From the IMG/VR virus record IMGVR_UViG_3300027734_000034: a stretch of 64,000 nt of DNA, one strand, 5' to 3'. The translations under genes were made by a program, and so were the position numbers. The notes beneath the pieces are model-generated. The model was not told the DNA's origin and ran no database searches. It was given only the letters and a program-made list of their open reading frames with translations. The DNA is from a virus (taxonomy: Duplodnaviria; Heunggongvirae; Uroviricota; Caudoviricetes). Below are positions 1 through 64,000 of this stretch, in pieces (the stretch's first letter is position 1; every line of letters starts with the position of its first letter).

Positions 1-3000
1 TGTTGGTAACGCTAATGTAGTGATAGTAACTGGTACTGGTATGAATGTTGCAGGTACAACAAATATCTCTGGTAATTTAACAATAGGTTCAGCTACAGGT
101 GGTAATTTAACTGGTGCAAATGTATTAAGTGCAAATACAGGTAATTTCAGTGCTAATGTAACAGCATCATATTTCTTAGGTAATGGTAGTCAATTGACCG
201 GTCTTTCAAGTAGCAGCGGCGCCACTGGTGCTACAGGTGCAGGTGCGACTGGTGCAACTGGAGCTACTGGTTTAGGTAGTACTGGTGCGACAGGTGCAAC
301 TGGTGTAGGTAGTACTGGTGCAACTGGTGTAGGTAGTACTGGTGCAACTGGTGTAGGTAGTACTGGTGCAATTGGAGCGACGGGCGCTACTGGATTAGGT
401 AGCACGGGTGCTACAGGTGCAGCAGGCAATGACGGTGCAACTGGTGCAACTGGCTTAGGTAGTACTGGTGCAACTGGTGCAACTGGTGCAACAGGCAATT
501 TAGGTAGCACAGGTGCAACTGGCGCCCAAGGTGCAACAGGTGCAACTGGTTTAGGTAGTACAGGTGCAACTGGTGCCCAAGGTGCAACAGGTGATCAAGG
601 TGCAACAGGTGCAACTGGTTTAGGTAGTACAGGTGCAACTGGTGCCCAAGGTGCAACAGGTACAGCAGGTAATGACGGTGCAACTGGTGCTACTGGTTTA
701 GGTAGTACAGGTGCAACAGGTGCTCAGGGTGCTACTGGTTTAGGTAGCACTGGTGCAACAGGTGCAGCGGGTAATAACGGAGCAACTGGCGCTACAGGTC
801 CGATTGCAGGATCTAATACACAAATCATATTCAATGATGCAGGTACAGCAAATGGTAGTGCTAACTTAACATTTGATAAGACATCTAGCGTATTAACAAT
901 CACTGGTAACATAATAACTGGTGCAGGCACTGGCGGCAATATCACCGGAGCTAATGTTTTAAGTGCTAATTCTGGTAACTTTGCTACTACTTTGAATGTT
1001 GTAGGTAATGCTAATGTAGGTAATTTAGGATTTGGTAGTGGTATAATCACTGGTACAGGTAATGTAACTGCCGGATACTTCTTGGGAAATGGTAGTCAAT
1101 TGACCGGTATATCTACAAGTAGTAATACTATATTTAATGGCAATAGCAATGTAAGCATCCCGTCAGCAAATGGTAACATCAACTTAAGTGCTGTAGGCAA
1201 CGCTAATGTTGTAATAGTTACTGGTACTGGTATGAATGTTGCAGGTACAGCGAATATCACTGGTAACATCATAACGGGTGCAGGCACAGGTGGAAACATC
1301 AGTGGGGCTAATGTTATAAGTGCAAACACAGGTAATTTTACTGCTAATGTAACCGCATCATATTTCTTAGGTAATGGTAGTCAATTGACCGGTATTACTA
1401 GCAGCGGGGGTGCTACAGGTGCTACAGGTGCAGGTGCAACGGGTGCTACTGGTTTAGGTAGTACAGGTGCAACTGGTGCTACTGGATATGATGGTGCTAC
1501 TGGTGCAACAGGATTAGGTAGTACAGGTGCAACGGGTGCTACTGGTTTAGGTAGTACAGGTGCAACTGGTGCTACTGGATATGATGGTGCTACTGGCGCT
1601 ACAGGTCCGATTGCAGGATCTAATACACAAATCATATTCAATGATGCAGGTGTTGCTAATGGTAGTGCTAACTTAACATTCGATAAAACTTCCAGTTTAT
1701 TAACAGTTACTGGAAATATAGTAACGGGTGCAGGCACAGGTGGAAACATCAGTGGGGCTAATGTTATAAGTGCAAACACAGGTAATTTTACTGCTAACGT
1801 AACAGCAGCGTACTTCTTAGGCAATGGTAGTCAATTGACTGGACTAACTAGTTTTTCAGGCGCTACAGGCGCTACTGGATTAGGTAGTACTGGCGCGACG
1901 GGAGCAGTAGGTAGTACAGGTGCTACTGGTTTAGGTAGTACAGGCGCAACAGGTGCAACAGGCAATGACGGAGCAACTGGTGCTACTGGTATAGGTAGTA
2001 CAGGTGCTACTGGCGCTACTGGTTATAACGGAGCGACTGGTGCAACAGGACCAGTCGCTGGTAGTAACACACAAATTATATTCAATGACGCTAGCACTGC
2101 AAATGGTAGTGCTAATCTAACATTTGATAAAACAACCAATCAACTTACAGTAACCGGAAATCTTCAAGTAACAAATACCTCAAATTTAGGTTCTGTGAGT
2201 AATGTAAAAATTACAGGTGGTTCTAGCACATATGTACTAAGTACAGACGGTGCCGGTAACTTAAGTTGGGTAGCACAATCAGGGGGAGGCGGCGGTGGTG
2301 CAAGTATCAGTAATGGAAACAGTAATGTAAATATAGCTACTGCAAACGGCAATATCACTATGAGTGCTACTGGTGTTTCAAATGTAATGGTAGTAAGTAA
2401 CACCGGCGTAGTTACATCTGCCTTAACAGTGGGCGGCGGTGTCGGCGGTAATGTTACAGGTGCTAATGTGATTTCAGCTAATACAGGTACCTTTGGTGCA
2501 AATGTAACAGCAGCATTCTTCATAGGCAATGGTAGTCAGTTGACCGGTATCAGTGTAAGTGCTGGCACATTTGTGTCAAATGGCAATAGTAATGTAAATA
2601 TTCCAGCAGCAAACGGGAACGTTAATATATCAGCAGTAGGTAATGCTAATATATTGGTAGTGACTGGAACTGGCGCTAATATCACAGGTACAGCTAACAT
2701 TGCCGGTAATGCAAACGTAGGTAATTTAGGTACAGCAGGACAGATTATATCTACTGTCGCAACAGGTACTGCTCCATTAATAGTTACTTCGACCACAGTT
2801 GTAGCAAACTTAAATGCTAACGCATTGCAAGGTAATACACCTACATCTGCAAACACAGCAAATACAATTGCTCAGAGAGATGCTAACGGTAACTTGAGTG
2901 CTAACTTCTTCACAGGTAACGGTGCATTCTTAACTGGTCTTACTTTTACTACATTCAGTAATGGTAACAGTAATATAAATATACCAGCAGCAAACGGAAA

Positions 3001-5590
3001 CGTAACTGTAGCTGCGGTTGGTAACACAACATTGACAATCACTGGTACTGGCGTGAACGTAGCAGGTACTGGAAACTTCAGTGGTAATGTAAGTGTCACT
3101 GGTAATTTAAGTGCAGCTAACCTATTGGGGTCTCACGCAAATGGTAACAGTAATGTAAACATACCAGCAGCAAACGGAAACGTTAATATATCATCAGCAG
3201 GTAATGCTAACATATTAGTAGTAACTGGAACTGGCGCTAATATCAATGGCACATTGAACACTGGTAGTGGGAATATTAATACTACGGGTAACGTAAGTGG
3301 AGCATTCTTCATAGGCAATGGTAGTCTATTGACTGGCATTTTTCCAACAACATCAAGTATAGCTAATGGAAATAGTAATGTAAACGTAGTAGCAAATTCA
3401 AATGTCACTATCTCGGTAACAAGTGTACCAAACGTTGTAGTTGTAACATCAACTGGCGTTAACGTAGCCGGCACATTGAATACAGGCAGTGGTAATATTA
3501 ATACAACCGGTAATGTCAGTGGAGCATTCTTCATAGGTAATGGTAGTCAATTGACTGGTCTTACTATCAGTGCTGGCACTTCTTTAATAAATGGTAATAG
3601 CAATGTGACAGTCATAGCAAATGGTAACATTACTATGAGTGCCACTGGTACTGCTAATGTATTAGTTGTTTCTAATACCGGTGCAAACGTCACTGGAAAC
3701 GGATTTTATTCTAATACAGTTACTGCACCCTTCTTTGCAGGTAATGGTTCACTATTAACTGGTATAGCTACCAGTGGTGCATTGATTAGTAATGGTAGCA
3801 GTAATGTAAATATACCAGTTGCTAACGGAAATGTTAATATATCATCAGCAGGTAATGCAAACGTATTAATAGTTACTGACATTGGTGTTAATGTACCGGG
3901 TAATTTAACAGCTGGTAATTTAATTGGAATTTTTGCAAATGGAAATACTGATTTTAGTATTCCAGTAGCAAATGGTAATATACTTACTGATGTTGGTGGT
4001 GTAGCAAATGTTATGATAATAGCTAATACTGGTGTTCTAGTACAAGCTGCAAACACTTCATTTATTGCTAATACAATTACTGCTAACGGCGTTGCGTACG
4101 GTAATATGAATTTTAGTACCACTATACCAGTCGCTAATAACGTTGGTATAAGAGCAACTCAAGCTACATATACAGATACTATTAGTTTGGCTTCAACTTC
4201 TATCACACTAGCAGGCGCACATGGATTTGATATACCAACTATGGCAGCGTCAAATCTTCTTGTTACGTATGGTAACGCAGCAACGATGGCAATATTAGGT
4301 GCACCAACTGCTGGCAGTAATGTAACAATAACTAATAGATATGCATTGTGGGTTGGTGGTGCATCAACACCGGCTAACTCATACTTTAACGGTAACGTTA
4401 CTATTTCTGCTAACTTGACAGTTGGTAACTTAATTGGTGGTATTGCGAATGGTAATAGTAACATAAATATCCCATCAGCAAACGGAAATGTTAATATATC
4501 AGTAACTGGTACAGCTAACGTATTAGTAATATCTAACACGGGTGCTAATATATCTGGTACTGCCAACATTACTGGTAACTTAAATGCAGCTAACTTAACT
4601 GGTATATATGCAAATGGCAATAGTAACGTAAGTATCCCATCAGCTGCCGGCAATATTACTCTATCCGTCGGTGGTACTAGTAATGTAGCAGTATTTTCTA
4701 ATACCGGTGCTAATATATCTGGTACTGCAAACATCACTGGTAATCTTACAGTTCAAGGCACAAACGTAACTATTGGTTCTGGTACCGGTGGCAACATATC
4801 TGGTGCAAATGCTATAACTTCTAATAGTTATACAGCAAACGGTGCAGTTACTGGTAATGCTAACGTGAGTACAGTCACCGGTGTTATGGGTATTAGAAGT
4901 ATATCTTCAACTTATACGGACAATTCAGCAGCGGCATCCGGTACATTGTCAGTTGCAGCAGCACATGCGATTGCTACCCCAACTTATGCAGCAGCAAATA
5001 CTACAGTAACAGCAACCAATGCGGCTACTTTCTATATTCAAGCACAGCCAACTGCTGGTACGAATATGACAATAACTAACCCATATGCACTATATGTTGC
5101 AGCAGGTAACAGCTTCTTTGGTGGTAACATCATTGGTACATTAGCAAACGGAAATAGTAATATAAATATTCCTGCAGCTAATGGAAATATAAACTTCAGT
5201 TCAGCAGGTAATGCCAATGTAGTAGTTATTACTGGAACAGGGTTACGTGTAAACGGTGCAGGTGGATTAGGATATAACAGCACTATTGGTGCTAATACTC
5301 AAACAGCTAATCGTAATAATTCGGTTACTATCAGTAACATTACTGGTGCTATTACATTGTTCAGTACAATTACTACAGCAAATACAACCAATGTGTTTAC
5401 TGTTACTAATACTACAGTAGCAGCAACTGATGTAATTATATTGAGCCAACGATCTGGTACTGTTGGTAGCTATATACTCAATGTTGCTAATGTAGCAGCA
5501 GGATCGTTTGCTGTACAAATTTATAATGTAGTATCGCCTGCTGTTGCCGAAGCACCAATCATTAACTTTGCAGTAATCAAGACAGCATAA
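1..5590 (+). CDS. Large tail fibre/virion protein with collagen-like (Gly-Ala-Thr/Gly-Ser-Thr)n blocks and Asn/Gly beta-repeats; 5' end lies outside the window
   Basis: Open frame of >1850 aa; [11 protein letters not shown] runs; repeated [24 protein letters not shown] and [16 protein letters not shown] motifs. Confidence 0.8.
205..2100 (+). repeat. Intragenic collagen-like tandem repeats and three GP(I/V)[12 protein letters not shown] modules
   Basis: ggtgcaact/ggtgctact/ggtagtact 9-nt units; near-identical ggtccgattgcaggatctaatacacaaatcatattcaatgatgcagg at ~797 and ~1604, diverged third copy at ~2048. Confidence 0.9.
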
Positions 5591-5613
5591 ATATTTTTAT
5601 AAAAGGAAACAAT

Positions 5614-5937
5614 ATGTCAATATCATATACATGGACAATAGAAAATATGGCTTCTCAAGTGCAATTAGATGGTTATACAGATGTAGTCGTACAAGTAGCC
5701 TGGAGTTGCACTGGAATTGACGGTGCTTATTCAGCAACTATACCAGGATTAACTAGAATCACATTTGGCGGTGGACCAGATTTTACCCCATATAGTGATT
5801 TAACAGAAGAAGAAGTATTAACTTGGGTATATAGTTCTGGAGTAGATCAAGCTAGTGTTCAAGCACAGATTGATAATCAAATAGAATTACAGATAAATCC
5901 CCCTATCGTAATGTTACCTTTACCTTGGACTAATTAA
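5614..5937 (+). CDS. Tail-fibre-associated small protein (DUF7936-like)
   Basis: YTWTI..VVxQVAWSC..FTPYSDLTEEEVLTWV..LPW pattern; AAGGA RBS; ATAAATA upstream. Confidence 0.6.
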   Translation: MSISYTWTIENMASQVQLDGYTDVVVQVAWSCTGIDGAYSATIPGLTRITFGGGPDFTPYSDLTEEEVLTWVYSSGVDQASVQAQIDNQIELQINPPIVMLPLPWTN

Positions 5938-5939
5938 AA

Positions 5940-6848
5940 ATGATTTTATTTGGAATGACCCTTACCGGCGGATTTACTATATCTAAACCGGACTTGAGTT
6001 CTGTTGAATATCTAGTAGTCGCCGGCGGCGGCTCTGGTGGTGGTGGACCAGGTGGCGGCGGTGGAGGTGCAGGAGGCGTATTATCTAGTAGTAGTTTTTC
6101 TATATCATTAGGCACTCCATATACGGTTACAGTTGGTGGTGGTGGCGCAGGTGTTAGTTATGGCGCATATGGTAACTACGGAAACGCCAGTGTGTTTAGT
6201 TCTGTCACTGCCACAGCGGGGGGACGAGGGGCAGTTGGTGGTATAGGCACAAACGTAGGTGGCAACGGTGGTTCTGGGGGCGGTGGCGGTTCTGGCCCAA
6301 ACAGTGGTGTGTTAGGAAGCGCAGGCGGTACCGGGGTATCAGGTCCACCTATTCAAGGATATGCCGGCGGCTACGGTACACAGGTCAGTGGAGCACATCA
6401 ACAAGGTGGCGGCGGTGGTGGTGGAACAAGCATTGGTGGAAATTCATCTACGTCTGGATCCGGTCCGGCAGGTGACGGCGGTACAGCCGTGTATAGTACT
6501 ATCTCTGGTGCAAATGTTTCATATGCCGGTGGAGGCGGTGGCGGTGGACACTATACTGGCACGACACGCGGTGGTTATGGTGGCGGAACAAATCCTGCAA
6601 CAGGCGGCGGAGGTAATGGTGCAAATCAAGATACCAATGGAACCGCAGGCAGTGCTAACACCGGTGGCGGTGGAGGTGGTGGTGGTAATGGACCAACATC
6701 AGGTCAAGCAGGCGGCTCTGGTGTTGTTATTGTCCGTTATCCAGATAGTTTTGCAGCAGCATCAAGTACTACAGGTAGCCCAACTATCACTGTTACCGGC
6801 GGATACAGAATATACATCTGGACTAGTTCAGGTTCAATAACTTTCTAA
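5940..6848 (+). CDS. Glycine-rich virion/receptor-binding protein
   Basis: VEYLVVAGGG...GGSGVVIVRYP...GGYRIYIWTSSGSITF. Confidence 0.7.
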   Translation: MILFGMTLTGGFTISKPDLSSVEYLVVAGGGSGGGGPGGGGGGAGGVLSSSSFSISLGTPYTVTVGGGGAGVSYGAYGNYGNASVFSSVTATAGGRGAVGGIGTNVGGNGGSGGGGGSGPNSGVLGSAGGTGVSGPPIQGYAGGYGTQVSGAHQQGGGGGGGTSIGGNSSTSGSGPAGDGGTAVYSTISGANVSYAGGGGGGGHYTGTTRGGYGGGTNPATGGGGNGANQDTNGTAGSANTGGGGGGGGNGPTSGQAGGSGVVIVRYPDSFAAASSTTGSPTITVTGGYRIYIWTSSGSITF

Positions 6849-6855
6849 AGCAAAT

Positions 6856-7842
6856 ATGATCATAGGTAATTTATCTGTTGCAGCTGGGGGTGTTGATTTT
6901 TCATTCCCGACCATTTCATCTATCGACTACTTAGCAGTAGGTGGCGGCGGTGGCGGTGGTGTGGGTACTGCTTGGGATACTGACTCGGGAGGCGGTGGTG
7001 GCGGTGGTGGAGGATTCATTGAAAGAACAAATATTTCAATCACCCCTGCTACACTTTATACTATTACCGTAGGCGCAGGGGGCGCCGGTGGATTAGTAAC
7101 TAATGGCAGCGGTATTGGCGCTACAGTAGCAGCAGCTACCAACGGGAACACATCATCTATAACAACTTTAGTTAATGCACGTGGAGGTGGAAGTGGCGGA
7201 TATTATACTCCAACAAATGGCCGTACTGATGGCGACGTCGGCGGGTCTGGGGGCGGGGCAGGTTCAGGTGGTGGTGGTCAAGATCAATTTGGAGGAGCTG
7301 GTAATGTACCGGCAGCAACTCCACCTCAAGGTTATGCTGGTGGAAGAAATTACACAAGTGATGTACAAGGGGCTGCCGGTGGAGGCGGAGGCGCTGGGGC
7401 TGCCGGGGCAAACGGAACCGCAGCAAGGGGAGGAAATGGTGGTATTGGGGCAATCACTACATTTATTAGTACTACATTAGCTACTAGTTTAAGTGTAGGG
7501 CAAGTAAGCGGGGGTTCTGTGTATTTTGCAGGCGGTGGAGGCGGATCTACAGGATCCACAATTAATCAAGGACTTGGTGGTCTTGGTGGAGGTGGTAACG
7601 CAAGATATAATGCTAATGTAGTATCAAGTCTACCTAACACAGGTGGAGGTGGAGGTGGATTAGGATTTGGTGCAAATAACATGACCGGGGGAACTGGTGG
7701 TTCGGGTATTGTAATCATACGAGTCACAGATTCAGTTTACAACAACTCATCAAACATCATTGTTACCGGCACTGTATCGAATACGGTGATAGATGGGTAT
7801 AAATTATTCATTTTTACCGGTAGCGGAACAATAACTTTTTAA
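6856..7842 (+). CDS. Glycine-rich virion protein, paralog 2
   Basis: IDYLAVGGGG...GGSGIVIIR...FTGSGTITF. Confidence 0.7.
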   Translation: MIIGNLSVAAGGVDFSFPTISSIDYLAVGGGGGGGVGTAWDTDSGGGGGGGGGFIERTNISITPATLYTITVGAGGAGGLVTNGSGIGATVAAATNGNTSSITTLVNARGGGSGGYYTPTNGRTDGDVGGSGGGAGSGGGGQDQFGGAGNVPAATPPQGYAGGRNYTSDVQGAAGGGGGAGAAGANGTAARGGNGGIGAITTFISTTLATSLSVGQVSGGSVYFAGGGGGSTGSTINQGLGGLGGGGNARYNANVVSSLPNTGGGGGGLGFGANNMTGGTGGSGIVIIRVTDSVYNNSSNIIVTGTVSNTVIDGYKLFIFTGSGTITF

Positions 7843-7852
7843 GGATATATAA

Positions 7853-8776
7853 ATGTTAATAACTTCAGGAGTGACTATTGGATTAGGTGTAACGATTATA
7901 CCCCCTATCCCTACACCATCAACAGTAGAATATCTAGTAGTTGCCGGTGGAGGTGGTGGCGGTACCATTGGTGGTGGCGGCGGTGGCGGCTACTTAGCCG
8001 CAAGTGGCTTTGCAGTTCCTACAGGTTCAGCAATTACAGTAACTGTAGGTGCTGGCGGCGCGGTACCAGTGGGAAGTTACCGTATCGGTGGCAACGGTGC
8101 TAATTCTTCTATAACTGGAACAGCAGTATCCGTTGTTTCCGTTGGTGGGGGAGGCGGCGGCGCTTACTACTATAACTATGGGGAGATGGACGGGGCTAAT
8201 GGTGGCTCAGGTGGCGGCGCTGGCGTTACATATGGCGGTGATAGTCATGCAAATGGAAATCCGGGTACAGGTGTTGTTGGGCAAGGTAATAACGGAGGAA
8301 CAGTTTCAGCTACTGCTGGGGGTGGTGCAGGCGGCGGCGGCGGAGCAGGTGCGGTTGGTGGTGCCGGCTCAGGTAGTACAGGTGGTGCCGGCGGTATCGG
8401 TGTCTTAAATGCTATCACTGGTACTAGTTATTATTGGGCAGGCGGTGGCGGTGGCGGTTGGTCGCCAGCTGGTGCAGGCGGTAACGGTGGCGGACAAGGC
8501 GGCGCTGGGCCAGGATCGTCTGGGGCTATGGGGAGCGGACTTAATTCTGCTACCATATATGGTGCAGGACAAAATACAGGTGGTGGCGGTGGTGGGAATT
8601 ACCCATTTTCCGCCGGGCCTGCTGGGTTTACTAATACAGGTGGTTCTGGAATCGTTGTTATTCGTTATCCAGATAGTTATCTAGCAGCAACAAGCACTAC
8701 AGGTAGCCCAACTATTACAACTACCGGTGGATATAGAATATATACTTGGACTAGTTCAGGATCGATAACTTTTTAA
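7853..8776 (+). CDS. Glycine-rich virion protein, paralog 3
   Basis: VEYLVVAGGG...GGSGIVVIRYP...GGYRIYTWTSSGSITF. Confidence 0.7.
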   Translation: MLITSGVTIGLGVTIIPPIPTPSTVEYLVVAGGGGGGTIGGGGGGGYLAASGFAVPTGSAITVTVGAGGAVPVGSYRIGGNGANSSITGTAVSVVSVGGGGGGAYYYNYGEMDGANGGSGGGAGVTYGGDSHANGNPGTGVVGQGNNGGTVSATAGGGAGGGGGAGAVGGAGSGSTGGAGGIGVLNAITGTSYYWAGGGGGGWSPAGAGGNGGGQGGAGPGSSGAMGSGLNSATIYGAGQNTGGGGGGNYPFSAGPAGFTNTGGSGIVVIRYPDSYLAATSTTGSPTITTTGGYRIYTWTSSGSITF

Positions 8777-8821
8777 TTAACATAGTTTAATTAATAAATA
8801 TATATTATAAAGGAGACATAA

Positions 8822-9172
8822 ATGAGTCATTTTGCAAAAGTAGAAAACGGAATAGTCACTTCAGTGATTGTTATAGAACAAGATGTATTAAATACTGGTT
8901 TGTGGGGAGACCCAGCATCTTGGGTACAAACAAGCTATAACACATACGGTGGAGAGCATCGTCTAGGTGGGACCCCAATGCGTAAAAATTACGCAGGACT
9001 TGGATACACATATGATAGTGAACGAGATGCATTCTATGCACCTCAACCTTACCCAAGCTGGACATTGAATGATGATACATGCCAATGGGAACCACCTACC
9101 CCAATGCCAACTGATGATAAACAGTACAGTTGGGATGAAGAAACTGTTTCATGGAAAGAAATCACAGTCTAA
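8822..9172 (+). CDS. Conserved phage protein typically found next to Gly-rich tail genes
   Basis: MSHFAKVENG..WVQTSYNT..RKNYAGLGYTYD..WDEE; AGGAG RBS. Confidence 0.6.
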   Translation: MSHFAKVENGIVTSVIVIEQDVLNTGLWGDPASWVQTSYNTYGGEHRLGGTPMRKNYAGLGYTYDSERDAFYAPQPYPSWTLNDDTCQWEPPTPMPTDDKQYSWDEETVSWKEITV

Positions 9173-9190
9173 CAAAATGATAAGTAGAAT

Positions 9191-9625
9191 GTGAATGTAT
9201 TTCAATTAAACTATGAAACAAGACTTAAGAGTTGGTACGACTTAAGAAAATCCCTAGAAAACAGTGATATAGAAACCGTTTGTCTAGCAATAGACAAATG
9301 GTGGCAATATGCACCTCTATTAAACCATCATCTACACCCAGATGATGTAGATAACTGGCCCGGACCATGGGAATTACTAGTAGAAAATAACTACTGTCAA
9401 CTCAGTAGAGGATTAGGAATGGTATACACACTGCAATTAGTGGGCATCAAAGACATTGACTTTTGCCTAGCAATAGACGATAATAGTGAAGAATGTGCCT
9501 TAGTCATGGTCGATAACGCAAAATATATACTGAATTACTACCCTAACACGGTAATAAGTAATAGTCTACAAGATTTTAAGTTGGGCAATCCAGTGAATAT
9601 GGATATAATAAATAAAAAAATATAG
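9191..9625 (+). CDS. Hypothetical phage protein
   Basis: 144-aa ORF with GTG start; WPGPWELL..NYC motif. Confidence 0.55.
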   Translation: MNVFQLNYETRLKSWYDLRKSLENSDIETVCLAIDKWWQYAPLLNHHLHPDDVDNWPGPWELLVENNYCQLSRGLGMVYTLQLVGIKDIDFCLAIDDNSEECALVMVDNAKYILNYYPNTVISNSLQDFKLGNPVNMDIINKKI

Positions 9626-9632
9626 GTGATGA

Positions 9633-11948
9633 ATGATTAATGTTTTAAAACGCAATGGCAAAAAAGAGCCATTAATGTTAGAGAAATGGCAAGCACAAGT
9701 AGCAAAAGTATGTACAGGAATCGCTGATGTAAGCCCGAGTATGGTTGAGATCAAAAGTCAACTACACTTTTACGATGGAATCACTACAAGTCAGATAGAT
9801 AGTATAACATTACGAGCAATCGTTGATTTGATTGACGTAGAAAGTAACCCTGAAGTTGGACATACGAATTATCAGTATGTAGCAGGAAAGCAGCGTATGA
9901 GTATGCTGCGTAAGGATGTATATGGTCAATATGAGGTTCCGCACCTCTACGATATTGTGAAAAAGAATGTAGCTACAGGATTGTATACAAGTGAATTACT
10001 AGAATGGTATACTGAGGAAGATTGGAACAAAATGAATGATATTATAGATCATTCTAAAGATGAGACTTATAGTTATGCCGCTATTGAGCAACTTATCGAA
10101 AAGTATCTAGTAAAAAATCGCAGCACTAAGGAAATATATGAAACTCCGCAAATTCGCTACATGGTTGCAGCAGCTACCGTCTTCCATAGTGAAGAACCAA
10201 ACACAGCAAGACTCAGATACATCAAAGAATACTACAATGCTGCTAGTGATGGTCTTTTTACATTGGCTACCCCTGTGCTTGCTGGCCTGGGAACTCCAAC
10301 TAAGCAATTCAGTAGTTGTGTGCTTATTCGCAGTGACGATGATCTGGACAGTATCTTTGCTTCGGGAGAGATGATGGCCAAGTATGCTAGCAAACGTGCT
10401 GGCATTGGTCTAGAAATTGGAAGATTGCGTCCGTTAGGCAGTCCCATCCGTGGTGGAGAGATCATGCACACCGGCATGATACCTTTTCTAAAGAAGTGGT
10501 TCGGTGATCTACGTTCATGTAGTCAAGGAGGTATCCGTAATGCTAGTGCTACTGTTTTTTATCCTATTTGGCATCATCAGTTTGATGATCTTATTGTTCT
10601 CAAGAACAATCAAGGCACAGAAGAAACCCGTGTGCGACACATGGACTATGGTGTGGTTCTATCCGCATTTTTCTGGAAGAGATTCAAGAACAAAGAGAAC
10701 ATAACATTCTTTGACCCTAACGAAGTACCTGACTTGTATGAAGCATTTTATAAAGATACTAATCTGTTTGAAGAACTTTACTGCAAATATGAAAAGCAGA
10801 AAACCCTGCGTAAGAAAACGATGGCTGCGGAGGAAGTTTTCAAGAGTGGTATTCTCAAGGAACGAACAGACACTGGACGTATATATCTAGTGTTCATTGA
10901 CAATGTGATGAAGCAGGGTCCATTTGATCCCGAGTATCATACAATTTACCAGAGTAACTTATGCTGTGAAATACTTTTACCCACTAGATCCTTTAAGCGT
11001 CTTGATGATCCTGATGGTCGCATTGCCCTTTGCACTTTGGGCTCAATCAACTGGGGAGCCTTCAGAAATCCGGAAGACATGCGTCGGGCTTGCCGTATTC
11101 TACATAGGAGTCTTAACAATATATTGGATTACCAGGACTTCTTAAGTATTCAATCTAAACTTAGTAACGATGAGATACGCCCATTAGGCATTGGTGTAAC
11201 TAATTTAGCATACTGGCATGCTAAACGCAGTCTTAAGTACGGCGAGAAAGATGCATTGGCTGAAGTCAAAATTTGGGCAGAACATCTAGCATTCTATCTA
11301 ACAGAAGCAAGTGTAGAACTTGCTAAAGAAAGAGGTAAGTGTGAAGGTAGCGACAAGACAAGATATGGTCAAGGAACATTTCCGTGGGAACTAAGAGCCA
11401 AAGGTGTTAATCAACTAACTGACTTTAACCCAGAATTAGATTGGGAAACACTACGCACAAATATGAAAGAACACGGTGTACGTAATGCTACGCAAATGGC
11501 TATCGCTCCTGTAGAATCAAGTAGTGTAGTTATTAACAGTACAAATGGTATTGAAATGCCAATGAGTTTGATATCTGTAAAAGAAAGTAAAGCAGGTAGC
11601 TTCACTCAAGTAGTTCCAGAATATCACAAATTAAAGAACAAGTATCAGTTGATGTGGGAGCAGAAAGACTGTGATGGTTACTTAAAGACCGCAGCAGTAC
11701 TAGCAGCATACATCGACCAGAGCATAAGTACTAACACATTTTATAATCCTGCTCATTTTGAGGGTCGTAAAGTTCCAACTACATTGATTGCAAAGAATCT
11801 GATGCAAGCACATATGTGGGGACTTAAGACTTTCTATTATAGCTTGATTAACAAACAGGGTAGTAAAGCACCCGATGAGATAGCCCCAACAATGTTGGAA
11901 CCAATCGACTTTGATAATGAAGAAGATTGTATTGCATGTAAATTATAA
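9633..11948 (+). CDS. nrdA: Ribonucleotide reductase class Ia alpha subunit
   Basis: N-terminal KRNG ATP-cone-like start, QFSSC, SNLCCEI catalytic motif, KTFYY, C-terminal CIAC. Confidence 0.97.
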   Translation: MINVLKRNGKKEPLMLEKWQAQVAKVCTGIADVSPSMVEIKSQLHFYDGITTSQIDSITLRAIVDLIDVESNPEVGHTNYQYVAGKQRMSMLRKDVYGQYEVPHLYDIVKKNVATGLYTSELLEWYTEEDWNKMNDIIDHSKDETYSYAAIEQLIEKYLVKNRSTKEIYETPQIRYMVAAATVFHSEEPNTARLRYIKEYYNAASDGLFTLATPVLAGLGTPTKQFSSCVLIRSDDDLDSIFASGEMMAKYASKRAGIGLEIGRLRPLGSPIRGGEIMHTGMIPFLKKWFGDLRSCSQGGIRNASATVFYPIWHHQFDDLIVLKNNQGTEETRVRHMDYGVVLSAFFWKRFKNKENITFFDPNEVPDLYEAFYKDTNLFEELYCKYEKQKTLRKKTMAAEEVFKSGILKERTDTGRIYLVFIDNVMKQGPFDPEYHTIYQSNLCCEILLPTRSFKRLDDPDGRIALCTLGSINWGAFRNPEDMRRACRILHRSLNNILDYQDFLSIQSKLSNDEIRPLGIGVTNLAYWHAKRSLKYGEKDALAEVKIWAEHLAFYLTEASVELAKERGKCEGSDKTRYGQGTFPWELRAKGVNQLTDFNPELDWETLRTNMKEHGVRNATQMAIAPVESSSVVINSTNGIEMPMSLISVKESKAGSFTQVVPEYHKLKNKYQLMWEQKDCDGYLKTAAVLAAYIDQSISTNTFYNPAHFEGRKVPTTLIAKNLMQAHMWGLKTFYYSLINKQGSKAPDEIAPTMLEPIDFDNEEDCIACKL

Positions 11949-11957
11949 AGGAAAAAC

Positions 11958-12872
11958 ATGAAAAAATTATTAGTTATATTAACTGTATTAGTATTAGCAG
12001 CTTGTAGTAAAACAACAACTGCTCCTACAGCAACCGTAACAACATTCACCCCTTCTTTTGTAGTAGACTACAATGGATGTGGAACTGATCCAGTAATATC
12101 AGGTAACTCTGTTACATTCGGTTCAGGAACAAATTGTCAAGCAGGTAGACTTGTATCACAACAAGGATATGTGAATATCACACAAGTCAAAGCAACGATT
12201 GATCTGTCAAAACTATCACAGAACTATGTTAACGCTAGTTTCTACATGGTATCAAACCCAGTACAACCTAGTGTTCAACCAAAAGGCACTAACTACTGTG
12301 ATGCAGGTGGTAGCCAGAACCAATGGAACTGCCAAGAGATTGATATCATAGAAACAAATGGTAACAAAATCACACAATCTACATTACATCTAGGTACAGG
12401 TGGTTCTAGTGCTCCACAACGATATGAGTATTCATTCGCATCTACAGCGAATAACAGTTGTTTCAACTATTCATCAATGACTAGTTCACCTACTGCTACT
12501 AACGGATTACACAGTATGGTCAATGTCATTGACATGAGCAAACCATTTGATATGGTGACTGATTTCACATACGGAACAACTCCTACAATGAAAGTAACAT
12601 ATTCACAGAATGGTAATTTTGTGATAGTATATGATAGTAGTATTGGTACAGGTGCAGAAGGTAGTGGTAGTGTAGATATGACTTCATTGATAACTAGCAT
12701 GAAGAATGGTTACTGGTTGAATCTATCATTCTGGCAAGGCTTTAGCCCGACTGGCCCCGGTAGTGCTCCGTGGTGGAACAACAGTTGTTCATGGGGCGCA
12801 TTGTGCAATAATACAAGTGGATACTGGAGTATCAGCAACATACAAGTAACTGCTGATAGCGTAATAAAATGA
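11958..12872 (+). CDS. Lipoprotein with glycoside hydrolase GH7/GH16-like (clan B) motifs
   Basis: Signal peptide with LAAC lipobox; GTNYCDA, CQEIDIIETN (ExDxxE), IDMSKPFDMVTDF, LSFW, SNIQV. Confidence 0.6.
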   Translation: MKKLLVILTVLVLAACSKTTTAPTATVTTFTPSFVVDYNGCGTDPVISGNSVTFGSGTNCQAGRLVSQQGYVNITQVKATIDLSKLSQNYVNASFYMVSNPVQPSVQPKGTNYCDAGGSQNQWNCQEIDIIETNGNKITQSTLHLGTGGSSAPQRYEYSFASTANNSCFNYSSMTSSPTATNGLHSMVNVIDMSKPFDMVTDFTYGTTPTMKVTYSQNGNFVIVYDSSIGTGAEGSGSVDMTSLITSMKNGYWLNLSFWQGFSPTGPGSAPWWNNSCSWGALCNNTSGYWSISNIQVTADSVIK

Positions 12873-13972
12873 GTCAAGCACAATACGATTTACACACAAA
12901 GACAGATTACTTAAATCGTAAGATGTTTCTAGATCCGTTGGGTCCAGTTACTATCCAACGTTTTGAAGAAGTTAAATATAAGAAGATCGCAGACTTTGAT
13001 AGTACTGCTAGGGGATTCTTTTGGCAACCAGAAGAAATCAGTTTAACTAAAGATGCCAATGACTTCAAAGAAGCCAGTGATGCAGTTAAACATATCTTCA
13101 CTAGTAACTTACTACGACAGACAGCATTGGATAGTTTGCAAGGACGTGGACCAACACAAGTGTTTACCCCTGTATGTAGCATCCCTGAACTAGAAGCATT
13201 GATGTACAACTGGGGCTTCTTTGAGACAAATATTCACAGCAAGAGTTATAGCCATATCATTCGCAATATCTATAATGTGCCAAAAGATATATTCAATACT
13301 ATACACGATACACAAGAGATTGTGGATATGGCTGCAAGTATTGGCAAGTACTATGACAAACTACACGAGTTAAACTGTTTCAAAGAAATCAGTCCAAAGA
13401 CAGTAAGTGAAGAAACTCATATTAAAGCAATATGGTTAGCATTGAACGCAAGCTATGCATTAGAAGCATTTAGATTTATGGTATCATTTGCTACTAGTTT
13501 AGCAATGGTAGAGAACAAAATCTTTATTGGTAATGGTAATATTATTGGATTGATTTTACAAGATGAATTACTACACAAAGCATGGACTGCATACATCATC
13601 AATCAAGTAGTCAAAGAAGATGAAAGATTTGCTAAAGCAAAACAAGAGTGTGAAGGTGAAGTATATCAATTGTACTTAGATGTAATCCGTGAAGAAAAAC
13701 AATGGGCAGACTATTTGTTCAACAAAGGACCTGTAATTGGATTGAATGCTAATGTATTGAAAGACTTTGTTGATTATACAGCAGTAGGTGCATTGAAAGA
13801 GATCGGTATTAAATATCAAGGTAATGCGCCAAAGAGTACGCCTATACCTTGGTTCAACAAACATAGTGATACAAGCAAGAAGCAGACCGCACTACAAGAA
13901 AACGAATCAACAAATTATGTAATCGGTATTATGAGTGAATCACTTGATTACGACCAATTGCCAAATTTATAA
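12869..13972 (+). CDS. nrdB: Ribonucleotide reductase class Ia beta subunit
   Basis: FFWQPEE, DSLQGR, ETNIHSKSY, EAFRF, DELLH, QENESTNY. Confidence 0.96.
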   Translation: MSQAQYDLHTKTDYLNRKMFLDPLGPVTIQRFEEVKYKKIADFDSTARGFFWQPEEISLTKDANDFKEASDAVKHIFTSNLLRQTALDSLQGRGPTQVFTPVCSIPELEALMYNWGFFETNIHSKSYSHIIRNIYNVPKDIFNTIHDTQEIVDMAASIGKYYDKLHELNCFKEISPKTVSEETHIKAIWLALNASYALEAFRFMVSFATSLAMVENKIFIGNGNIIGLILQDELLHKAWTAYIINQVVKEDERFAKAKQECEGEVYQLYLDVIREEKQWADYLFNKGPVIGLNANVLKDFVDYTAVGALKEIGIKYQGNAPKSTPIPWFNKHSDTSKKQTALQENESTNYVIGIMSESLDYDQLPNL

Positions 13973-13983
13973 AAGGAAATAAG

Positions 13984-14214
13984 ATGAAAGCCATAGTATG
14001 GAGTAAGTACGACTGCCCTTATTGCGACCAAGCAAAAGCCTTACTAAAAAGTAAAGGGATACAGTTTGAAGAAAAGAAAATTGGTGATGGATACACCAAA
14101 GAAGATTTATTAGAAGCAGTACCAACTGCCAGATCAGTTCCGCAGATTTTCCTAGACGGAGAACTTGTGGGTGGGTTCACAGAACTCAGAAAAAAATTAA
14201 CAGAAAGCGTATAA
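13984..14214 (+). CDS. Glutaredoxin
   Basis: CPYC, SVPQIF, GGF. Confidence 0.95.
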   Translation: MKAIVWSKYDCPYCDQAKALLKSKGIQFEEKKIGDGYTKEDLLEAVPTARSVPQIFLDGELVGGFTELRKKLTESV

Positions 14215-14507
14215 TGGAAATTGGAAAAGTATTTACAATTAAATTGAATTCAGGTGAAGAATTGATTACTAAGGTAGTTGACATTACTAGAGATAACATC
14301 ATTATTGAAGAACCAGTGAGCATTGCACCAGGGCAACAAGGTATGCAAATGATACCTAGTATGTTTACTGCAAATCCTAAGGGTAAATTTACACTAAATA
14401 ATACTAGTATTAGTCTTTATGCAGAGACAGATGACAATATTAGAATGAAATATTTAGAAGCAACCACTGGAATTAAAGTACCGGATAAGAAAATCGTATT
14501 AGGATAA
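14214..14507 (+). CDS. Hypothetical phage protein (Sm-like fold suspected)
   Basis: TIKLNSGEELI..Y..ATTGI pattern. Confidence 0.5.
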   Translation: MEIGKVFTIKLNSGEELITKVVDITRDNIIIEEPVSIAPGQQGMQMIPSMFTANPKGKFTLNNTSISLYAETDDNIRMKYLEATTGIKVPDKKIVLG

Positions 14508-14508
14508 T

Positions 14509-14781
14509 ATGGCAAAAGTAAGCAGATTGGGTGACACAAATCAAGAAGGCGGTAGAATATTACGCGGCGCCAAGACGGTTTATGTTAATGGAATCCCAAT
14601 CGGTTTACATGTTAGTAGATTATCGGGGCATGGCGAAGATGAACACAGTGAGAATGTTGCGTATACTACAGAAGCTAGTCCAACAGTATTCGCTGAAGGT
14701 GTTGCTGTACTAAGAGTTGGGTCGGGTAATAGCTGCGGACATCGTATTGTTAAAGGCAGCGAGGATGTGTTTGTACCATGA
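14509..14781 (+). CDS. PAAR-like baseplate spike tip protein
   Basis: SRLGD, TVYVNG, SPTVFAEG, SCGH, GSEDVFV. Confidence 0.85.
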   Translation: MAKVSRLGDTNQEGGRILRGAKTVYVNGIPIGLHVSRLSGHGEDEHSENVAYTTEASPTVFAEGVAVLRVGSGNSCGHRIVKGSEDVFVP

Positions 14782-16919
14782 GTGATTCAGGAAAACAAAG
14801 TCCTTTGGGCGTTAACGTACTAAGCGGGTTATTGCAAAATACTGGCATAGGAATTAATTCTACCTCTGCTTCTTATATGGGTTCCAGTACTAGTATTAGC
14901 ACTTATACCTACGGTACAATAATCTCTAATACTGTACTTAATAACTTAACAAATGCAATAAGACAAGGATGGGTAAGATATAATGCCGGTGATATATCAT
15001 TGTCAACCTATACTAATTTATTAGCAATAGGTAGTACAACTATCCCTGCACTAGGCAATAGCCCACCAAGTACATACTCGGGTAGTCAAAGTTACAACTT
15101 TGCTTACACTGGACAAAATGCTAGCTATGGATATTACAGATTATTCGCTTGGCAAGCATATAACGAATACAATTATAATTCTAGTTTACCAAGCTATATA
15201 GATTTTTTGGGTTCTTTCCAACAAGCTGGATCATATATAAGCCAATCAAATCAATCTATAATGACTTTACAAAATTCTCTAGAATTTTTGACAGGCACTT
15301 ATAGTAATATGAATGACTTGACTACAGCAGATATAACTGGTGTAAGTTTATCAACTACTAATTTTGGTCAAGATTTAATTAATTTAGGTAAAGCACTAGA
15401 CTTAAAAACTATCGCTACATTTGGACTACCTTCTAATCTATTAGCTACTATAAAGAATGTTAATGGGTTAACAACATCATTGCGTATAGCATTACTCGCA
15501 AGTGGATTGTCAGTATCTGATGTAGATAGAGCAACTAGCAATAATAATGTAACAGCAAATCAACAACAAATGATTTATGGTGCATTCTTGATAATAGCAG
15601 GTGTTGACTTAGATGAAATATTGATTTCGTTAAATTGCAAGACAACAGGATTGGACACTTTAGCAGATTTATTGAACCCAAGTAAAATGTTTCCTAATAG
15701 CTATCTGACACTAACGGTTCCGGTATACAATGTAGGACAAACACAATCTACAAACAGCAAGACTTACTATCCTATATATACTAGTAGTGGAAGTTTGAAT
15801 TCAGGTTTAACTGCACCAGCTATAAAAGCACAAATAGGGTCAACATCACCGTCTGGTACTGCACAAGTATCATATACTGGATATAGTAGTATTAACAATG
15901 TACAAGTTATACCACAAGGATTTGGGTCTTATTTACAAGATTTAATACCAGCAGATATAGCAGTTGCAGCGGGCGCATTCAGTATGTCAATGCAGCAGAT
16001 AAAAAACATCACTAATGTTCCTATAGAAAAGTTTGCTCAAGTAGCAGCAAACTTAGAAACTACTCAAGGATTAAATTTAGTCAATGGAACAACTGTTCCA
16101 ACTGACACAATCAATGCACAGATAGCATTGACTTCAATAGCATTGGGTAGTGGAGCAAGTAATACATATACATATAGTGATTTCTTTGGTTCAATGTCTG
16201 GATTACCTTATCCATGGGAATTGATGCAAACACTAATACTATCTATTCAAACACCAACATTAGCAACTATATACGCAACTTTATATACTGCTACGCAAGG
16301 TGCTACTCTTGGATTAGATGCAGCAGTACAAGCACAAATTGATTTGGCAAATGCTGAGATATCAACAATAATGAATTTATCTTCAATTCAAGCAACACAA
16401 CTTAATAGTTTATATAGTAAAACTGCAACACAATTAAACATAGAACAACGTGCTAGGTATAACGGAATTAGTACTGTAGTATACAAGACACCAACTGTAT
16501 ATAGTTTTGTAGATAGTATACCTAATTATGCATTAGATACTCAACCTAATATGGCTGCACAAACATTAGAAGCTATTAGTAATTTAACTAATGTAACTGG
16601 ACAAAGTATAGTGGGTATGATGCGTGAGAATAGAAATCAAACTAGATTGAATTTAGTTGGAATTCCATTAGATAACAATATACCAGATAATGTTCCATTA
16701 AATGCACCAGATGCTGCACCAGCATATCCTGCTGATACAAGTATTATAACAGCACCTGACCCAATAGTAATACCCGGAAGTTTAGCAGAACCTGTGAATA
16801 TCATTCCAATTCCGCTAAATACTATAGACAATTCTTCGGTACTGTTACCTTCAGTACCTTCAATAGCGCAAGCTATCAATGATGTAATCACATGTAATTG
16901 TGATTGCTGGGTTCAATAA
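14778..16919 (+). CDS. Putative virion structural protein
   Basis: 713-aa S/T/N-rich ORF after PAAR; C-terminal CNCDCW. Confidence 0.5.
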   Translation: MSDSGKQSPLGVNVLSGLLQNTGIGINSTSASYMGSSTSISTYTYGTIISNTVLNNLTNAIRQGWVRYNAGDISLSTYTNLLAIGSTTIPALGNSPPSTYSGSQSYNFAYTGQNASYGYYRLFAWQAYNEYNYNSSLPSYIDFLGSFQQAGSYISQSNQSIMTLQNSLEFLTGTYSNMNDLTTADITGVSLSTTNFGQDLINLGKALDLKTIATFGLPSNLLATIKNVNGLTTSLRIALLASGLSVSDVDRATSNNNVTANQQQMIYGAFLIIAGVDLDEILISLNCKTTGLDTLADLLNPSKMFPNSYLTLTVPVYNVGQTQSTNSKTYYPIYTSSGSLNSGLTAPAIKAQIGSTSPSGTAQVSYTGYSSINNVQVIPQGFGSYLQDLIPADIAVAAGAFSMSMQQIKNITNVPIEKFAQVAANLETTQGLNLVNGTTVPTDTINAQIALTSIALGSGASNTYTYSDFFGSMSGLPYPWELMQTLILSIQTPTLATIYATLYTATQGATLGLDAAVQAQIDLANAEISTIMNLSSIQATQLNSLYSKTATQLNIEQRARYNGISTVVYKTPTVYSFVDSIPNYALDTQPNMAAQTLEAISNLTNVTGQSIVGMMRENRNQTRLNLVGIPLDNNIPDNVPLNAPDAAPAYPADTSIITAPDPIVIPGSLAEPVNIIPIPLNTIDNSSVLLPSVPSIAQAINDVITCNCDCWVQ

Positions 16920-16973
16920 CCAAAACATTTGGTTATTAATCAAAACTGTAGTATACTACAGAAAAGGAAAATT

Positions 16974-17516
16974 ATGTTTTTATCATTAAAAAATAAAATA
17001 GTATTACTGTCCATGATGTTTTTATCATTCATGGTTATTCCTTTGCCAACACAATCATTGTACAATTTACCAGAGATTAGTATACCTACTCTGAAGAAAA
17101 TTGACATGAAACAACTTGCGTGTATGGCAAAAAATATATATTATGAAGCGGGCGCTGAGATAATGCCTGGTCAAGCCGCTGTCGCCAGAGTAGTAATGAA
17201 TCGTGTTAATCATGGGTTCGCCGAGACTCCATGCAAAGTAATCTATCAAAAGACTACAATCAATGAAAATGTTGTATGTCAGTTTAGCTGGGTTTGCGAG
17301 GGCAAAGGTGATCCTAACCCTGCAAGCGCAAGATACAAGCAAGCAGAAATGATTGCGTACCAAGTAATGACAGGCATGTATAAAGATGTTGTTCCAAAGA
17401 CAACATTGTTCTTTCATTCGATACATGTTGATCCATCGTGGCCATACAAGCAAGTAGCAAAGATAGGTAATCACATTTTCTATAGCAAGCAAAGAGTCAA
17501 AAAAACTGATGATTGA
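16974..17516 (+). CDS. Cell wall hydrolase (SleB/Hydrolase_2 family)
   Basis: CMAKNIYYEA, VARVVMNRV, CQFSW, IGNHIFY; N-terminal TM segment. Confidence 0.9.
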   Translation: MFLSLKNKIVLLSMMFLSFMVIPLPTQSLYNLPEISIPTLKKIDMKQLACMAKNIYYEAGAEIMPGQAAVARVVMNRVNHGFAETPCKVIYQKTTINENVVCQFSWVCEGKGDPNPASARYKQAEMIAYQVMTGMYKDVVPKTTLFFHSIHVDPSWPYKQVAKIGNHIFYSKQRVKKTDD

Positions 17517-17985
17517 TGATAGTAAGCTAGATTGGAATTGGGAAAAGTATCTATCATCAAAAGAAGATGGCATACTGATTCCTAAACAAGATAACTTAGA
17601 ATATGATTTACTTACTACTGAGTGGATCATAGAAAAAGTTAAAAGTGATAAAGTCTATGCCCAACATCTATATGCGGCAATGTGCAACAATGACTTTATG
17701 CGTAATGATGTATGGCCTATACTAACTGAGAAAAAATGGAGTTGCAGTTGGAGACATGCAGGTGGAGTCATTTCTGAAATACGCGGTGAAGGTGATTATT
17801 TGGATTGGTACTGTAGTGGTATAGTTGATGCGGACGAAGATCAGTGGGGTATTTTAAGTGAAGATTCAAAGAAAAGACTACTTGAGACTAAAGCGCATGT
17901 AGCTGAAAGTGTTGTTACCGATGAAATACGCAAAGATTTGTTTAAATTAAATTGGATTGTAGTAGAAGATAAATCGTCCGACTAA
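17509..17985 (+). CDS. Hypothetical phage protein
   Basis: LYAAMCNN..WSCSWRHAGG..DYLDWYCSG. Confidence 0.6.
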   Translation: MIDDSKLDWNWEKYLSSKEDGILIPKQDNLEYDLLTTEWIIEKVKSDKVYAQHLYAAMCNNDFMRNDVWPILTEKKWSCSWRHAGGVISEIRGEGDYLDWYCSGIVDADEDQWGILSEDSKKRLLETKAHVAESVVTDEIRKDLFKLNWIVVEDKSSD

Positions 17986-18006
17986 ATACAACACAGGAGA
18001 TATATT

Positions 18007-18129
18007 ATGTTAGAAACTTTGTTATATTTATTGTTAGGTGCATTCGTCGGATGGAACTTCCCTCAACCACAATTTGCTAAAAACATTCAAGCAAAAGTTT
18101 TATCAATGTTTAATAAAGAGGCTAAATAA
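18007..18129 (+). CDS. Small membrane protein (40 aa, not in ORF track)
   Basis: MLETLLYLLLGAFVGWNFPQPQFAK...; AGGAG RBS; CTAAATA upstream; stop overlaps iscU start. Confidence 0.6.
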   Translation: MLETLLYLLLGAFVGWNFPQPQFAKNIQAKVLSMFNKEAK

Positions 18130-18509
18130 TGGCATATTCTCAACAAGTTGTAGATCACTATGAGAACCCACGTAACGTGGGTAGTTTTAGTAAAGAAGAT
18201 GAAGATGTGGGTACAGGAATGGTCGGTGCCCCAGCTTGCGGTGACGTAATGAAACTGCAAATTAAAGTAGATAAAGAAACGGGGTTAATAACAGATGCCA
18301 AATTTAAGACATATGGGTGTGGGTCGGCAATTGCTTCTTCAAGTCTTGTCACAGAGTGGGTCAAGGGTAAAACACTGGATGAAGCTGGAGCCCTCAAAAA
18401 CTCACTCATCGCCGAACACCTCGCCCTCCCACCAGTCAAAATCCATTGTAGTATCCTCGCCGAGGACGCCATCAAAGCCGCAGTAGCAGATTACCGTAAC
18501 AGGCACTAA
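18129..18509 (+). CDS. iscU: Fe-S cluster scaffold IscU
   Basis: DHYENPRNVG, GAPACGDVM, FKTYGCGSAIASSS, LPPVKIHCS. Confidence 0.97.
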   Translation: MAYSQQVVDHYENPRNVGSFSKEDEDVGTGMVGAPACGDVMKLQIKVDKETGLITDAKFKTYGCGSAIASSSLVTEWVKGKTLDEAGALKNSLIAEHLALPPVKIHCSILAEDAIKAAVADYRNRH

Positions 18510-18510
18510 C

Positions 18511-18807
18511 ATGAGTACAGAAGAAGATAAAATTAAGCACAGTAAACGCTTGCTTAAGGACGACAATGCCATCACCAAACAATTGCAAATCGCTAAGGAG
18601 ATGGGTCATGCAGGTCATGACAAATTCATCAAAGAACCACATCGTCTAGCAAAACATCATGCATTGGATTGTGGTAATCCAAAATGTCTGTTATGTCATA
18701 GTGAGAAAGTATTTGGTCACAAGACTATTCAAGAACAACGCTTTGACCAAGATGTAGAACATCCTAGAGGAAAACATAGTAATGGTTTGACAATAAAAGA
18801 AGATTGA
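18511..18807 (+). CDS. Hypothetical protein with Zn-finger-like motif
   Basis: HALDCGNPKCLLC. Confidence 0.55.
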   Translation: MSTEEDKIKHSKRLLKDDNAITKQLQIAKEMGHAGHDKFIKEPHRLAKHHALDCGNPKCLLCHSEKVFGHKTIQEQRFDQDVEHPRGKHSNGLTIKED

Positions 18808-18852
18808 CTGTTTGTGACCAGATAAATACTGTTAGACACACTAGGAGGATTT

Positions 18853-19314
18853 ATGTCACAAACAATGCAAAACTTAGCCGACGCTTTTGCTGGCGAATCA
18901 CAAGCACACACTAAGTATCGTTACTTTGCTAAAATTGCCCGAGAAGAAGGTAATGAAGAAATAGCAAAACATTTTGAACACACCGCAGATCAAGAGATTC
19001 TACATGCATGGGGACATCTAGAGTTAATGATCAAGAAGCCAACTACTGAAGAATGCTTACAAATGGCAATTGACGGGGAGACTTATGAATTTGAACATAT
19101 GTATCCTGAATTCAAAGAAACGGCTGAATTTGAAGGTAATATGGTTTTTGCTAATGAAGCGAATATGCAAATTCAAGAATCAAAAGAACATGCGGAGCAA
19201 TTCAAAGCATTGCTAACCAAAGCTGAAAAACGCTTTGGTGCATTAGCTAAGATTGAAAAGCGTCATGCTGAGGCATATCAAAAACATCTAACAACATATA
19301 AGGAGGCAGTATAA
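18853..19314 (+). CDS. Rubrerythrin (ferritin-like diiron protein)
   Basis: NLADAFAGESQA..Y, EILHA, GETYE, EHAEQF. Confidence 0.92.
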   Translation: MSQTMQNLADAFAGESQAHTKYRYFAKIAREEGNEEIAKHFEHTADQEILHAWGHLELMIKKPTTEECLQMAIDGETYEFEHMYPEFKETAEFEGNMVFANEANMQIQESKEHAEQFKALLTKAEKRFGALAKIEKRHAEAYQKHLTTYKEAV

Positions 19315-19442
19315 TGGAACATATATGCGTAGTATGCGGCCATGTCCACGATGAAACAATTGAAGGTAAATGGGAACAACTTCCTGACGACCATGTTTGC
19401 CCTGAGTGCGGATGCGGCAAAGAAGATTATGAATTGCTATAA
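19314..19442 (+). CDS. Rubredoxin (42 aa, not in ORF track)
   Basis: MEHICVVCGHVHDE..WEQLPDDHVCPECGCGKEDY; GGAGG RBS. Confidence 0.9.
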   Translation: MEHICVVCGHVHDETIEGKWEQLPDDHVCPECGCGKEDYELL

Positions 19443-19658
19443 GTGATAGAAACCCATAAAAGAACTATACTTAGAATGATCACCTATCGCTTAACTGCAT
19501 GGGTGTTTACCATAGTATGGACATATTTGTTTACTGGGAATTTAAGTAGTGCAGCTGGATTTGCTACTGCTTTACACATTTTATTAAGCATCGACTATTA
19601 CATACATGAACGTATATGGTTAAAAATAAAATGGGGAATAAGTGATGACAAAACTTAA
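19443..19658 (+). CDS. DUF2061-like small membrane protein
   Basis: ETHKRTILRMITYR..YYIHERIW..IKWG. Confidence 0.75.
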   Translation: MIETHKRTILRMITYRLTAWVFTIVWTYLFTGNLSSAAGFATALHILLSIDYYIHERIWLKIKWGISDDKT

Positions 19659-20310
19659 AATTCTTATAACAGGTAACCCTGACAAAGATATATCAAAAGA
19701 AATTGTCAATATTTATCCAGAAGCACATACTGTTTCAAGATCAGATAATTCAACATATCAAATGGATTTAACTATTGATACTAATGTTTTTGAATTAGCT
19801 AAAATAAGCAAAGACTATGATATAGTAATCAATTCTGCTTTGATACCAAATTTTGGGCAAACACGCATATTGCAAGCAGTATGGACCGAATGGAAAGTAG
19901 AAAAACATCAAGGGCATATAATTAGTTTTGGTTCAGCAGTTGATTATTTTTATAGACCAGACAATAGATTATATCCTATTGAAAAACGTGCGCTTAGAGA
20001 TTTAAATAGGTCTTTGTCCAAACATGTTACTTGGTACAATTCAAAAATAAAATGTACATATTTTAGCTTTGGTGGAGTATCAACAGAAAAAACACTCAAT
20101 CAATGGGGACATTTTTCACACTTTGATACGGTCGAGATTGCAAATTATACTAAATGGATAATTGAATCTCCTTCAACTGCTAATATAGATGAATTGCATA
20201 TAACACCTATTCAAACTGCAACGAAAGAAGAATTAAAAAAACTAAATAAGAACAATCCTATCAAATGGGATTCCGGTGACACCCGTTCTTTTCTTATATC
20301 AGCCGAATAA
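19645..20310 (+). CDS. Short-chain dehydrogenase/reductase-like protein
   Basis: ILITG, DIVINSA, YPIEK (YxxxK). Confidence 0.7.
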   Translation: MTKLKILITGNPDKDISKEIVNIYPEAHTVSRSDNSTYQMDLTIDTNVFELAKISKDYDIVINSALIPNFGQTRILQAVWTEWKVEKHQGHIISFGSAVDYFYRPDNRLYPIEKRALRDLNRSLSKHVTWYNSKIKCTYFSFGGVSTEKTLNQWGHFSHFDTVEIANYTKWIIESPSTANIDELHITPIQTATKEELKKLNKNNPIKWDSGDTRSFLISAE

Positions 20311-20311
20311 T

Positions 20312-21037
20312 ATGAAAAATCTTTGGAAGAAAAAAATTATAGATTTAGCAGCAATGCAACTTGATTTTCCTGTGACGGATGAAGATATCTTGATTATGGC
20401 TAAGGAAATAGATAATATCCCTGACAAATACTGGTATTGGTGTACATTCAGGGAGTCTTATCTACTATGTCTATATGGCAACGAAGATGTAAATAATAAA
20501 AAAGATATGTATTGGTTGTCATTTGCTAACAATTGCACAAAGATAAAAGAGTTATGTAATAATTTTATTTTTCCAATGACAGATATTAGACCTAGAATAA
20601 TTATTATTAGAACAATGCCTGGGATGAAGATGAGGTTGCACACAGATTGTTATGCAGATCAAATGGAAAAATTAGAACCAAAACTTAGACTAGTACTTAA
20701 AGGTAGAAACAACACCTTGTATTATGTCAACGATAAAAAAGAACAGATACACATTCCTAATTCTTGGAGAGGATACTTAATGTCCGGTGCTGCACTACAT
20801 GGCATGGACAATGAAACTGAAGAAAAATATACATTATGTTGGGGTGATCCATGGACCGGTGATGAATTAAATAATGATAAATTTTTTGAGTATATAACAT
20901 CACAATATACCAAATATAGCAGTGATGCTATTCGTGTATCATCTTTAGGTAAAGTTGATCATGCTATCGGAATAAAAGACCCTAACAAAGAAAAAATATA
21001 TAGCTGGGATGATTGGCATGAACGTAAAAATAGTTGA
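20312..21037 (+). CDS. 2OG-Fe(II) oxygenase/cupin-like protein
   Basis: LHTD (HxD) ... ALHG. Confidence 0.55.
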   Translation: MKNLWKKKIIDLAAMQLDFPVTDEDILIMAKEIDNIPDKYWYWCTFRESYLLCLYGNEDVNNKKDMYWLSFANNCTKIKELCNNFIFPMTDIRPRIIIIRTMPGMKMRLHTDCYADQMEKLEPKLRLVLKGRNNTLYYVNDKKEQIHIPNSWRGYLMSGAALHGMDNETEEKYTLCWGDPWTGDELNNDKFFEYITSQYTKYSSDAIRVSSLGKVDHAIGIKDPNKEKIYSWDDWHERKNS

Positions 21038-21641
21038 TGCAAATAGTATAGATGTTTATAACTTTAGAAAAGAAATTATCTGCGTAGATGAAAAATCAAT
21101 TGAAGATTATCTAACAGACGATATCAAATACAATAAAAATATACCTGAAGAAGTTTGGAAATTTAGCAAACTTAAATGGGAATCTCTTGGGTTTGATGCA
21201 TTATATGCAGTATATGTAAATGACGAGATTGCTGCCATTAGTGGCGCAAAGTTATACGGAAGATTTCTTAGGGTCGGAATGATGTATTATGTTCTTAAAA
21301 GGTTTAGAAAATCCGTTAGGAGTACATTATGGGCTAATGATGGAATGTTAACAACGGCTGTTAATGATTTTGCTAAACAAATAGATTACAGTTTTGTTTC
21401 TATATATGCACATAATACACGATTAGAAGCATGGTGCCGCGCTTTAATTCGCGGGAAACGGTACGGTCAGATAGGAAACGGGACAGAGCATATTGATTTA
21501 CTTAAAAGTTATACGATGGATAACGATCTAATCATGTTTAATAATGTTCCTCAGTATATTTTGTATAGAAAAGAAACAACAAATGACATTGATCCTGATA
21601 TATTCTTAGAAAAGTTATCAACGCTAATAAATACAACATGA
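21018..21641 (+). CDS. GNAT-like hypothetical protein
   Basis: LRVGMMYYVLKRFR resembles acyltransferase motif A. Confidence 0.4.
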   Translation: MNVKIVDANSIDVYNFRKEIICVDEKSIEDYLTDDIKYNKNIPEEVWKFSKLKWESLGFDALYAVYVNDEIAAISGAKLYGRFLRVGMMYYVLKRFRKSVRSTLWANDGMLTTAVNDFAKQIDYSFVSIYAHNTRLEAWCRALIRGKRYGQIGNGTEHIDLLKSYTMDNDLIMFNNVPQYILYRKETTNDIDPDIFLEKLSTLINTT

Positions 21642-22438
21642 AACAACTATTCACCCCTACTCACACTAAAGTTAAAAATTTACAATGGGCATTGCACCTA
21701 TTCATCATTCCTGCTATCTATTTTGGAGACATGTATTATTGGTTAACTACCTTAATAGTATTTTGGTTGATGCATGGATTAGGTTCAGGTATAGGCGCAC
21801 ATAGATTCTATACACACAAGACTTTTACTACTAGTAAAGTGTGGGAAATAATAATGTCATTTTGTTTTACTGTCAGTTGCACAGGTTCGACTGTTGGATA
21901 TACTTTGATGCATCTCAAACATCATGGATTTAGCGATCAAGATAAAGATCCGCATAATCCAGAACCTAACTTTTGGAAAACATGGTGGGGAATTTATGAT
22001 GAGACTAAGTTAGTATTTGGTCCCAAAGTGTATGCTAGATTGATGTCTAATCCAATAATGAATTTTTTCCATAGGAACTATTTCCTTATAATCATATCAT
22101 ATGTATTATTATTAGCATTGATAAATCCCATGCTGATTATTTTTGCTTTTGCTATTCCCGCTGTAATGCAATTTCAAACTAATGCGATTTTGATAGCACT
22201 AGTACATTCCCCAAAGAGCAAATTTGTCGGAGGATATCGTAACTTTGAAACTACTGACCGTTCAGTTAATATATGGTGGTTAAAGCCGTTATTGCTTGGA
22301 GAAGAATTGCACAACAATCATCACGGGATGCCAAGTAGTATAACAATGAATTCAGGTAGAGGATGGAAAGACTTTGATCCATTGTACTATGTAATCAAGT
22401 ATGTTATTTGCGGAAAGGAAACTGTTCGTGAAGTATAA
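21638..22438 (+). CDS. Membrane fatty-acid desaturase (delta-9-like)
   Basis: His boxes HRFYTH, HLKHH, HNNHH; DPHNP; GEE. Confidence 0.9.
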   Translation: MKQLFTPTHTKVKNLQWALHLFIIPAIYFGDMYYWLTTLIVFWLMHGLGSGIGAHRFYTHKTFTTSKVWEIIMSFCFTVSCTGSTVGYTLMHLKHHGFSDQDKDPHNPEPNFWKTWWGIYDETKLVFGPKVYARLMSNPIMNFFHRNYFLIIISYVLLLALINPMLIIFAFAIPAVMQFQTNAILIALVHSPKSKFVGGYRNFETTDRSVNIWWLKPLLLGEELHNNHHGMPSSITMNSGRGWKDFDPLYYVIKYVICGKETVREV

Positions 22439-23264
22439 AATACTAGATGCTAATGCAGTAGAGGTCTATGATGTTGACTATAAGAATTTATCTACGGATG
22501 AAGTTAATCAGATAGCAGAGTTGTATTTCAAACATCTTGTTGTGATAGCCAGGGATCAACACTTATCTCCAGAAGATATGATCAAGGTAGCAAATCAGTT
22601 TGGCGTTCCTGAATATTTTGATCCAGAAACACAACGACAAAGAGCCGCTGAGAATGTCAATGGAGTACAAAGAGTTTGCAAAGGATTCAATGACGATGGT
22701 ACTCCTAAAGGATTGTTTGGGCATGATGAAGAATTGAATTGGCATGCTAATCGACCATCAGCAGAGAACGAACGCAAACCTATCATATTCCTAGTAGCAG
22801 CACATGATACTAAAGGATCAAAGATAAGCTGGGCCAATATGGCATTAGCCTACGATGATCTAGACCAATCGACTAAAGATTTCTTAGAAGATAAGAAAGG
22901 TATATATGGATTTGAGCCGGACACATATACTAAGTCATTCAACATATGGAAACCACATCGCAATAAAGATGGACAGAATTTTATCAGAACGAATCCAGTA
23001 GGGATAAAAGGAATGTTTTTTCCTTATTATCAATTTTTTGGATTTAAAGATGTTGATGAGAAAACTAATCAATATTATAAAGAACTTCTATTCAATCATT
23101 CTTATCAAGACAAATATTGCTATCACCATGAGTATGAAGATGGCGATGTTATATTTGGAGATCAGTGGTTAACTGTTCACAAACGATGGGCTTGTGAATT
23201 AGGTAATAGAATGATCTATAGAGTTTCTATGGATTGGTCTAAATGTCTAACTATCTCATTGTAG
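22428..23264 (+). CDS. TauD/TfdA-family dioxygenase
   Basis: LNWHAN, HHEYEDGDVIFGDQWLTVHKR, R.IYR. Confidence 0.8.
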   Translation: MKYKILDANAVEVYDVDYKNLSTDEVNQIAELYFKHLVVIARDQHLSPEDMIKVANQFGVPEYFDPETQRQRAAENVNGVQRVCKGFNDDGTPKGLFGHDEELNWHANRPSAENERKPIIFLVAAHDTKGSKISWANMALAYDDLDQSTKDFLEDKKGIYGFEPDTYTKSFNIWKPHRNKDGQNFIRTNPVGIKGMFFPYYQFFGFKDVDEKTNQYYKELLFNHSYQDKYCYHHEYEDGDVIFGDQWLTVHKRWACELGNRMIYRVSMDWSKCLTISL

Positions 23265-23971
23265 TAGGTATTTAAAATAGTATTACAGTACTCAATTTTT
23301 TCTATTCTGAATGAGTCACCTATCATACTTTGTAGAAAATCGATAATATCTACAAATCTTCTATCAACTAGCATAGTACATAAATCTATTGAATTTTGTG
23401 TAGGTTTGGTATTAAATTTATTTAACACCAATTTATTACTGTTTTCTTCTGTCCCGGGGTAACATGCGACATTTCTATCAAATTGATATTTCAACCCTCT
23501 TTCAGTCGTTGGAATAATAGATAGTTGTTTTATATTATATCCTAAACTAATCATTTCATCGTACGGTATAATATTGCTCCAGGTATGCATACCATATATC
23601 AATCTCATATCTTTTATATCAACATCATTATTACTATAAAACTTAATATCATTTGTTTGATGTTTCCATTTTTGCTGTTGAGCAATCAAATGAGTTGCTA
23701 AATTTTCAAAAAAATAAACATAATCAATAGTAGATGAAGGGTCACACTTGTCTAAAAACCAATTCACTATTCTTTTTGGAATTAATATATCGTAATCAAT
23801 TTCTCTTGAAGCTGCATTCTGATTTATTGTTGTAGCGGATAATATTCTTGAATTCTCATAGTGTAATTTACTATCTAGTTCAGCCCATAATCTTAATAAC
23901 AGCTGGCCAGATGAACCAGGCATATAATCTATTAAAATTAATTCATTGTTTTCTAGTATTGAAAATTTCAT
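23216..23971 (-). CDS. Hypothetical protein (sulfotransferase/P-loop-like N-terminus)
   Basis: IDYMPGSSGQLL. Confidence 0.4.
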   Translation of the reverse strand: MKFSILENNELILIDYMPGSSGQLLLRLWAELDSKLHYENSRILSATTINQNAASREIDYDILIPKRIVNWFLDKCDPSSTIDYVYFFENLATHLIAQQQKWKHQTNDIKFYSNNDVDIKDMRLIYGMHTWSNIIPYDEMISLGYNIKQLSIIPTTERGLKYQFDRNVACYPGTEENSNKLVLNKFNTKPTQNSIDLCTMLVDRRFVDIIDFLQSMIGDSFRIEKIEYCNTILNTYYNEIVRHLDQSIETL

Positions 23972-23972
23972 G

Positions 23973-24542
23973 TCACACTAAATCAAGTAGAATATTATTT
24001 AGATTAGGATCTATTTTTGACACCCAAGTGTTTATTGAATAAATTTCTAGTTCTCTTTTATCTTCACCTCTTTCAATAGAATATTTAAAATCAAACACTT
24101 TTATTTTACCATTCTTATGTGTCATATTGGCCATTGCATTATTAATTTTGTAAATATTATTTTCTTTGAAGAACTTAAAAATTTCAACTATTTGTTCTGA
24201 TGCGTCAGGTATAATGTGATTTAATCTAGTACTTTCATGCTCGTACCAAGTCAACAAATCTGGATTTGTCCACTCTTGTATTAAATAAAAACCCGGCTCG
24301 TCTTTTAATTCACCATGCTCGTATAATTCAATTACCATATCAGATTTTAATTTAGTTGACCAATGTATTTCAGTATTAAAAAGTGAGGTTATTCTTTCCA
24401 TAGATGTCTCAAACGGTTTTTTGCCGGTTATAGTAATACTATCTGGTTTATAAAATTTTTTACAAAGACCTGCATCCTTGTCTACCCAAACTTCAGCGGC
24501 CGACCCGCGGGACCCATTATCTTTTTGAAATAATTTAAACAT
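23973..24542 (-). CDS. Protein/small-molecule kinase-like protein
   Basis: GSRGSAAEV, CKK, EI, N..N, KVFDF. Confidence 0.5.
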   Translation of the reverse strand: MFKLFQKDNGSRGSAAEVWVDKDAGLCKKFYKPDSITITGKKPFETSMERITSLFNTEIHWSTKLKSDMVIELYEHGELKDEPGFYLIQEWTNPDLLTWYEHESTRLNHIIPDASEQIVEIFKFFKENNIYKINNAMANMTHKNGKIKVFDFKYSIERGEDKRELEIYSINTWVSKIDPNLNNILLDLV

Positions 24543-24551
24543 TTAATCTAA

Positions 24552-25133
24552 TCAACGATTACTTAATATTACTGCTACTAAATGAACTCTTGAACCTTTA
24601 CTCCCATTAAATGCGGTATGTCTTTTTGTAGTATCTGCTATATGCCATTTGTTTAATGGTAAAGTCATAACTTCATCTTCTATTACTAAAAAACATCCTT
24701 CTTGTGATACAATTGGATAATGTAACCTAGGAGTATCATCAACATGCCAACTCAAACATGTTTTTGGTTTCAAATTCATCAATCTGATCCTACCTAATAT
24801 ATATCTTTCATTTAACATATTAAAAACTGTTTCAAAAGTTGTTCCTTTAAATTGACTGCACATGACCGTAAAGTCAGATTCATTTAACTGTTCTGTTTTT
24901 ATAAAAAGATTACTAATATTATCAATACCGTTAACTGAATCTATTTTAGAATTATTCCAATCAAACATTAAACTTCCTGCACCTTTGTGAAAATCATGTT
25001 CAAAATTTGGTATAGAATTTAAACAAATTTGATTTTGTTCTCCCCAGCTTAACACCTTTGAACTTATTAATTGATCAAGTTCTATGGATAGTGTTTCGAA
25101 TGTTGGTAAATTTACTTCAGTAAAATATTTCAT
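24552..25133 (-). CDS. Asp/Asn beta-hydroxylase-like 2OG-Fe(II) oxygenase
   Basis: RIRLM..CLSWHVD..RLHYPI..HTAFNGS..RVHLV. Confidence 0.8.
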   Translation of the reverse strand: MKYFTEVNLPTFETLSIELDQLISSKVLSWGEQNQICLNSIPNFEHDFHKGAGSLMFDWNNSKIDSVNGIDNISNLFIKTEQLNESDFTVMCSQFKGTTFETVFNMLNERYILGRIRLMNLKPKTCLSWHVDDTPRLHYPIVSQEGCFLVIEDEVMTLPLNKWHIADTTKRHTAFNGSKGSRVHLVAVILSNR

Positions 25134-25153
25134 TTGATATTATATTAATAATG

Positions 25154-25678
25154 TTATGGTCTAATTAAGCATTCAGTAACTCTATATTTAATTCCCCAAT
25201 TAATCTGTTCTATTATATATTTTGCAGCATCGCTAACTTCTATATATGATTCAGGGTTACAATCTCTTAATACCCGTTGAGTACCTACCCAGCCAAATTT
25301 AATATTAATTACTTTGCATGGATCGTCTAAATGACTTAATTGCTCAGAGGCTTTGTCTAATGCAATTTTGTGTGCTGTATACATGTGGGGAAAATTTTTG
25401 ATTCCGCAAGTAGTGGATGAACCTATATTAACTATTATTTTGTTGGAACCTTGCCAAACTTTAAATAACTCGTATAACAAAGTTACCTGATTAAAATCAG
25501 CGTATGCATTATTGATGAATACATCACACTCAATAGACTGTAATATTATAGATTCTCTGTTTTCTTTAACTGTAATATCATATCCATTACTCTTAGAGAA
25601 CCCTATATAATTTGATTCTAATAAATTAGTCAATGCTAATCCTATCCCTTGAGTATGACCTGTAATTGCGTACTTCAT
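25154..25678 (-). CDS. Short-chain dehydrogenase/reductase-like protein
   Basis: ITGHTQGIG, DVFINNA, NIGS, YTAHK. Confidence 0.8.
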   Translation of the reverse strand: MKYAITGHTQGIGLALTNLLESNYIGFSKSNGYDITVKENRESIILQSIECDVFINNAYADFNQVTLLYELFKVWQGSNKIIVNIGSSTTCGIKNFPHMYTAHKIALDKASEQLSHLDDPCKVINIKFGWVGTQRVLRDCNPESYIEVSDAAKYIIEQINWGIKYRVTECLIRP

Positions 25679-26310
25679 ACAAACCTTTTGAATCCCCAAA
25701 GTCTTTCTTTGCACCACCAGCAGTTATTACAGTGTCCTAAAAAATCAGCCGGAGGATTTTCTATTTCGCAGCTTCTAGTTAATGGAAATAACGTTTCTGT
25801 TAAGTTTAAAGAGTGGTACATTTCAGCTATTTTTATTTTATCAATATTAAAAAATGGAAAACAAAAATTATCATAAATTATAGATTTTACTATTAACGGG
25901 TCTCTCTCCACATGTTCAGTATTGTCAATTGGTGTCAAAAAATTATCTGCTATGTCTTTAGGAGGATTAGCTGTTAATCCTGCATATAATTTAGTTATTT
26001 TTTTATTTTCTAACATTTCATTGGGCAATCTAAGTAATTTTTCATTATTTTGTACATCAAGATATACTACATGATGATTTATATTATTGTTTTTGGTTAA
26101 CTCTACGCACTTGTCAATTACATTAGCTGCAACTTTTGCCGGTAATCTTCCCTTAAGGTCTGGTGCTAATGTAAATACTTCAAGTGTTTCTTTTTTATTT
26201 AATAGTAAAATATACAATAAAAGGCTACTATCGGTTCCACCGGAGAAATTTATTCCTACGTTCCCATCAAATAATGGAATTTCTACATTTTCTATTATTA
26301 TATTTTTCAT
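25675..26310 (-). CDS. QueC-like PP-loop ATPase
   Basis: SGGTDS; TRSCE..HCNNCWWCKER. Confidence 0.75.
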   Translation of the reverse strand: MKNIIIENVEIPLFDGNVGINFSGGTDSSLLLYILLLNKKETLEVFTLAPDLKGRLPAKVAANVIDKCVELTKNNNINHHVVYLDVQNNEKLLRLPNEMLENKKITKLYAGLTANPPKDIADNFLTPIDNTEHVERDPLIVKSIIYDNFCFPFFNIDKIKIAEMYHSLNLTETLFPLTRSCEIENPPADFLGHCNNCWWCKERLWGFKRFV

Positions 26311-27416
26311 ATCGTCCTCTTTGGCAATTTACTATCGGCACTACTTACACATGAATTACTTATACAAATCATAGGCTTATCGAATAATTTGAATCCAGTC
26401 TCTATGTTTCCCAGTGGAGTATCAGTGCAACTATAACTACGCTTGATACTACCATCTGGTTCTCTGATGATTATGCCTTGAAATCCACTATTACATTCCC
26501 AACCTTTAAAATTGTTGAACCCGAACGCATTGAATCGTTCTGCTTGATCCATGTACCATTTCTTACCGTATTTATCAGTGAATTCTACTTGCATGTGTGC
26601 AGGCACACTACTATCATTTTCTCCTGCCATGTGAGGAGGAACTTCAAATTTAGCTTTTGGTCTATCATTCCATACACGCTTCTTTTCAGTATAAGCACGT
26701 TGCGGCATACCATTATGTAACTGTTTCATCTGTTCTTCAGTATACCCACTGACTACAAAATTAGCAGTAGGATCGCTCTGCGGTTTCAACGTGACATTGA
26801 TTCCTTGATTGTGGAAGAACAATGCATTCTCGTAGTCTTTATCAAACCATGCGGGAACCATTACCATGTTGATGGTTATCTGTACATCATGTTCTTGACA
26901 GAATATCAGTTTATCTGCAAAGTCTTGCATCTTCTCAATCGTGTCAAGATGCTCTGTGTGTAGACTCGCCGTGATGCTAGCACGATGAAATTTCTTAGCA
27001 TGTTCTACATATGTCTCAAACCATTTCATATTCCTAGAACAGTTACTGGTCATATGTATGCTAGTGTAATTAGTATTGTCTACATCATTCGCTAGATACT
27101 TTAGTATGTCTAGATATCCAGGATGAAACGTAGGTTCACCACCACTTAGACTAAAATGAAAACTATTAAATCCATTAAGTCTAGCTTGAGATTTTATCTC
27201 ATCTATAGTACTTAAGCATAACTCTGTAGGTCTATGGTCTTTCGTATCACTACGGGCATAAGGCCAGCAATAGCTACATTTGTAGTTACAAAATCTACCT
27301 AGCAACCAACTGACGGTGAATAGGTCACGATACAATAAAGTTCGTTGGCCTACTTGCACTATATCTTTAAATGGGATTTTAGTGAAATCATAATCACTGT
27401 ATTTTAAATCAGTCAT
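26307..27416 (-). CDS. Radical SAM protein with C-terminal SPASM/twitch-like Cys
   Basis: CNYKCSYC, SGGEP, C-terminal CNSG..C..C. Confidence 0.9.
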   Translation of the reverse strand: MTDLKYSDYDFTKIPFKDIVQVGQRTLLYRDLFTVSWLLGRFCNYKCSYCWPYARSDTKDHRPTELCLSTIDEIKSQARLNGFNSFHFSLSGGEPTFHPGYLDILKYLANDVDNTNYTSIHMTSNCSRNMKWFETYVEHAKKFHRASITASLHTEHLDTIEKMQDFADKLIFCQEHDVQITINMVMVPAWFDKDYENALFFHNQGINVTLKPQSDPTANFVVSGYTEEQMKQLHNGMPQRAYTEKKRVWNDRPKAKFEVPPHMAGENDSSVPAHMQVEFTDKYGKKWYMDQAERFNAFGFNNFKGWECNSGFQGIIIREPDGSIKRSYSCTDTPLGNIETGFKLFDKPMICISNSCVSSADSKLPKRTI

Positions 27417-28369
27417 AATATATATGGGGCCACATTAAATCCATGTTTGGACAATAACGACAAATTCTTTTTGTGCCAAACAATCAATTCATCATTAAAT
27501 GATGAATCATAGTCAATATCAAATATTTCTTCTAAATATCCTTTAATAAAGATTTTAGAATAATCAATAATAGTAACTCCTCTTTCTTTTAATGCTGGGA
27601 TTTGAAAATTTGAATAGGCTTCAAAATTTCCCATTATTTTATAAAAATACTTATTATATAAATCAAACGGAGTTGAATTAAAAATTTCATTAAAGGTAAT
27701 GTTTTTATCATATTTCATATATGCAATTACGTCTAACTGCATTCCGTACATAATCGTTATGTTATTTTTTATAACCCAATCTAGTCCATTGTTTAACAAG
27801 CTAGACAATTCAGCGTCATTTATATACCTACTACGGTCATGCTCAAAAAATTTAATTTTATCATTCTCTTTAAGGCAGATATGTTTAACTGCTAAATCTT
27901 TTATAAATAATAAACTTCCTGCATAAGTATACCATTTTTCATTATCAGCACATATCAAATAAGTATTTTCTTTAGTAAAGTATGAATTTGATAAAATATT
28001 GCATCTAAACAAAGGTGGCTTGTGATCTTGTTTTAAATAAACAATAGCCTCATTTACTTTGTCTTTTATGTTATACCCTAAAAAATCATTTTTAGTTTTT
28101 ATGACATTGATTAAATCAGTAATTGATGAATTGTAAGTAAGGTTGCAATGATATACTAAATGAAAAAAATATGGCAATCTGACTAAAGTTCTATTTTCTG
28201 AAGTTACAATAACTTGAGTAGAAACATTATTCCTAAATTTTTTAGTATGTGTCGAGATTAAATTAGTTAAAAATTCACCACCTGCCCCTCCACCATACAT
28301 GAGATAGTATATTGGATAATTGCATAATGCTTCTAAAATTAGTTCATCATCATTCATATATAGCTCCAT
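27413..28369 (-). CDS. Hypothetical protein (sulfotransferase/P-loop-like N-terminus)
   Basis: YGGGAGGEFL. Confidence 0.4.
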   Translation of the reverse strand: MELYMNDDELILEALCNYPIYYLMYGGGAGGEFLTNLISTHTKKFRNNVSTQVIVTSENRTLVRLPYFFHLVYHCNLTYNSSITDLINVIKTKNDFLGYNIKDKVNEAIVYLKQDHKPPLFRCNILSNSYFTKENTYLICADNEKWYTYAGSLLFIKDLAVKHICLKENDKIKFFEHDRSRYINDAELSSLLNNGLDWVIKNNITIMYGMQLDVIAYMKYDKNITFNEIFNSTPFDLYNKYFYKIMGNFEAYSNFQIPALKERGVTIIDYSKIFIKGYLEEIFDIDYDSSFNDELIVWHKKNLSLLSKHGFNVAPYIL

Positions 28370-29643
28370 GTTTTTATTAAAGTAGAAACAAATGGAAAAA
28401 TATTAATCCAATCTTGTTTTTGATTTATAGCTAACCGATTAAATACTCCTACTAATTGTTTTCGTGTTTCATTGAGCAACGATTCAGACATTATCATACG
28501 AGATGAGGTACAATACTTCTCATAAGAATCAAGTTTTTTTAATATTTTTTTGTCCCCGTTAGCTTTGTTTTTTACAATATCAAATATAGTATTCTGTTGC
28601 CGTTCATCAAGTAAATTGATATTGAAAAATGCTGGGTTATATACTAAATGACTAGTACCAGGATTTTCTATGTCTCTGTTTATCTTCTTATAGTTTTGCT
28701 TCTTTATCCATATCATTAAGTCAGAGTAATGTTCCAGTGTTAATATACTTACTGTAGTAGAAGTGAACACAGTAATGTTTTCCGCAGATTCATCCAACAT
28801 TTTTAAATTTTGTTCAATAGTTTCCCATTTTGAAGGGTAACGAACAGCATCGTTAGCAATTCCATACGCATCTACACTAGCGCAAATTCTAATCACTTTG
28901 AATTTTTTCCACATGTCAAACAACAACGGAGGGAATACAGTTAAGTTCACGCTATATTCTAACTCAATGTTTTTTGCGTAACCTTCTTCTATCAACCTAT
29001 TCAATAGATAATGATGGTACTTAATTATTAATGGTTCACCGCCACCGAACTTAATCTTGTTTAAATATTTTGAATTTTCGATTAATGCATCTATCTTATC
29101 TTTGTCATTGGCCCAATCAAAGTCGCTATCAGCTAATTTCAGATTGTAAATCTTGTCATCTACAATAAAATGATCATGTCCAGTTATCTCTTGATAATCT
29201 TTATACCATAAGGTAGATTCACCGGGAAAACACATTACACATCGTAGATTACATTGATTTCCTATCCTAAGGTCTAGTGAAACTAACTTTGAATTAGTTA
29301 TCGTACCGTCGACGGTCGTGCTGTTGATAGCATCATCAATAGTAAATGTATCTAAATGTCTTTTAGTTTCCCAATCGTTTCTGCTGTTACTTCCCGTACT
29401 AGTATCAACCTCACACCGCTTGCATTGTTCTGGCCACACCCCATTTAATATATCTTTGCGTACTTGCTTAAGTGTGTCACAATTTAATACATTGTCTATG
29501 TTAGCTAAACTATCTGCTTTCAATGTCACTTTATCTTTGGACAGCACGGTATTTTCATTACTACCACTTTGACTATGGGAACACATACGGAGTGTTCCGT
29601 TATTTTTAATTGCGACATGAGTCCAAGGTAAAGGGCACCACAT
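28354..29643 (-). CDS. Radical SAM protein with N-terminal twitch/SPASM domain
   Basis: CPLPW..C..CKRC; CNLRCVMC; GGGEP. Confidence 0.9.
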   Translation of the reverse strand: MWCPLPWTHVAIKNNGTLRMCSHSQSGSNENTVLSKDKVTLKADSLANIDNVLNCDTLKQVRKDILNGVWPEQCKRCEVDTSTGSNSRNDWETKRHLDTFTIDDAINSTTVDGTITNSKLVSLDLRIGNQCNLRCVMCFPGESTLWYKDYQEITGHDHFIVDDKIYNLKLADSDFDWANDKDKIDALIENSKYLNKIKFGGGEPLIIKYHHYLLNRLIEEGYAKNIELEYSVNLTVFPPLLFDMWKKFKVIRICASVDAYGIANDAVRYPSKWETIEQNLKMLDESAENITVFTSTTVSILTLEHYSDLMIWIKKQNYKKINRDIENPGTSHLVYNPAFFNINLLDERQQNTIFDIVKNKANGDKKILKKLDSYEKYCTSSRMIMSESLLNETRKQLVGVFNRLAINQKQDWINIFPFVSTLIKTWSYI

Positions 29644-29699
29644 ATATTCTTATTTGTTATTGATATTTATACAGTATAAATACGCTGGGAACAATACTT

Positions 29700-30545
29700 A
29701 TGCGTGATTCGGAGAATAGACAATATACAAGTGAATGGCTACAACATGAACGCCCTCAACCCATGTACGATTCATCTATCAACAAACTATATGAATCAGT
29801 TTTCTACACCAATCCGGCATACAATGATGATATAGCTAATGAATTCAAAATAGAATTCATACATTTTCTTAACAATCATTCACTCAGTAAATTATCAGGT
29901 ATTGATATGTTCCCTCATACTGATATATGTGTGGGGTGTACCCAATTTATTGATGATATCTATCAGCGTGTAGGTACCAATGATGTTATGATATTTGAAA
30001 ATGATTACAAATATCACTGGAGATTGAACAATGACATTGAATATGTTACATTAGATACGCTTGTTCCAAATAAAGAATTGATAATCTCTATGCCTTTCCC
30101 TGCACACGGAGATGTGCATCCATTAATGCATACTATATTAGACCGTTGCGAACAACTAGATATACCCGTGCATTTAGACGGTGCATGGATAACTTGTAGT
30201 AGAGATATAACATTCAACTTTGATCACCCTGCTATCAAAACTTTTGCTGTAAGTCTAAGCAAAGGTGGAATGGGCAATGATAGAATAGGTGTACGATTTT
30301 CACGCACTAGACCATGTGGAGCGATAACCATAATGAATGACTTTAATATGAATTGCAAAAGCCTGTTACATACTGGATTGAAGTTTATGCAAGAGTTAGG
30401 TTCTGAATATTTCTGGAAAAAATATGAGACTAGATACTATAAAGTATGTGAAGATTTCAATCTAATACCCACTAAATCTATACATGTAGCTAAAACAATG
30501 CAAGGAAAAATCGTAGGTATCAGACCTTTGTTGAGATGTTTATAA
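29700..30545 (+). CDS. PLP-dependent transferase-like protein
   Basis: HLDGAW, SLSKG, RIG; own TATAAATA promoter at 29675. Confidence 0.65.
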   Translation: MRDSENRQYTSEWLQHERPQPMYDSSINKLYESVFYTNPAYNDDIANEFKIEFIHFLNNHSLSKLSGIDMFPHTDICVGCTQFIDDIYQRVGTNDVMIFENDYKYHWRLNNDIEYVTLDTLVPNKELIISMPFPAHGDVHPLMHTILDRCEQLDIPVHLDGAWITCSRDITFNFDHPAIKTFAVSLSKGGMGNDRIGVRFSRTRPCGAITIMNDFNMNCKSLLHTGLKFMQELGSEYFWKKYETRYYKVCEDFNLIPTKSIHVAKTMQGKIVGIRPLLRCL

Positions 30546-31859
30546 GAAGTATTTCTCTAATGATGGAATTATATCAACTATATCTTGATTACGTTCTTTA
30601 TCTAAAAACTTAGTATAATTTACAAACTCTGAAAATTGAGTTTCGTGCAGGTCTTCTTGATTCATGTATGTAAGAATTCCAGTGTATATATCATTTGCAC
30701 GTTCAATTAACGCACTGTCAATTTCAGATTCATTTAATTTAATCATAGATTCTTTGTATCTAGTTTCTATCTGAGTTTTTATCTCAGGTGGCAGTACCCT
30801 AACATTTAATGACAATGGACGATGTGCTACATGATGTGATATTATAGGACGATTTGACCTTATACTATCTAGACCACTTTCAAATATTTTCCATTCAACA
30901 AAATCAGCTATATGTAAAGCATTATATGCGGTAACTGTAACGGTCAACCAGCATTTTATATTTGTTTGAGTCTCTACTAACTTATTTAATTTTTGTAGAT
31001 TGGGGTATAGTTGACTCCATTTAACAGGCCATCTTTGATATTCGACTACCTTACCAAATCCATCTATACTTACTCCTAACTCTACTTGCTTGAATTTTTT
31101 CCATAATTCTAATGCTCTTTTGGGTAATGTGGTTCCGTTAGTATTATATTCTAATTTTATATTTTTGGCAACATCCTTGTCTATGCATTTTTGTAAGAAC
31201 TCGTAGTGCCTCTCTATCATTAATGGTTCGCCTCCTGCCATATAAACATGCCGTATGTTAGCCAAGTTACTCTCAATTTGTGTCCAAAAATTCTCTGAGT
31301 CATGCCAATCATAATCATTAGTAGCAAGTCTGCCTACGCTGTTTCTAATAAGCTGAACTTTTCCGTGTGTATCATTAAAGCTATCTTTTCCAGTGTAAGA
31401 AGCCCATTGCTCATACCAACTATGACTATCAGTGGGACCGCACATTCTGCAAACTAGATTACATAGATTTCCAAACCTCATGTCATAAGATATAACCGGA
31501 AATTTCTCAATATCAATAGTTCCATCATCACTAGTATCATTTATTACATCATCTAATGACATTTCCCAATCAGCAATAGCATAATGTCTGTTGCTGGTCA
31601 ATCCATTGTTTTCTTCTACTGTGCATCTTTTACATTCAGGACTCCATTCACCTACAATCATGTTCTTTCTAAGACGCTTCATTAACTCTGAATTACGTGA
31701 TTCATCTAAATTGGCTGTTGCAGCATTAAATGTAGTGCCATCATCTCTGATAAGGATTCCCCTATTAGGACTTTGATTTGCTTGACAGCAAACGCGAACA
31801 TCTCCGTTGTTACGGAATGCTTGGTAAACCCAAGGCAAAGGACAAAACGTATCAGACAT
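30540..31859 (-). CDS. Radical SAM protein with N-terminal twitch/SPASM domain
   Basis: CPLPW, VCC, CKRC; CNLVCRMC; AGGEP. Confidence 0.9.
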   Translation of the reverse strand: MSDTFCPLPWVYQAFRNNGDVRVCCQANQSPNRGILIRDDGTTFNAATANLDESRNSELMKRLRKNMIVGEWSPECKRCTVEENNGLTSNRHYAIADWEMSLDDVINDTSDDGTIDIEKFPVISYDMRFGNLCNLVCRMCGPTDSHSWYEQWASYTGKDSFNDTHGKVQLIRNSVGRLATNDYDWHDSENFWTQIESNLANIRHVYMAGGEPLMIERHYEFLQKCIDKDVAKNIKLEYNTNGTTLPKRALELWKKFKQVELGVSIDGFGKVVEYQRWPVKWSQLYPNLQKLNKLVETQTNIKCWLTVTVTAYNALHIADFVEWKIFESGLDSIRSNRPIISHHVAHRPLSLNVRVLPPEIKTQIETRYKESMIKLNESEIDSALIERANDIYTGILTYMNQEDLHETQFSEFVNYTKFLDKERNQDIVDIIPSLEKYFL

Positions 31860-31862
31860 AAT

Positions 31863-33188
31863 TTAAGTGCTCATTTCTTTTAATAATTTATATGTAATTG
31901 GACTAACAATCTCTAATGATTGATCTCTCATTTGATCTAATTTATTAGTTATCTCAAAAAAATTAGTAAGTTCATGTGACAAATCTTCAGAGTTCATAAA
32001 TTTTACTGCCCTATCTAGCTCCTTACAAAAAAACTTGTAATTAATTTCTTGTGTTTTTGTATTCATAATTCTTTCTTTATATGTTACCTTGCATTCTTCA
32101 AAATAGTTACTTATAAAAAGTTTACTAGTTAATGGAAAAATTTTAATATTATAACGTGCAGGTCCGTGTAATAAATGTGAATCAAATTTTGTATCAGGGA
32201 AATTTTCAAATTTCCATAACATTAACTCTGGTAGCTGTAACAGGTTAAAAACCATAATGGTAGGAGATATAACTGTTCTAAAATTTCCTTTTGCAGTAGT
32301 TAATTTAGACAAGTTATTTTCAATCTGTTTCCATTTACTTGGATATCGTATATAATCATTTAATTCTCCGACTCCATCAATACTAGGAGCAATTTGAATC
32401 AGTTTAAAATGTTCCCATAGCCCCCATGCTTTTTTAGGTATGTTAGTGAGATTAGTCATTACTTCAATATAAATTTGATTAGCATAACCCAATGAAATGC
32501 ATTTTTCTAAAAAGCTATAATGATTGTCTATTAACAATGGCTCTCCGCCTATAATAAAAATATGCTTAAGATTAGGTATATGCTTTTCTAAATTTTTCCA
32601 AAATAGTTCTTGTTCATGCCAATTATAAATATCTGTCTCTAGTTTTGCTTTTTCAGTTAAGTTTGTTATAATTTTTAATTGATTACCCGATTGATCAGTA
32701 AAATAATTATTATTAAATAAAGTAACATGGTCATCATACCAAGCACTGGAATCAGTTGGGCCGCACATTCTACATTTAAGATTGCATAGATTACCAAATC
32801 TTAAATCTGCATATTTAATGGGTACACTAGTTTCATCTATAGAACCATCTTCATTCGTTCTAGTTACTGCATCATTTAATGAAAATTCTTTATTCCAATT
32901 CTCAATCATCTGTATTCTATTACTTCTATATCCAGTAGATTCTTCTTTCACGCACCTACTACACATTTTTGGAGACTCGTTAGCTAGTATAGTTTTTCTT
33001 ACTTCTTTTAGAATTTTGGAATTTCTAAACGTTTCTAATCCATCTTTGGCTATATTAAAGTTTTCACCGTTGTCTTTTGTTATTGAACCTTTAGTAATAG
33101 AGGAATCTGCTTGACAACAAACTCGTAAATCACCGGTACTCCTAGTGCTTACTCCTATCCACGGCAACGGACAATATGTATTAGACAT
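31863..33188 (-). CDS. Radical SAM protein with N-terminal twitch/SPASM domain
   Basis: CPLPW, VCC, CSRC; CNLKCRMC; GGEP. Confidence 0.9.
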   Translation of the reverse strand: MSNTYCPLPWIGVSTRSTGDLRVCCQADSSITKGSITKDNGENFNIAKDGLETFRNSKILKEVRKTILANESPKMCSRCVKEESTGYRSNRIQMIENWNKEFSLNDAVTRTNEDGSIDETSVPIKYADLRFGNLCNLKCRMCGPTDSSAWYDDHVTLFNNNYFTDQSGNQLKIITNLTEKAKLETDIYNWHEQELFWKNLEKHIPNLKHIFIIGGEPLLIDNHYSFLEKCISLGYANQIYIEVMTNLTNIPKKAWGLWEHFKLIQIAPSIDGVGELNDYIRYPSKWKQIENNLSKLTTAKGNFRTVISPTIMVFNLLQLPELMLWKFENFPDTKFDSHLLHGPARYNIKIFPLTSKLFISNYFEECKVTYKERIMNTKTQEINYKFFCKELDRAVKFMNSEDLSHELTNFFEITNKLDQMRDQSLEIVSPITYKLLKEMST

Positions 33189-34107
33189 AATTAGGAGACC
33201 ATTTCTCAACTAAAGCATCTTGCTTACAATGACATTCATGTTTATATGTGCAAGTTATGGGTTCTGTTGGTAAAGTATATCCAGAATAAACATTGCCTAT
33301 TTTTCCACCTACTCTTGGCCAGCATCTAGATATATCACCATTTGGATCAATTACAAAACGGTCTATTCCTGCATTGCATTTCCAATCTGTAAAAATGTTT
33401 TTTTGATTCACTACTAAACTGTTCCAATTTGCTTGAACTCCGTTTAAAAAAATATTCTTTGGATATAAATCTAACCATGTTGGAAAACTAATAATAGAAG
33501 TTTTTTTAGGATATGATCGAATGTACTCTAATTGACTTTCAGTATATGGATATAACTCATCGCATATTAAACTTTTTCTTACGGGTTTAATATCAATTAA
33601 TATATCTAATTTTTCAAATTCCTTAATAGCAGTTAACCCTTTTTCCCAATAATCAGGCGTTATCAATAATGAAACCATTGGGAAACATTTATCTTTCATT
33701 ATTTTAACAACCTGTACCAAATGCTCAGTGTCCACTTCTTTTGAGTGCCATGAAAACAAAAACATTGAATTGCTAGACTTAAACTGTTCCCAATATCTGA
33801 GAGTCCTAGATCCATTGGTGTTTATTTCAATCACAAGATTTTCATGTGAAACGCTATCCATAAATGCTTGTAATTGCGGCCATTGTGTGGGTTCCCCACC
33901 TATTATCTCTAAACACACATGTGAGTTTTTTTGTCGTACTTTGTTAATAAAGTTAGCTACAGCTATATAATTTATATTCCATCTTTCAGAACCATCATTA
34001 CTATTTGGGTGACAATAATCACATGTATAATTACACACATTATGTGGTTTAAACGATATCATTGCTATGTTTTTTGGACCAGAATTAGTTAAGTGAATAG
34101 GTATCAT
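33181..34107 (-). CDS. Radical SAM protein with C-terminal SPASM/twitch
   Basis: CNYTCDYC; GGEP; CNAG..C..C..C.C. Confidence 0.9.
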   Translation of the reverse strand: MIPIHLTNSGPKNIAMISFKPHNVCNYTCDYCHPNSNDGSERWNINYIAVANFINKVRQKNSHVCLEIIGGEPTQWPQLQAFMDSVSHENLVIEINTNGSRTLRYWEQFKSSNSMFLFSWHSKEVDTEHLVQVVKIMKDKCFPMVSLLITPDYWEKGLTAIKEFEKLDILIDIKPVRKSLICDELYPYTESQLEYIRSYPKKTSIISFPTWLDLYPKNIFLNGVQANWNSLVVNQKNIFTDWKCNAGIDRFVIDPNGDISRCWPRVGGKIGNVYSGYTLPTEPITCTYKHECHCKQDALVEKWSPNYV

Positions 34108-35492
34108 TTAAATATATCTTTCATTTCTGGAAAAGTGTCATAAAAATTAGTACCGCGATATCTATCAACCTTCTCGAGGTAGTCTTTAGTTTCTGGTAAT
34201 CTCACGCTCCAATCATCGCTTTTCATAAAGCTAATCATACCGCGCAGTCTATCAATACCATAAGACGCAACTTTCCAATCTTCTTTGGTTACTTTACCTT
34301 TGTGCCATGATGGAATACCTAACTCCCAATTTTCTTCCCACCACGGTATGAATTCTTCATACTTGCGTTCGCACTCATCTTTGAACCATTTAGGCAATAT
34401 CTTCACGTTCAAAAATGCAGGCCAATAGACAAAGTGATAGTTGATGCCACCCGCACCGAATGGCCACATATTTATTTTCTTGAAGTTCTGCTCTAACTTC
34501 CATTTTACAAAGTCTGGAATGTAATAAATGTTCAATGCGTTGACTGCACATGCAACAGTTATCTCTACATTGTCGCTAGTCTGTGTATCTAGTATATGAA
34601 ATACTTCTTCTGTACGACTCCATTTGCTTGGATAACGTATGTAATCGTTCATCTCATGTATACTGTCTACACTATAGTGAAAACGAACAATCTTGAAATG
34701 TTTCCATAATTCAAATAAATCTTCACGCCATTCTACTCCGTTACTGTTATAGCGTATCTCCATATCTTTAGCATATCCTTGACGGATGCATTCTTCTAAG
34801 ATATCATAGTGTTCTTCAATGATGAGACTCTCGCCACCTGCAAAATACAATTGCTTCATGTTTGGAATCTGTTCATAGAACTGTTTCCAAAATACTGGAT
34901 TATTCTTGTGCCAATTATAGCTGCTTCCGTTTGTACTTCCTTTATTATCCCATTGCCATATCTCTTTTACATTCTTATTTTCAATGGTAGGATAGATATT
35001 TTGCCATTCTTTAATCCAACCTGAACTGTCATGCGGGCTGCACATGATGCAAGCCAACTGACATTTAGTTCCAAATCTTAAATCAATATATGCTAATTGA
35101 GGTGGTACTTCGCCGTCACTTGTTGTCTCAGCTAATAACTTATCTAAGTCAACTCTTTCTTTCCAATACTTAGTTTCCCACATGCGTTTGCTGTTATGTC
35201 CTGCTCGTTCCTCTTCATAACACTTGCGACAGCTTGGTGGTTCTTCACCGTTCAACATCTGCTTACGCACGTTCCTCATGTAAGTACTATTCCAACTAGA
35301 GACAAAATCACTCACGTTCAGATTATTAGGACGACCTTCTTCATCTTTTAATATGCCTACATTACCACCACCAATTTTGTCATTAGTGATGCCTACACTA
35401 CTAGCGTTGGCAGTACAGCATACACGCATCTGCCCATCTGGACGAGTGCTGAGATGTACCCAAGGTAAAATACAGAATGTTTTAGAAGTCAT
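34104..35492 (-). CDS. Radical SAM protein with N-terminal twitch/SPASM domain
   Basis: CILPW, VCC, CRKC; CQLACIMC; AGGES. Confidence 0.9.
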   Translation of the reverse strand: MTSKTFCILPWVHLSTRPDGQMRVCCTANASSVGITNDKIGGGNVGILKDEEGRPNNLNVSDFVSSWNSTYMRNVRKQMLNGEEPPSCRKCYEEERAGHNSKRMWETKYWKERVDLDKLLAETTSDGEVPPQLAYIDLRFGTKCQLACIMCSPHDSSGWIKEWQNIYPTIENKNVKEIWQWDNKGSTNGSSYNWHKNNPVFWKQFYEQIPNMKQLYFAGGESLIIEEHYDILEECIRQGYAKDMEIRYNSNGVEWREDLFELWKHFKIVRFHYSVDSIHEMNDYIRYPSKWSRTEEVFHILDTQTSDNVEITVACAVNALNIYYIPDFVKWKLEQNFKKINMWPFGAGGINYHFVYWPAFLNVKILPKWFKDECERKYEEFIPWWEENWELGIPSWHKGKVTKEDWKVASYGIDRLRGMISFMKSDDWSVRLPETKDYLEKVDRYRGTNFYDTFPEMKDIFK

Positions 35493-36675
35493 TTAATTTT
35501 ATCAGTTCAGGGATAGTTTCCCAAGTGTTTTCATTTCTAAGTTTATCTATTTGTTTAGTTGTTTTGATGAATAAATTTAAGTCTTTGAAATTAGAAGGTT
35601 TTGATAATTCTGCTAAAGTTTGTTTAAATTCTGAAATTATATTTGTTGAGTATTTATTGTCATATATATTTGCAAAAGATATAAGGTTATCGGTAATTGT
35701 TTTTTTAAATTCATCTGGAAGTACGCTTACGTTGTAATATGCAGGAGCTTCGATTAAATTAATATAAAAATTATTCTTTTTAATTATCTTTGAATCAGTT
35801 AGATATGTAATAATATTAGGCAATCTACTAACATTTAATACTCCTACTGTTATTCCAATGCCAAATTTAATAAAATCAAAATTAGATAATTGTTTTAAAT
35901 TAGATTCAACACTTTTCCATACTGTTCCGTAACGAACTAATTCAGCACGATCTCCAATCTCATCAATACTTGCCCATACACTTATCTTTTCAGAATTCCA
36001 CTTGCGCCAATAATCTAGTATGTCTTTTTTTCCATATGTTAACGTAGAACAGTTTGTATTGTATCGTATACGTACATCAAATTTTTTATGTTCTACTAAC
36101 ATATCTAATATTTGCCAATGTTCAGGCATCAATAAAGGTTCTCCGCCTGCAAAATATATTTCTTCAACATTATCAATTTGACTTTCTAAAAAATTAAAAT
36201 CAATAGGAGTGTTTAATACTTTGTTTTGTTCAGATAACCATTTTAAATTAATTGCATCTTGTGTCCATGCGCTACTAAATGCAGGTCCGCAACTACGACA
36301 TTTAAAATTACATAGATTGCTAAATCTAAAATCCCAATACTTCAAATGCATCGTAGAACAAGTTCCGTCAGAATTTGTTATATTAGGTATATTTTTTAAA
36401 ACATCTAAATAAGATTCATTGCGAGAATAACGATTACTTTTTCCGGTAACATCTTCTTTATCAAAACATGAACTACATACAGTTGGACGAATGTTATTCA
36501 TCATCTCACTTCGTAATTTCTTCATATTATCACTGTTCCATATTTCATTGATAGGTTGTGTATTAAGATCACCGGCATGGTAATGCGGTTTAATCAAACA
36601 ACACGGAACTACTTTACCATTTGGTTGAAAGTTTAAATGCACCCACGGAACAACACACAATGTTTTAGAAGTCAT
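35482..36675 (-). CDS. Radical SAM protein with N-terminal twitch/SPASM domain
   Basis: CVVPW, PCC, CSSC; CNFKCRSC; AGGEP. Confidence 0.9.
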   Translation of the reverse strand: MTSKTLCVVPWVHLNFQPNGKVVPCCLIKPHYHAGDLNTQPINEIWNSDNMKKLRSEMMNNIRPTVCSSCFDKEDVTGKSNRYSRNESYLDVLKNIPNITNSDGTCSTMHLKYWDFRFSNLCNFKCRSCGPAFSSAWTQDAINLKWLSEQNKVLNTPIDFNFLESQIDNVEEIYFAGGEPLLMPEHWQILDMLVEHKKFDVRIRYNTNCSTLTYGKKDILDYWRKWNSEKISVWASIDEIGDRAELVRYGTVWKSVESNLKQLSNFDFIKFGIGITVGVLNVSRLPNIITYLTDSKIIKKNNFYINLIEAPAYYNVSVLPDEFKKTITDNLISFANIYDNKYSTNIISEFKQTLAELSKPSNFKDLNLFIKTTKQIDKLRNENTWETIPELIKLNDF

Positions 36676-37000
36676 TTTTTATTTCTTTAAATGAAATGTT
36701 TATACTATCATCTCTTACATCAGACTTATCTATGTTGTCATTTATTTTGTCACTACAAAATTTAGAACAAACTGATTTTTCATTTTTCCAACTTTCTTCT
36801 ATTTTTTTCATAGCTTGACTATTTTTCATTTCAGCTAAAGAATATTTTTTACCATCTAGCTGTTCATATAAAGGTCCTAAAAATTCTGTCACTTTATTAA
36901 TATATGGTTCATTTGCTATCCAGCAACATGGAAAATAGAAGCCATGAGCAGAAATATAGTCTGATGTTAATCCTTTTTTACATCTAGGATAAATTAACAT
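36665..37000 (-). CDS. Stand-alone SPASM/twitch Fe-S domain protein
   Basis: PRC..PCCW..CSKFC; corresponds to the C-terminus of 39570..40655. Confidence 0.7.
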   Translation of the reverse strand: MLIYPRCKKGLTSDYISAHGFYFPCCWIANEPYINKVTEFLGPLYEQLDGKKYSLAEMKNSQAMKKIEESWKNEKSVCSKFCSDKINDNIDKSDVRDDSINISFKEIKNDF

Positions 37001-37628
37001 AGCGCCTCTGTACTTCTTGCCAATCTATCGTTGGTGTTAATGGATCTTCACTTTCATATCTTACACTTTTTACAATGCTAAATTCATGGAATCCTAATTT
37101 TCTTGCTAAGTATATACCTTCGTCAATATTGTATTGATTATACTTAAATAAAATCCATTTCCAAATTATTTTAATATTAGGATTATATTCTACTAAAGTC
37201 TTAATACCGTTTTCAATAGTTTCCCACTTGCTATTAACTCTATATAAATGATTGTTGTTTGGTAATCCATCTATTGAAAATACAATGTTGTCACGATGGT
37301 CAAGTATGCTTGCTGTTTCTTTCCACCAATCGATACTTCTAAATGCACCATTAGTATGCATACCTATACTCATGTGGGGATGTGCTGTTCGTATACTAGA
37401 TATTAATTCGTGAAATTTAGGGTGATATATAGGATCACCGTGATTGCCACACATGACAAACTTCTTTTTTCCCTCAGCTAATTTTACGGTAGTGTCAATA
37501 TCACAATCTTCTAATTTAATATTATCAATTGACAATGTTCGCGGGCAATGCGGACATGCTAACGTACACCTACTAGTAGGTTCTATGTGTAGTACTCTGT
37601 CATCTATCCAAATATCTTCATTATTCAT
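36984..37628 (-). CDS. Radical SAM protein (short, no SPASM)
   Basis: CTLACPHCPR; CGNHGDP; FSIDGL..LYR. Confidence 0.88.
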   Translation of the reverse strand: MNNEDIWIDDRVLHIEPTSRCTLACPHCPRTLSIDNIKLEDCDIDTTVKLAEGKKKFVMCGNHGDPIYHPKFHELISSIRTAHPHMSIGMHTNGAFRSIDWWKETASILDHRDNIVFSIDGLPNNNHLYRVNSKWETIENGIKTLVEYNPNIKIIWKWILFKYNQYNIDEGIYLARKLGFHEFSIVKSVRYESEDPLTPTIDWQEVQRRYVNLS

Positions 37629-37633
37629 GCTAT

Positions 37634-38902
37634 TTAAATAACAAATTCATCTAACCATGGAAATAAAGGTTTCCAATTTAAATTTCTTCTTCTATCTATA
37701 TCATCTAGTTGAATTTTTAGTTCTTTTACTAATTCAGGGCAATAAGGTTGATTATTAATAGTATCACGATATCCACTAAGTTTTTCTTTGAGATATTCAG
37801 ATGGTGCAACTGCAATCATCCTGTCAAAATCTTCATCAAAAAACCCATTAGGAAATATATCGGCTCGCAAATAAGTCATATAGTCAGCAAAACTAAAAGA
37901 AATTTCAATTAGCGAAAGATCATTTGTTGTTCTGATATTGTTATAATAATTAATTTTTTCAATTAATTCTGGATATGTTTTTATAGTTAAGTTGCACATA
38001 GTAGAATGTACTACTAATTTTATTTTAGGGTATTCTGCTATTAACGTTTTAAAATTTTCTTCCCATTGAATTAAATCTAAACCATGTCTAACATATTCTT
38101 CTTGTGGTCCCCATGCATCAATGCTACAAAATATTCTAAAAGATTTTATATGATTTTTAGTAACTAAATTTTCTACTTTATCTAATATTTTTCTAAATTT
38201 AGTATTTGATACTTTTAAATTTGAAAAAATACTAAAAATTAATTCAGGGCATGGATTTGTTTCAAAAAATTCTATATTTTGTTCAAACTCAGGTTGAAAA
38301 AATGGCTCACCACCTAACAAATTATATTCTCTTATAGACAATGCATTTTTTTCCAACCAAGCCCAATATTTTTTTACTAATATGGGATAGTCTTTTTTTC
38401 TGTCAATATGTTTATCTAACTCTTTTTGTGATTTTAAATTAAATTTAATATCTTCATTTTCCCATACCGTGCTATATTCTGAATTGCAATAAAGGCAAGC
38501 CATGTTACATAAATTATTGAAATATACTTCAACAATAGTTGGCGATACTTTAATAGCTTTATTATTATTTAACAATTCAACAGCAGGTTTTACATAGTGT
38601 TTGCTAGTAGGATGCACGTTTAAATTTACACTCATCCTATCACTAATGCCACCACTCTTTTCAATTTTTTCGCAATATTCACATCCTTTGCCGGGCCAAC
38701 GGCCATCTAACATATCTTTCCTGGTACTTAATTTTAAAGGAGTATTGTGAAAATCTTCAATGTTTTCAACTGTTATTTCATCGGGGTTTACTCTATGACA
38801 ACTGTTTGTTTTTTTAGCATATATATTTATTGAACTCCATGAAAATTTCCACACACAAGCCGGTTCCGGCATTCCATATATATCTTTAAAATTATTTTTC
38901 AT
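37634..38902 (-). CDS. Radical SAM protein with N-terminal Cys domain
   Basis: CVWKF..SCHR..GCEYC; CNMACLYC; GGEP. Confidence 0.88.
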   Translation of the reverse strand: MKNNFKDIYGMPEPACVWKFSWSSINIYAKKTNSCHRVNPDEITVENIEDFHNTPLKLSTRKDMLDGRWPGKGCEYCEKIEKSGGISDRMSVNLNVHPTSKHYVKPAVELLNNNKAIKVSPTIVEVYFNNLCNMACLYCNSEYSTVWENEDIKFNLKSQKELDKHIDRKKDYPILVKKYWAWLEKNALSIREYNLLGGEPFFQPEFEQNIEFFETNPCPELIFSIFSNLKVSNTKFRKILDKVENLVTKNHIKSFRIFCSIDAWGPQEEYVRHGLDLIQWEENFKTLIAEYPKIKLVVHSTMCNLTIKTYPELIEKINYYNNIRTTNDLSLIEISFSFADYMTYLRADIFPNGFFDEDFDRMIAVAPSEYLKEKLSGYRDTINNQPYCPELVKELKIQLDDIDRRRNLNWKPLFPWLDEFVI

Positions 38903-39567
38903 ATGAGTCTTCCAAATCCCCATTTTCTTTCATGGCACCACCAGCAAGTTTCACAATGTGGTGTTGACCAATCATAAGTCTTAGCTTCGCAACTTTTAGT
39001 GATTGGAAATAATGTATCCATCAAGTTAAAATGATTATATAATTCTGCTATTCCTTTTTTATCTAAATTAGCAAAAGGTCTATAACATCTAGGTCCCGGC
39101 ATAACTGATTTTATTTCTTCTGTGCGGTCTCTCCTAAAATCTCTCTCGTCTATCACAGCTTCATTAAATGAATTGCACACTTCAGGTGGTGGATTGCAAT
39201 TAATACCAGTGACATGGCAATCAATAATTTCATTTTTATACGCTCCTTCAGTCAGTATATCTTGTGCATCTTGTAATTCGGGTCCTTCCATTACAGGATC
39301 ACAATGTAAATGTTCACTAAATTTGATATCAAATTCTTTCTCACAAAATTCTATTACTCTTTTACTAAAAATAAATTGATAAGGTTTTAAAATATTGACC
39401 GCAGTTATAGGATGTATACTGATTTCTGGTCTTTCAGTTACTTTATACTTCGATAGTATATAGCAGATCATGGCGCTATCTGCGCCGCCTGAGATTTTAA
39501 TTCCCACTTTATTGAATTGTGGATCTATAGTAAAATCTATATCCTGTTGAGAATTTTTGATAAACAT
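38899..39567 (-). CDS. QueC-like PP-loop ATPase, paralog 2
   Basis: SGGADS; TKSCE..HCETCWWCHER. Confidence 0.75.
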   Translation of the reverse strand: MFIKNSQQDIDFTIDPQFNKVGIKISGGADSAMICYILSKYKVTERPEISIHPITAVNILKPYQFIFSKRVIEFCEKEFDIKFSEHLHCDPVMEGPELQDAQDILTEGAYKNEIIDCHVTGINCNPPPEVCNSFNEAVIDERDFRRDRTEEIKSVMPGPRCYRPFANLDKKGIAELYNHFNLMDTLFPITKSCEAKTYDWSTPHCETCWWCHERKWGFGRLI

Positions 39568-39569
39568 GA

Positions 39570-40655
39570 TTACTTAAATTGTTCTGTGAATACATCAAAC
39601 TCTGTGCCGCATTTTTGTGAACACACTTCTAATTTCCCTGCTGCTACACTAGATAATTTCCAACTTGATTCTATTTTTGAAAATAATTTACTATTGTCAA
39701 TAACATCACTCAAATCGTTGTTGATAACATCGATGCCTTTTTTACCGCCTGTATTATCAATTATGTGCCAAATTTGTTCTATTCTGTAATCTTCATGCCA
39801 CCATTTATACATTCTACCTGCTGTCCAGCAGCAAGGCATAAGCAGTCCTTCGGCAGTGATAAAAATATTACCTTCTTTAACAACCTTACAATCTATTTTA
39901 CAACTGTCATAGTATTTAGTCATGCTCCCGTGTTGAGCAATTAATTCTTGTTCTTTGGATAAAACACGATTTTGAAATTCTTCTTTAGGTTTTTTAAGCA
40001 ATATAGTTTCCGTGCCTTTCCGATTTTGTGCTTGATGTTCTTCTTTTCCTTGATTTCTTGCAGTGCTAAAAAATCTAGCAGTTTTCTTTTTAGTAAATTT
40101 TTCACATCCCCACTCATTTGCTAACTTTTCGGCTTCTTCCACTTGATGTTGATTGTGTTCAAATATGATATAATCCCATCTTGCTCTGCCACCTGCATTG
40201 ATAAAACTACGCATACTGTTTTCTACTATACTCCATTTAACATTTTGGCGATATAGATGATTAGTATCTACTAACCCATCCACAGAGAATATTACAGCAC
40301 CTTTGTTGTTGTATATCTTGGCTAATTCTGTCCACCAATCAGTATCTCTAGCCCCTGCGTTAGTATTCATACTGAGCCACATGTTTGCATTATGTTCTCT
40401 AAAATATCGAAATACTTCTAGTGTATCTCTAGCAACTATTGGATCACCTAAATTACCGCACATGTACATTGTGTCTAGCTGACTAATAAATTTTGTGGAG
40501 AATATCTTTTTGCAATCATCTAAAGATAGTTCAGCATTGGTGATGTGTTTATTATCTTTGCCACCGTTCTCGTTGCGGTCACACATTGGACATGCTGCTT
40601 GACATAACTGTGTTATCTCTAAATGAACTTTCTTTATATCTTTTGATTTATACAT
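39570..40655 (-). CDS. Radical SAM protein with C-terminal SPASM/twitch
   Basis: CQAACPMCDR; CGNLGDP; PCCW..CSQKC. Confidence 0.9.
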   Translation of the reverse strand: MYKSKDIKKVHLEITQLCQAACPMCDRNENGGKDNKHITNAELSLDDCKKIFSTKFISQLDTMYMCGNLGDPIVARDTLEVFRYFREHNANMWLSMNTNAGARDTDWWTELAKIYNNKGAVIFSVDGLVDTNHLYRQNVKWSIVENSMRSFINAGGRARWDYIIFEHNQHQVEEAEKLANEWGCEKFTKKKTARFFSTARNQGKEEHQAQNRKGTETILLKKPKEEFQNRVLSKEQELIAQHGSMTKYYDSCKIDCKVVKEGNIFITAEGLLMPCCWTAGRMYKWWHEDYRIEQIWHIIDNTGGKKGIDVINNDLSDVIDNSKLFSKIESSWKLSSVAAGKLEVCSQKCGTEFDVFTEQFK

Positions 40656-41347
40656 TATTTTATGCCGATACGCATATATCGTGTGTACTTATCAAGCGCC
40701 AATTCACCTTCATATAGCATAGTAGACATTGGAGATTGTATTCTAAATTCTTCTAAGCTATTAGAACAATTTATATGATCTTCAATCTCAACGTAGTTAT
40801 TGGTTTGAAGTATAACTATCTTATTATTAGGTATGTTATTGTACCAAACATCAAAATTATGTATATGTTCACAGCTAGTATTGATGATGGTGTTTGCAGA
40901 ATCAGTTAATTCTAATTTACTTCTATCATATCTATGAGTTTCATATTTAAAATTTTCATAAATTAGATTATGTATATCTACTGTAGCTGCTTTAAATTGC
41001 CAATTATTTTTTACTTTTTCTCTGTTTATAGTTTCTGCTACTCGTTCACACAACGGATCAATGTCAAAGCTACGAATTTTATCTATTATGCAACTACTCT
41101 CAAATAACATTGGTGCTAATGTAGCATACCAACCAGCACATAAAAATATGATACCTAAATCTAAGTTTAATTTTTCTAATTCAGATACTAACCATCGTTT
41201 ACTTTTTAGTTGTCCCCAGCTTAACGCATCAGACAAGTCAGCACCCTCATTATCAACTGCATTGCATAATTGACTAAACAATTTGTTTTGAGTTAAAACA
41301 AACATTCTTCCAAACGTATCTTTATCATCTGTCCAATTAATTGTCAT
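40655..41347 (-). CDS. Class I SAM-dependent methyltransferase-like protein
   Basis: GQLKSKRWL, CAGWY, SFDID, INTSCEH. Confidence 0.65.
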   Translation of the reverse strand: MTINWTDDKDTFGRMFVLTQNKLFSQLCNAVDNEGADLSDALSWGQLKSKRWLVSELEKLNLDLGIIFLCAGWYATLAPMLFESSCIIDKIRSFDIDPLCERVAETINREKVKNNWQFKAATVDIHNLIYENFKYETHRYDRSKLELTDSANTIINTSCEHIHNFDVWYNNIPNNKIVILQTNNYVEIEDHINCSNSLEEFRIQSPMSTMLYEGELALDKYTRYMRIGIK

Positions 41348-42923
41348 CAAATTTCTCCTTTAACCAATCAAAGTTATTAATCTTTGATAGTGCTAGTAAA
41401 TGGCCTTTATTTAATGTTCCGTATGATCTGCCTTGAATTGCACCAGCAATCGCATATTTACCATATGGTCTATCAGCACCCACTGTACACCATGTTTCCA
41501 ATCTATTAAATGTTTCCTCATCGTTCTGTCTGTCAATGACTTTACTTGCTAGTTTGCAACATTCTCTAAATGCACTACGCCAAGCACTAAATGCGTCAGT
41601 ATTGAAATTTGTTATGTTGCTAACTTCAAATACGGGCTTGTACTTAGTGCTGATACTGGTGGTCATGTCAGGCTTACTCAAGTCCATGTTGATTGTTAAC
41701 TCTCTAGGGAATAACTTGATGCCACCAAATCCATACTCTAAGTCATTGACTGGATTCTTACTGCGCCAAACATAAACCCAGTCCATCTTGTCTGGATGAA
41801 CGATATAGTCAAAATTAAAATTCTTGTTTATTACGGCATCACCATCTACTATCCAAACCATCTTAGTGTTGGCTAACTTAGCAGCAGTAATATGTGCATT
41901 ATGTATACCTTTAACACCGTCAACTCTTTTTGCTCTTGGGAATCTACGCTTAAGATTAGTCCAATTCTCCTCAGCATTAGGTTCATTGTATGTTACCATA
42001 ATAATATCATATTCATACTCATTAATAGTATCAACTGAGTGTATCGTTTTGGGTTGTCTATCGGGGTTGAATTCTAAAGTTTTAATGAATTTGCTTTGTT
42101 CACTAGTAAATGGTTCACATATTGGGATAATGCTACCTAAAGTTTTGCATTCGTTTACTGCATCTAACACTGACATTTTTTCTACCGTAGATTTATACAA
42201 ATCATTTAAATAATCAAAATCTCTTACTTGAGTAAAATCCCAATTTGTATATTGTGTTTTATAACATCCTTGTCTAGCACCTAATATAGCCCATATGCCA
42301 TTATTAACCTCTATTCCAGTAGTCATCCAAATTTTTAGTCTATTTAAATTACCTATGTTTAAGTCTGCTAATTCATCGACTTTAATTCCGTTATGCAAGC
42401 ACATCTTTACCCCTTCACGGAATCCAGCACGCCATGCTTGCAACTGGCTAGTATTATTGTGTATTATAGAATATGACTTATCTATTGCCATATAATTTAA
42501 TGCCCAACAAAAATCTACTTGAGTCATGGGATCATTTAGATCCGCTGCCTCATGTGTTTTCATATCAAGCATTGCTTGTACAGGCCAACATTTGATTCCC
42601 CCGTTGCCGTACAATAAACCGTTGATGATATTCTTACTGGGCCAACTAAAGACTGTTTTACTGTCATCGATTGAATCATCTAACACTAGTGTCTGATGTA
42701 GATATTTGTGGTCAATAACCGCATCGCCGTCAATGACTGATACTCGTGGGGTAGTTGCTAATTTTGCAACCGCTTTGTGTGCAGCGTCACTACCTTTAAC
42801 TCCATGAACCCTTTTGGCATAAGGAATTTTTGTTAACAAATCTTCCCAATTTGCTTGTGCATTTGGCTCATCATAGCTAAGATAGACAACATCGTATTCG
42901 TAGATTTTAAATTCTTTACTCAT
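41337..42923 (-). CDS. Tandem two-domain glycosyltransferase (GT-A-like)
   Basis: Duplicated YD....YxEPNA..RV.GVKG..AH..DGDA (DxD)..YG.GGIK..AWR..FRE. Confidence 0.7.
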   Translation of the reverse strand: MSKEFKIYEYDVVYLSYDEPNAQANWEDLLTKIPYAKRVHGVKGSDAAHKAVAKLATTPRVSVIDGDAVIDHKYLHQTLVLDDSIDDSKTVFSWPSKNIINGLLYGNGGIKCWPVQAMLDMKTHEAADLNDPMTQVDFCWALNYMAIDKSYSIIHNNTSQLQAWRAGFREGVKMCLHNGIKVDELADLNIGNLNRLKIWMTTGIEVNNGIWAILGARQGCYKTQYTNWDFTQVRDFDYLNDLYKSTVEKMSVLDAVNECKTLGSIIPICEPFTSEQSKFIKTLEFNPDRQPKTIHSVDTINEYEYDIIMVTYNEPNAEENWTNLKRRFPRAKRVDGVKGIHNAHITAAKLANTKMVWIVDGDAVINKNFNFDYIVHPDKMDWVYVWRSKNPVNDLEYGFGGIKLFPRELTINMDLSKPDMTTSISTKYKPVFEVSNITNFNTDAFSAWRSAFRECCKLASKVIDRQNDEETFNRLETWCTVGADRPYGKYAIAGAIQGRSYGTLNKGHLLALSKINNFDWLKEKFDDN

Positions 42924-42982
42924 ACGAATATTTAATATAAATAAAGGATGATGCGTAATTTGTGTTTTGGGTAAATTGAAGG

Positions 42983-43011
42983 TTGACTTCTATTCAGAAC
43001 TACTATATAAT
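42983..43011 (+). promoter_or_regulatory. sigma70-type promoter for the leader/tRNA region
   Basis: TTGACT-17 bp-TATAAT. Confidence 0.8.
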
Positions 43012-43064
43012 ACACACATAAACGCAAAAAACACTATGTAATTTGCAGTTATTTTTAACCAGGA

Positions 43065-43071
43065 CTAAATA
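43065..43071 (+). promoter_or_regulatory. T4-like late promoter motif (A/C)TAAATA (representative copy)
   Basis: Same motif shortly upstream of genes at ~5587, 8794, 17982, 18822, 21627, 29675, 46399, 49276, 51503 and 56737; T4 late consensus is TATAAATA. Confidence 0.6.
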
Positions 43072-43078
43072 GAATACT

Positions 43079-43213
43079 ATGATGAATAAAACTTGTTACA
43101 TGCCGAAACATACGGGGCTATGGTCTATAGAGACCTTAGCGGCCTTTGCGGTATCATATCCTACAAGTATTCGCGGGAATGATAACCAAAGAGGAGCCCG
43201 GGGAGAGGAATAA
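43079..43213 (+). CDS. Putative attenuator leader peptide, 44 aa, containing all 20 amino acids
   Basis: MMNKTCYMPKHTGLWSIETLAAFAVSYPTSIRGNDNQRGARGEE*; lies between promoter and terminator. Confidence 0.6.
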   Translation: MMNKTCYMPKHTGLWSIETLAAFAVSYPTSIRGNDNQRGARGEE

Positions 43214-43240
43214 CTAGTTACATCATAACAAAATTTATTC

Positions 43241-43275
43241 AACCCCTGGGAAACTAAAAAGTCTCAGGGGTTTTT
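43241..43275 (+). terminator. Intrinsic terminator with a competing antiterminator
   Basis: AACCCCTGGGA/TCTCAGGGGTT stem + T-run; 5' arm can instead pair with 43197-43213. Confidence 0.8.
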
Positions 43276-43300
43276 CGTTGTATAAAAACAACAAACAGAG

Positions 43301-43329
43301 TTTACAGTAAATGGATACTCTGATATACT
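43301..43329 (+). promoter_or_regulatory. sigma70-type promoter
   Basis: TTTACA-17 bp-TATACT, preceded by GTTGT-N6-ACAAC palindrome at 43277-43292. Confidence 0.6.
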
Positions 43330-43345
43330 AAGGGTTAATTAAGAA

Positions 43346-43475
43346 GCAACTACAAAGTTGCGTAGTGGAGAGTTAGATAGTGTGTATAGGTAACGAGGAC
43401 CTAGTCTGCACTTAAAACATGGACGAACGGGCGGCCTAGAGGATGAAGTCTCTTTTGTGAGATGAAAAATTCTAG
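43346..43475 (+). ncRNA. Uncharacterised structured RNA at the head of the tRNA array
   Basis: Stems GCAACT/AGTTGC, AGTGTG/TGCACT, TAGGT/ACCTA, CTAGA/TCTAG, GTCTC/GAGAT; no credible ORF. Confidence 0.4.
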
Positions 43476-43477
43476 CG

Positions 43478-43550
43478 TATTGAAACATATTAAAACACGC
43501 CCCTAGTAGCAGTAGCGAATCAAGGGTGTAATGTTGAGTGTGTTTCAATA
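43478..43550 (+). ncRNA. Long-stem element, family B copy 1
   Basis: TATTGAAACATAT...GTGTGTTTCAATA. Confidence 0.5.
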
Positions 43551-43583
43551 CACACATTCGCAAGAGTGTGTTAACAAACATGT

Positions 43584-43659
43584 TGGGGTGTCGCCTAGTG
43601 GCCTAAGGCAACGGTCTTTGAAATCGTCATCATGGGTTCGAATCCCATCTCCCCTGCCA
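43584..43659 (+). tRNA. tRNA-Gln(TTG)
   Basis: Cloverleaf, loop CTTTGAA, TTCGAAT, CCA. Confidence 0.9.
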
Positions 43660-43666
43660 AATTTAT

Positions 43667-43745
43667 TCCGTAGAATCCGAGCATGGTGCACGGACTTGAC
43701 TGTTAATCAATGACTAGCTGGGATCATTACCCAGATACGGAGCCA
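43667..43745 (+). tRNA. tRNA-Asn(GTT), atypical T-loop ATCATTA
   Basis: Cloverleaf, loop CTGTTAA, CCA. Confidence 0.8.
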
Positions 43746-43751
43746 ATTTTA

Positions 43752-43825
43752 GCCCTTTTCGTATAACGGTATTACGCCTGTTTTGTAATCAGGATACGGC
43801 AGTTCAATTCTGTCATGGGGCACCA
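43752..43825 (+). tRNA. tRNA-Thr(TGT)
   Basis: Loop TTTGTAA, TTCAATT, CCA. Confidence 0.85.
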
Positions 43826-43830
43826 GTTTT

Positions 43831-43891
43831 AGGATAGCAACAGCAAATCAAAAAAACTTTCAACGTTTATGAAAAAAAATGCTATCCTGTT
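43831..43891 (+). ncRNA. Y-RNA-like module, family A copy 1
   Basis: AGGATAGCAA-CAGCAA...TGCTATCCTGTT; internal TTTCA-ACGTTTA-TGAAA hairpin. Confidence 0.65.
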
Positions 43892-43898
43892 TTATTAT

Positions 43899-43972
43899 GC
43901 GTGGTTAGTTTAACGGAAAAATCAGTGGTTGCCAACTACTAGTCAAGGGTTCGACTCCCTTACCCCGCACCA
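43899..43972 (+). tRNA. tRNA-Gly(GCC)
   Basis: Loop TTGCCAA, TTCGACT, CCA. Confidence 0.85.
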
Positions 43973-43979
43973 ATTTTAT

Positions 43980-44054
43980 GCCTGGTTAGTTCAGCGGAAG
44001 AACGTCTGCCCGATTAGCGGAATGTCGTAGGTTCGACTCCTACACTAGGTACCA
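43980..44054 (+). tRNA. tRNA-Ile(GAT) with atypical loop CCGATTA (C33, U37)
   Basis: Cloverleaf, TCTGC/GCGGA stem, CCA. Confidence 0.75.
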
Positions 44055-44059
44055 GTTTA

Positions 44060-44173
44060 AGGATAGGTTCAGCAAATAATTTAACTACTACTCTGTAAAA
44101 GTAAAGGAACGGTTCGACTCCGTAGCCGCAAGGTTTGGTGTAACGGTAGCACTATGTTAAAAACTATCCTGTT
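44060..44173 (+). ncRNA. Y-RNA-like module, family A copy 2, with circularly permuted tRNA-like domain (YrlA-like)
   Basis: AGGATAGGTT-CAGCAA...AACTATCCTGTT enclosing TACT-CTGTAAA-AGTA, ACGG-TTCGACT-CCGT, AGCC-GCAA-GGTT, GTGT-AACGGTA-GCAC. Confidence 0.7.
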
Positions 44174-44180
44174 ATTTTAT

Positions 44181-44255
44181 ATTCCGTGAGGCAGCTGGCG
44201 TGGCCGATAGTCCTTCAAACTATTGAGATGGGATCAAAACCCATACGGAATACCA
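44181..44255 (+). tRNA. tRNA-Glu(TTC), atypical (C33, T-loop ATCAAAA)
   Basis: ATAGT-CCTTCAA-ACTAT, ATTCCGT/ACGGAAT, CCA. Confidence 0.7.
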
Positions 44256-44261
44256 ATCAAT

Positions 44262-44338
44262 GCGACCGTAACTCAGCTGGATAGAGTACTAGGCTACGAA
44301 CTTAGGAGTCGGGAGTTCGAATCTCTCCGGTCGCACCA
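44262..44338 (+). tRNA. tRNA-Arg(ACG)
   Basis: Loop CTACGAA, TTCGAAT, CCA. Confidence 0.92.
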
Positions 44339-44342
44339 ATTT

Positions 44343-44416
44343 GCTCTTTTAGTATAAAGGTATTATAATACATTGGTAATGTATAGACGCTGGATCGTTA
44401 CCAGCAAGGAGCACCA
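44343..44416 (+). tRNA. tRNA-Thr(GGT), atypical T-loop ATCGTTA
   Basis: ATACA-TTGGTAA-TGTAT, CCA. Confidence 0.8.
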
Positions 44417-44510
44417 TATAAGAACACACTGCTTGCCTGACTGCAAAAGTCGTGGTAAACTACAAGAGAAAGGGGTTCAAATCCCCGGGACTGGTAGTGT
44501 GTTTCTATAT
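44417..44510 (+). ncRNA. Long-stem element, family B copy 2, with T-arm-like cargo
   Basis: (CCA)TATAAGAACACACT...AGTGTGTTTCTATAT(GG); internal GGGG-TTCAAAT-CCCC. Confidence 0.55.
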
Positions 44511-44586
44511 GGTAATATAGCATAGTGGCTAATGCAACTGCTTCATACGCAGTCTATCGTTGGTTCGAGTCCAACTATTACCACCA
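44511..44586 (+). tRNA. tRNA-Met/Ile2(CAT)
   Basis: ACTGC-TTCATAC-GCAGT, CCA. Confidence 0.85.
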
Positions 44587-44595
44587 AACAATTTT

Positions 44596-44671
44596 GCCTC
44601 TATAACTCAGTTGGTAGAGTATCGTGTTGATAACGCGGAAGTCCTTGGTTCAAGTCCAAGTGGAGGCACCA
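44596..44671 (+). tRNA. tRNA-Ile(GAT)
   Basis: Loop TTGATAA, TTCAAGT, CCA. Confidence 0.9.
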
Positions 44672-44677
44672 AAATTT

Positions 44678-44751
44678 GGGCTGCTAGTATAATGGGATTA
44701 CACTGGCCTTGCAAGTCAGTTATTGGGGTTCGATTCCCCAGCGGTCCACCA
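44678..44751 (+). tRNA. tRNA-Ala(TGC)
   Basis: Loop CTTGCAA, G3.U70, CCA. Confidence 0.9.
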
Positions 44752-44760
44752 AGTTTTTAT

Positions 44761-44869
44761 GGGTTGTCAAGGTTGGTCTCATGCACGGTGAATAGCCGTA
44801 GGAGCATTATCGAGTGTGCGCCACCGCACTCTTGGTCTGACAAGGGTTCAAGTCCCTTACAATCCACCA
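44761..44869 (+). ncRNA. tRNA-Ala/tmRNA-TLD-like RNA without canonical D or anticodon arms
   Basis: GGGTTGT/ACAATCC-A-CCA (G3.U70), GAC-AAGGG-TTCAAGT-CCCTT; ~75 nt non-tRNA interior. Confidence 0.6.
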
Positions 44870-44877
44870 AGTTTTAT

Positions 44878-44956
44878 CTGTGTGTGAGAAAGTCCGGTCT
44901 AATCTACTCGCCTTGGAAGTGAGAAATCGTAGGTTCAAATCCTACCGCACAGACCA
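44878..44956 (+). tRNA. tRNA-Pro(TGG), A37
   Basis: CTCGC-CTTGGAA-GTGAG, CCA. Confidence 0.85.
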
Positions 44957-44965
44957 ATTATTTAC

Positions 44966-45042
44966 GGTGACCATAGTGTAAAGGTTTAGCACCTCGCTCT
45001 GTGAAAGCGATAGAATGGGATCGTTCCCCATTGGTTACCCCA
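44966..45042 (+). tRNA. tRNA-His(GTG) with G-1, atypical T-loop ATCGTTC
   Basis: TCGCT-CTGTGAA-AGCGA, C73, CCA. Confidence 0.85.
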
Positions 45043-45047
45043 ATCAT

Positions 45048-45124
45048 GCCCTGGTAGCGCAATTGGTAGAGGCAATGGTCTAAGAAGCCATCAAGTGCGA
45101 GTTCGAATCTCGCCTAGGGCACCA
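45048..45124 (+). tRNA. tRNA-Leu(AAG), short variable loop
   Basis: ATGGT-CTAAGAA-GCCAT, TTCGAAT, CCA. Confidence 0.85.
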
Positions 45125-45135
45125 AACAAATTTAC

Positions 45136-45214
45136 GCCCCGCTGGACAAATCTGGCAAAGTCGCTTCTCTCAAAAGGAAGAGTTCTCTCGGTTCGACTCC
45201 GAGGCGGGGTACCA
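45136..45214 (+). tRNA. tRNA-Leu(CAA), short variable loop
   Basis: CTTCT-CTCAAAA-GGAAG, CCA. Confidence 0.85.
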
Positions 45215-45219
45215 ATTAT

Positions 45220-45311
45220 GGAGAGTAATGCAGGTGGGATGGTCCGCCGACGAGCCTTGAAAACTCGGTTCTCAGAAATGGGATGGGGTTCGACTCCTCT
45301 GCTCTCCGCCA
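45220..45311 (+). tRNA. tRNA-Ser(TGA), probable 8/4 fold
   Basis: GGAGAGTA/TGCTCTCC, GGGG-TTCGACT-CCTC, long variable arm, G73. Confidence 0.75.
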
Positions 45312-45316
45312 AATTT

Positions 45317-45462
45317 CAAGCTAGACGATAAGATCGAGTCCCAAATAATCTAGCACAGTCGGGGTTGGCTGTGTGACACCGCACACGATTATGAGGTAGT
45401 CTAAACTCTTTTATGCGAGACAAACTAGTGAGGCTGTGTAACGACAGATAGCTAGCTGCTTG
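45317..45462 (+). ncRNA. Uncharacterised structured RNA
   Basis: Terminal CAAGC/GCTTG, internal GCACAGTC/GGCTGTGT; directly after tRNA CCA. Confidence 0.35.
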
Positions 45463-45471
45463 AAAACTTAT

Positions 45472-46119
45472 TCATGGTTTACGAAACCACCAGAAGCATC
45501 CTTGTACAAATAGTTGTGCATTGTATGCTTTTGCTATGTTATCAACTAATTCAGGATTGACACCTGGAAGCCTTCTTCGTTTTTCTCTGATATCAGGTTG
45601 CTCAGAATCGTTTATCCATTCTTCAGATTTATAATCGTGGCCGCATACTATGCCACCACTGCGAACTTTTGTGCTCCAGTACATGGCATTATCTGCGCCA
45701 CAATCATCAAAGTATAAATCGCATTGAGTATTAGAAAATACATCAGTCATATTTTTGTTTTCATGTTGAAAATGAATACGGTGTAGGTCAATCTTATCTT
45801 TCATGTGTTTAGTATTATGCATGAACCAATCTTCAGTCGTTAATTCTTCTAGCGGGCGATCATGCCAGAATTCAGTAGAACCGTCTGGTAAAGTAGTATG
45901 TCCATCTGATATAAAATCTTCTAATACAATGAAGGTTGCATCGGATCTTATTTTATTCATTAGTACTATACTACCGCCGATGAAACTACCTAGTTCAATA
46001 ACTACCGGATTAGGCGGTAATGTAGTCACTAAAGCACTAAGAGATAATTGTTCATTTGCGCTCATAGCACAAAATGGTACATGTAAGTTATCCCATGTGG
46101 CATTTTTAATGTATATCAT
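45472..46119 (-). CDS. Class I SAM methyltransferase (Methyltransf_24-like), antisense within the tRNA array
   Basis: VIELGSFIGGS, YFDD, GGIVCGHDY; ATAAATA just upstream on minus strand. Confidence 0.75.
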   Translation of the reverse strand: MIYIKNATWDNLHVPFCAMSANEQLSLSALVTTLPPNPVVIELGSFIGGSIVLMNKIRSDATFIVLEDFISDGHTTLPDGSTEFWHDRPLEELTTEDWFMHNTKHMKDKIDLHRIHFQHENKNMTDVFSNTQCDLYFDDCGADNAMYWSTKVRSGGIVCGHDYKSEEWINDSEQPDIREKRRRLPGVNPELVDNIAKAYNAQLFVQGCFWWFRKP

Positions 46120-46162
46120 AAATTTATTTATCGTGCAGCTTTGGCTGTGTGAAAACCTATAA

Positions 46163-46239
46163 GCCATAGTAGCTCCAATCGGTAGAGCAGCGGACTGAAA
46201 ATTCGTGTGTTGCTGGTTCAAATCCAGCCTATGGCACCA
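46163..46239 (+). tRNA. tRNA-Phe(GAA)
   Basis: Loop CTGAAAA, CCA. Confidence 0.92.
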
Positions 46240-46246
46240 AGTATCT

Positions 46247-46321
46247 CTCGCTATAGTTCAACGGATAGAACGATTCTCTCCTAAAGAATAGATATAGGTT
46301 CAATTCCTATTGGTGAGACCA
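46247..46321 (+). tRNA. tRNA-Arg(CCT)
   Basis: ATTCT-CTCCTAA-AGAAT, CCA. Confidence 0.9.
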
Positions 46322-46429
46322 ACATATACATAGTTTATGCACAATAAGTATATAGTTACTGTGTAATAAGACAAAAGTATTGACTGGACCTAAACAGACT
46401 AAATATTAGTTTGTGAAAGGAACAAAAAT

Positions 46430-46669
46430 ATGGAAGCAATGAACAAAGGATTCGCCATCGCAGGCGGTTTTCTAAGTAGCGTTTTAGACTTAGGTGTAAA
46501 ACTTTTAGCGGTAGGTGTTATTCTACAAATCATCTTCGGAGCAGCAGTACCATTCATCGGATTGGATATTCTTGCTAACGTGATTAAATTCATCACAGCA
46601 CTTGGTAGCCAAGGCTTAGTTGGATTGGTTGCGATCGGAGTTTTAGGTTGGTCTTTCAACCGTAAGTAA
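46430..46669 (+). CDS. Small membrane protein
   Basis: Hydrophobic 79 aa, QIIFG..PF..GLVGLVA; RBS and downstream terminator. Confidence 0.65.
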   Translation: MEAMNKGFAIAGGFLSSVLDLGVKLLAVGVILQIIFGAAVPFIGLDILANVIKFITALGSQGLVGLVAIGVLGWSFNRK

Positions 46670-46694
46670 AACTACGATAACACACTCTCACAAG

Positions 46695-46714
46695 AACCCG
46701 CTAGTCGGGTTTTT
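46695..46714 (+). terminator. Intrinsic terminator
   Basis: AACCCG-CTAGT-CGGGTT-TTT. Confidence 0.7.
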
Positions 46715-46721
46715 GTTTGGC

Positions 46722-46750
46722 TTGACAATAATTCAGTTATGTGTTATAGT
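46722..46750 (+). promoter_or_regulatory. sigma70-type promoter
   Basis: TTGACA-17 bp-TATAGT. Confidence 0.7.
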
Positions 46751-46757
46751 TATGTAT

Positions 46758-46832
46758 GGGTCGTTAGTGCAATGGATAGCATACAAGTTTCCGATACTTG
46801 TGATGCAAGTTCGATTCTTGCACGACTTACCA
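46758..46832 (+). tRNA. tRNA-Arg(CCG)
   Basis: CAAGT-TTCCGAT-ACTTG, CCA. Confidence 0.85.
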
Positions 46833-46875
46833 AGAGTAAATAAGATTAGTGACAACAACAGAAAAGGAGTTTAGT

Positions 46876-47436
46876 ATGACTGTTCTAGCACTAGATATTT
46901 CAGGAGTTCCAAGACAATGGATCTCGCACGATGACGCGATCACATACCACGCAAAAGATGCGGTAGCATGGAGCATGGGTGAAGTTGTGGCTAAGTATCG
47001 TGGAGGTTTTCAAAACACCGGAGACCAAAGTTATATCGAAACTACCAGTATCATTGCTGTTAAAGGTCACGGATTCAACCCATACAAGCATGCCAATGTA
47101 GCATTGACTAACAGGACATTGTTTGGACGGGACCGACAGGTGTGTGCATACTGTGGTAAACATCACGGTAACTATCATCACTTAAGCAGGGACCATATTG
47201 TCCCTAAATTTTTAGGTGGTGAGAACACTTGGATGAATGTTGTTACTGCATGTAAAGAATGTAACAGTAAGAAAGGTCATAAGACATTGAAAGAAGCCCG
47301 CATGGAACTTCTGTATGCGCCTTATGTTCCTAATCATTACGAAAACATGATTTTACAACATCGTAACATCCTTGCTGACCAGATGGATTACTTGCTATCA
47401 GGTGTTCCAAAGCACAGTAGGATTCTACTAAACTAG
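46876..47436 (+). CDS. HNH endonuclease (McrA-like)
   Basis: RDRQVCAYCG..DHIVP..GG..WMNVVTACKECNSKKG; AAGGAG RBS. Confidence 0.9.
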   Translation: MTVLALDISGVPRQWISHDDAITYHAKDAVAWSMGEVVAKYRGGFQNTGDQSYIETTSIIAVKGHGFNPYKHANVALTNRTLFGRDRQVCAYCGKHHGNYHHLSRDHIVPKFLGGENTWMNVVTACKECNSKKGHKTLKEARMELLYAPYVPNHYENMILQHRNILADQMDYLLSGVPKHSRILLN

Positions 47437-47437
47437 G

Positions 47438-47466
47438 TTGACATAAAAATCAACCTAGTGTATAAT
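47438..47466 (+). promoter_or_regulatory. sigma70-type promoter overlapping an inverted repeat
   Basis: TTGACA-17-TATAAT; CTAGGTTGA/TCAACCTAG. Confidence 0.75.
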
Positions 47467-47513
47467 TCATCTAAATAAACATAGTAGTGAGTAACATCAC
47501 TACTATTAAAATT

Positions 47514-47588
47514 GCCCGATTGGCTCAGGGGTAGAGCAACCGCCTTGTAAGCGGTAGGTCGTCTGTTCGAATCAGACATTGGGCACCA
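47514..47588 (+). tRNA. tRNA-Thr(TGT)
   Basis: Loop CTTGTAA, CCA. Confidence 0.93.
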
Positions 47589-47596
47589 ATTTTTAT

Positions 47597-47672
47597 TCCC
47601 CAGTAGCACAGCGGTAGTTGCAGTTGACTGTTAATCAACGTGTCGGTGGTTCGATCCCATCCTGGGGAGCCA
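47597..47672 (+). tRNA. tRNA-Asn(GTT)
   Basis: Loop CTGTTAA, CCA. Confidence 0.93.
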
Positions 47673-47695
47673 AATATCTTTGTTAAGCATTCTGC

Positions 47696-47724
47696 TTGAC
47701 AATAAATCAATTATCCTCTATAAT
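47696..47724 (+). promoter_or_regulatory. sigma70-type promoter
   Basis: TTGACA-17-TATAAT. Confidence 0.8.
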
Positions 47725-47745
47725 AGAGACTACTTAGAATTTAAT

Positions 47746-47820
47746 CTGGCGTTAGTTCAACGGATAGAACAGTAGCCTTCTAAGCTATAGATAGAGGTTC
47801 GATTCCTCTACGCCGGACCA
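47746..47820 (+). tRNA. tRNA-Arg(TCT)
   Basis: Loop CTTCTAA, CCA. Confidence 0.92.
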
Positions 47821-47855
47821 AATGATATAGTTGTAAAAATACAACAAGAAAGTAT

Positions 47856-48032
47856 TTGACAATAAATGGATGTGGTGTTATACTACATGCATAAGTTGAA
47901 AATCTGTTTAAAACACAGTATGACGTAGGTTGATGCTACCGTAAGGTAGACTGATACAGAGTAAAAGGCTAGTGGAAATCATACATTAAACTAGCTAAAC
48001 AGGTTGACAATAAATGGTGCTTATGATATAAT
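47856..48032 (+). promoter_or_regulatory. Tandem sigma70 promoters (47856-47884 and 48004-48032)
   Basis: TTGACA-ATAAATGG..-TATACT and TTGACA-ATAAATGG..-TATAAT, both with 17-bp spacers. Confidence 0.8.
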
Positions 48033-48136
48033 CATAGTATGAGTTGAGAAATCAACAGGTTGTTTCAAAAAGCGAGACACGCTAGCGATAGCAAAAAGTC
48101 AAGCAGGAAACATTAAATGAGCAGGTCTCAGCCAAA

Positions 48137-48148
48137 TGTTCTTTAAAA
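48137..48148 (+). promoter_or_regulatory. boxA-like antitermination signal, with upstream GNRA hairpin at 48042-48055
   Basis: TGTTCTTTAAAA versus rrn boxA TGCTCTTTAACA; GTTGA-GAAA-TCAAC. Confidence 0.6.
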
Positions 48149-48184
48149 TTTTATTTTCGTATAGACCCTGTTTAAGTTACAGGG

Positions 48185-48270
48185 ATCTATATGTAAACAT
48201 GCTTCAGCGGGATAGACCGTGATGGATAGTTCTGTTTCGTACAGTATCCGAAGTGTGTTTTCATATAGAT
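48185..48270 (+). ncRNA. Long-stem element, family B copy 3
   Basis: ATCTATATGTAAACATGCTTC...GAAGTGTGTTTTCATATAGAT. Confidence 0.5.
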
Positions 48271-48274
48271 ATTT

Positions 48275-48350
48275 GCTCAGTTCGTCTAGAGGCCTAGGAC
48301 AACGCCCTTTCACGGCGTGAACAGGGATTCGAATTCCCTACTGAGTACCA
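48275..48350 (+). tRNA. tRNA-Glu(TTC)
   Basis: Loop CTTTCAC, CCA. Confidence 0.92.
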
Positions 48351-48355
48351 AGTTC

Positions 48356-48439
48356 GGAGACATGGCAGAGTGGTTGATTGCAACAGACTGTAAATCTGTC
48401 CTTAATTGCGCGGTGGTTCGAATCCATCTGTCTCCACCA
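48356..48439 (+). tRNA. tRNA-Tyr(GTA)
   Basis: Loop CTGTAAA, variable arm, CCA. Confidence 0.92.
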
Positions 48440-48446
48440 TATAATT

Positions 48447-48524
48447 GCTTCGTTAGCATAGCTGGCCTAATGCGCTACCCTGTCACGGTAGAGATCAGGG
48501 GTTCAAATCCCCTACGAGGCGCCA
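48447..48524 (+). tRNA. tRNA-Asp(GTC)
   Basis: Loop CTGTCAC, G73, CCA. Confidence 0.92.
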
Positions 48525-48531
48525 AATTTTT

Positions 48532-48602
48532 GCGCTGGATTGACATTGCGAGTTGGATTTGAAGCCAAACGCAGACAGGTTTGATTCCTGTCAGGTGCAC
48601 CA
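48532..48602 (+). pseudogene. Degenerate tRNA-like sequence (no D arm, irregular anticodon arm)
   Basis: GACAGG-TTTGATT-CCTGTC, GCGC/GTGC-A-CCA. Confidence 0.5.
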
Positions 48603-48605
48603 AGT

Positions 48606-48784
48606 TTTGTAAGTGTAGATGTTGAGAAAGCATGGTGTCGAAAGCCATGTGAGAGAATGGTACGAGTCCAACAAAATTGCAACGCTCAAGTATCAACTAT
48701 TACTACGTACCTCTATCCTGTCGGCCGCTTTAAAGAAAATACAGGTAGAATGGTAGCAATGAGTGAGGTGCTACTACTTACAAA
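48606..48784 (+). ncRNA. Uncharacterised structured RNA
   Basis: Terminal TTTGTAAGT/ACTTACAAA; CATGGT-GTCGAAA-GCCATG; T-loop-like TGG-TACGAGT-CCA. Confidence 0.45.
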
Positions 48785-48792
48785 TTAATCAT

Positions 48793-48866
48793 GCGGGGTT
48801 CGTAAAATGGCATTACCTTAGCCTTCCAAGCTAAAGTCAGGAGTTCGATTCTCCTACCCCGCTCCA
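48793..48866 (+). tRNA. tRNA-Gly(TCC)
   Basis: Loop CTTCCAA, U73, CCA. Confidence 0.92.
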
Positions 48867-48872
48867 TAATGT

Positions 48873-48901
48873 TTGACATATATCTATCAATGATATATAA
48901 T
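48873..48901 (+). promoter_or_regulatory. sigma70-type promoter
   Basis: TTGACA-17-TATAAT. Confidence 0.75.
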
Positions 48902-48914
48902 AGTGAAATGAAAT

Positions 48915-48999
48915 GCGACTGTGATGAAATAGGTAGACATAGTAGACTTAAAATCTACCGCCGAAAGGTGTACCGGTTCGATTCCGGTCAGTCGTACCA
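48915..48999 (+). tRNA. tRNA-Leu(TAA)
   Basis: Loop CTTAAAA, variable arm GCC-GAAA-GGT, CCA. Confidence 0.93.
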
Positions 49000-49157
49000 T
49001 AATATAGTGTATTCTTGTCAAAATGTTATAGGGATATAGCCTACCCTATATATAAAAGAAAGTGCTGCATATATAGATTACTTTGAATAATCTATGAACG
49101 AGGATGCACCACAAGGTACGGTGTTATGACATACACTGGGAGTATACTATATTATGG
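48997..49157 (+). ncRNA. Uncharacterised RNA closed by a ~20-bp stem
   Basis: CCATAATATAGTGTATTCTT/GGGAGTATACTATATTATGG; internal TATAGGG/CCCTATA, ATAGATTA/TAATCTAT. Confidence 0.45.
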
Positions 49158-49162
49158 TAATT

Positions 49163-49239
49163 GCCTTCATAGCACAATTGGTTAGTGCAAACGACTCATA
49201 ATCGTTAGGTTACTGGTTCGAGTCCAGTTGAAGGCACCA
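49163..49239 (+). tRNA. tRNA(CAT), Ile2-like
   Basis: AACGA-CTCATAA-TCGTT; resembles ileX-type body. Confidence 0.88.
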
Positions 49240-49300
49240 GATATTACGGAGAGTGACAGTTTATGCAACTGTAGCATAAATACATTCATAGGAGATTGAC

Positions 49301-49744
49301 ATGAATGTAAATGAAAAAGGTACTGTAGGTCTGATTGAGGTTATCAGAGACCTAACAAAAAAAGGATATGAGTGTTTTACCCCAATTCACGACTATAGCA
49401 AAGTAGATTTGATTGCGATGGCTAATTCTTGGGAAACATTTAAGATTCAAGTAAAGTATCGGACTACTTTTAGGAATAGAATAGAAGTAGGTTTTAACTC
49501 AGTAGTCAATGGGAAAAAAGTCCCGATGGATTTGACTGCAATTGACGGGTGGGCAATTTATTGTCCCGAGTTAGATAAAGTCGTTTATGTTCACAAGAGT
49601 GAAGTAAACATAGAATTAGGTGGCTTTAGTTTTAGATTAGAGCCGGGAAAAAACACATTCAATACTAGCGACGGTAAGACTAGATTGAAATTGTTTGATG
49701 AATACGGAGATGTGGCCGAGTGGTCTAAGGCAGCAGGTTGCTAA
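49301..49744 (+). CDS. Free-standing PD-(D/E)XK homing endonuclease (PDDEXK_5/I-Ssp6803I-like)
   Basis: KGTVG..GYECFTP..DLI..KIQVK; 3' end overlaps tRNA-Ser. Confidence 0.8.
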   Translation: MNVNEKGTVGLIEVIRDLTKKGYECFTPIHDYSKVDLIAMANSWETFKIQVKYRTTFRNRIEVGFNSVVNGKKVPMDLTAIDGWAIYCPELDKVVYVHKSEVNIELGGFSFRLEPGKNTFNTSDGKTRLKLFDEYGDVAEWSKAAGC

Positions 49745-49797
49745 CCTGTCGTGTCAAGTAATTGGCACCGTGAGTTCAAATCTCACCGTCTCCGCCA
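49706..49797 (+). tRNA. tRNA-Ser(GCT)
   Basis: Loop TTGCTAA, long variable arm, G73, CCA. Confidence 0.92.
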
Positions 49798-49819
49798 AAG
49801 ATTTTTAACAAGGAAAAAT

Positions 49820-49981
49820 ATGAAACCAAACAAGACTTTTAAAATGAGTAAGTCATTCAAACGATTGACTAGGACACTACCATTCAATACTGGTGATCAA
49901 CGACATGCATTCAAGCGAATGATGATTGATGCTCAATTGATGGGTGGAGTACGCCCGGCTAGAGAAAAGTCAGAGAAATAA
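49820..49981 (+). CDS. Small basic hypothetical protein
   Basis: MKPNKTFKMSK..FKRMMIDAQL; AAGGA RBS. Confidence 0.6.
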   Translation: MKPNKTFKMSKSFKRLTRTLPFNTGDQRHAFKRMMIDAQLMGGVRPAREKSEK

Positions 49982-49984
49982 TAT

Positions 49985-50062
49985 GTAGGGATGGCGGAGC
50001 GGCCCAACGCAACTGTCTGCAAAACAGTAACACCGCGAGTTCAAATCTCGCTCCCTACTCCA
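49985..50062 (+). tRNA. tRNA-Cys(GCA)
   Basis: ACTGT-CTGCAAA-ACAGT, U73, CCA. Confidence 0.9.
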
Positions 50063-50070
50063 AGTAAAGG

Positions 50071-50099
50071 TTGACAACAAACCTAAATTGTTGTATAAT
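50071..50099 (+). promoter_or_regulatory. sigma70-type promoter
   Basis: TTGACA-17-TATAAT. Confidence 0.8.
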
Positions 50100-50126
50100 A
50101 AATTTTTTAACGAAAGAGGTAATGAC

Positions 50127-50190
50127 ATGAAACGTTCAATGAAACGATAGTGTCATTCTTAAACCCCATGTATTGGTTTAGGGATGGCAC
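50127..50190 (+). promoter_or_regulatory. Micro-ORF MKRSMKR* plus 16-bp hairpin ahead of two tRNA-Lys
   Basis: GAGGT SD 6 nt before ATG; GTGTCATTCTTAAACC/GGTTTAGGGATGGCAC. Confidence 0.45.
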
Positions 50191-50217
50191 ATTAAAGACA
50201 AATTTAATACTGCTTGT

Positions 50218-50292
50218 CCCTTCAAGATGTTACGGTAGCATAGCGGACTCTTAATCCGACAAGACTCAGTTCAATTCTGAGTGGAGGGACCA
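50218..50292 (+). tRNA. tRNA-Lys(CTT)
   Basis: Loop CTCTTAA, CCA. Confidence 0.85.
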
Positions 50293-50298
50293 ATATAT

Positions 50299-50374
50299 GG
50301 GGTTATGGTGAAACGGTTATCACAGCAGACTTTTAATCTGCCAGTTCCGAGTTCGAATCTCGGTGGCCCTACCA
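50299..50374 (+). tRNA. tRNA-Lys(TTT)
   Basis: Loop CTTTTAA, CCA. Confidence 0.92.
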
Positions 50375-50487
50375 TATAAGAACACATTCAACGGCAAACA
50401 GGATACCTGGCAACTGGACGCAGGGGCTATCCCAAAGATGTAGGGCACTACCACCGTAAAGTCAGGAAATGAGTGTGTTCCTATATG
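50373..50487 (+). ncRNA. Long-stem element, family B copy 4
   Basis: CATATAAGAACACATTCA...TGAGTGTGTTCCTATATG; internal GGATA/TATCC, GTAG/CTAC. Confidence 0.55.
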
Positions 50488-50507
50488 ATGACTAAATAAA
50501 GAATAAT

Positions 50508-50597
50508 GGAAGATTGGTCGAGTGGTTTATGGCTCTAGTCTTGAAAACTAGCGAATCTTAAAAGGTTCCGTGAGTTCGAATCTCACATCTTCCTCCA
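50508..50597 (+). tRNA. tRNA-Ser(TGA)
   Basis: CTAGT-CTTGAAA-ACTAG, variable arm, CCA. Confidence 0.92.
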
Positions 50598-50602
50598 AGT
50601 TA

Positions 50603-50666
50603 AGGATCGGTTCAGCAAATTTTATACATTTGACTTTTAATCAAAACCGTAAAAAACGATCCTGTT
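50603..50666 (+). ncRNA. Y-RNA-like module, family A copy 3, with Lys(UUU) anticodon stem-loop
   Basis: AGGATCGGTT-CAGCAA...AACGATCCTGTT; TTTGA-CTTTTAA-TCAAA. Confidence 0.7.
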
Positions 50667-50668
50667 AT

Positions 50669-50743
50669 ATCTCCCTGGTGTTAGCGGCAGCACATCGGTC
50701 TCCAAAACCGCAAGGCAAGGTTCAAATCCTTGGGGGGATGCCA
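50669..50743 (+). tRNA. tRNA-Trp(CCA)
   Basis: Loop CTCCAAA, G73, CCA. Confidence 0.9.
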
Positions 50744-50753
50744 AAGAATAAAT

Positions 50754-50838
50754 GCCCTGGTGGCGAAATTGGTAGACGCACCAGATTTAGGTTCTGACGC
50801 CGAAAGGCGTGTCGGTTCGAGTCCGACCTAGGGCACCA
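50754..50838 (+). tRNA. tRNA-Leu(TAG)
   Basis: Loop TTTAGGT, variable arm, CCA. Confidence 0.92.
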
Positions 50839-50894
50839 CAAAAACTCGCCTTGACTGATGGCGTATAATGAGATAAGTAATCAGTCACGAATTC

Positions 50895-50968
50895 GGGGGA
50901 TTAGTATAATGGGATTACGGCAGCTTTGCAAGCTGTTTATGAGAGTTCGATTCTCTCATCCTCCACCA
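50895..50968 (+). tRNA. tRNA-Ala(TGC)
   Basis: Loop TTTGCAA, G3.U70, CCA. Confidence 0.92.
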
Positions 50969-50973
50969 AGTTA

Positions 50974-51034
50974 AGGATGCTTCCAGCAAATAAAACAAAC
51001 TTTTATTATCAAAAAAGCAAAACAGCATCCTGTT
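50974..51034 (+). ncRNA. Y-RNA-like module, family A copy 4
   Basis: AGGATGCTTC-CAGCAA...AGCATCCTGTT. Confidence 0.65.
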
Positions 51035-51038
51035 AAAT

Positions 51039-51115
51039 GCGTGATTAGTTCAGCATGGAAGAACGCTACCCCGACACGGTAGAGGTCAAAAGTTCGAATC
51101 TTTTATCACGCACCA
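51039..51115 (+). tRNA. tRNA-Val(GAC), C33
   Basis: CTACC-CCGACAC-GGTAG, CCA. Confidence 0.85.
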
Positions 51116-51133
51116 AGAACAACATAAATATAT

Positions 51134-51212
51134 AGCGGAGTGGGGGAGTATGGTCGTCCCCGCTAGTCTCATAAGCTAGAGAACGGTGGTTCAAATCCAT
51201 CCTCCGCATCCA
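51134..51212 (+). tRNA. tRNA-Met(CAT), initiator-like (1:72 mismatch) but lacking the three G-C pairs
   Basis: AGCGGAG/CTCCGCA, CTAGT-CTCATAA-GCTAG, TTCAAAT. Confidence 0.8.
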
Positions 51213-51217
51213 ATACT

Positions 51218-51454
51218 ATGACAGATTACGTATTAGCTTTTTTAGCAATGTTCCTTACTGATGTTTTTTACACGTACTACCTAAAGGCAGTGCAAGATGA
51301 ACAAGCATTAAGAGCAAGTAGCTGGGCAACAATCATATATATTGTTGCAGCCTTTGCAATCATAGAGTATAATACTAATCATCTGTTATTGATTCCAGCA
51401 GCACTTGGTGCGTTTTGCGGCACGTTTGTTGGAATGAAGTTGAGAAAGAAATAA
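51218..51454 (+). CDS. Small membrane protein
   Basis: Three hydrophobic segments; LGAFCGTFVG. Confidence 0.65.
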   Translation: MTDYVLAFLAMFLTDVFYTYYLKAVQDEQALRASSWATIIYIVAAFAIIEYNTNHLLLIPAALGAFCGTFVGMKLRKK

Positions 51455-51514
51455 TTCGGAGTGTGGTCGGAGACTAAAAATCTCAATAATTGTCCTCCGA
51501 GCATAAATAGATGT

Positions 51515-52096
51515 ATGGAACTCATACAATATCAAAATAATGACGGGACTTTTACTAGTCCCAAAAACGGAAAAATATATAAATCATTGAAGGCTTTTAG
51601 AGCGCATTGGTTTAACAATCCGGCTGGAGCAGGTTTTAAAGGATTAAATCTTATAAAAAAAGATTGTCAATATTGCTCAAGCAAATATGGATTGTCTAAT
51701 TTAAAAAGACATGAAGAAAAATGTTATTTGAATCCTAAAAATATAAGAGAATGCTTACATTGTAGTAAACCTATTAAGGATTATGTAGGTTCAAAGGGCA
51801 CATGTAGTAGAAGTTGTGCTAACAGCTTTTTTAAAGTAGGTGAGAATAATGGAAATTTCAAAGGTGATTCATATCAATTTCTTTGTTTTTCTAATCATAA
51901 AAAAGAATGTATAGTGTGTGGAGAAAATAAAATTGTTGCGGTTCATCATTACAACGAAAACCACGAGGACAATAGAATTGAAAATTTAGTTCCCTTGTGC
52001 CCCACACATCATCAATATATGCATAGTAGATATGCAGAAGAAATTAGACACATAGTTGATAACTATGTAAATACATTTATACTCCGGTTCGCCTAA
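51515..52096 (+). CDS. Zn-finger HNH homing endonuclease
   Basis: CQYC, CLHC, CSRSC, CIVCG..VHH..N..NLVPLCPTHH; overlaps tRNA-Pro. Confidence 0.85.
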   Translation: MELIQYQNNDGTFTSPKNGKIYKSLKAFRAHWFNNPAGAGFKGLNLIKKDCQYCSSKYGLSNLKRHEEKCYLNPKNIRECLHCSKPIKDYVGSKGTCSRSCANSFFKVGENNGNFKGDSYQFLCFSNHKKECIVCGENKIVAVHHYNENHEDNRIENLVPLCPTHHQYMHSRYAEEIRHIVDNYVNTFILRFA

Positions 52097-52160
52097 TCTG
52101 GTTATGGCACTTGCTTTGGGAGCAAGAATAATGTGAGTTCAAATCCCACACTGGAGACCA
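52082..52160 (+). tRNA. tRNA-Pro(TGG)
   Basis: CTTGC-TTTGGGA-GCAAG, CCA. Confidence 0.9.
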
Positions 52161-52176
52161 AGTAAAGGAATATGTT

Positions 52177-52365
52177 ATGAGTAAAGGTAGTAGACCAAGA
52201 CCATATAGTGTTAGTCAAAAAGAATATCTAGATAAGTTTGATGCAATCTTTCGCAAGCCCTCACCTAGAGAGATTGAGGATGCCCAAATAGAGCAAGAAG
52301 CATTTGACAAGATAGAAGAAAAGATGTATACTGCAAAGATAGAAGGAGATAAACAATGCAAGTAA
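52177..52365 (+). CDS. Small hypothetical protein
   Basis: MSKGSRPRP..FDAIF; AAGGA RBS. Confidence 0.6.
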   Translation: MSKGSRPRPYSVSQKEYLDKFDAIFRKPSPREIEDAQIEQEAFDKIEEKMYTAKIEGDKQCK

Positions 52366-52625
52366 GAGCAAAACATATTTTAGTAGAATCATTGAACACC
52401 GCAGTAACTTTAAAAGAAAAGATTGCGATGGGAGAAGATTTTGGTGCATTAGCAAAACTTCATAGCAAGTGTCCGAGTGGACAGAATGGTGGAGATTTGG
52501 GAATGTTTAGTCGTGGACAGATGGTAAAGCCGTTTGAAGATGTTGCGTTTGGTAGTGATGTTGGCCAAGTAAGTGGCCCAGTACAAACACAATTCGGTTA
52601 TCATTTGATTCAACGAACAGGATAA
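52356..52625 (+). CDS. ppiC: Parvulin-type peptidyl-prolyl isomerase
   Basis: AKHILV, S.CPS..GGDLG.F.RGQMV..FE, TQFGYHLI. Confidence 0.93.
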   Translation: MQVRAKHILVESLNTAVTLKEKIAMGEDFGALAKLHSKCPSGQNGGDLGMFSRGQMVKPFEDVAFGSDVGQVSGPVQTQFGYHLIQRTG

Positions 52626-52632
52626 AAATTTT

Positions 52633-52707
52633 GCCTCGTTAACTCAGCGGTAGAGTAGCGCCTTTACACGGCGAATGTCGGCGGTTCAATCCCGTCACGA
52701 GGTACCA
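52633..52707 (+). tRNA. tRNA-Val(TAC)
   Basis: Loop TTTACAC, CCA. Confidence 0.92.
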
Positions 52708-52716
52708 GGTTAGTAA

Positions 52717-52790
52717 GCGGGTATGATGTAATGGTAGCTTGTGACCTTGCCAAGGTTAGCGTGAGAGTTCGATTCTCTCTACCCGCTCCA
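52717..52790 (+). tRNA. tRNA-Gly(GCC)
   Basis: Loop TTGCCAA, U73, CCA. Confidence 0.9.
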
Positions 52791-52800
52791 AAGATAAATT

Positions 52801-53355
52801 ATGGCACATCAACAACAATTTGATTTTATTCAAACATTGAAAACAAAATATCCATCACACTTTGCTAATGCAAAGGTGTTAGAGGTAGGTAGTCTCAATA
52901 TCAATGGGTCAATACGACAATTCTTCACTGAGTGTGATTACTTGGGAATTGATGTTGGCCCGGGACTTGATGTTGATTTAGTTTGCGAAGGTCAAAAATT
53001 ATATCATCCAGATGAAACGTATGATACAGTTGGCAGCTGTGAATGTTTTGAACACAATCCATATTGGGTAGAGACATTTGTCAATATGCATAGGATGACT
53101 AAACGTAATGGTCTAGTGTTTATGTCTTGTGCTACAACAGGTAGAGCCGAACACGGTACTACTCGTACTAGTCCACAAGATAGTCCATTGACAGTTACGA
53201 ATGGTTGGGAATATTATAAAAACTTAACCGAACAAGATTTTAGAAAACATATTTTTTACATGGATATTGACAAAATGTTTAGTGAATATGAATTTATAGT
53301 GGGTGCGCCGCATCCCGATTTATATTTCTATGGCATTAAAAAGGAGATAGTATGA
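52801..53355 (+). CDS. Class I SAM methyltransferase (Methyltransf_11-like)
   Basis: VLEVGS, YLGID, ECFEH. Confidence 0.8.
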   Translation: MAHQQQFDFIQTLKTKYPSHFANAKVLEVGSLNINGSIRQFFTECDYLGIDVGPGLDVDLVCEGQKLYHPDETYDTVGSCECFEHNPYWVETFVNMHRMTKRNGLVFMSCATTGRAEHGTTRTSPQDSPLTVTNGWEYYKNLTEQDFRKHIFYMDIDKMFSEYEFIVGAPHPDLYFYGIKKEIV

Positions 53356-53570
53356 CTGAAAGCAGAGCAAGATACACTAGCCAAGAGGCTGTAGAGATGA
53401 TTGGTAATCGATTTGATATGGTTCTAATCGCTTGCATTAGAGTAAGGGAACTCAAGCGTGGTCATAGGCCTAAACTTGATAATCCTTTAAAGGCAGGACC
53501 CACAGTGGTTGCACTGATGGAAATTGAAAAAGGCCTAGTAGGCCGAGAATATCTTAAACAAGTAAGATAA
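53352..53570 (+). CDS. rpoZ: RNA polymerase omega subunit homolog
   Basis: ARYT..AVE.IGNRFDMVLIA..R.REL..ALMEIEKG. Confidence 0.8.
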   Translation: MTESRARYTSQEAVEMIGNRFDMVLIACIRVRELKRGHRPKLDNPLKAGPTVVALMEIEKGLVGREYLKQVR

Positions 53571-53632
53571 GTTACCCAAAATGTATATACAACAACTGGA
53601 TGTTGTTGTATAATACACGTATTGAAGATTAA

Positions 53633-53804
53633 AGGATAGGTTCAGCAACACTATATTACTATAGGCTGATTTACTTTCTCTGTTATTAACTGGAGCCTGA
53701 AAGGGCGTTGAAGGTTGGTAACAATGCGTAAGCAAGGATCGTATTTCTAGAGGAGTTTCGATAAGTCTCCTCAATAAAAACAAAAAGTAGACAACTATCC
53801 TGTT
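53633..53804 (+). ncRNA. Y-RNA-like module, family A copy 5 (long, multi-hairpin cargo)
   Basis: AGGATAGGTT-CAGCAA...AACTATCCTGTT; GCCT-GAAA-GGGC, TGC-GTAA-GCA, GAGGAG/CTCCTC. Confidence 0.65.
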
Positions 53805-53817
53805 ATTTTTTATATTT

Positions 53818-53874
53818 AGGATGCTTCCAGCAAATTTTAAACTTTTATTGAAAAAAAGCAAAAAGCATCCTGTT
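53818..53874 (+). ncRNA. Y-RNA-like module, family A copy 6
   Basis: AGGATGCTTC-CAGCAA...AAGCATCCTGTT; CTTTT-ATTGAAA-AAAAG. Confidence 0.65.
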
Positions 53875-53902
53875 GCATAATACACACAGAAAGGAGAAAA
53901 CT

Positions 53903-55321
53903 ATGCAATTCGCAAACGCAATTTTAAACCAAGAGGCTCGTACCACTAATGGTATGAAGGCTCGTCAATCAACCGCTAACGCATGTGTTGATTTGTTCTA
54001 TAACATCGGTGCAAGCCGTGGTAAGAACATCATCCCGCAATTCACTGCGGCTTATGTAGAAAATGCAGACCTAGCATTGCGTATCGTCCAATGGGCGCGT
54101 GATGTTCGTGGTGGTGCAGGTGAACGTGAATTGTTCCGTCAAGTCATGTTGCACTTGGAAAAGACTAACCCAGCTGATGCTGTCCGTCTTATGTCTAAGG
54201 TGCCAGAACTTGGTCGTTTTGACGATTTGCTAGTTTTCCAAACCAGCGATATGAAGGCTAATGCCTACACTTTGCTTGGTGACTACTTGCGTCAAAGCAA
54301 CGGTCTTGCTGCTAAGTGGACTCCACGTAAGGGCGTGATCGCGGCTGAGATCCGTGACTTCTTCGGTATGACTCCAAAGCAATATCGTAAGACTCTTGTT
54401 GGTATGACTACTGTCGTTGAAACACAAATGTGTGCAAATGACTGGGATAACATCAACTACAGTCACGTTCCAAGTGTAGCGCATAGTCGTTACAAGAAGG
54501 CTTTCGGTCGTCATGGTACAACTTATGTTGAGTACATCAACAAGTTGGTCAAGGGTGAGGCAGGTGTGAAGATCAATGCTAACGCAATCTTCCCACACGA
54601 TGTGTTGAAGGGCCGTATCACTGGATATGGTTCAGCATTAAACTGGTCTAAGACCGAGTTGGATGCAATCGAAGCACAATGGAATGCATTGCCTAACTAC
54701 GTTGGTGACGCTAATGTGTTGCCTCTAGTTGACGTTAGTGGCTCTATGACCAGCAAGGCTGGCACAAAGGGTGACACTACTTGCCTAGAAATCGCAGTTA
54801 GTTTGGGATTGTATTTTGCTGATAAGAACAAGGGTAAGTTCAAGGACTGTTTCTTGACTTTCAGCGACAAGCCAAAGTTGATGAACCTCAAGGGGCCTAT
54901 CAACAAGAAGATTGACCAAATGGTCAGTTCTGATTGGGGCATGAGTACAAACCTACATGGTGCGTTCACTCAAATCCTTGACACTGCTGTCAAGAACAAG
55001 GTTTCACAAGCAGAAATGCCTGAGACACTGATGATTTTCTCTGACATGCAATTTAACGCTTGCGTTAGGTATGATGACAGTGCGATGGAAATGATTGCTC
55101 GTAAGTACGCCGAAGCAGGTTACGATTTGCCTAAGGTAGTTTTCTGGAACTTGAATAGTAGCGGAAACGCTCCAGTCAAGTTCGACAAGGGCGGTACCGC
55201 TCTCGTGTCAGGATTCAGTCCAGCAATCGCTGCTAGCGTATTGGGTGCAGACCCAGATGCATTCAGCCCAGAGGCTATCATGCTCAAGGCTGTGATGAAC
55301 AGTCGCTACGATTTGATGTAA
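53903..55321 (+). CDS. DUF2828 / TROVE(Ro60)-like helical + vWA domain protein
   Basis: T.NG, RDVRGGAGER, GRFDDL, AAKW.PR, vWA MIDAS DVSGSM, SDMQF, VFWNL, LVSGFS. Confidence 0.8.
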   Translation: MQFANAILNQEARTTNGMKARQSTANACVDLFYNIGASRGKNIIPQFTAAYVENADLALRIVQWARDVRGGAGERELFRQVMLHLEKTNPADAVRLMSKVPELGRFDDLLVFQTSDMKANAYTLLGDYLRQSNGLAAKWTPRKGVIAAEIRDFFGMTPKQYRKTLVGMTTVVETQMCANDWDNINYSHVPSVAHSRYKKAFGRHGTTYVEYINKLVKGEAGVKINANAIFPHDVLKGRITGYGSALNWSKTELDAIEAQWNALPNYVGDANVLPLVDVSGSMTSKAGTKGDTTCLEIAVSLGLYFADKNKGKFKDCFLTFSDKPKLMNLKGPINKKIDQMVSSDWGMSTNLHGAFTQILDTAVKNKVSQAEMPETLMIFSDMQFNACVRYDDSAMEMIARKYAEAGYDLPKVVFWNLNSSGNAPVKFDKGGTALVSGFSPAIAASVLGADPDAFSPEAIMLKAVMNSRYDLM

Positions 55322-55338
55322 CAGTCAATGATTCAAAC

Positions 55339-55361
55339 AATGCCCGGTTCGTCCGGGCATT
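55339..55361 (+). terminator. Hairpin after the DUF2828 gene
   Basis: AATGCCCGG-TTCGT-CCGGGCATT. Confidence 0.6.
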
Positions 55362-55369
55362 GCCATATC

Positions 55370-55398
55370 TTGACAAATAATGGTGAAGGTGATATAAT
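55370..55398 (+). promoter_or_regulatory. sigma70-type early promoter
   Basis: TTGACA-17-TATAAT. Confidence 0.75.
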
Positions 55399-55713
55399 AT
55401 GTCTATGCGTAAATTAAGCGAGAACGGAAAAGTAGCAGTATTATACAGCCCTGACTTTGGTGCAGGATGGTACACATGGAATCAAGACCATCCAGAGATA
55501 TTGTTCGACCCTGCAATGGTAAAACTTGTAGAGAAGGGACAGTATGATGAATTGGCTACTTATGTAGAATTGAAGTATCCTGGCATATATACAGGTGGAT
55601 TGAGTAATTTGCAGGTAGAATGGATAGAAGAAGGTAAAAAATTCCGTGTAGTAGAATACGACGGTGATGAAAGTATACAAGTAGAAGATGATATAGATTG
55701 GATGATAGCATAA
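55399..55713 (+). CDS. Hypothetical phage protein
   Basis: VAVLYSPDFGAGW.TWN..EYDG.E. Confidence 0.65.
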   Translation: MSMRKLSENGKVAVLYSPDFGAGWYTWNQDHPEILFDPAMVKLVEKGQYDELATYVELKYPGIYTGGLSNLQVEWIEEGKKFRVVEYDGDESIQVEDDIDWMIA

Positions 55714-55934
55714 TGTATAAAGTAAAGACAAAAGAACAACAACAAGAATTTTTATCATTAGATTTGGCTATGGAATATGCCAAGCTAATCAATGAGTTCG
55801 TAACCATCAGTGGTGGCGAGTTTGAGATTGTAGGACGATTCGGTGTCGATAGTGTGATAGATGGAAAGACTCCTGATGGAGTAGCATACACTTGGAACAA
55901 GGCAAGCAGAATCGGCCGAGTAAAAAGGAACTAG
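55713..55934 (+). CDS. Hypothetical protein
   Basis: ORF coupled to upstream stop. Confidence 0.55.
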   Translation: MYKVKTKEQQQEFLSLDLAMEYAKLINEFVTISGGEFEIVGRFGVDSVIDGKTPDGVAYTWNKASRIGRVKRN

Positions 55935-55937
55935 TAT

Positions 55938-56072
55938 ATGGCTAATAAAAAACAAGGTAATCTGACAGGTCCACCACAGTGGTGGAAGCACTTAAAAGAT
56001 TGGAAGCGAGTGTTCTGGAAAACAGAACGACAAGCACAAAAGAAAGATATCTCTAAAAGAGAAAAGGAATAA
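55938..56072 (+). CDS. Small basic protein (44 aa)
   Basis: MANKKQG..QWWKHLKDWKRVFWK.ER; AAGGA RBS. Confidence 0.55.
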   Translation: MANKKQGNLTGPPQWWKHLKDWKRVFWKTERQAQKKDISKREKE

Positions 56073-56073
56073 T

Positions 56074-56664
56074 ATGCCATCAGTATTTTTAGTTAGTGAT
56101 ACACACTTTGGCCATGCTGGAGTATGTAGATTTACAGAGAGTGACGGAGTAACAAAGATTCGCCCATGGACTGATCCAGCGGAGATGGATGAGGAAATGG
56201 TCAAACGTTGGAACGAAACTGTTAAGCCAACTGATAAAGTATATCACTTAGGTGATGTGGTCATCAACAAAAAAGCATTACCGACGATGGCTCGCTTAAA
56301 CGGTGATAAAGTATTGATCCGTGGTAATCACGATATCTTCCCTGATAGTGAATATCGTAAGTACTTTAGAGAATTACGTGCATACCATGTTATGAATGGA
56401 ATGATCTTAAGTCATATCCCGATTCATACAGAATCGTTAGGTCGCTTTGGTGTCAACATTCACGGACACTTACATTCAGCTAGAGTTATGAAATCTGGAA
56501 ATGCATCTGGAGAGTATGTCACTAAAGTGATTGATCCTAGATATCATTGTGTATGTGTTGAGCAAACTGACTTCAAACCTATCTTATTCGAAGATGTTAT
56601 CAAACGTATCGAAGCCGAAGGTGGTAGTGTTGGATTTCGCAATGGCAATGGGCCAACGATGTAA
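56074..56664 (+). CDS. Calcineurin-like metallophosphoesterase
   Basis: SDTHFGH, LGDV, RGNHD, SHIP, HGHLH. Confidence 0.92.
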   Translation: MPSVFLVSDTHFGHAGVCRFTESDGVTKIRPWTDPAEMDEEMVKRWNETVKPTDKVYHLGDVVINKKALPTMARLNGDKVLIRGNHDIFPDSEYRKYFRELRAYHVMNGMILSHIPIHTESLGRFGVNIHGHLHSARVMKSGNASGEYVTKVIDPRYHCVCVEQTDFKPILFEDVIKRIEAEGGSVGFRNGNGPTM

Positions 56665-56679
56665 TAGTCGCTAAAAGAA

Positions 56680-56704
56680 AATAGGACCTTCGGGTCCTAT
56701 TTTT
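56680..56704 (+). terminator. Intrinsic terminator with UUCG loop
   Basis: ATAGGACC-TTCG-GGTCCTAT-TTTT. Confidence 0.85.
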
Positions 56705-56751
56705 ATGGTTAAAATTTGTGTTTTTATAATATACGCATAAATAACATTATC

Positions 56752-57210
56752 ATGTTTCAATTCATTACAGACCTATCACACACCTTATTAAGTTTTATCA
56801 AAGACGATCCTGTTCGTCCTGAGATACCTACAGATTTTAGAGTAAGCGACGGCAGAGTTGTCGCTGCACTAACTGATGAAGAACAACAACCAGAAGCAAT
56901 GGTTTGTGTTAGCTTCCATGACTTTGTTCCTGAAGGCATTGAAGATTTGAAGAAAACTGCTCAAGTGCCCACAACGGCAATATTCTATACTATCTGGAGT
57001 TACAAGTCAGGTAAAGGGGCTGAGTTGTTAATTCAAGCGGTCAAAGGGATACAGGAGAAATATCCCAGCGTTACAAGATTTGTCACATTGAGTCCTAAAT
57101 CTAATCTAGCCCGTAGATTCCATCTAAAGAACGGGGCTATTGTTTTCCGTGAAAACATAGACACTACCAACTACGAATACCTGACTGAGATTCCGCTAAC
57201 TAATAGTTGA
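56752..57210 (+). CDS. GNAT-like hypothetical protein
   Basis: DDPVRP..FYTIWSY..G.G..VTLSP..RFHLKNGA. Confidence 0.55.
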   Translation: MFQFITDLSHTLLSFIKDDPVRPEIPTDFRVSDGRVVAALTDEEQQPEAMVCVSFHDFVPEGIEDLKKTAQVPTTAIFYTIWSYKSGKGAELLIQAVKGIQEKYPSVTRFVTLSPKSNLARRFHLKNGAIVFRENIDTTNYEYLTEIPLTNS

Positions 57211-57261
57211 AAACTATAGTTGCAACAACTATAGTTGCAAAAATTGATAGTATTCCGTAGC

Positions 57262-57290
57262 TTGACATTAAATGGAATAGGATGTATAAT
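57262..57290 (+). promoter_or_regulatory. sigma70-type early promoter
   Basis: TTGACA-TTAAATGG..-TATAAT. Confidence 0.8.
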
Positions 57291-57296
57291 ACATCT

Positions 57297-57638
57297 ATGA
57301 ACAGTCAGAAAGCACCCCGTAAGCGCAGAACAGATCGTAATCAGGTCCTGTACTATATCCAAGATGTAGTTACACAGGAAACTTATATCGGTTTGACTGC
57401 ATTGTCATACAAAGGTAATGCGTTTCTTACACTACGCCGTCGTATGCAAAAGCATATGCAACGGGCCTTGACTGAGAACAAGAATTGGGGCCTGTCTCGT
57501 GCATTGCGTGAACATGGTGCCGAGCGTTTTGTATTCGGTGTGATTGAGATTGTGCGTGGTAAGCGTCCTGCACATGAGCGTGAGACAGAATTGATTAACA
57601 CATTGCAACCAGCATTGAACACTTTTGGAGTTAAGTAA
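57297..57638 (+). CDS. GIY-YIG nuclease-like protein
   Basis: VLY..TYIGLT..R..KH..E.ELI...P.LN. Confidence 0.75.
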   Translation: MNSQKAPRKRRTDRNQVLYYIQDVVTQETYIGLTALSYKGNAFLTLRRRMQKHMQRALTENKNWGLSRALREHGAERFVFGVIEIVRGKRPAHERETELINTLQPALNTFGVK

Positions 57639-57832
57639 TGACTATCAATGACGCATACAAATATGCTATGCTTATTCGTAAGCAGGCAAAATTGTATCAT
57701 AATATTCGTTTTGCCGAAGTAGAGGCAAAGATGAAAGAAGAAGGACATCCTGAGGCTGATATCAAGTTAGTTAAGGATTGGATCAATCACTTTGCTAGCG
57801 GTAAAGCAAAACCAAAATGGGTAGAACAATGA
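57638..57832 (+). CDS. Hypothetical protein
   Basis: Coupled ORF in early gene run. Confidence 0.5.
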   Translation: MTINDAYKYAMLIRKQAKLYHNIRFAEVEAKMKEEGHPEADIKLVKDWINHFASGKAKPKWVEQ

Positions 57833-58086
57833 ACCACAGAATGCAAGAACTTTATGATCTGGCTGACAAGTTTGCCAAAGAAAATCGTGTACAAAGCATT
57901 GATGCCCCAGGCAACAACTATTTTGAATTGTTTCACGAAAAGTTTGGTGAGTTGATTGTGCGAGACTGCATAGATGTTGCTAAAAACTGGGATGATCAAT
58001 TGGTAAATTCCAATCTTGTTAAAGAATCAAATGCGGTAGGCATTGTGGCATATAGAATTGCACGAAGATTTGGAGTTGAAGAATGA
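57829..58086 (+). CDS. Hypothetical protein
   Basis: EKFGELIVRDC..FGVEE. Confidence 0.55.
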   Translation: MNHRMQELYDLADKFAKENRVQSIDAPGNNYFELFHEKFGELIVRDCIDVAKNWDDQLVNSNLVKESNAVGIVAYRIARRFGVEE

Positions 58087-58370
58087 ACGATTTTATGTAT
58101 GAACAACAACGGGAATCTATCACCGAAGATTGGGGTGATGAAATATCGTTGGCTCTACTTTCAGAAAAATTAAATCTGCCCCGGGTGTCCTACAGGATCT
58201 ATTATTCCAAGGACAACCTAACTCGCAGAATTTTTATCTTTCGTGGCAACTGTACACCAGCTGAGACTGCGATAATGTTAGGTTTGGGATTTACTTTTGC
58301 TAGTGATGGCGATACAGAAAACATCCCCGATCAACCAGTAGAGGAAGTAGAAGAGGAAGTCAAAGAATGA
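58083..58370 (+). CDS. Hypothetical protein
   Basis: Coupled ORF. Confidence 0.5.
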   Translation: MNDFMYEQQRESITEDWGDEISLALLSEKLNLPRVSYRIYYSKDNLTRRIFIFRGNCTPAETAIMLGLGFTFASDGDTENIPDQPVEEVEEEVKE

Positions 58371-58663
58371 TTGATTACAAATTCATTGGTTGGAAAAATA
58401 CTGATGGCTCAGACAAGGTGTGGGGTGCCATCTACATGGAAGACAGAACTAAGATCCGTCCTAAAGTATTGATCTTCTGGGGCCGTCGTGGTAAGAAACT
58501 GCAAACCAAGATGGATCGTGAAGGTTGGGACTTAGATAAATTGGTTCGAGAAAAACAAGGTAAAGGTTATAACACAATTTATGACTATGAACTGAAAACA
58601 GTCTATCCAGAATTTGAAAGTGATCTGGAAAAGACCACAATGTGGGCACTACTTAAACTATGA
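58367..58663 (+). CDS. WGR-like domain protein
   Basis: SDKVW..FWGRRG..K..KGY. Confidence 0.6.
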   Translation: MIDYKFIGWKNTDGSDKVWGAIYMEDRTKIRPKVLIFWGRRGKKLQTKMDREGWDLDKLVREKQGKGYNTIYDYELKTVYPEFESDLEKTTMWALLKL

Positions 58664-58872
58664 AAACCAAAGAACAAATCATCACCGATATGTGCTATAG
58701 CTATAGACATGATTATGGGCTACGCAAAGATCCTATCGATGACCCATCTTGGACAAGTGGAATGACAGAGCAGGATGCCAAAATGCTTTACAAAACGATG
58801 GAACAGATATATAATAACAACATTGAACCCCTTATTGAATATTACAAAGGAAAACAAAATGTTTCTAAGTGA
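58660..58872 (+). CDS. Hypothetical protein
   Basis: MCYSYRHDYGL. Confidence 0.55.
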   Translation: MKTKEQIITDMCYSYRHDYGLRKDPIDDPSWTSGMTEQDAKMLYKTMEQIYNNNIEPLIEYYKGKQNVSK

Positions 58873-59383
58873 AATTAACAACGCATATCAACATAAAATC
58901 ACCGGTGGAGATGGTTATGGTTGGGACTGTTATGGTTCTAACACATGGTCTATTGACTATACTAGTAAGTACGCACATGGCTATGTAATCTTTGATACAG
59001 TAACTCAAAGAGTTTATGAAGTGAATGTTAGCCCGGCTTTTGGTTCTTGGGGCACTGATGAACATGAACCAAAGCCCTATCGTTATATTGATCCAGACTA
59101 TCGTCTATCACATTATACTGAGGCAAAGGATCGTCATGTTGATGCTGACCAAGCATGGGATGATGTAAAGTGGGTTGACCTAGAAACTGAAGAAGATTTC
59201 ATCGAAAAGGCAACTAAGATGTTCAATGGTGAAGGTTTTGATACCCGTATTCAAGTGCCCGTTGAACTAGATGATGATACACTATTGAAACTGACTATGG
59301 AAGCACATAAGCGTGATATCACATTGAACAAACTGATTGAGGAAATACTACGTGAATTGATTGTCAACGGTCCAGTAGCTTAA
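58859..59383 (+). CDS. Hypothetical protein with C-terminal ribbon-helix-helix-like segment
   Basis: AHKRDITLNKLIEEIL. Confidence 0.55.
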   Translation: MFLSEINNAYQHKITGGDGYGWDCYGSNTWSIDYTSKYAHGYVIFDTVTQRVYEVNVSPAFGSWGTDEHEPKPYRYIDPDYRLSHYTEAKDRHVDADQAWDDVKWVDLETEEDFIEKATKMFNGEGFDTRIQVPVELDDDTLLKLTMEAHKRDITLNKLIEEILRELIVNGPVA

Positions 59384-59404
59384 CTCGTTATATAGGAGAA
59401 TATT

Positions 59405-59785
59405 ATGAAAAAACTTTCTGTGGTAATCGTATCATTAGCATTAAGTGTTAATTCATTCGCTGGTGGCAAAGATGATTGGGTAGCACCATTCATTGTAGGT
59501 GGAATAGTTGGGGCAGTTGTTGTCAACAACATGAAACAACAAGAACGACCTGTTAATGTAATTCGTGTTGACCCGGGATTTGATTGTCGTAGAGGTGTAG
59601 ATTATCCTCACCATGCTTGTTATAATCGCCGTGAACCGAATGTGGCATATCCAGTAGCTAGTTATAGTGCTGCTCCGGTATATTTTAATTCATTCCCATC
59701 AGGTACTCCACCGCGTGGTTATCACTTTGAACAAGTTTATTTTGAGAATTGTAATTGTCTCAAATGGACTATGGCACAAGATTAA
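59405..59785 (+). CDS. Secreted hypothetical protein
   Basis: Signal peptide ending SFA; GGIVGAVV. Confidence 0.55.
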   Translation: MKKLSVVIVSLALSVNSFAGGKDDWVAPFIVGGIVGAVVVNNMKQQERPVNVIRVDPGFDCRRGVDYPHHACYNRREPNVAYPVASYSAAPVYFNSFPSGTPPRGYHFEQVYFENCNCLKWTMAQD

Positions 59786-59786
59786 T

Positions 59787-59975
59787 ATGAATGTACAACA
59801 AAGATTGTTTATGTTAACATTGCAACTACGTATTTTATATTTTATGGCATCAGTTAAATCAGTTTGGCGTTCACTATATACAACCAGTGTGTGGTCTTAT
59901 TTGATGTTTCATGGGTCATTGATTATAGCTAGTTTGTTCGGTATGGTTTTAGTAGTAAGTAACATTTTTAATTAA
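59787..59975 (+). CDS. Small membrane protein
   Basis: Hydrophobic C-terminus. Confidence 0.4.
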   Translation: MNVQQRLFMLTLQLRILYFMASVKSVWRSLYTTSVWSYLMFHGSLIIASLFGMVLVVSNIFN

Positions 59976-59983
59976 GGAATAGT

Positions 59984-60508
59984 ATGGGTAAGAAGAAAAG
60001 AATTGAATCAAAGATTGAACCTAGCAATCTTGAACCACTGTGGGCCAAGACAGGTGATAACTCTTGGATAGCAACATTGCAAGAGGATCCAGAGACAGGT
60101 GATATGATTCTGCCATTGCCAGAAGATTTAATGGAATCACAAGGCTTTGAAGTTGGTGATATACTGAAATGGAAAGATAATAAAGACGGGTCTTACAGTA
60201 TTAGTAAGAAAGTATCCGAAGAGACTGAGTGGGTATTAGTTGAATGCGTTAGTACATTCCGTCAACGCTATATGGTTGAAGTTCCCAAAGGTAAAACTCT
60301 ATGGGCATTGGATACTGTAACAATGGAAGAAGCCAAAGAGTTTAGCCAAGAACATATTGGTGAACAGATTATCAGTCACCGTACTGTATCTAAGAAGGAA
60401 GCATTAGAATTGTGCGACCAAGATAATGCTTACACAAAGTCTTGGGACAAAGAAACAAAAATGAAAAACTTTTTCACTACATGGGAAGAACAGAATGGAA
60501 ACGATTGA
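59984..60508 (+). CDS. AbrB/MazE-like domain protein
   Basis: GDMILPLPEDL....GFEVGDIL.W. Confidence 0.6.
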   Translation: MGKKKRIESKIEPSNLEPLWAKTGDNSWIATLQEDPETGDMILPLPEDLMESQGFEVGDILKWKDNKDGSYSISKKVSEETEWVLVECVSTFRQRYMVEVPKGKTLWALDTVTMEEAKEFSQEHIGEQIISHRTVSKKEALELCDQDNAYTKSWDKETKMKNFFTTWEEQNGND

Positions 60509-60821
60509 TGTATTAGAAGTTCCTTATCAGCCCGCTAAAGATTGGAGTGATAAAGAATGGAATAAGTTTACCAAATGGTTGAATGGTATGCTTAAGGTAA
60601 ACGAAAATGTTACTGTTACCTTTACCAAACAGGATGGTACTGAACGTGTAATGAATTGTACATTAAAGCCAGAACTATTGCCCGAAGCAAAGCCATTGGC
60701 TGAAGGTAAAACTCCGCGTAAAGAATCAACCACAAGCATCCGTGTGTTTGATAATGATTTAAAAGAGTGGCGTAGTTTCACTACAAAAAATGTCACTAGA
60801 GTAGAATTCAGTATTCCTTAA
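60495..60821 (+). CDS. WYL_2/SH3-like beta-barrel protein
   Basis: VTFTKQDGTERVM.CTL..VFD....EWRSF. Confidence 0.7.
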   Translation: METIDVLEVPYQPAKDWSDKEWNKFTKWLNGMLKVNENVTVTFTKQDGTERVMNCTLKPELLPEAKPLAEGKTPRKESTTSIRVFDNDLKEWRSFTTKNVTRVEFSIP

Positions 60822-60832
60822 AGGTAAGACAA

Positions 60833-61417
60833 ATGTTTAATATTAATTTATATAATCCAGATTTTGTGATTGACTGTTCCAAATTAATAGATAGTAAAGA
60901 TATCTATTCGGTAATGAGAAATCAAGGGATCGTAAAAGCCTATGTGTATGGCATGTGTTTTAAACCTGGACCACTAGTAGCACATGATTTTTCTAAAGTT
61001 GGAAAAAGTTGCCCAGATTTGGGTGAAAAGAGAGAATACCAAGTTGGTGAGCGTATTACAAGACAATTAAGTTGGGTTCCGGGTTGGGCCGGCCCACATG
61101 TGCGTAGTGACCATGGTGCAGATTTTTGGTTTGGTATTGTTTATGATTTGATACCAAAGGGATTGTTACCGGCAACTTTTAACAAGGATGATGTAACAAT
61201 TGCTGTTTGGGATGTTTCTAAAAGAATGCCTATGGCAGATATTTATGGCGGTGAAGAACAAGCAACTGGTTGGGCTGAAGGAGAGTTAGCACATCAATAT
61301 AAAAATATTTTTGGTAGACTTCCTCATCTTAATAAACAAGACCCTTCGCAAGGTAAGCACTACAAGAAAGGGTATGTACAAAAATCTATACTAGACCAAT
61401 TTGTTCAATTTACTTGA
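60833..61417 (+). CDS. Hypothetical protein (weak GIY-YIG resemblance)
   Basis: YVYG..KVGKS..ER..E.EL...Y....G.LP.LN. Confidence 0.4.
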   Translation: MFNINLYNPDFVIDCSKLIDSKDIYSVMRNQGIVKAYVYGMCFKPGPLVAHDFSKVGKSCPDLGEKREYQVGERITRQLSWVPGWAGPHVRSDHGADFWFGIVYDLIPKGLLPATFNKDDVTIAVWDVSKRMPMADIYGGEEQATGWAEGELAHQYKNIFGRLPHLNKQDPSQGKHYKKGYVQKSILDQFVQFT

Positions 61418-61442
61418 CAATAAATGGGTAGTGTGCTATACT
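61414..61442 (+). promoter_or_regulatory. sigma70-type early promoter (further copies at 61804 and 63565)
   Basis: TTGACA-ATAAATGG..-TATACT. Confidence 0.75.
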
Positions 61443-61449
61443 ATGGGTT

Positions 61450-61602
61450 ATGAAAAAGCAAACACTCTCATTCGTTATTGAACAGCCCAAACACAGGGCT
61501 CACCGTGTGTTGTTTCAGAACAACACACCTTTCAAACCCAAGTCTGTACAATCCAAACTATTGTACAAGCGCAAACCTAAACATTCCAAACAGGAGTTGT
61601 GA
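61450..61602 (+). CDS. Small basic protein with ArfA-like tail (50 aa, not in ORF track)
   Basis: ..TPFKPKSVQSKLLYKRKPKH.. Confidence 0.5.
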   Translation: MKKQTLSFVIEQPKHRAHRVLFQNNTPFKPKSVQSKLLYKRKPKHSKQEL

Positions 61603-61603
61603 T

Positions 61604-61807
61604 ATGAATGCACATTTGATTACACTAGACCGCTTACTACAGATACACGATTGGCATTATGAGTTTAGTGATGACCACAGAGTCTGGCAGCGTGGCGTGG
61701 ATCAATGGGATAGTATCAAAAAAGAACAGAAAAGATTGTTTGATTCGGGGCTAGCCACAGTAGAGGAAGTCCAAAAATTGACTAATAAATACGCCCCCAA
61801 ATATTGA
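61604..61807 (+). CDS. Hypothetical protein
   Basis: HDWHYEFSDDHRVW.RG; AGGAG RBS. Confidence 0.6.
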   Translation: MNAHLITLDRLLQIHDWHYEFSDDHRVWQRGVDQWDSIKKEQKRLFDSGLATVEEVQKLTNKYAPKY

Positions 61808-61861
61808 CAATAAATGGTTCTAGGTGTATAATACTCGTATTAACATATAAAGGAAATCAAA

Positions 61862-62110
61862 ATGAATTTGAAACTAAAAGCGGCACTATATACCGCAGGT
61901 CTTGTCGTAACAATAGTTGGTGCCAGTTTACTGGTTAGTTATATCGCTAGCATAATGACCGCAACACAGGCTGTATACATACTTGGTGTATTTTGTATTA
62001 GTGGATTGGTATACACAATGTATGGAGTTATGCTGGCCCGTATGGAATACAACGAAAGTTTGAACGAAAGTTTGAAACGGATGAATGAGAAATCGGTTGA
62101 CATTAAATGA
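61862..62110 (+). CDS. Small membrane protein
   Basis: Two TM segments. Confidence 0.55.
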   Translation: MNLKLKAALYTAGLVVTIVGASLLVSYIASIMTATQAVYILGVFCISGLVYTMYGVMLARMEYNESLNESLKRMNEKSVDIK

Positions 62111-62157
62111 GTTTGGGTATATAATAGAGTCTTAATCAGTTAACTAAAGGAGTTTTT

Positions 62158-62436
62158 ATGACTGACATTTCTGAAATCAATCGTGCTATCATCTCTGGCA
62201 ATTTTACTAATGACCAACTGACTAGCATCATTGATGCCGTCAAGTTTGCCCGTGCCCAGATCGCACAACAAAACAAGTACACCTTGACTGTCGGCACTAA
62301 AGTGAAATTCACTAATAGCCGTAGCGGTATGGTAATCATAGGCGATGTGCAAAAAATCAATCGCAAGTTTGTTATCGTCAAGACTGGTCCATTGAACACA
62401 TGGCGTGTTCCGGCTAACATGTTGTCTGCTGCTTAA
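62158..62436 (+). CDS. Hypothetical protein (SH3/KOW-like)
   Basis: VGTKVKF..G.VQKINRK..WRVPANML. Confidence 0.6.
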   Translation: MTDISEINRAIISGNFTNDQLTSIIDAVKFARAQIAQQNKYTLTVGTKVKFTNSRSGMVIIGDVQKINRKFVIVKTGPLNTWRVPANMLSAA

Positions 62437-62446
62437 GGAGTAAATC

Positions 62447-62662
62447 ATGGATAAAGTTTTTGTTGTAGTAGGTGCCGCAATCGTAGGTATTGCTGGTATT
62501 GTATTTCTTAGTTTTCTATTGAGTTGGCCCGTGATGTGGCTCTGGAATAACGCACTAGTTGGAGCCGTTGTCGGTGTCAACGAAGTGTCTTGGGTCCAAG
62601 CATGGGGTATTTCGGTCTTGTTTGGGTTGTTGTTTAAATCTAATGTGAGCACCTCAAAATGA
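62447..62662 (+). CDS. Small membrane protein
   Basis: VMWLWN..VSWVQAWGI. Confidence 0.6.
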   Translation: MDKVFVVVGAAIVGIAGIVFLSFLLSWPVMWLWNNALVGAVVGVNEVSWVQAWGISVLFGLLFKSNVSTSK

Positions 62663-62820
62663 GCAAGATGGCTGAACTATATTACGACATTGAACTGATG
62701 CTAGAGCAGGGTGATCACCCTACTAAAATCTCTAAGATGCTGGAAATCCCTCTAGGAATGGTCTATGATGTACTAGAATCTTTCCCTGACCCTGATCAAG
62801 AATTGAGTACCGAAGGTTGA
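62659..62820 (+). CDS. Small HTH-like protein (53 aa)
   Basis: MLEQG.HPTKISKMLEIP..MVY. Confidence 0.5.
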   Translation: MSKMAELYYDIELMLEQGDHPTKISKMLEIPLGMVYDVLESFPDPDQELSTEG

Positions 62821-62879
62821 CATTAAATGGTTTTGGGTATATAATAGAGTCTTAATCAGTTAATTACAGGAGTTAGTAA

Positions 62880-63293
62880 ATGGCTTATATGTGTCAAGCA
62901 AAGAAAGCAAAAATCGCCCCTAAAATCAAGGCTATTCTTGCTAAGTATAAGGTCAAAGGTTCGCTTGCTGTACGCAATCATTCCACCTTGGTATTGAATC
63001 TCAAGTCGGGTTCCATCGACTTCATCGCAAACTCCAATAAGGTTTGCACTAATAATTTCTACCAAATGGCTCGTGGTTTCATCCCCAACACTAGCGGCTA
63101 CGATCAGGTCAACCCCTATCACTTCAAAGACCATTATGATGGCGTGGCTCTGGATTTTATGCGTGAAGTGTTTCATGCAATGAATGATGGCAACTGGGAC
63201 AAGAGCGACATTCAATCCGACTACTTCAACGTGGGTTGGTACGTTGATGTTAACGTGGGCAAGTGGGACAAAAATTACATTGTTGAGGCTTAA
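62880..63293 (+). CDS. Hypothetical phage protein
   Basis: MAYM.Q..K..VR.HSTL..D.SDIQSDYF.VGWY..GKWDK.Y. Confidence 0.65.
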   Translation: MAYMCQAKKAKIAPKIKAILAKYKVKGSLAVRNHSTLVLNLKSGSIDFIANSNKVCTNNFYQMARGFIPNTSGYDQVNPYHFKDHYDGVALDFMREVFHAMNDGNWDKSDIQSDYFNVGWYVDVNVGKWDKNYIVEA

Positions 63294-63294
63294 T

Positions 63295-63546
63295 ATGAAA
63301 ATTGATTCTAAACAAATGAAGTTTTTTGAGTTCCTCATGTCCTTGAATAAAGAACAATTGCGAAAATATTTTCTTATGCTTGGACCTGAGGAATCAGAAT
63401 ATGTTAGCCAACTTGCAATACGAATCGGAAATCAAATGAAAATTGATTTGAATTTAGAACTTGCTGAAATGCTTGATGGTGTTGAGGACCATGAGGAAGC
63501 AAGAAATCTCCTTAGTTACTTTACTCTTTCGGGTAAAGTGAAATGA
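63295..63546 (+). CDS. Hypothetical protein
   Basis: ORF directly after upstream stop. Confidence 0.45.
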   Translation: MKIDSKQMKFFEFLMSLNKEQLRKYFLMLGPEESEYVSQLAIRIGNQMKIDLNLELAEMLDGVEDHEEARNLLSYFTLSGKVK

Positions 63547-63655
63547 TTTTGGTAACACAAATGGTTGACAACAAGTCCATTCTGTGTTATCATTATACTA
63601 GTGCTGAGTAATATCAGTACATTTTTAAACTTAGCTTTATCTTAAAGGAAACAAA

Positions 63656-64000
63656 ATGGCTAAACAAACTTTTAAAGTCGCTGGTATGACTACTAACAAT
63701 GGTAATACTAAGGTTCGTTTTACTGATGATATGGTTCGCCGTATCAAGCAGTTTACAAAAGGTGGACACACTCGTGTTGACTTTGTGGACTTGCCCAGTG
63801 AGATGACTAAAATTGAGGCTCTCAATTTTCTAGCTGCTCATGCAGACTTCCAATCACCCGCAGATCAGGCAACTATTGCTGATACTCTTGCTGACAAAAC
63901 AAAGGAAGCAAACAAGGGTACTGTAAAAGTCAAGGTCGCAAAGACCAAGGCTAAAGCAAAGCCTAGCATTGATGCTATCAAGGCTCGTGCTAAGAAAGAA
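63656..64000 (+). CDS. Hypothetical protein with Lys/Ala-rich tail, truncated by window end
   Basis: MAKQTFKVAG..KVRF..R.K...KGG; AAGGA RBS. Confidence 0.6.
   Translation, partial: MAKQTFKVAGMTTNNGNTKVRFTDDMVRRIKQFTKGGHTRVDFVDLPSEMTKIEALNFLAAHADFQSPADQATIADTLADKTKEANKGTVKVKVAKTKAKAKPSIDAIKARAKKE

Follow-up and report, generated by a model that had tools for sequence, protein, structure and literature searches.

The purpose of large phage tRNA sets is an old open question, framed in the available text of PMC10264068 as codon compensation versus replacement of depleted or cleaved host tRNAs. The stretch of DNA analyzed here, 64,000 nucleotides in length and hereafter called the window, is phage DNA in which tail-fibre, ribonucleotide-reductase and endolysin families are present. 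Its tRNA array is preceded by a short open reading frame (ORF) that contains all 20 amino acids and is followed by a predicted terminator. We asked what such a leader could do for the tRNA genes. Our answer is that it is probably a ribosome-coupled transcription attenuator, which would report a shortage of any aminoacyl-tRNA ahead of the phage tRNA genes. This reading is built on the layout of the leader, its conservation, selection on its composition and the complementarity of its end to the terminator, all of which were read from the sequences.

The first-pass annotation had placed a promoter, the leader ORF and an intrinsic terminator in this order. Every one of these coordinates holds (Table 1), and the leader content was confirmed as 44 codons with every amino acid and 35 distinct codons. 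All four Thr codons occur in the ORF, and no codon is used more than three times. The last amino acid needed for the full set is Gln at codon 37 (43187-43189). A hairpin inside the ORF (approximately 43150-43187) is a candidate RNA polymerase pause site. The terminator was missed by a simple terminator scan because its loop is longer than 8 nt.

Table 1 Features of the leader locus and tRNA array in the window.
Feature	Position	Strand	Remarks
P1, sigma-70-type promoter match TTGACT-17-TATAAT	42983..43011	+	11/12; predicted start at about 43018
Weak SD-like AGGA, 14 nt from ATG	within 43061..43071	+	sequence match
CTAAATA, 7 nt before leader ATG	within 43061..43071	+	sequence match; function putative
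Leader ORF, 44 sense codons, 20/20 amino acids	43079..43213	+	set complete at codon 37
Antiterminator 5' core	43197..43203	+	pairs with terminator 5' arm 43244-43250
Inner antiterminator helix and enclosed spacer	43208..43240	+	43208-43213 pairs with 43235-43240
Predicted intrinsic terminator	43241..43275	+	stem 43243-43270, 5-T tail, -17.1 kcal/mol
Palindrome GTTGT-N6-ACAAC	43277..43292		precedes P2; possible operator
P2, sigma-70-type promoter TTTACA-17-TATACT with TG	43301..43329	+	10/12; downstream of terminator
Structured RNA motif before first tRNA	43379..43480	+	conserved; without Rfam match
First tRNA block	43584..46321	+	14 genes by default ARAGORN, 18 at relaxed threshold; 14 amino acids
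Whole tRNA array	43584..52790	+	37 genes by default ARAGORN, all 20 amino acids, internal promoters

We collected relatives of the leader by several routes. A peptide-alignment search gave 22 viral loci, 17 of them at 89-100% identity and five at 51-56%. Their leaders are 44-45 codons long and hold 20 amino acids (16/22) or 19 (6/22). A terminator follows in all, and tRNAs lie downstream in 19, the contigs of the other three ending early. The genes upstream of the leader and the tRNA order vary among relatives; therefore, the leader travels with the tRNA array. Among close variants of the window leader, 24/32 keep 20/20 amino acids and eight miss one. A profile search of 1.84 billion representatives yielded 27 matches. 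Three long repeat proteins were removed, and four of the remaining 24 short peptides were trimmed to the aligned Met; 19/24 contain 20 amino acids and 22/24 at least 19. The metagenome search added 53 further loci of the window leader's family. A neighbouring 528-aa gene was rejected as a guide to the locus, as tRNAs stood beside it in only 2/62 loci.

Two nucleotide patterns extended the collection. The terminator-only pattern matched at least 120 loci, 14 of which were linked to tRNAs or to the downstream RNA motif. Among the matches listed, 11 of these 14 have an ATG ORF of 33-48 codons holding 16-20 amino acids, compared with 15 short ORFs across 102 unlinked loci. The downstream RNA motif alone matched at least 119 loci, 80 with long flanks and 77 with at least 600 nt upstream. 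Among the matches listed, 72 of these 77 loci combine a terminator with an ATG ORF whose end lies 21-36 nt upstream of the stem, and the five loci without a leader are also without a tRNA. The 72 leaders hold 20 amino acids in 45 cases, 19 in 13 and 14-18 in 14, again among the matches listed. They comprise 62 distinct peptides with a median identity of 28% and lengths of 22-63 codons. As a control, the remaining ATG ORFs of 30-63 codons in these loci were scored, and only 17/530 are complete.

Clustering at 50% identity left 14/25 complete representatives against 0.98 expected, and clustering at 40% left 4/10 against 0.20. The clusters are not independent, because all merge at 35% identity, and by sequence they are probably one old family. 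The motif pattern was derived from loci found earlier and therefore represents this group of phages rather than phages in general. Five motif-bearing records are 330-365 kb in length and 93-100% complete. Two contigs from bacterial bins carry the same leader and are probably binned phage DNA. Several subfamilies (L245, L249, L260, L243 and L276) have leaders with only 14-17 amino acids; some of them have a tRNA upstream of the leader, which may then gate a sub-block.

No Pfam or PHROG match was obtained for the leader peptide. In Rfam searches of the window and 20 loci, the leader was unmatched, only tRNAs reached the gathering score, and nothing came near threshold in 42900-44300. Neither the window leader, as DNA or peptide, nor the leader of another family had a match in the cultured phage collection.

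A promoter match of at least 10/12 lies within 170 nt of the upstream ORF in 49/62 distinct leaders. A good Shine-Dalgarno sequence is absent in the window leader and in 20 of the 25 cluster representatives. Their start regions show a T4-late-like motif in eight cases, a -10 box beside the ATG in ten and an SD-like sequence in five, and many leaders look leaderless in sequence. The CTAAATA of the window resembles the T4 late promoter consensus and would presumably yield a nearly leaderless mRNA.

We then evaluated the amino-acid content of the leader against chance. A single random ORF of 44 codons contains all 20 amino acids with a probability of approximately 1.8%. At least 35 distinct codons are expected in 1-9% of cases in random DNA, and both properties jointly in 0.1-0.5%. 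None of 14,034 windows of 44 codons from the window's own genes showed both. These single-ORF odds are suggestive, and conservation across relatives makes the case decisive.

Chimera nulls, made by two-parent joins or by column resampling with positions preserved, were used to test whether completeness survives. It was lost to a considerable degree in all three sets: 19/24 complete peptides in the profile-search set against null values of 0.49 (two-parent) and 0.22 (column), 18/19 against 0.72 and 0.28 in a second peptide set, and 14/25 against 0.27 and 0.06 among the cluster representatives. The binomial P against chimeras was 0.002-0.017, a statistic that ignores relatedness. Trp, Phe, Cys and Val shift position among leaders while the set stays complete. 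These comparisons of sequences indicate that amino-acid composition, rather than position, is under selection, which makes the leader an unusual case of selection on the amino-acid content of a peptide and not on its order.

The place at which the set is completed was also examined. It is complete ahead of the antiterminator-start codon in 18/25 clusters against 8.4 by permutation, usually by 1-4 codons. A combined permutation test of where the last new amino acid first appears gave a borderline result (p = 0.051). Trp, Cys and His each occur approximately once per leader.

The first-pass annotation had called the leader "pan-codon". With the peptide held fixed, the 25 representatives together use 823 distinct codons, compared with 796-802 expected (p = 0.001-0.014), and 647 NNY/NNR classes, compared with 626-627 expected; the window leader covers 29/32 of these classes. 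Codon diversity across the representatives is therefore above expectation, but the effect is small. The window leader itself has only 35/61 codons, which is non-significant under uniform or base-composition models (p = 0.17-0.20). These tests ruled out the strict "pan-codon" reading. On the sequences compared, "all-amino-acid, leaning to isoacceptor coverage" fits the leader better.

The end of the ORF had been proposed to form an antiterminator that excludes the terminator. Both pairings listed in Table 1 are present in the local minimum-energy fold. Averaged over the 25 clusters, the cognate duplex of ORF end and terminator arm has an energy of -18.7 kcal/mol; duplexes with swapped partners average -12.6 and shuffled ones -9.5, and the 5' part of the ORF reaches only -5.3. 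The cognate duplex beats shuffles at p ≤ 0.05 in 22/25 clusters. The mutually exclusive antiterminator is thus supported. The cognate partner is the best of 25 in only eight clusters and among the top three in 17, because most stems share a CCC/GGG core. Across 36 sequences of the window's family, the 7-pair core helix is 100% paired, with six of seven pairs invariant and one G-U to A-U change. In the inner helix, 88% of cells are paired and one pair is broken in 15/36 sequences; the terminator stem is paired in 93% of cells. Clusters L237 and L272 have a different stem and a matching different antiterminator. No compensatory change occurs in the core helix among the 36 family sequences.

The switch was modelled on nascent window RNA with the ribosome represented as 28 blocked bases. 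The antiterminator probability was 0.94-1.0 at seven of nine tested A-site codons up to 36; inclusion of the 5' UTR lowered it at codons 14 and 26 (0.45-0.65). It fell to 0.03-0.52 at Gln37, the low value being that with the 5' UTR, and was 0 from codon 38, before the 3' arm emerges. The modelled switch therefore shuts when codon 37-38 of the 44 enters the A site, so that CGG and the other tail codons would be letters of RNA structure and not sensors. The proposal that stalling at any earlier codon allows read-through agrees with the model for most tested codons up to 36, but the last seven or so codons are not sensed. The antiterminator also forms without a ribosome in the model.

At equilibrium, the terminator wins in the full-length window leader at every ribosome position (P 0.99-1.0), and the local stretch alone favours the antiterminator (-21.2 vs -17.1). 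The switch in the window's family would therefore have to be kinetic. Over the 62 leaders, the mean equilibrium terminator probability was 0.52-0.55 for a ribosome at an early codon or no ribosome, and 0.94-1.00 when the ribosome occupied the last eight codons. At the stop codon, the mean was 0.84; in some long leaders, the model loses termination again at this point. Approximately half of the 62 leaders switch at equilibrium, and the other half, including the window leader, would need kinetics.

In a toy race with assumed rates, read-through stayed at or below 1.4% with all codons at normal speed and reached 11-35% once a single codon was slowed 7-15-fold. According to the accessible part of PMC1183508, attenuation theory predicts that a lone regulatory codon among many others confers little sensitivity unless its decoding becomes very slow. 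The toy-race rates and this theory would fit an alarm that responds to severe loss, for example in starvation or when tRNAs are destroyed. The use of about one codon per rare amino acid likewise points to an alarm for severe shortage and not to a fine dial.

The leader had been described as gating the tRNA array, with the caveat that a second promoter at 43301 could bypass the switch. This caveat holds for the window. The promoter match, P2, is present in 22/62 distinct leaders and in 10/11 members of the window's cluster, doubled in L213, and absent in 18/25 clusters (background, 14/200 bins). Leaders without P2 have the promoter ahead of the leader as their sole consensus promoter, or none was seen. 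At least six further promoters of 11-12/12 lie inside the tRNA array of the window, and a predicted terminator at 46691 ends the first tRNA block. The leader does precede the tRNA genes, but P2, the 46691 terminator and the internal promoters mean that read-through can at most add to the first block, which covers 14/20 amino acids. The palindrome before P2 recurs at 47830-47845, ahead of a promoter at 47856, and both copies are possible phage operators by sequence. The promoters at 43301 and 47856, and also that at 48004, share an AAATGG spacer stretch.

An ORF of at least 25 codons directly follows the terminator in 30/62 leaders and mostly encodes a protein of about 50 aa (e.g. L231:1554-1703, minus strand), a candidate effector of the switch. 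This protein had no Pfam match over cut-off (nine tested), none in PHROG (six tested), and none in Atlas or the cultured phage collection. This gene is absent from the window, where just a 6-codon frame within P2 remains. In one locus, the gene immediately after the leader terminator (L221:1151-1276) encodes the ribosome-rescue factor ArfA, with a Pfam score of 26.5 bits against a cut-off of 25.5. ArfA was not found in the five near-complete relatives examined and is therefore an occasional passenger. The downstream RNA motif of approximately 100 nt (43379-43480 in the window; also in L213-L331) is found in at least about 200 viral stretches, just before the first tRNA. RNAalifold on a plain MAFFT alignment returned one hairpin only, with compensatory changes, and further helices were seen by eye. 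The motif has no Rfam match; tRNA processing and processive antitermination are possible roles.

We infer from these results that the ORF is translated, that the ribosome sets the switch, that a shortage of any aminoacyl-tRNA triggers it and that tRNA output rises. The peptide would serve as a roll-call of charged tRNAs. RNA polymerase would transcribe the leader with the ribosome following behind. A ribosome past about codon 37 in time would cover the antiterminator strand (43197-43213), the terminator would fold, and transcription would end near 43275. When one aminoacyl-tRNA is short, the ribosome would linger at an earlier codon and the antiterminator would form first; starvation, tRNA loss or cleavage and a general translation block are possible causes. 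By holding the terminator 5' arm, the antiterminator would let polymerase continue through the RNA motif to the first tRNA block; many relatives would thereby also transcribe the ~50-aa gene, and one locus ArfA. In the window lineage, leader read-through would supplement, not replace, P2 transcription.

The weight of P2 bears on a reading that we consider improbable, in which the family has a genuine switch whose output in the window lineage is small: P2 with its palindrome would drive the first block, and the leader would be additive or fading. The spread of P2 through the window's cluster, its doubling in L213, the missing ~50-aa gene and the dominance of the terminator at equilibrium all fit such a loss. 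The leader, core antiterminator and terminator are nevertheless near-invariant despite changing upstream genes and tRNA order, and three-quarters of the close variants (24/32) retain the full amino-acid set. Lower still we place the view that the peptide itself has a function, as a small protein working for instance on the ribosome or in trans; the terminator would simply be that of its gene, and the broad composition and complementarity would be by-products. Nulls that keep the conserved positions lose completeness, the peptides have a median identity of only 28% and vary from 22 to 63 in length, the spacing to the terminator is fixed, the antiterminators are cognate, and Pfam and PHROG gave no match. 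It is in keeping with this view that the peptide is called as a gene in protein collections and that H, W and a PTSIRG-like stretch are conserved in family 1; PTSIRG was also the search seed, and its invariance was not counted as evidence for that reason.

Slightly less probable again is a generic sensor of ribosome speed or of transcription-translation coupling, responding to antibiotics or ribosome-inactivating defences, with single aminoacyl-tRNA shortage not being the selected signal. The modelled antiterminator that forms without a ribosome and ArfA as one output are compatible with it, as are bmrB and toiL, which respond to many antibiotics in the available portions of PMC4191407 and PMC12121999. 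It accounts neither for the retention of every amino acid nor for completion of the set shortly ahead of the switch. Generic ribosome-speed sensing would probably be a further input alongside the proposed signal and not a competing explanation. A chance ORF with chance complementarity beside an ordinary terminator has a negligible probability in our judgement: roughly 2% of random 44-codon frames do hold 20 amino acids, but the conservation, the cognate duplexes, the chimera nulls, the control ORFs and the permutation test refute it. The any-aminoacyl-tRNA attenuator thus remains our preferred reading.

In the trp, his, leu, thr and ilv attenuators, ribosome position selects the hairpin. The phage locus shows the general order of promoter, leader ORF and genes, a predicted intrinsic terminator and an exclusive antiterminator strand at the ORF end. 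It shares with those systems a leader ORF whose stop lies near a segment pairing with the terminator 5' arm, as given in the text available from PMC1183508. Their leaders use codons for one to three amino acids repeatedly, whereas the phage leader has approximately one codon per rare amino acid and no control-codon run of the trp/his class. It is followed by tRNA genes and not by biosynthetic or synthetase genes, and no T-box or other Rfam leader was matched. Unlike the super-attenuation of trp/his-type leaders, the untranslated phage leader favours read-through in the model.

By analogy, the closest known system is the mycobacterial whiB7 upstream ORF. In M. smegmatis, the whiB7 (wblC) ORF holds 19/20 amino acids and controls an intrinsic terminator/antiterminator, and the Trp response was lost after its only Trp codon was removed, according to the accessible part of PMC10274678. 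This is a precedent that a single codon suffices. Both systems have an ORF of diverse composition that controls, or in the phage would control, an intrinsic terminator, with broad translation-stress sensing described for whiB7. The whiB7 ORFs differ, as far as that text goes, in varying in the amino acids they miss, in being Ala-enriched and in having a transcription factor as output; the phage leader does not stand upstream of whiB7/wblC and has the tRNA array downstream instead. The phage design, likely also ribosome-coupled attenuation, differs in that completeness itself is selected, in a peptide of 33-60 codons, and in that the system is phage-borne and tRNAs would be its output.

The bmrB (Bacillus subtilis) and toiL (Escherichia coli) systems also use one upstream ORF for many translation stresses, without selection for a full amino-acid set reported in the available portions of PMC4191407 and PMC12121999. 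Their outputs, per the same portions, are an efflux pump and a toxin-antitoxin pair, respectively, and toiL acts through translation and Rho. The Anabaena trn L-array resembles the phage locus as a spare tRNA array induced by impaired translation, but it is bacterial and controlled at initiation by the DNA-binding repressor TrcR, whereas the phage would use a leader peptide and terminator (PMC8421152 and PMC10272220, in the parts accessible). Full-text searches of a collection with few subscription journals, judged from their listings, gave no description of a leader-peptide attenuator for phage tRNA genes.

Among cultured phages, Xanthomonas phage X1 (OQ427096.1) has an unannotated ORF of 39 codons with 19 amino acids (135559-135678 of the record), which ends 29 nt before a terminator and approximately 320 nt ahead of the first tRNA. 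Its modelled switch is the same as that of the window. BUDD, a relative of X1, has a leader with 18 amino acids. No such leader was found in the tRNA regions of Stenotrophomonas DLP6, Ralstonia RSP15 and Pseudomonas phiPsa374, so the leader is present in 2/5 cultured-phage tRNA regions examined, both from close kin; the stretch of Serratia BF examined contained no tRNAs.

If the attenuator reading is true, the phage tRNAs are a conditional rescue kit, withheld until the decoding of any amino acid falters, and the question of what tRNA sets are for becomes testable with a 300-nt reporter. The leader would also provide a universal sensor of translation health in ready-made form, and such a leader lies unannotated in the cultured phage X1. 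More tentatively, and with considerable doubt, one may picture phages that self-test their tRNA pool: the leader peptide would call every amino acid and most isoacceptor classes, and any depletion or cut by an anti-phage nuclease would turn on replacement tRNAs, together with ribosome-rescue genes, as a widespread inducible counter-defence of jumbo phages.

Several minor features of the array were recorded. Six copies of AGGAT..CAGCAA...ATCCTG occur in the window (43835, 44064, 50607, 50978, 53637 and 53822), between tRNAs and ahead of a DUF2828/DUF7788 RNA-binding gene (53903-55321), some with anticodon-like loops. As a guess, they are possibly Y-RNA-like partners; the Rfam model YrlA scored far below threshold for them. 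In a close relative (L071:4624-4715), ARAGORN reported a tRNA with a TTA (ochre) anticodon, and the same place in the window (44771-44869) holds an atypical tRNA-like stretch. A tRNA-Leu with an AAG anticodon, which is unusual for bacteria, is present at 45048-45124 and likewise in several relatives. A suspected UCA-anticodon tRNA at 44181 was rejected because the ARAGORN call there is a weak Glu(ttc). At the end of the array, an RNA polymerase omega-like protein (Pfam RNA_pol_Rpb6) and a parvulin-type PPIase are encoded (53352-53570 and 52356-52625). On the other side of the leader, a long block of minus-strand genes (23216-42923) includes several with CxxxCxxC radical-SAM-like motifs by eye and a weak glycosyltransferase-like gene.
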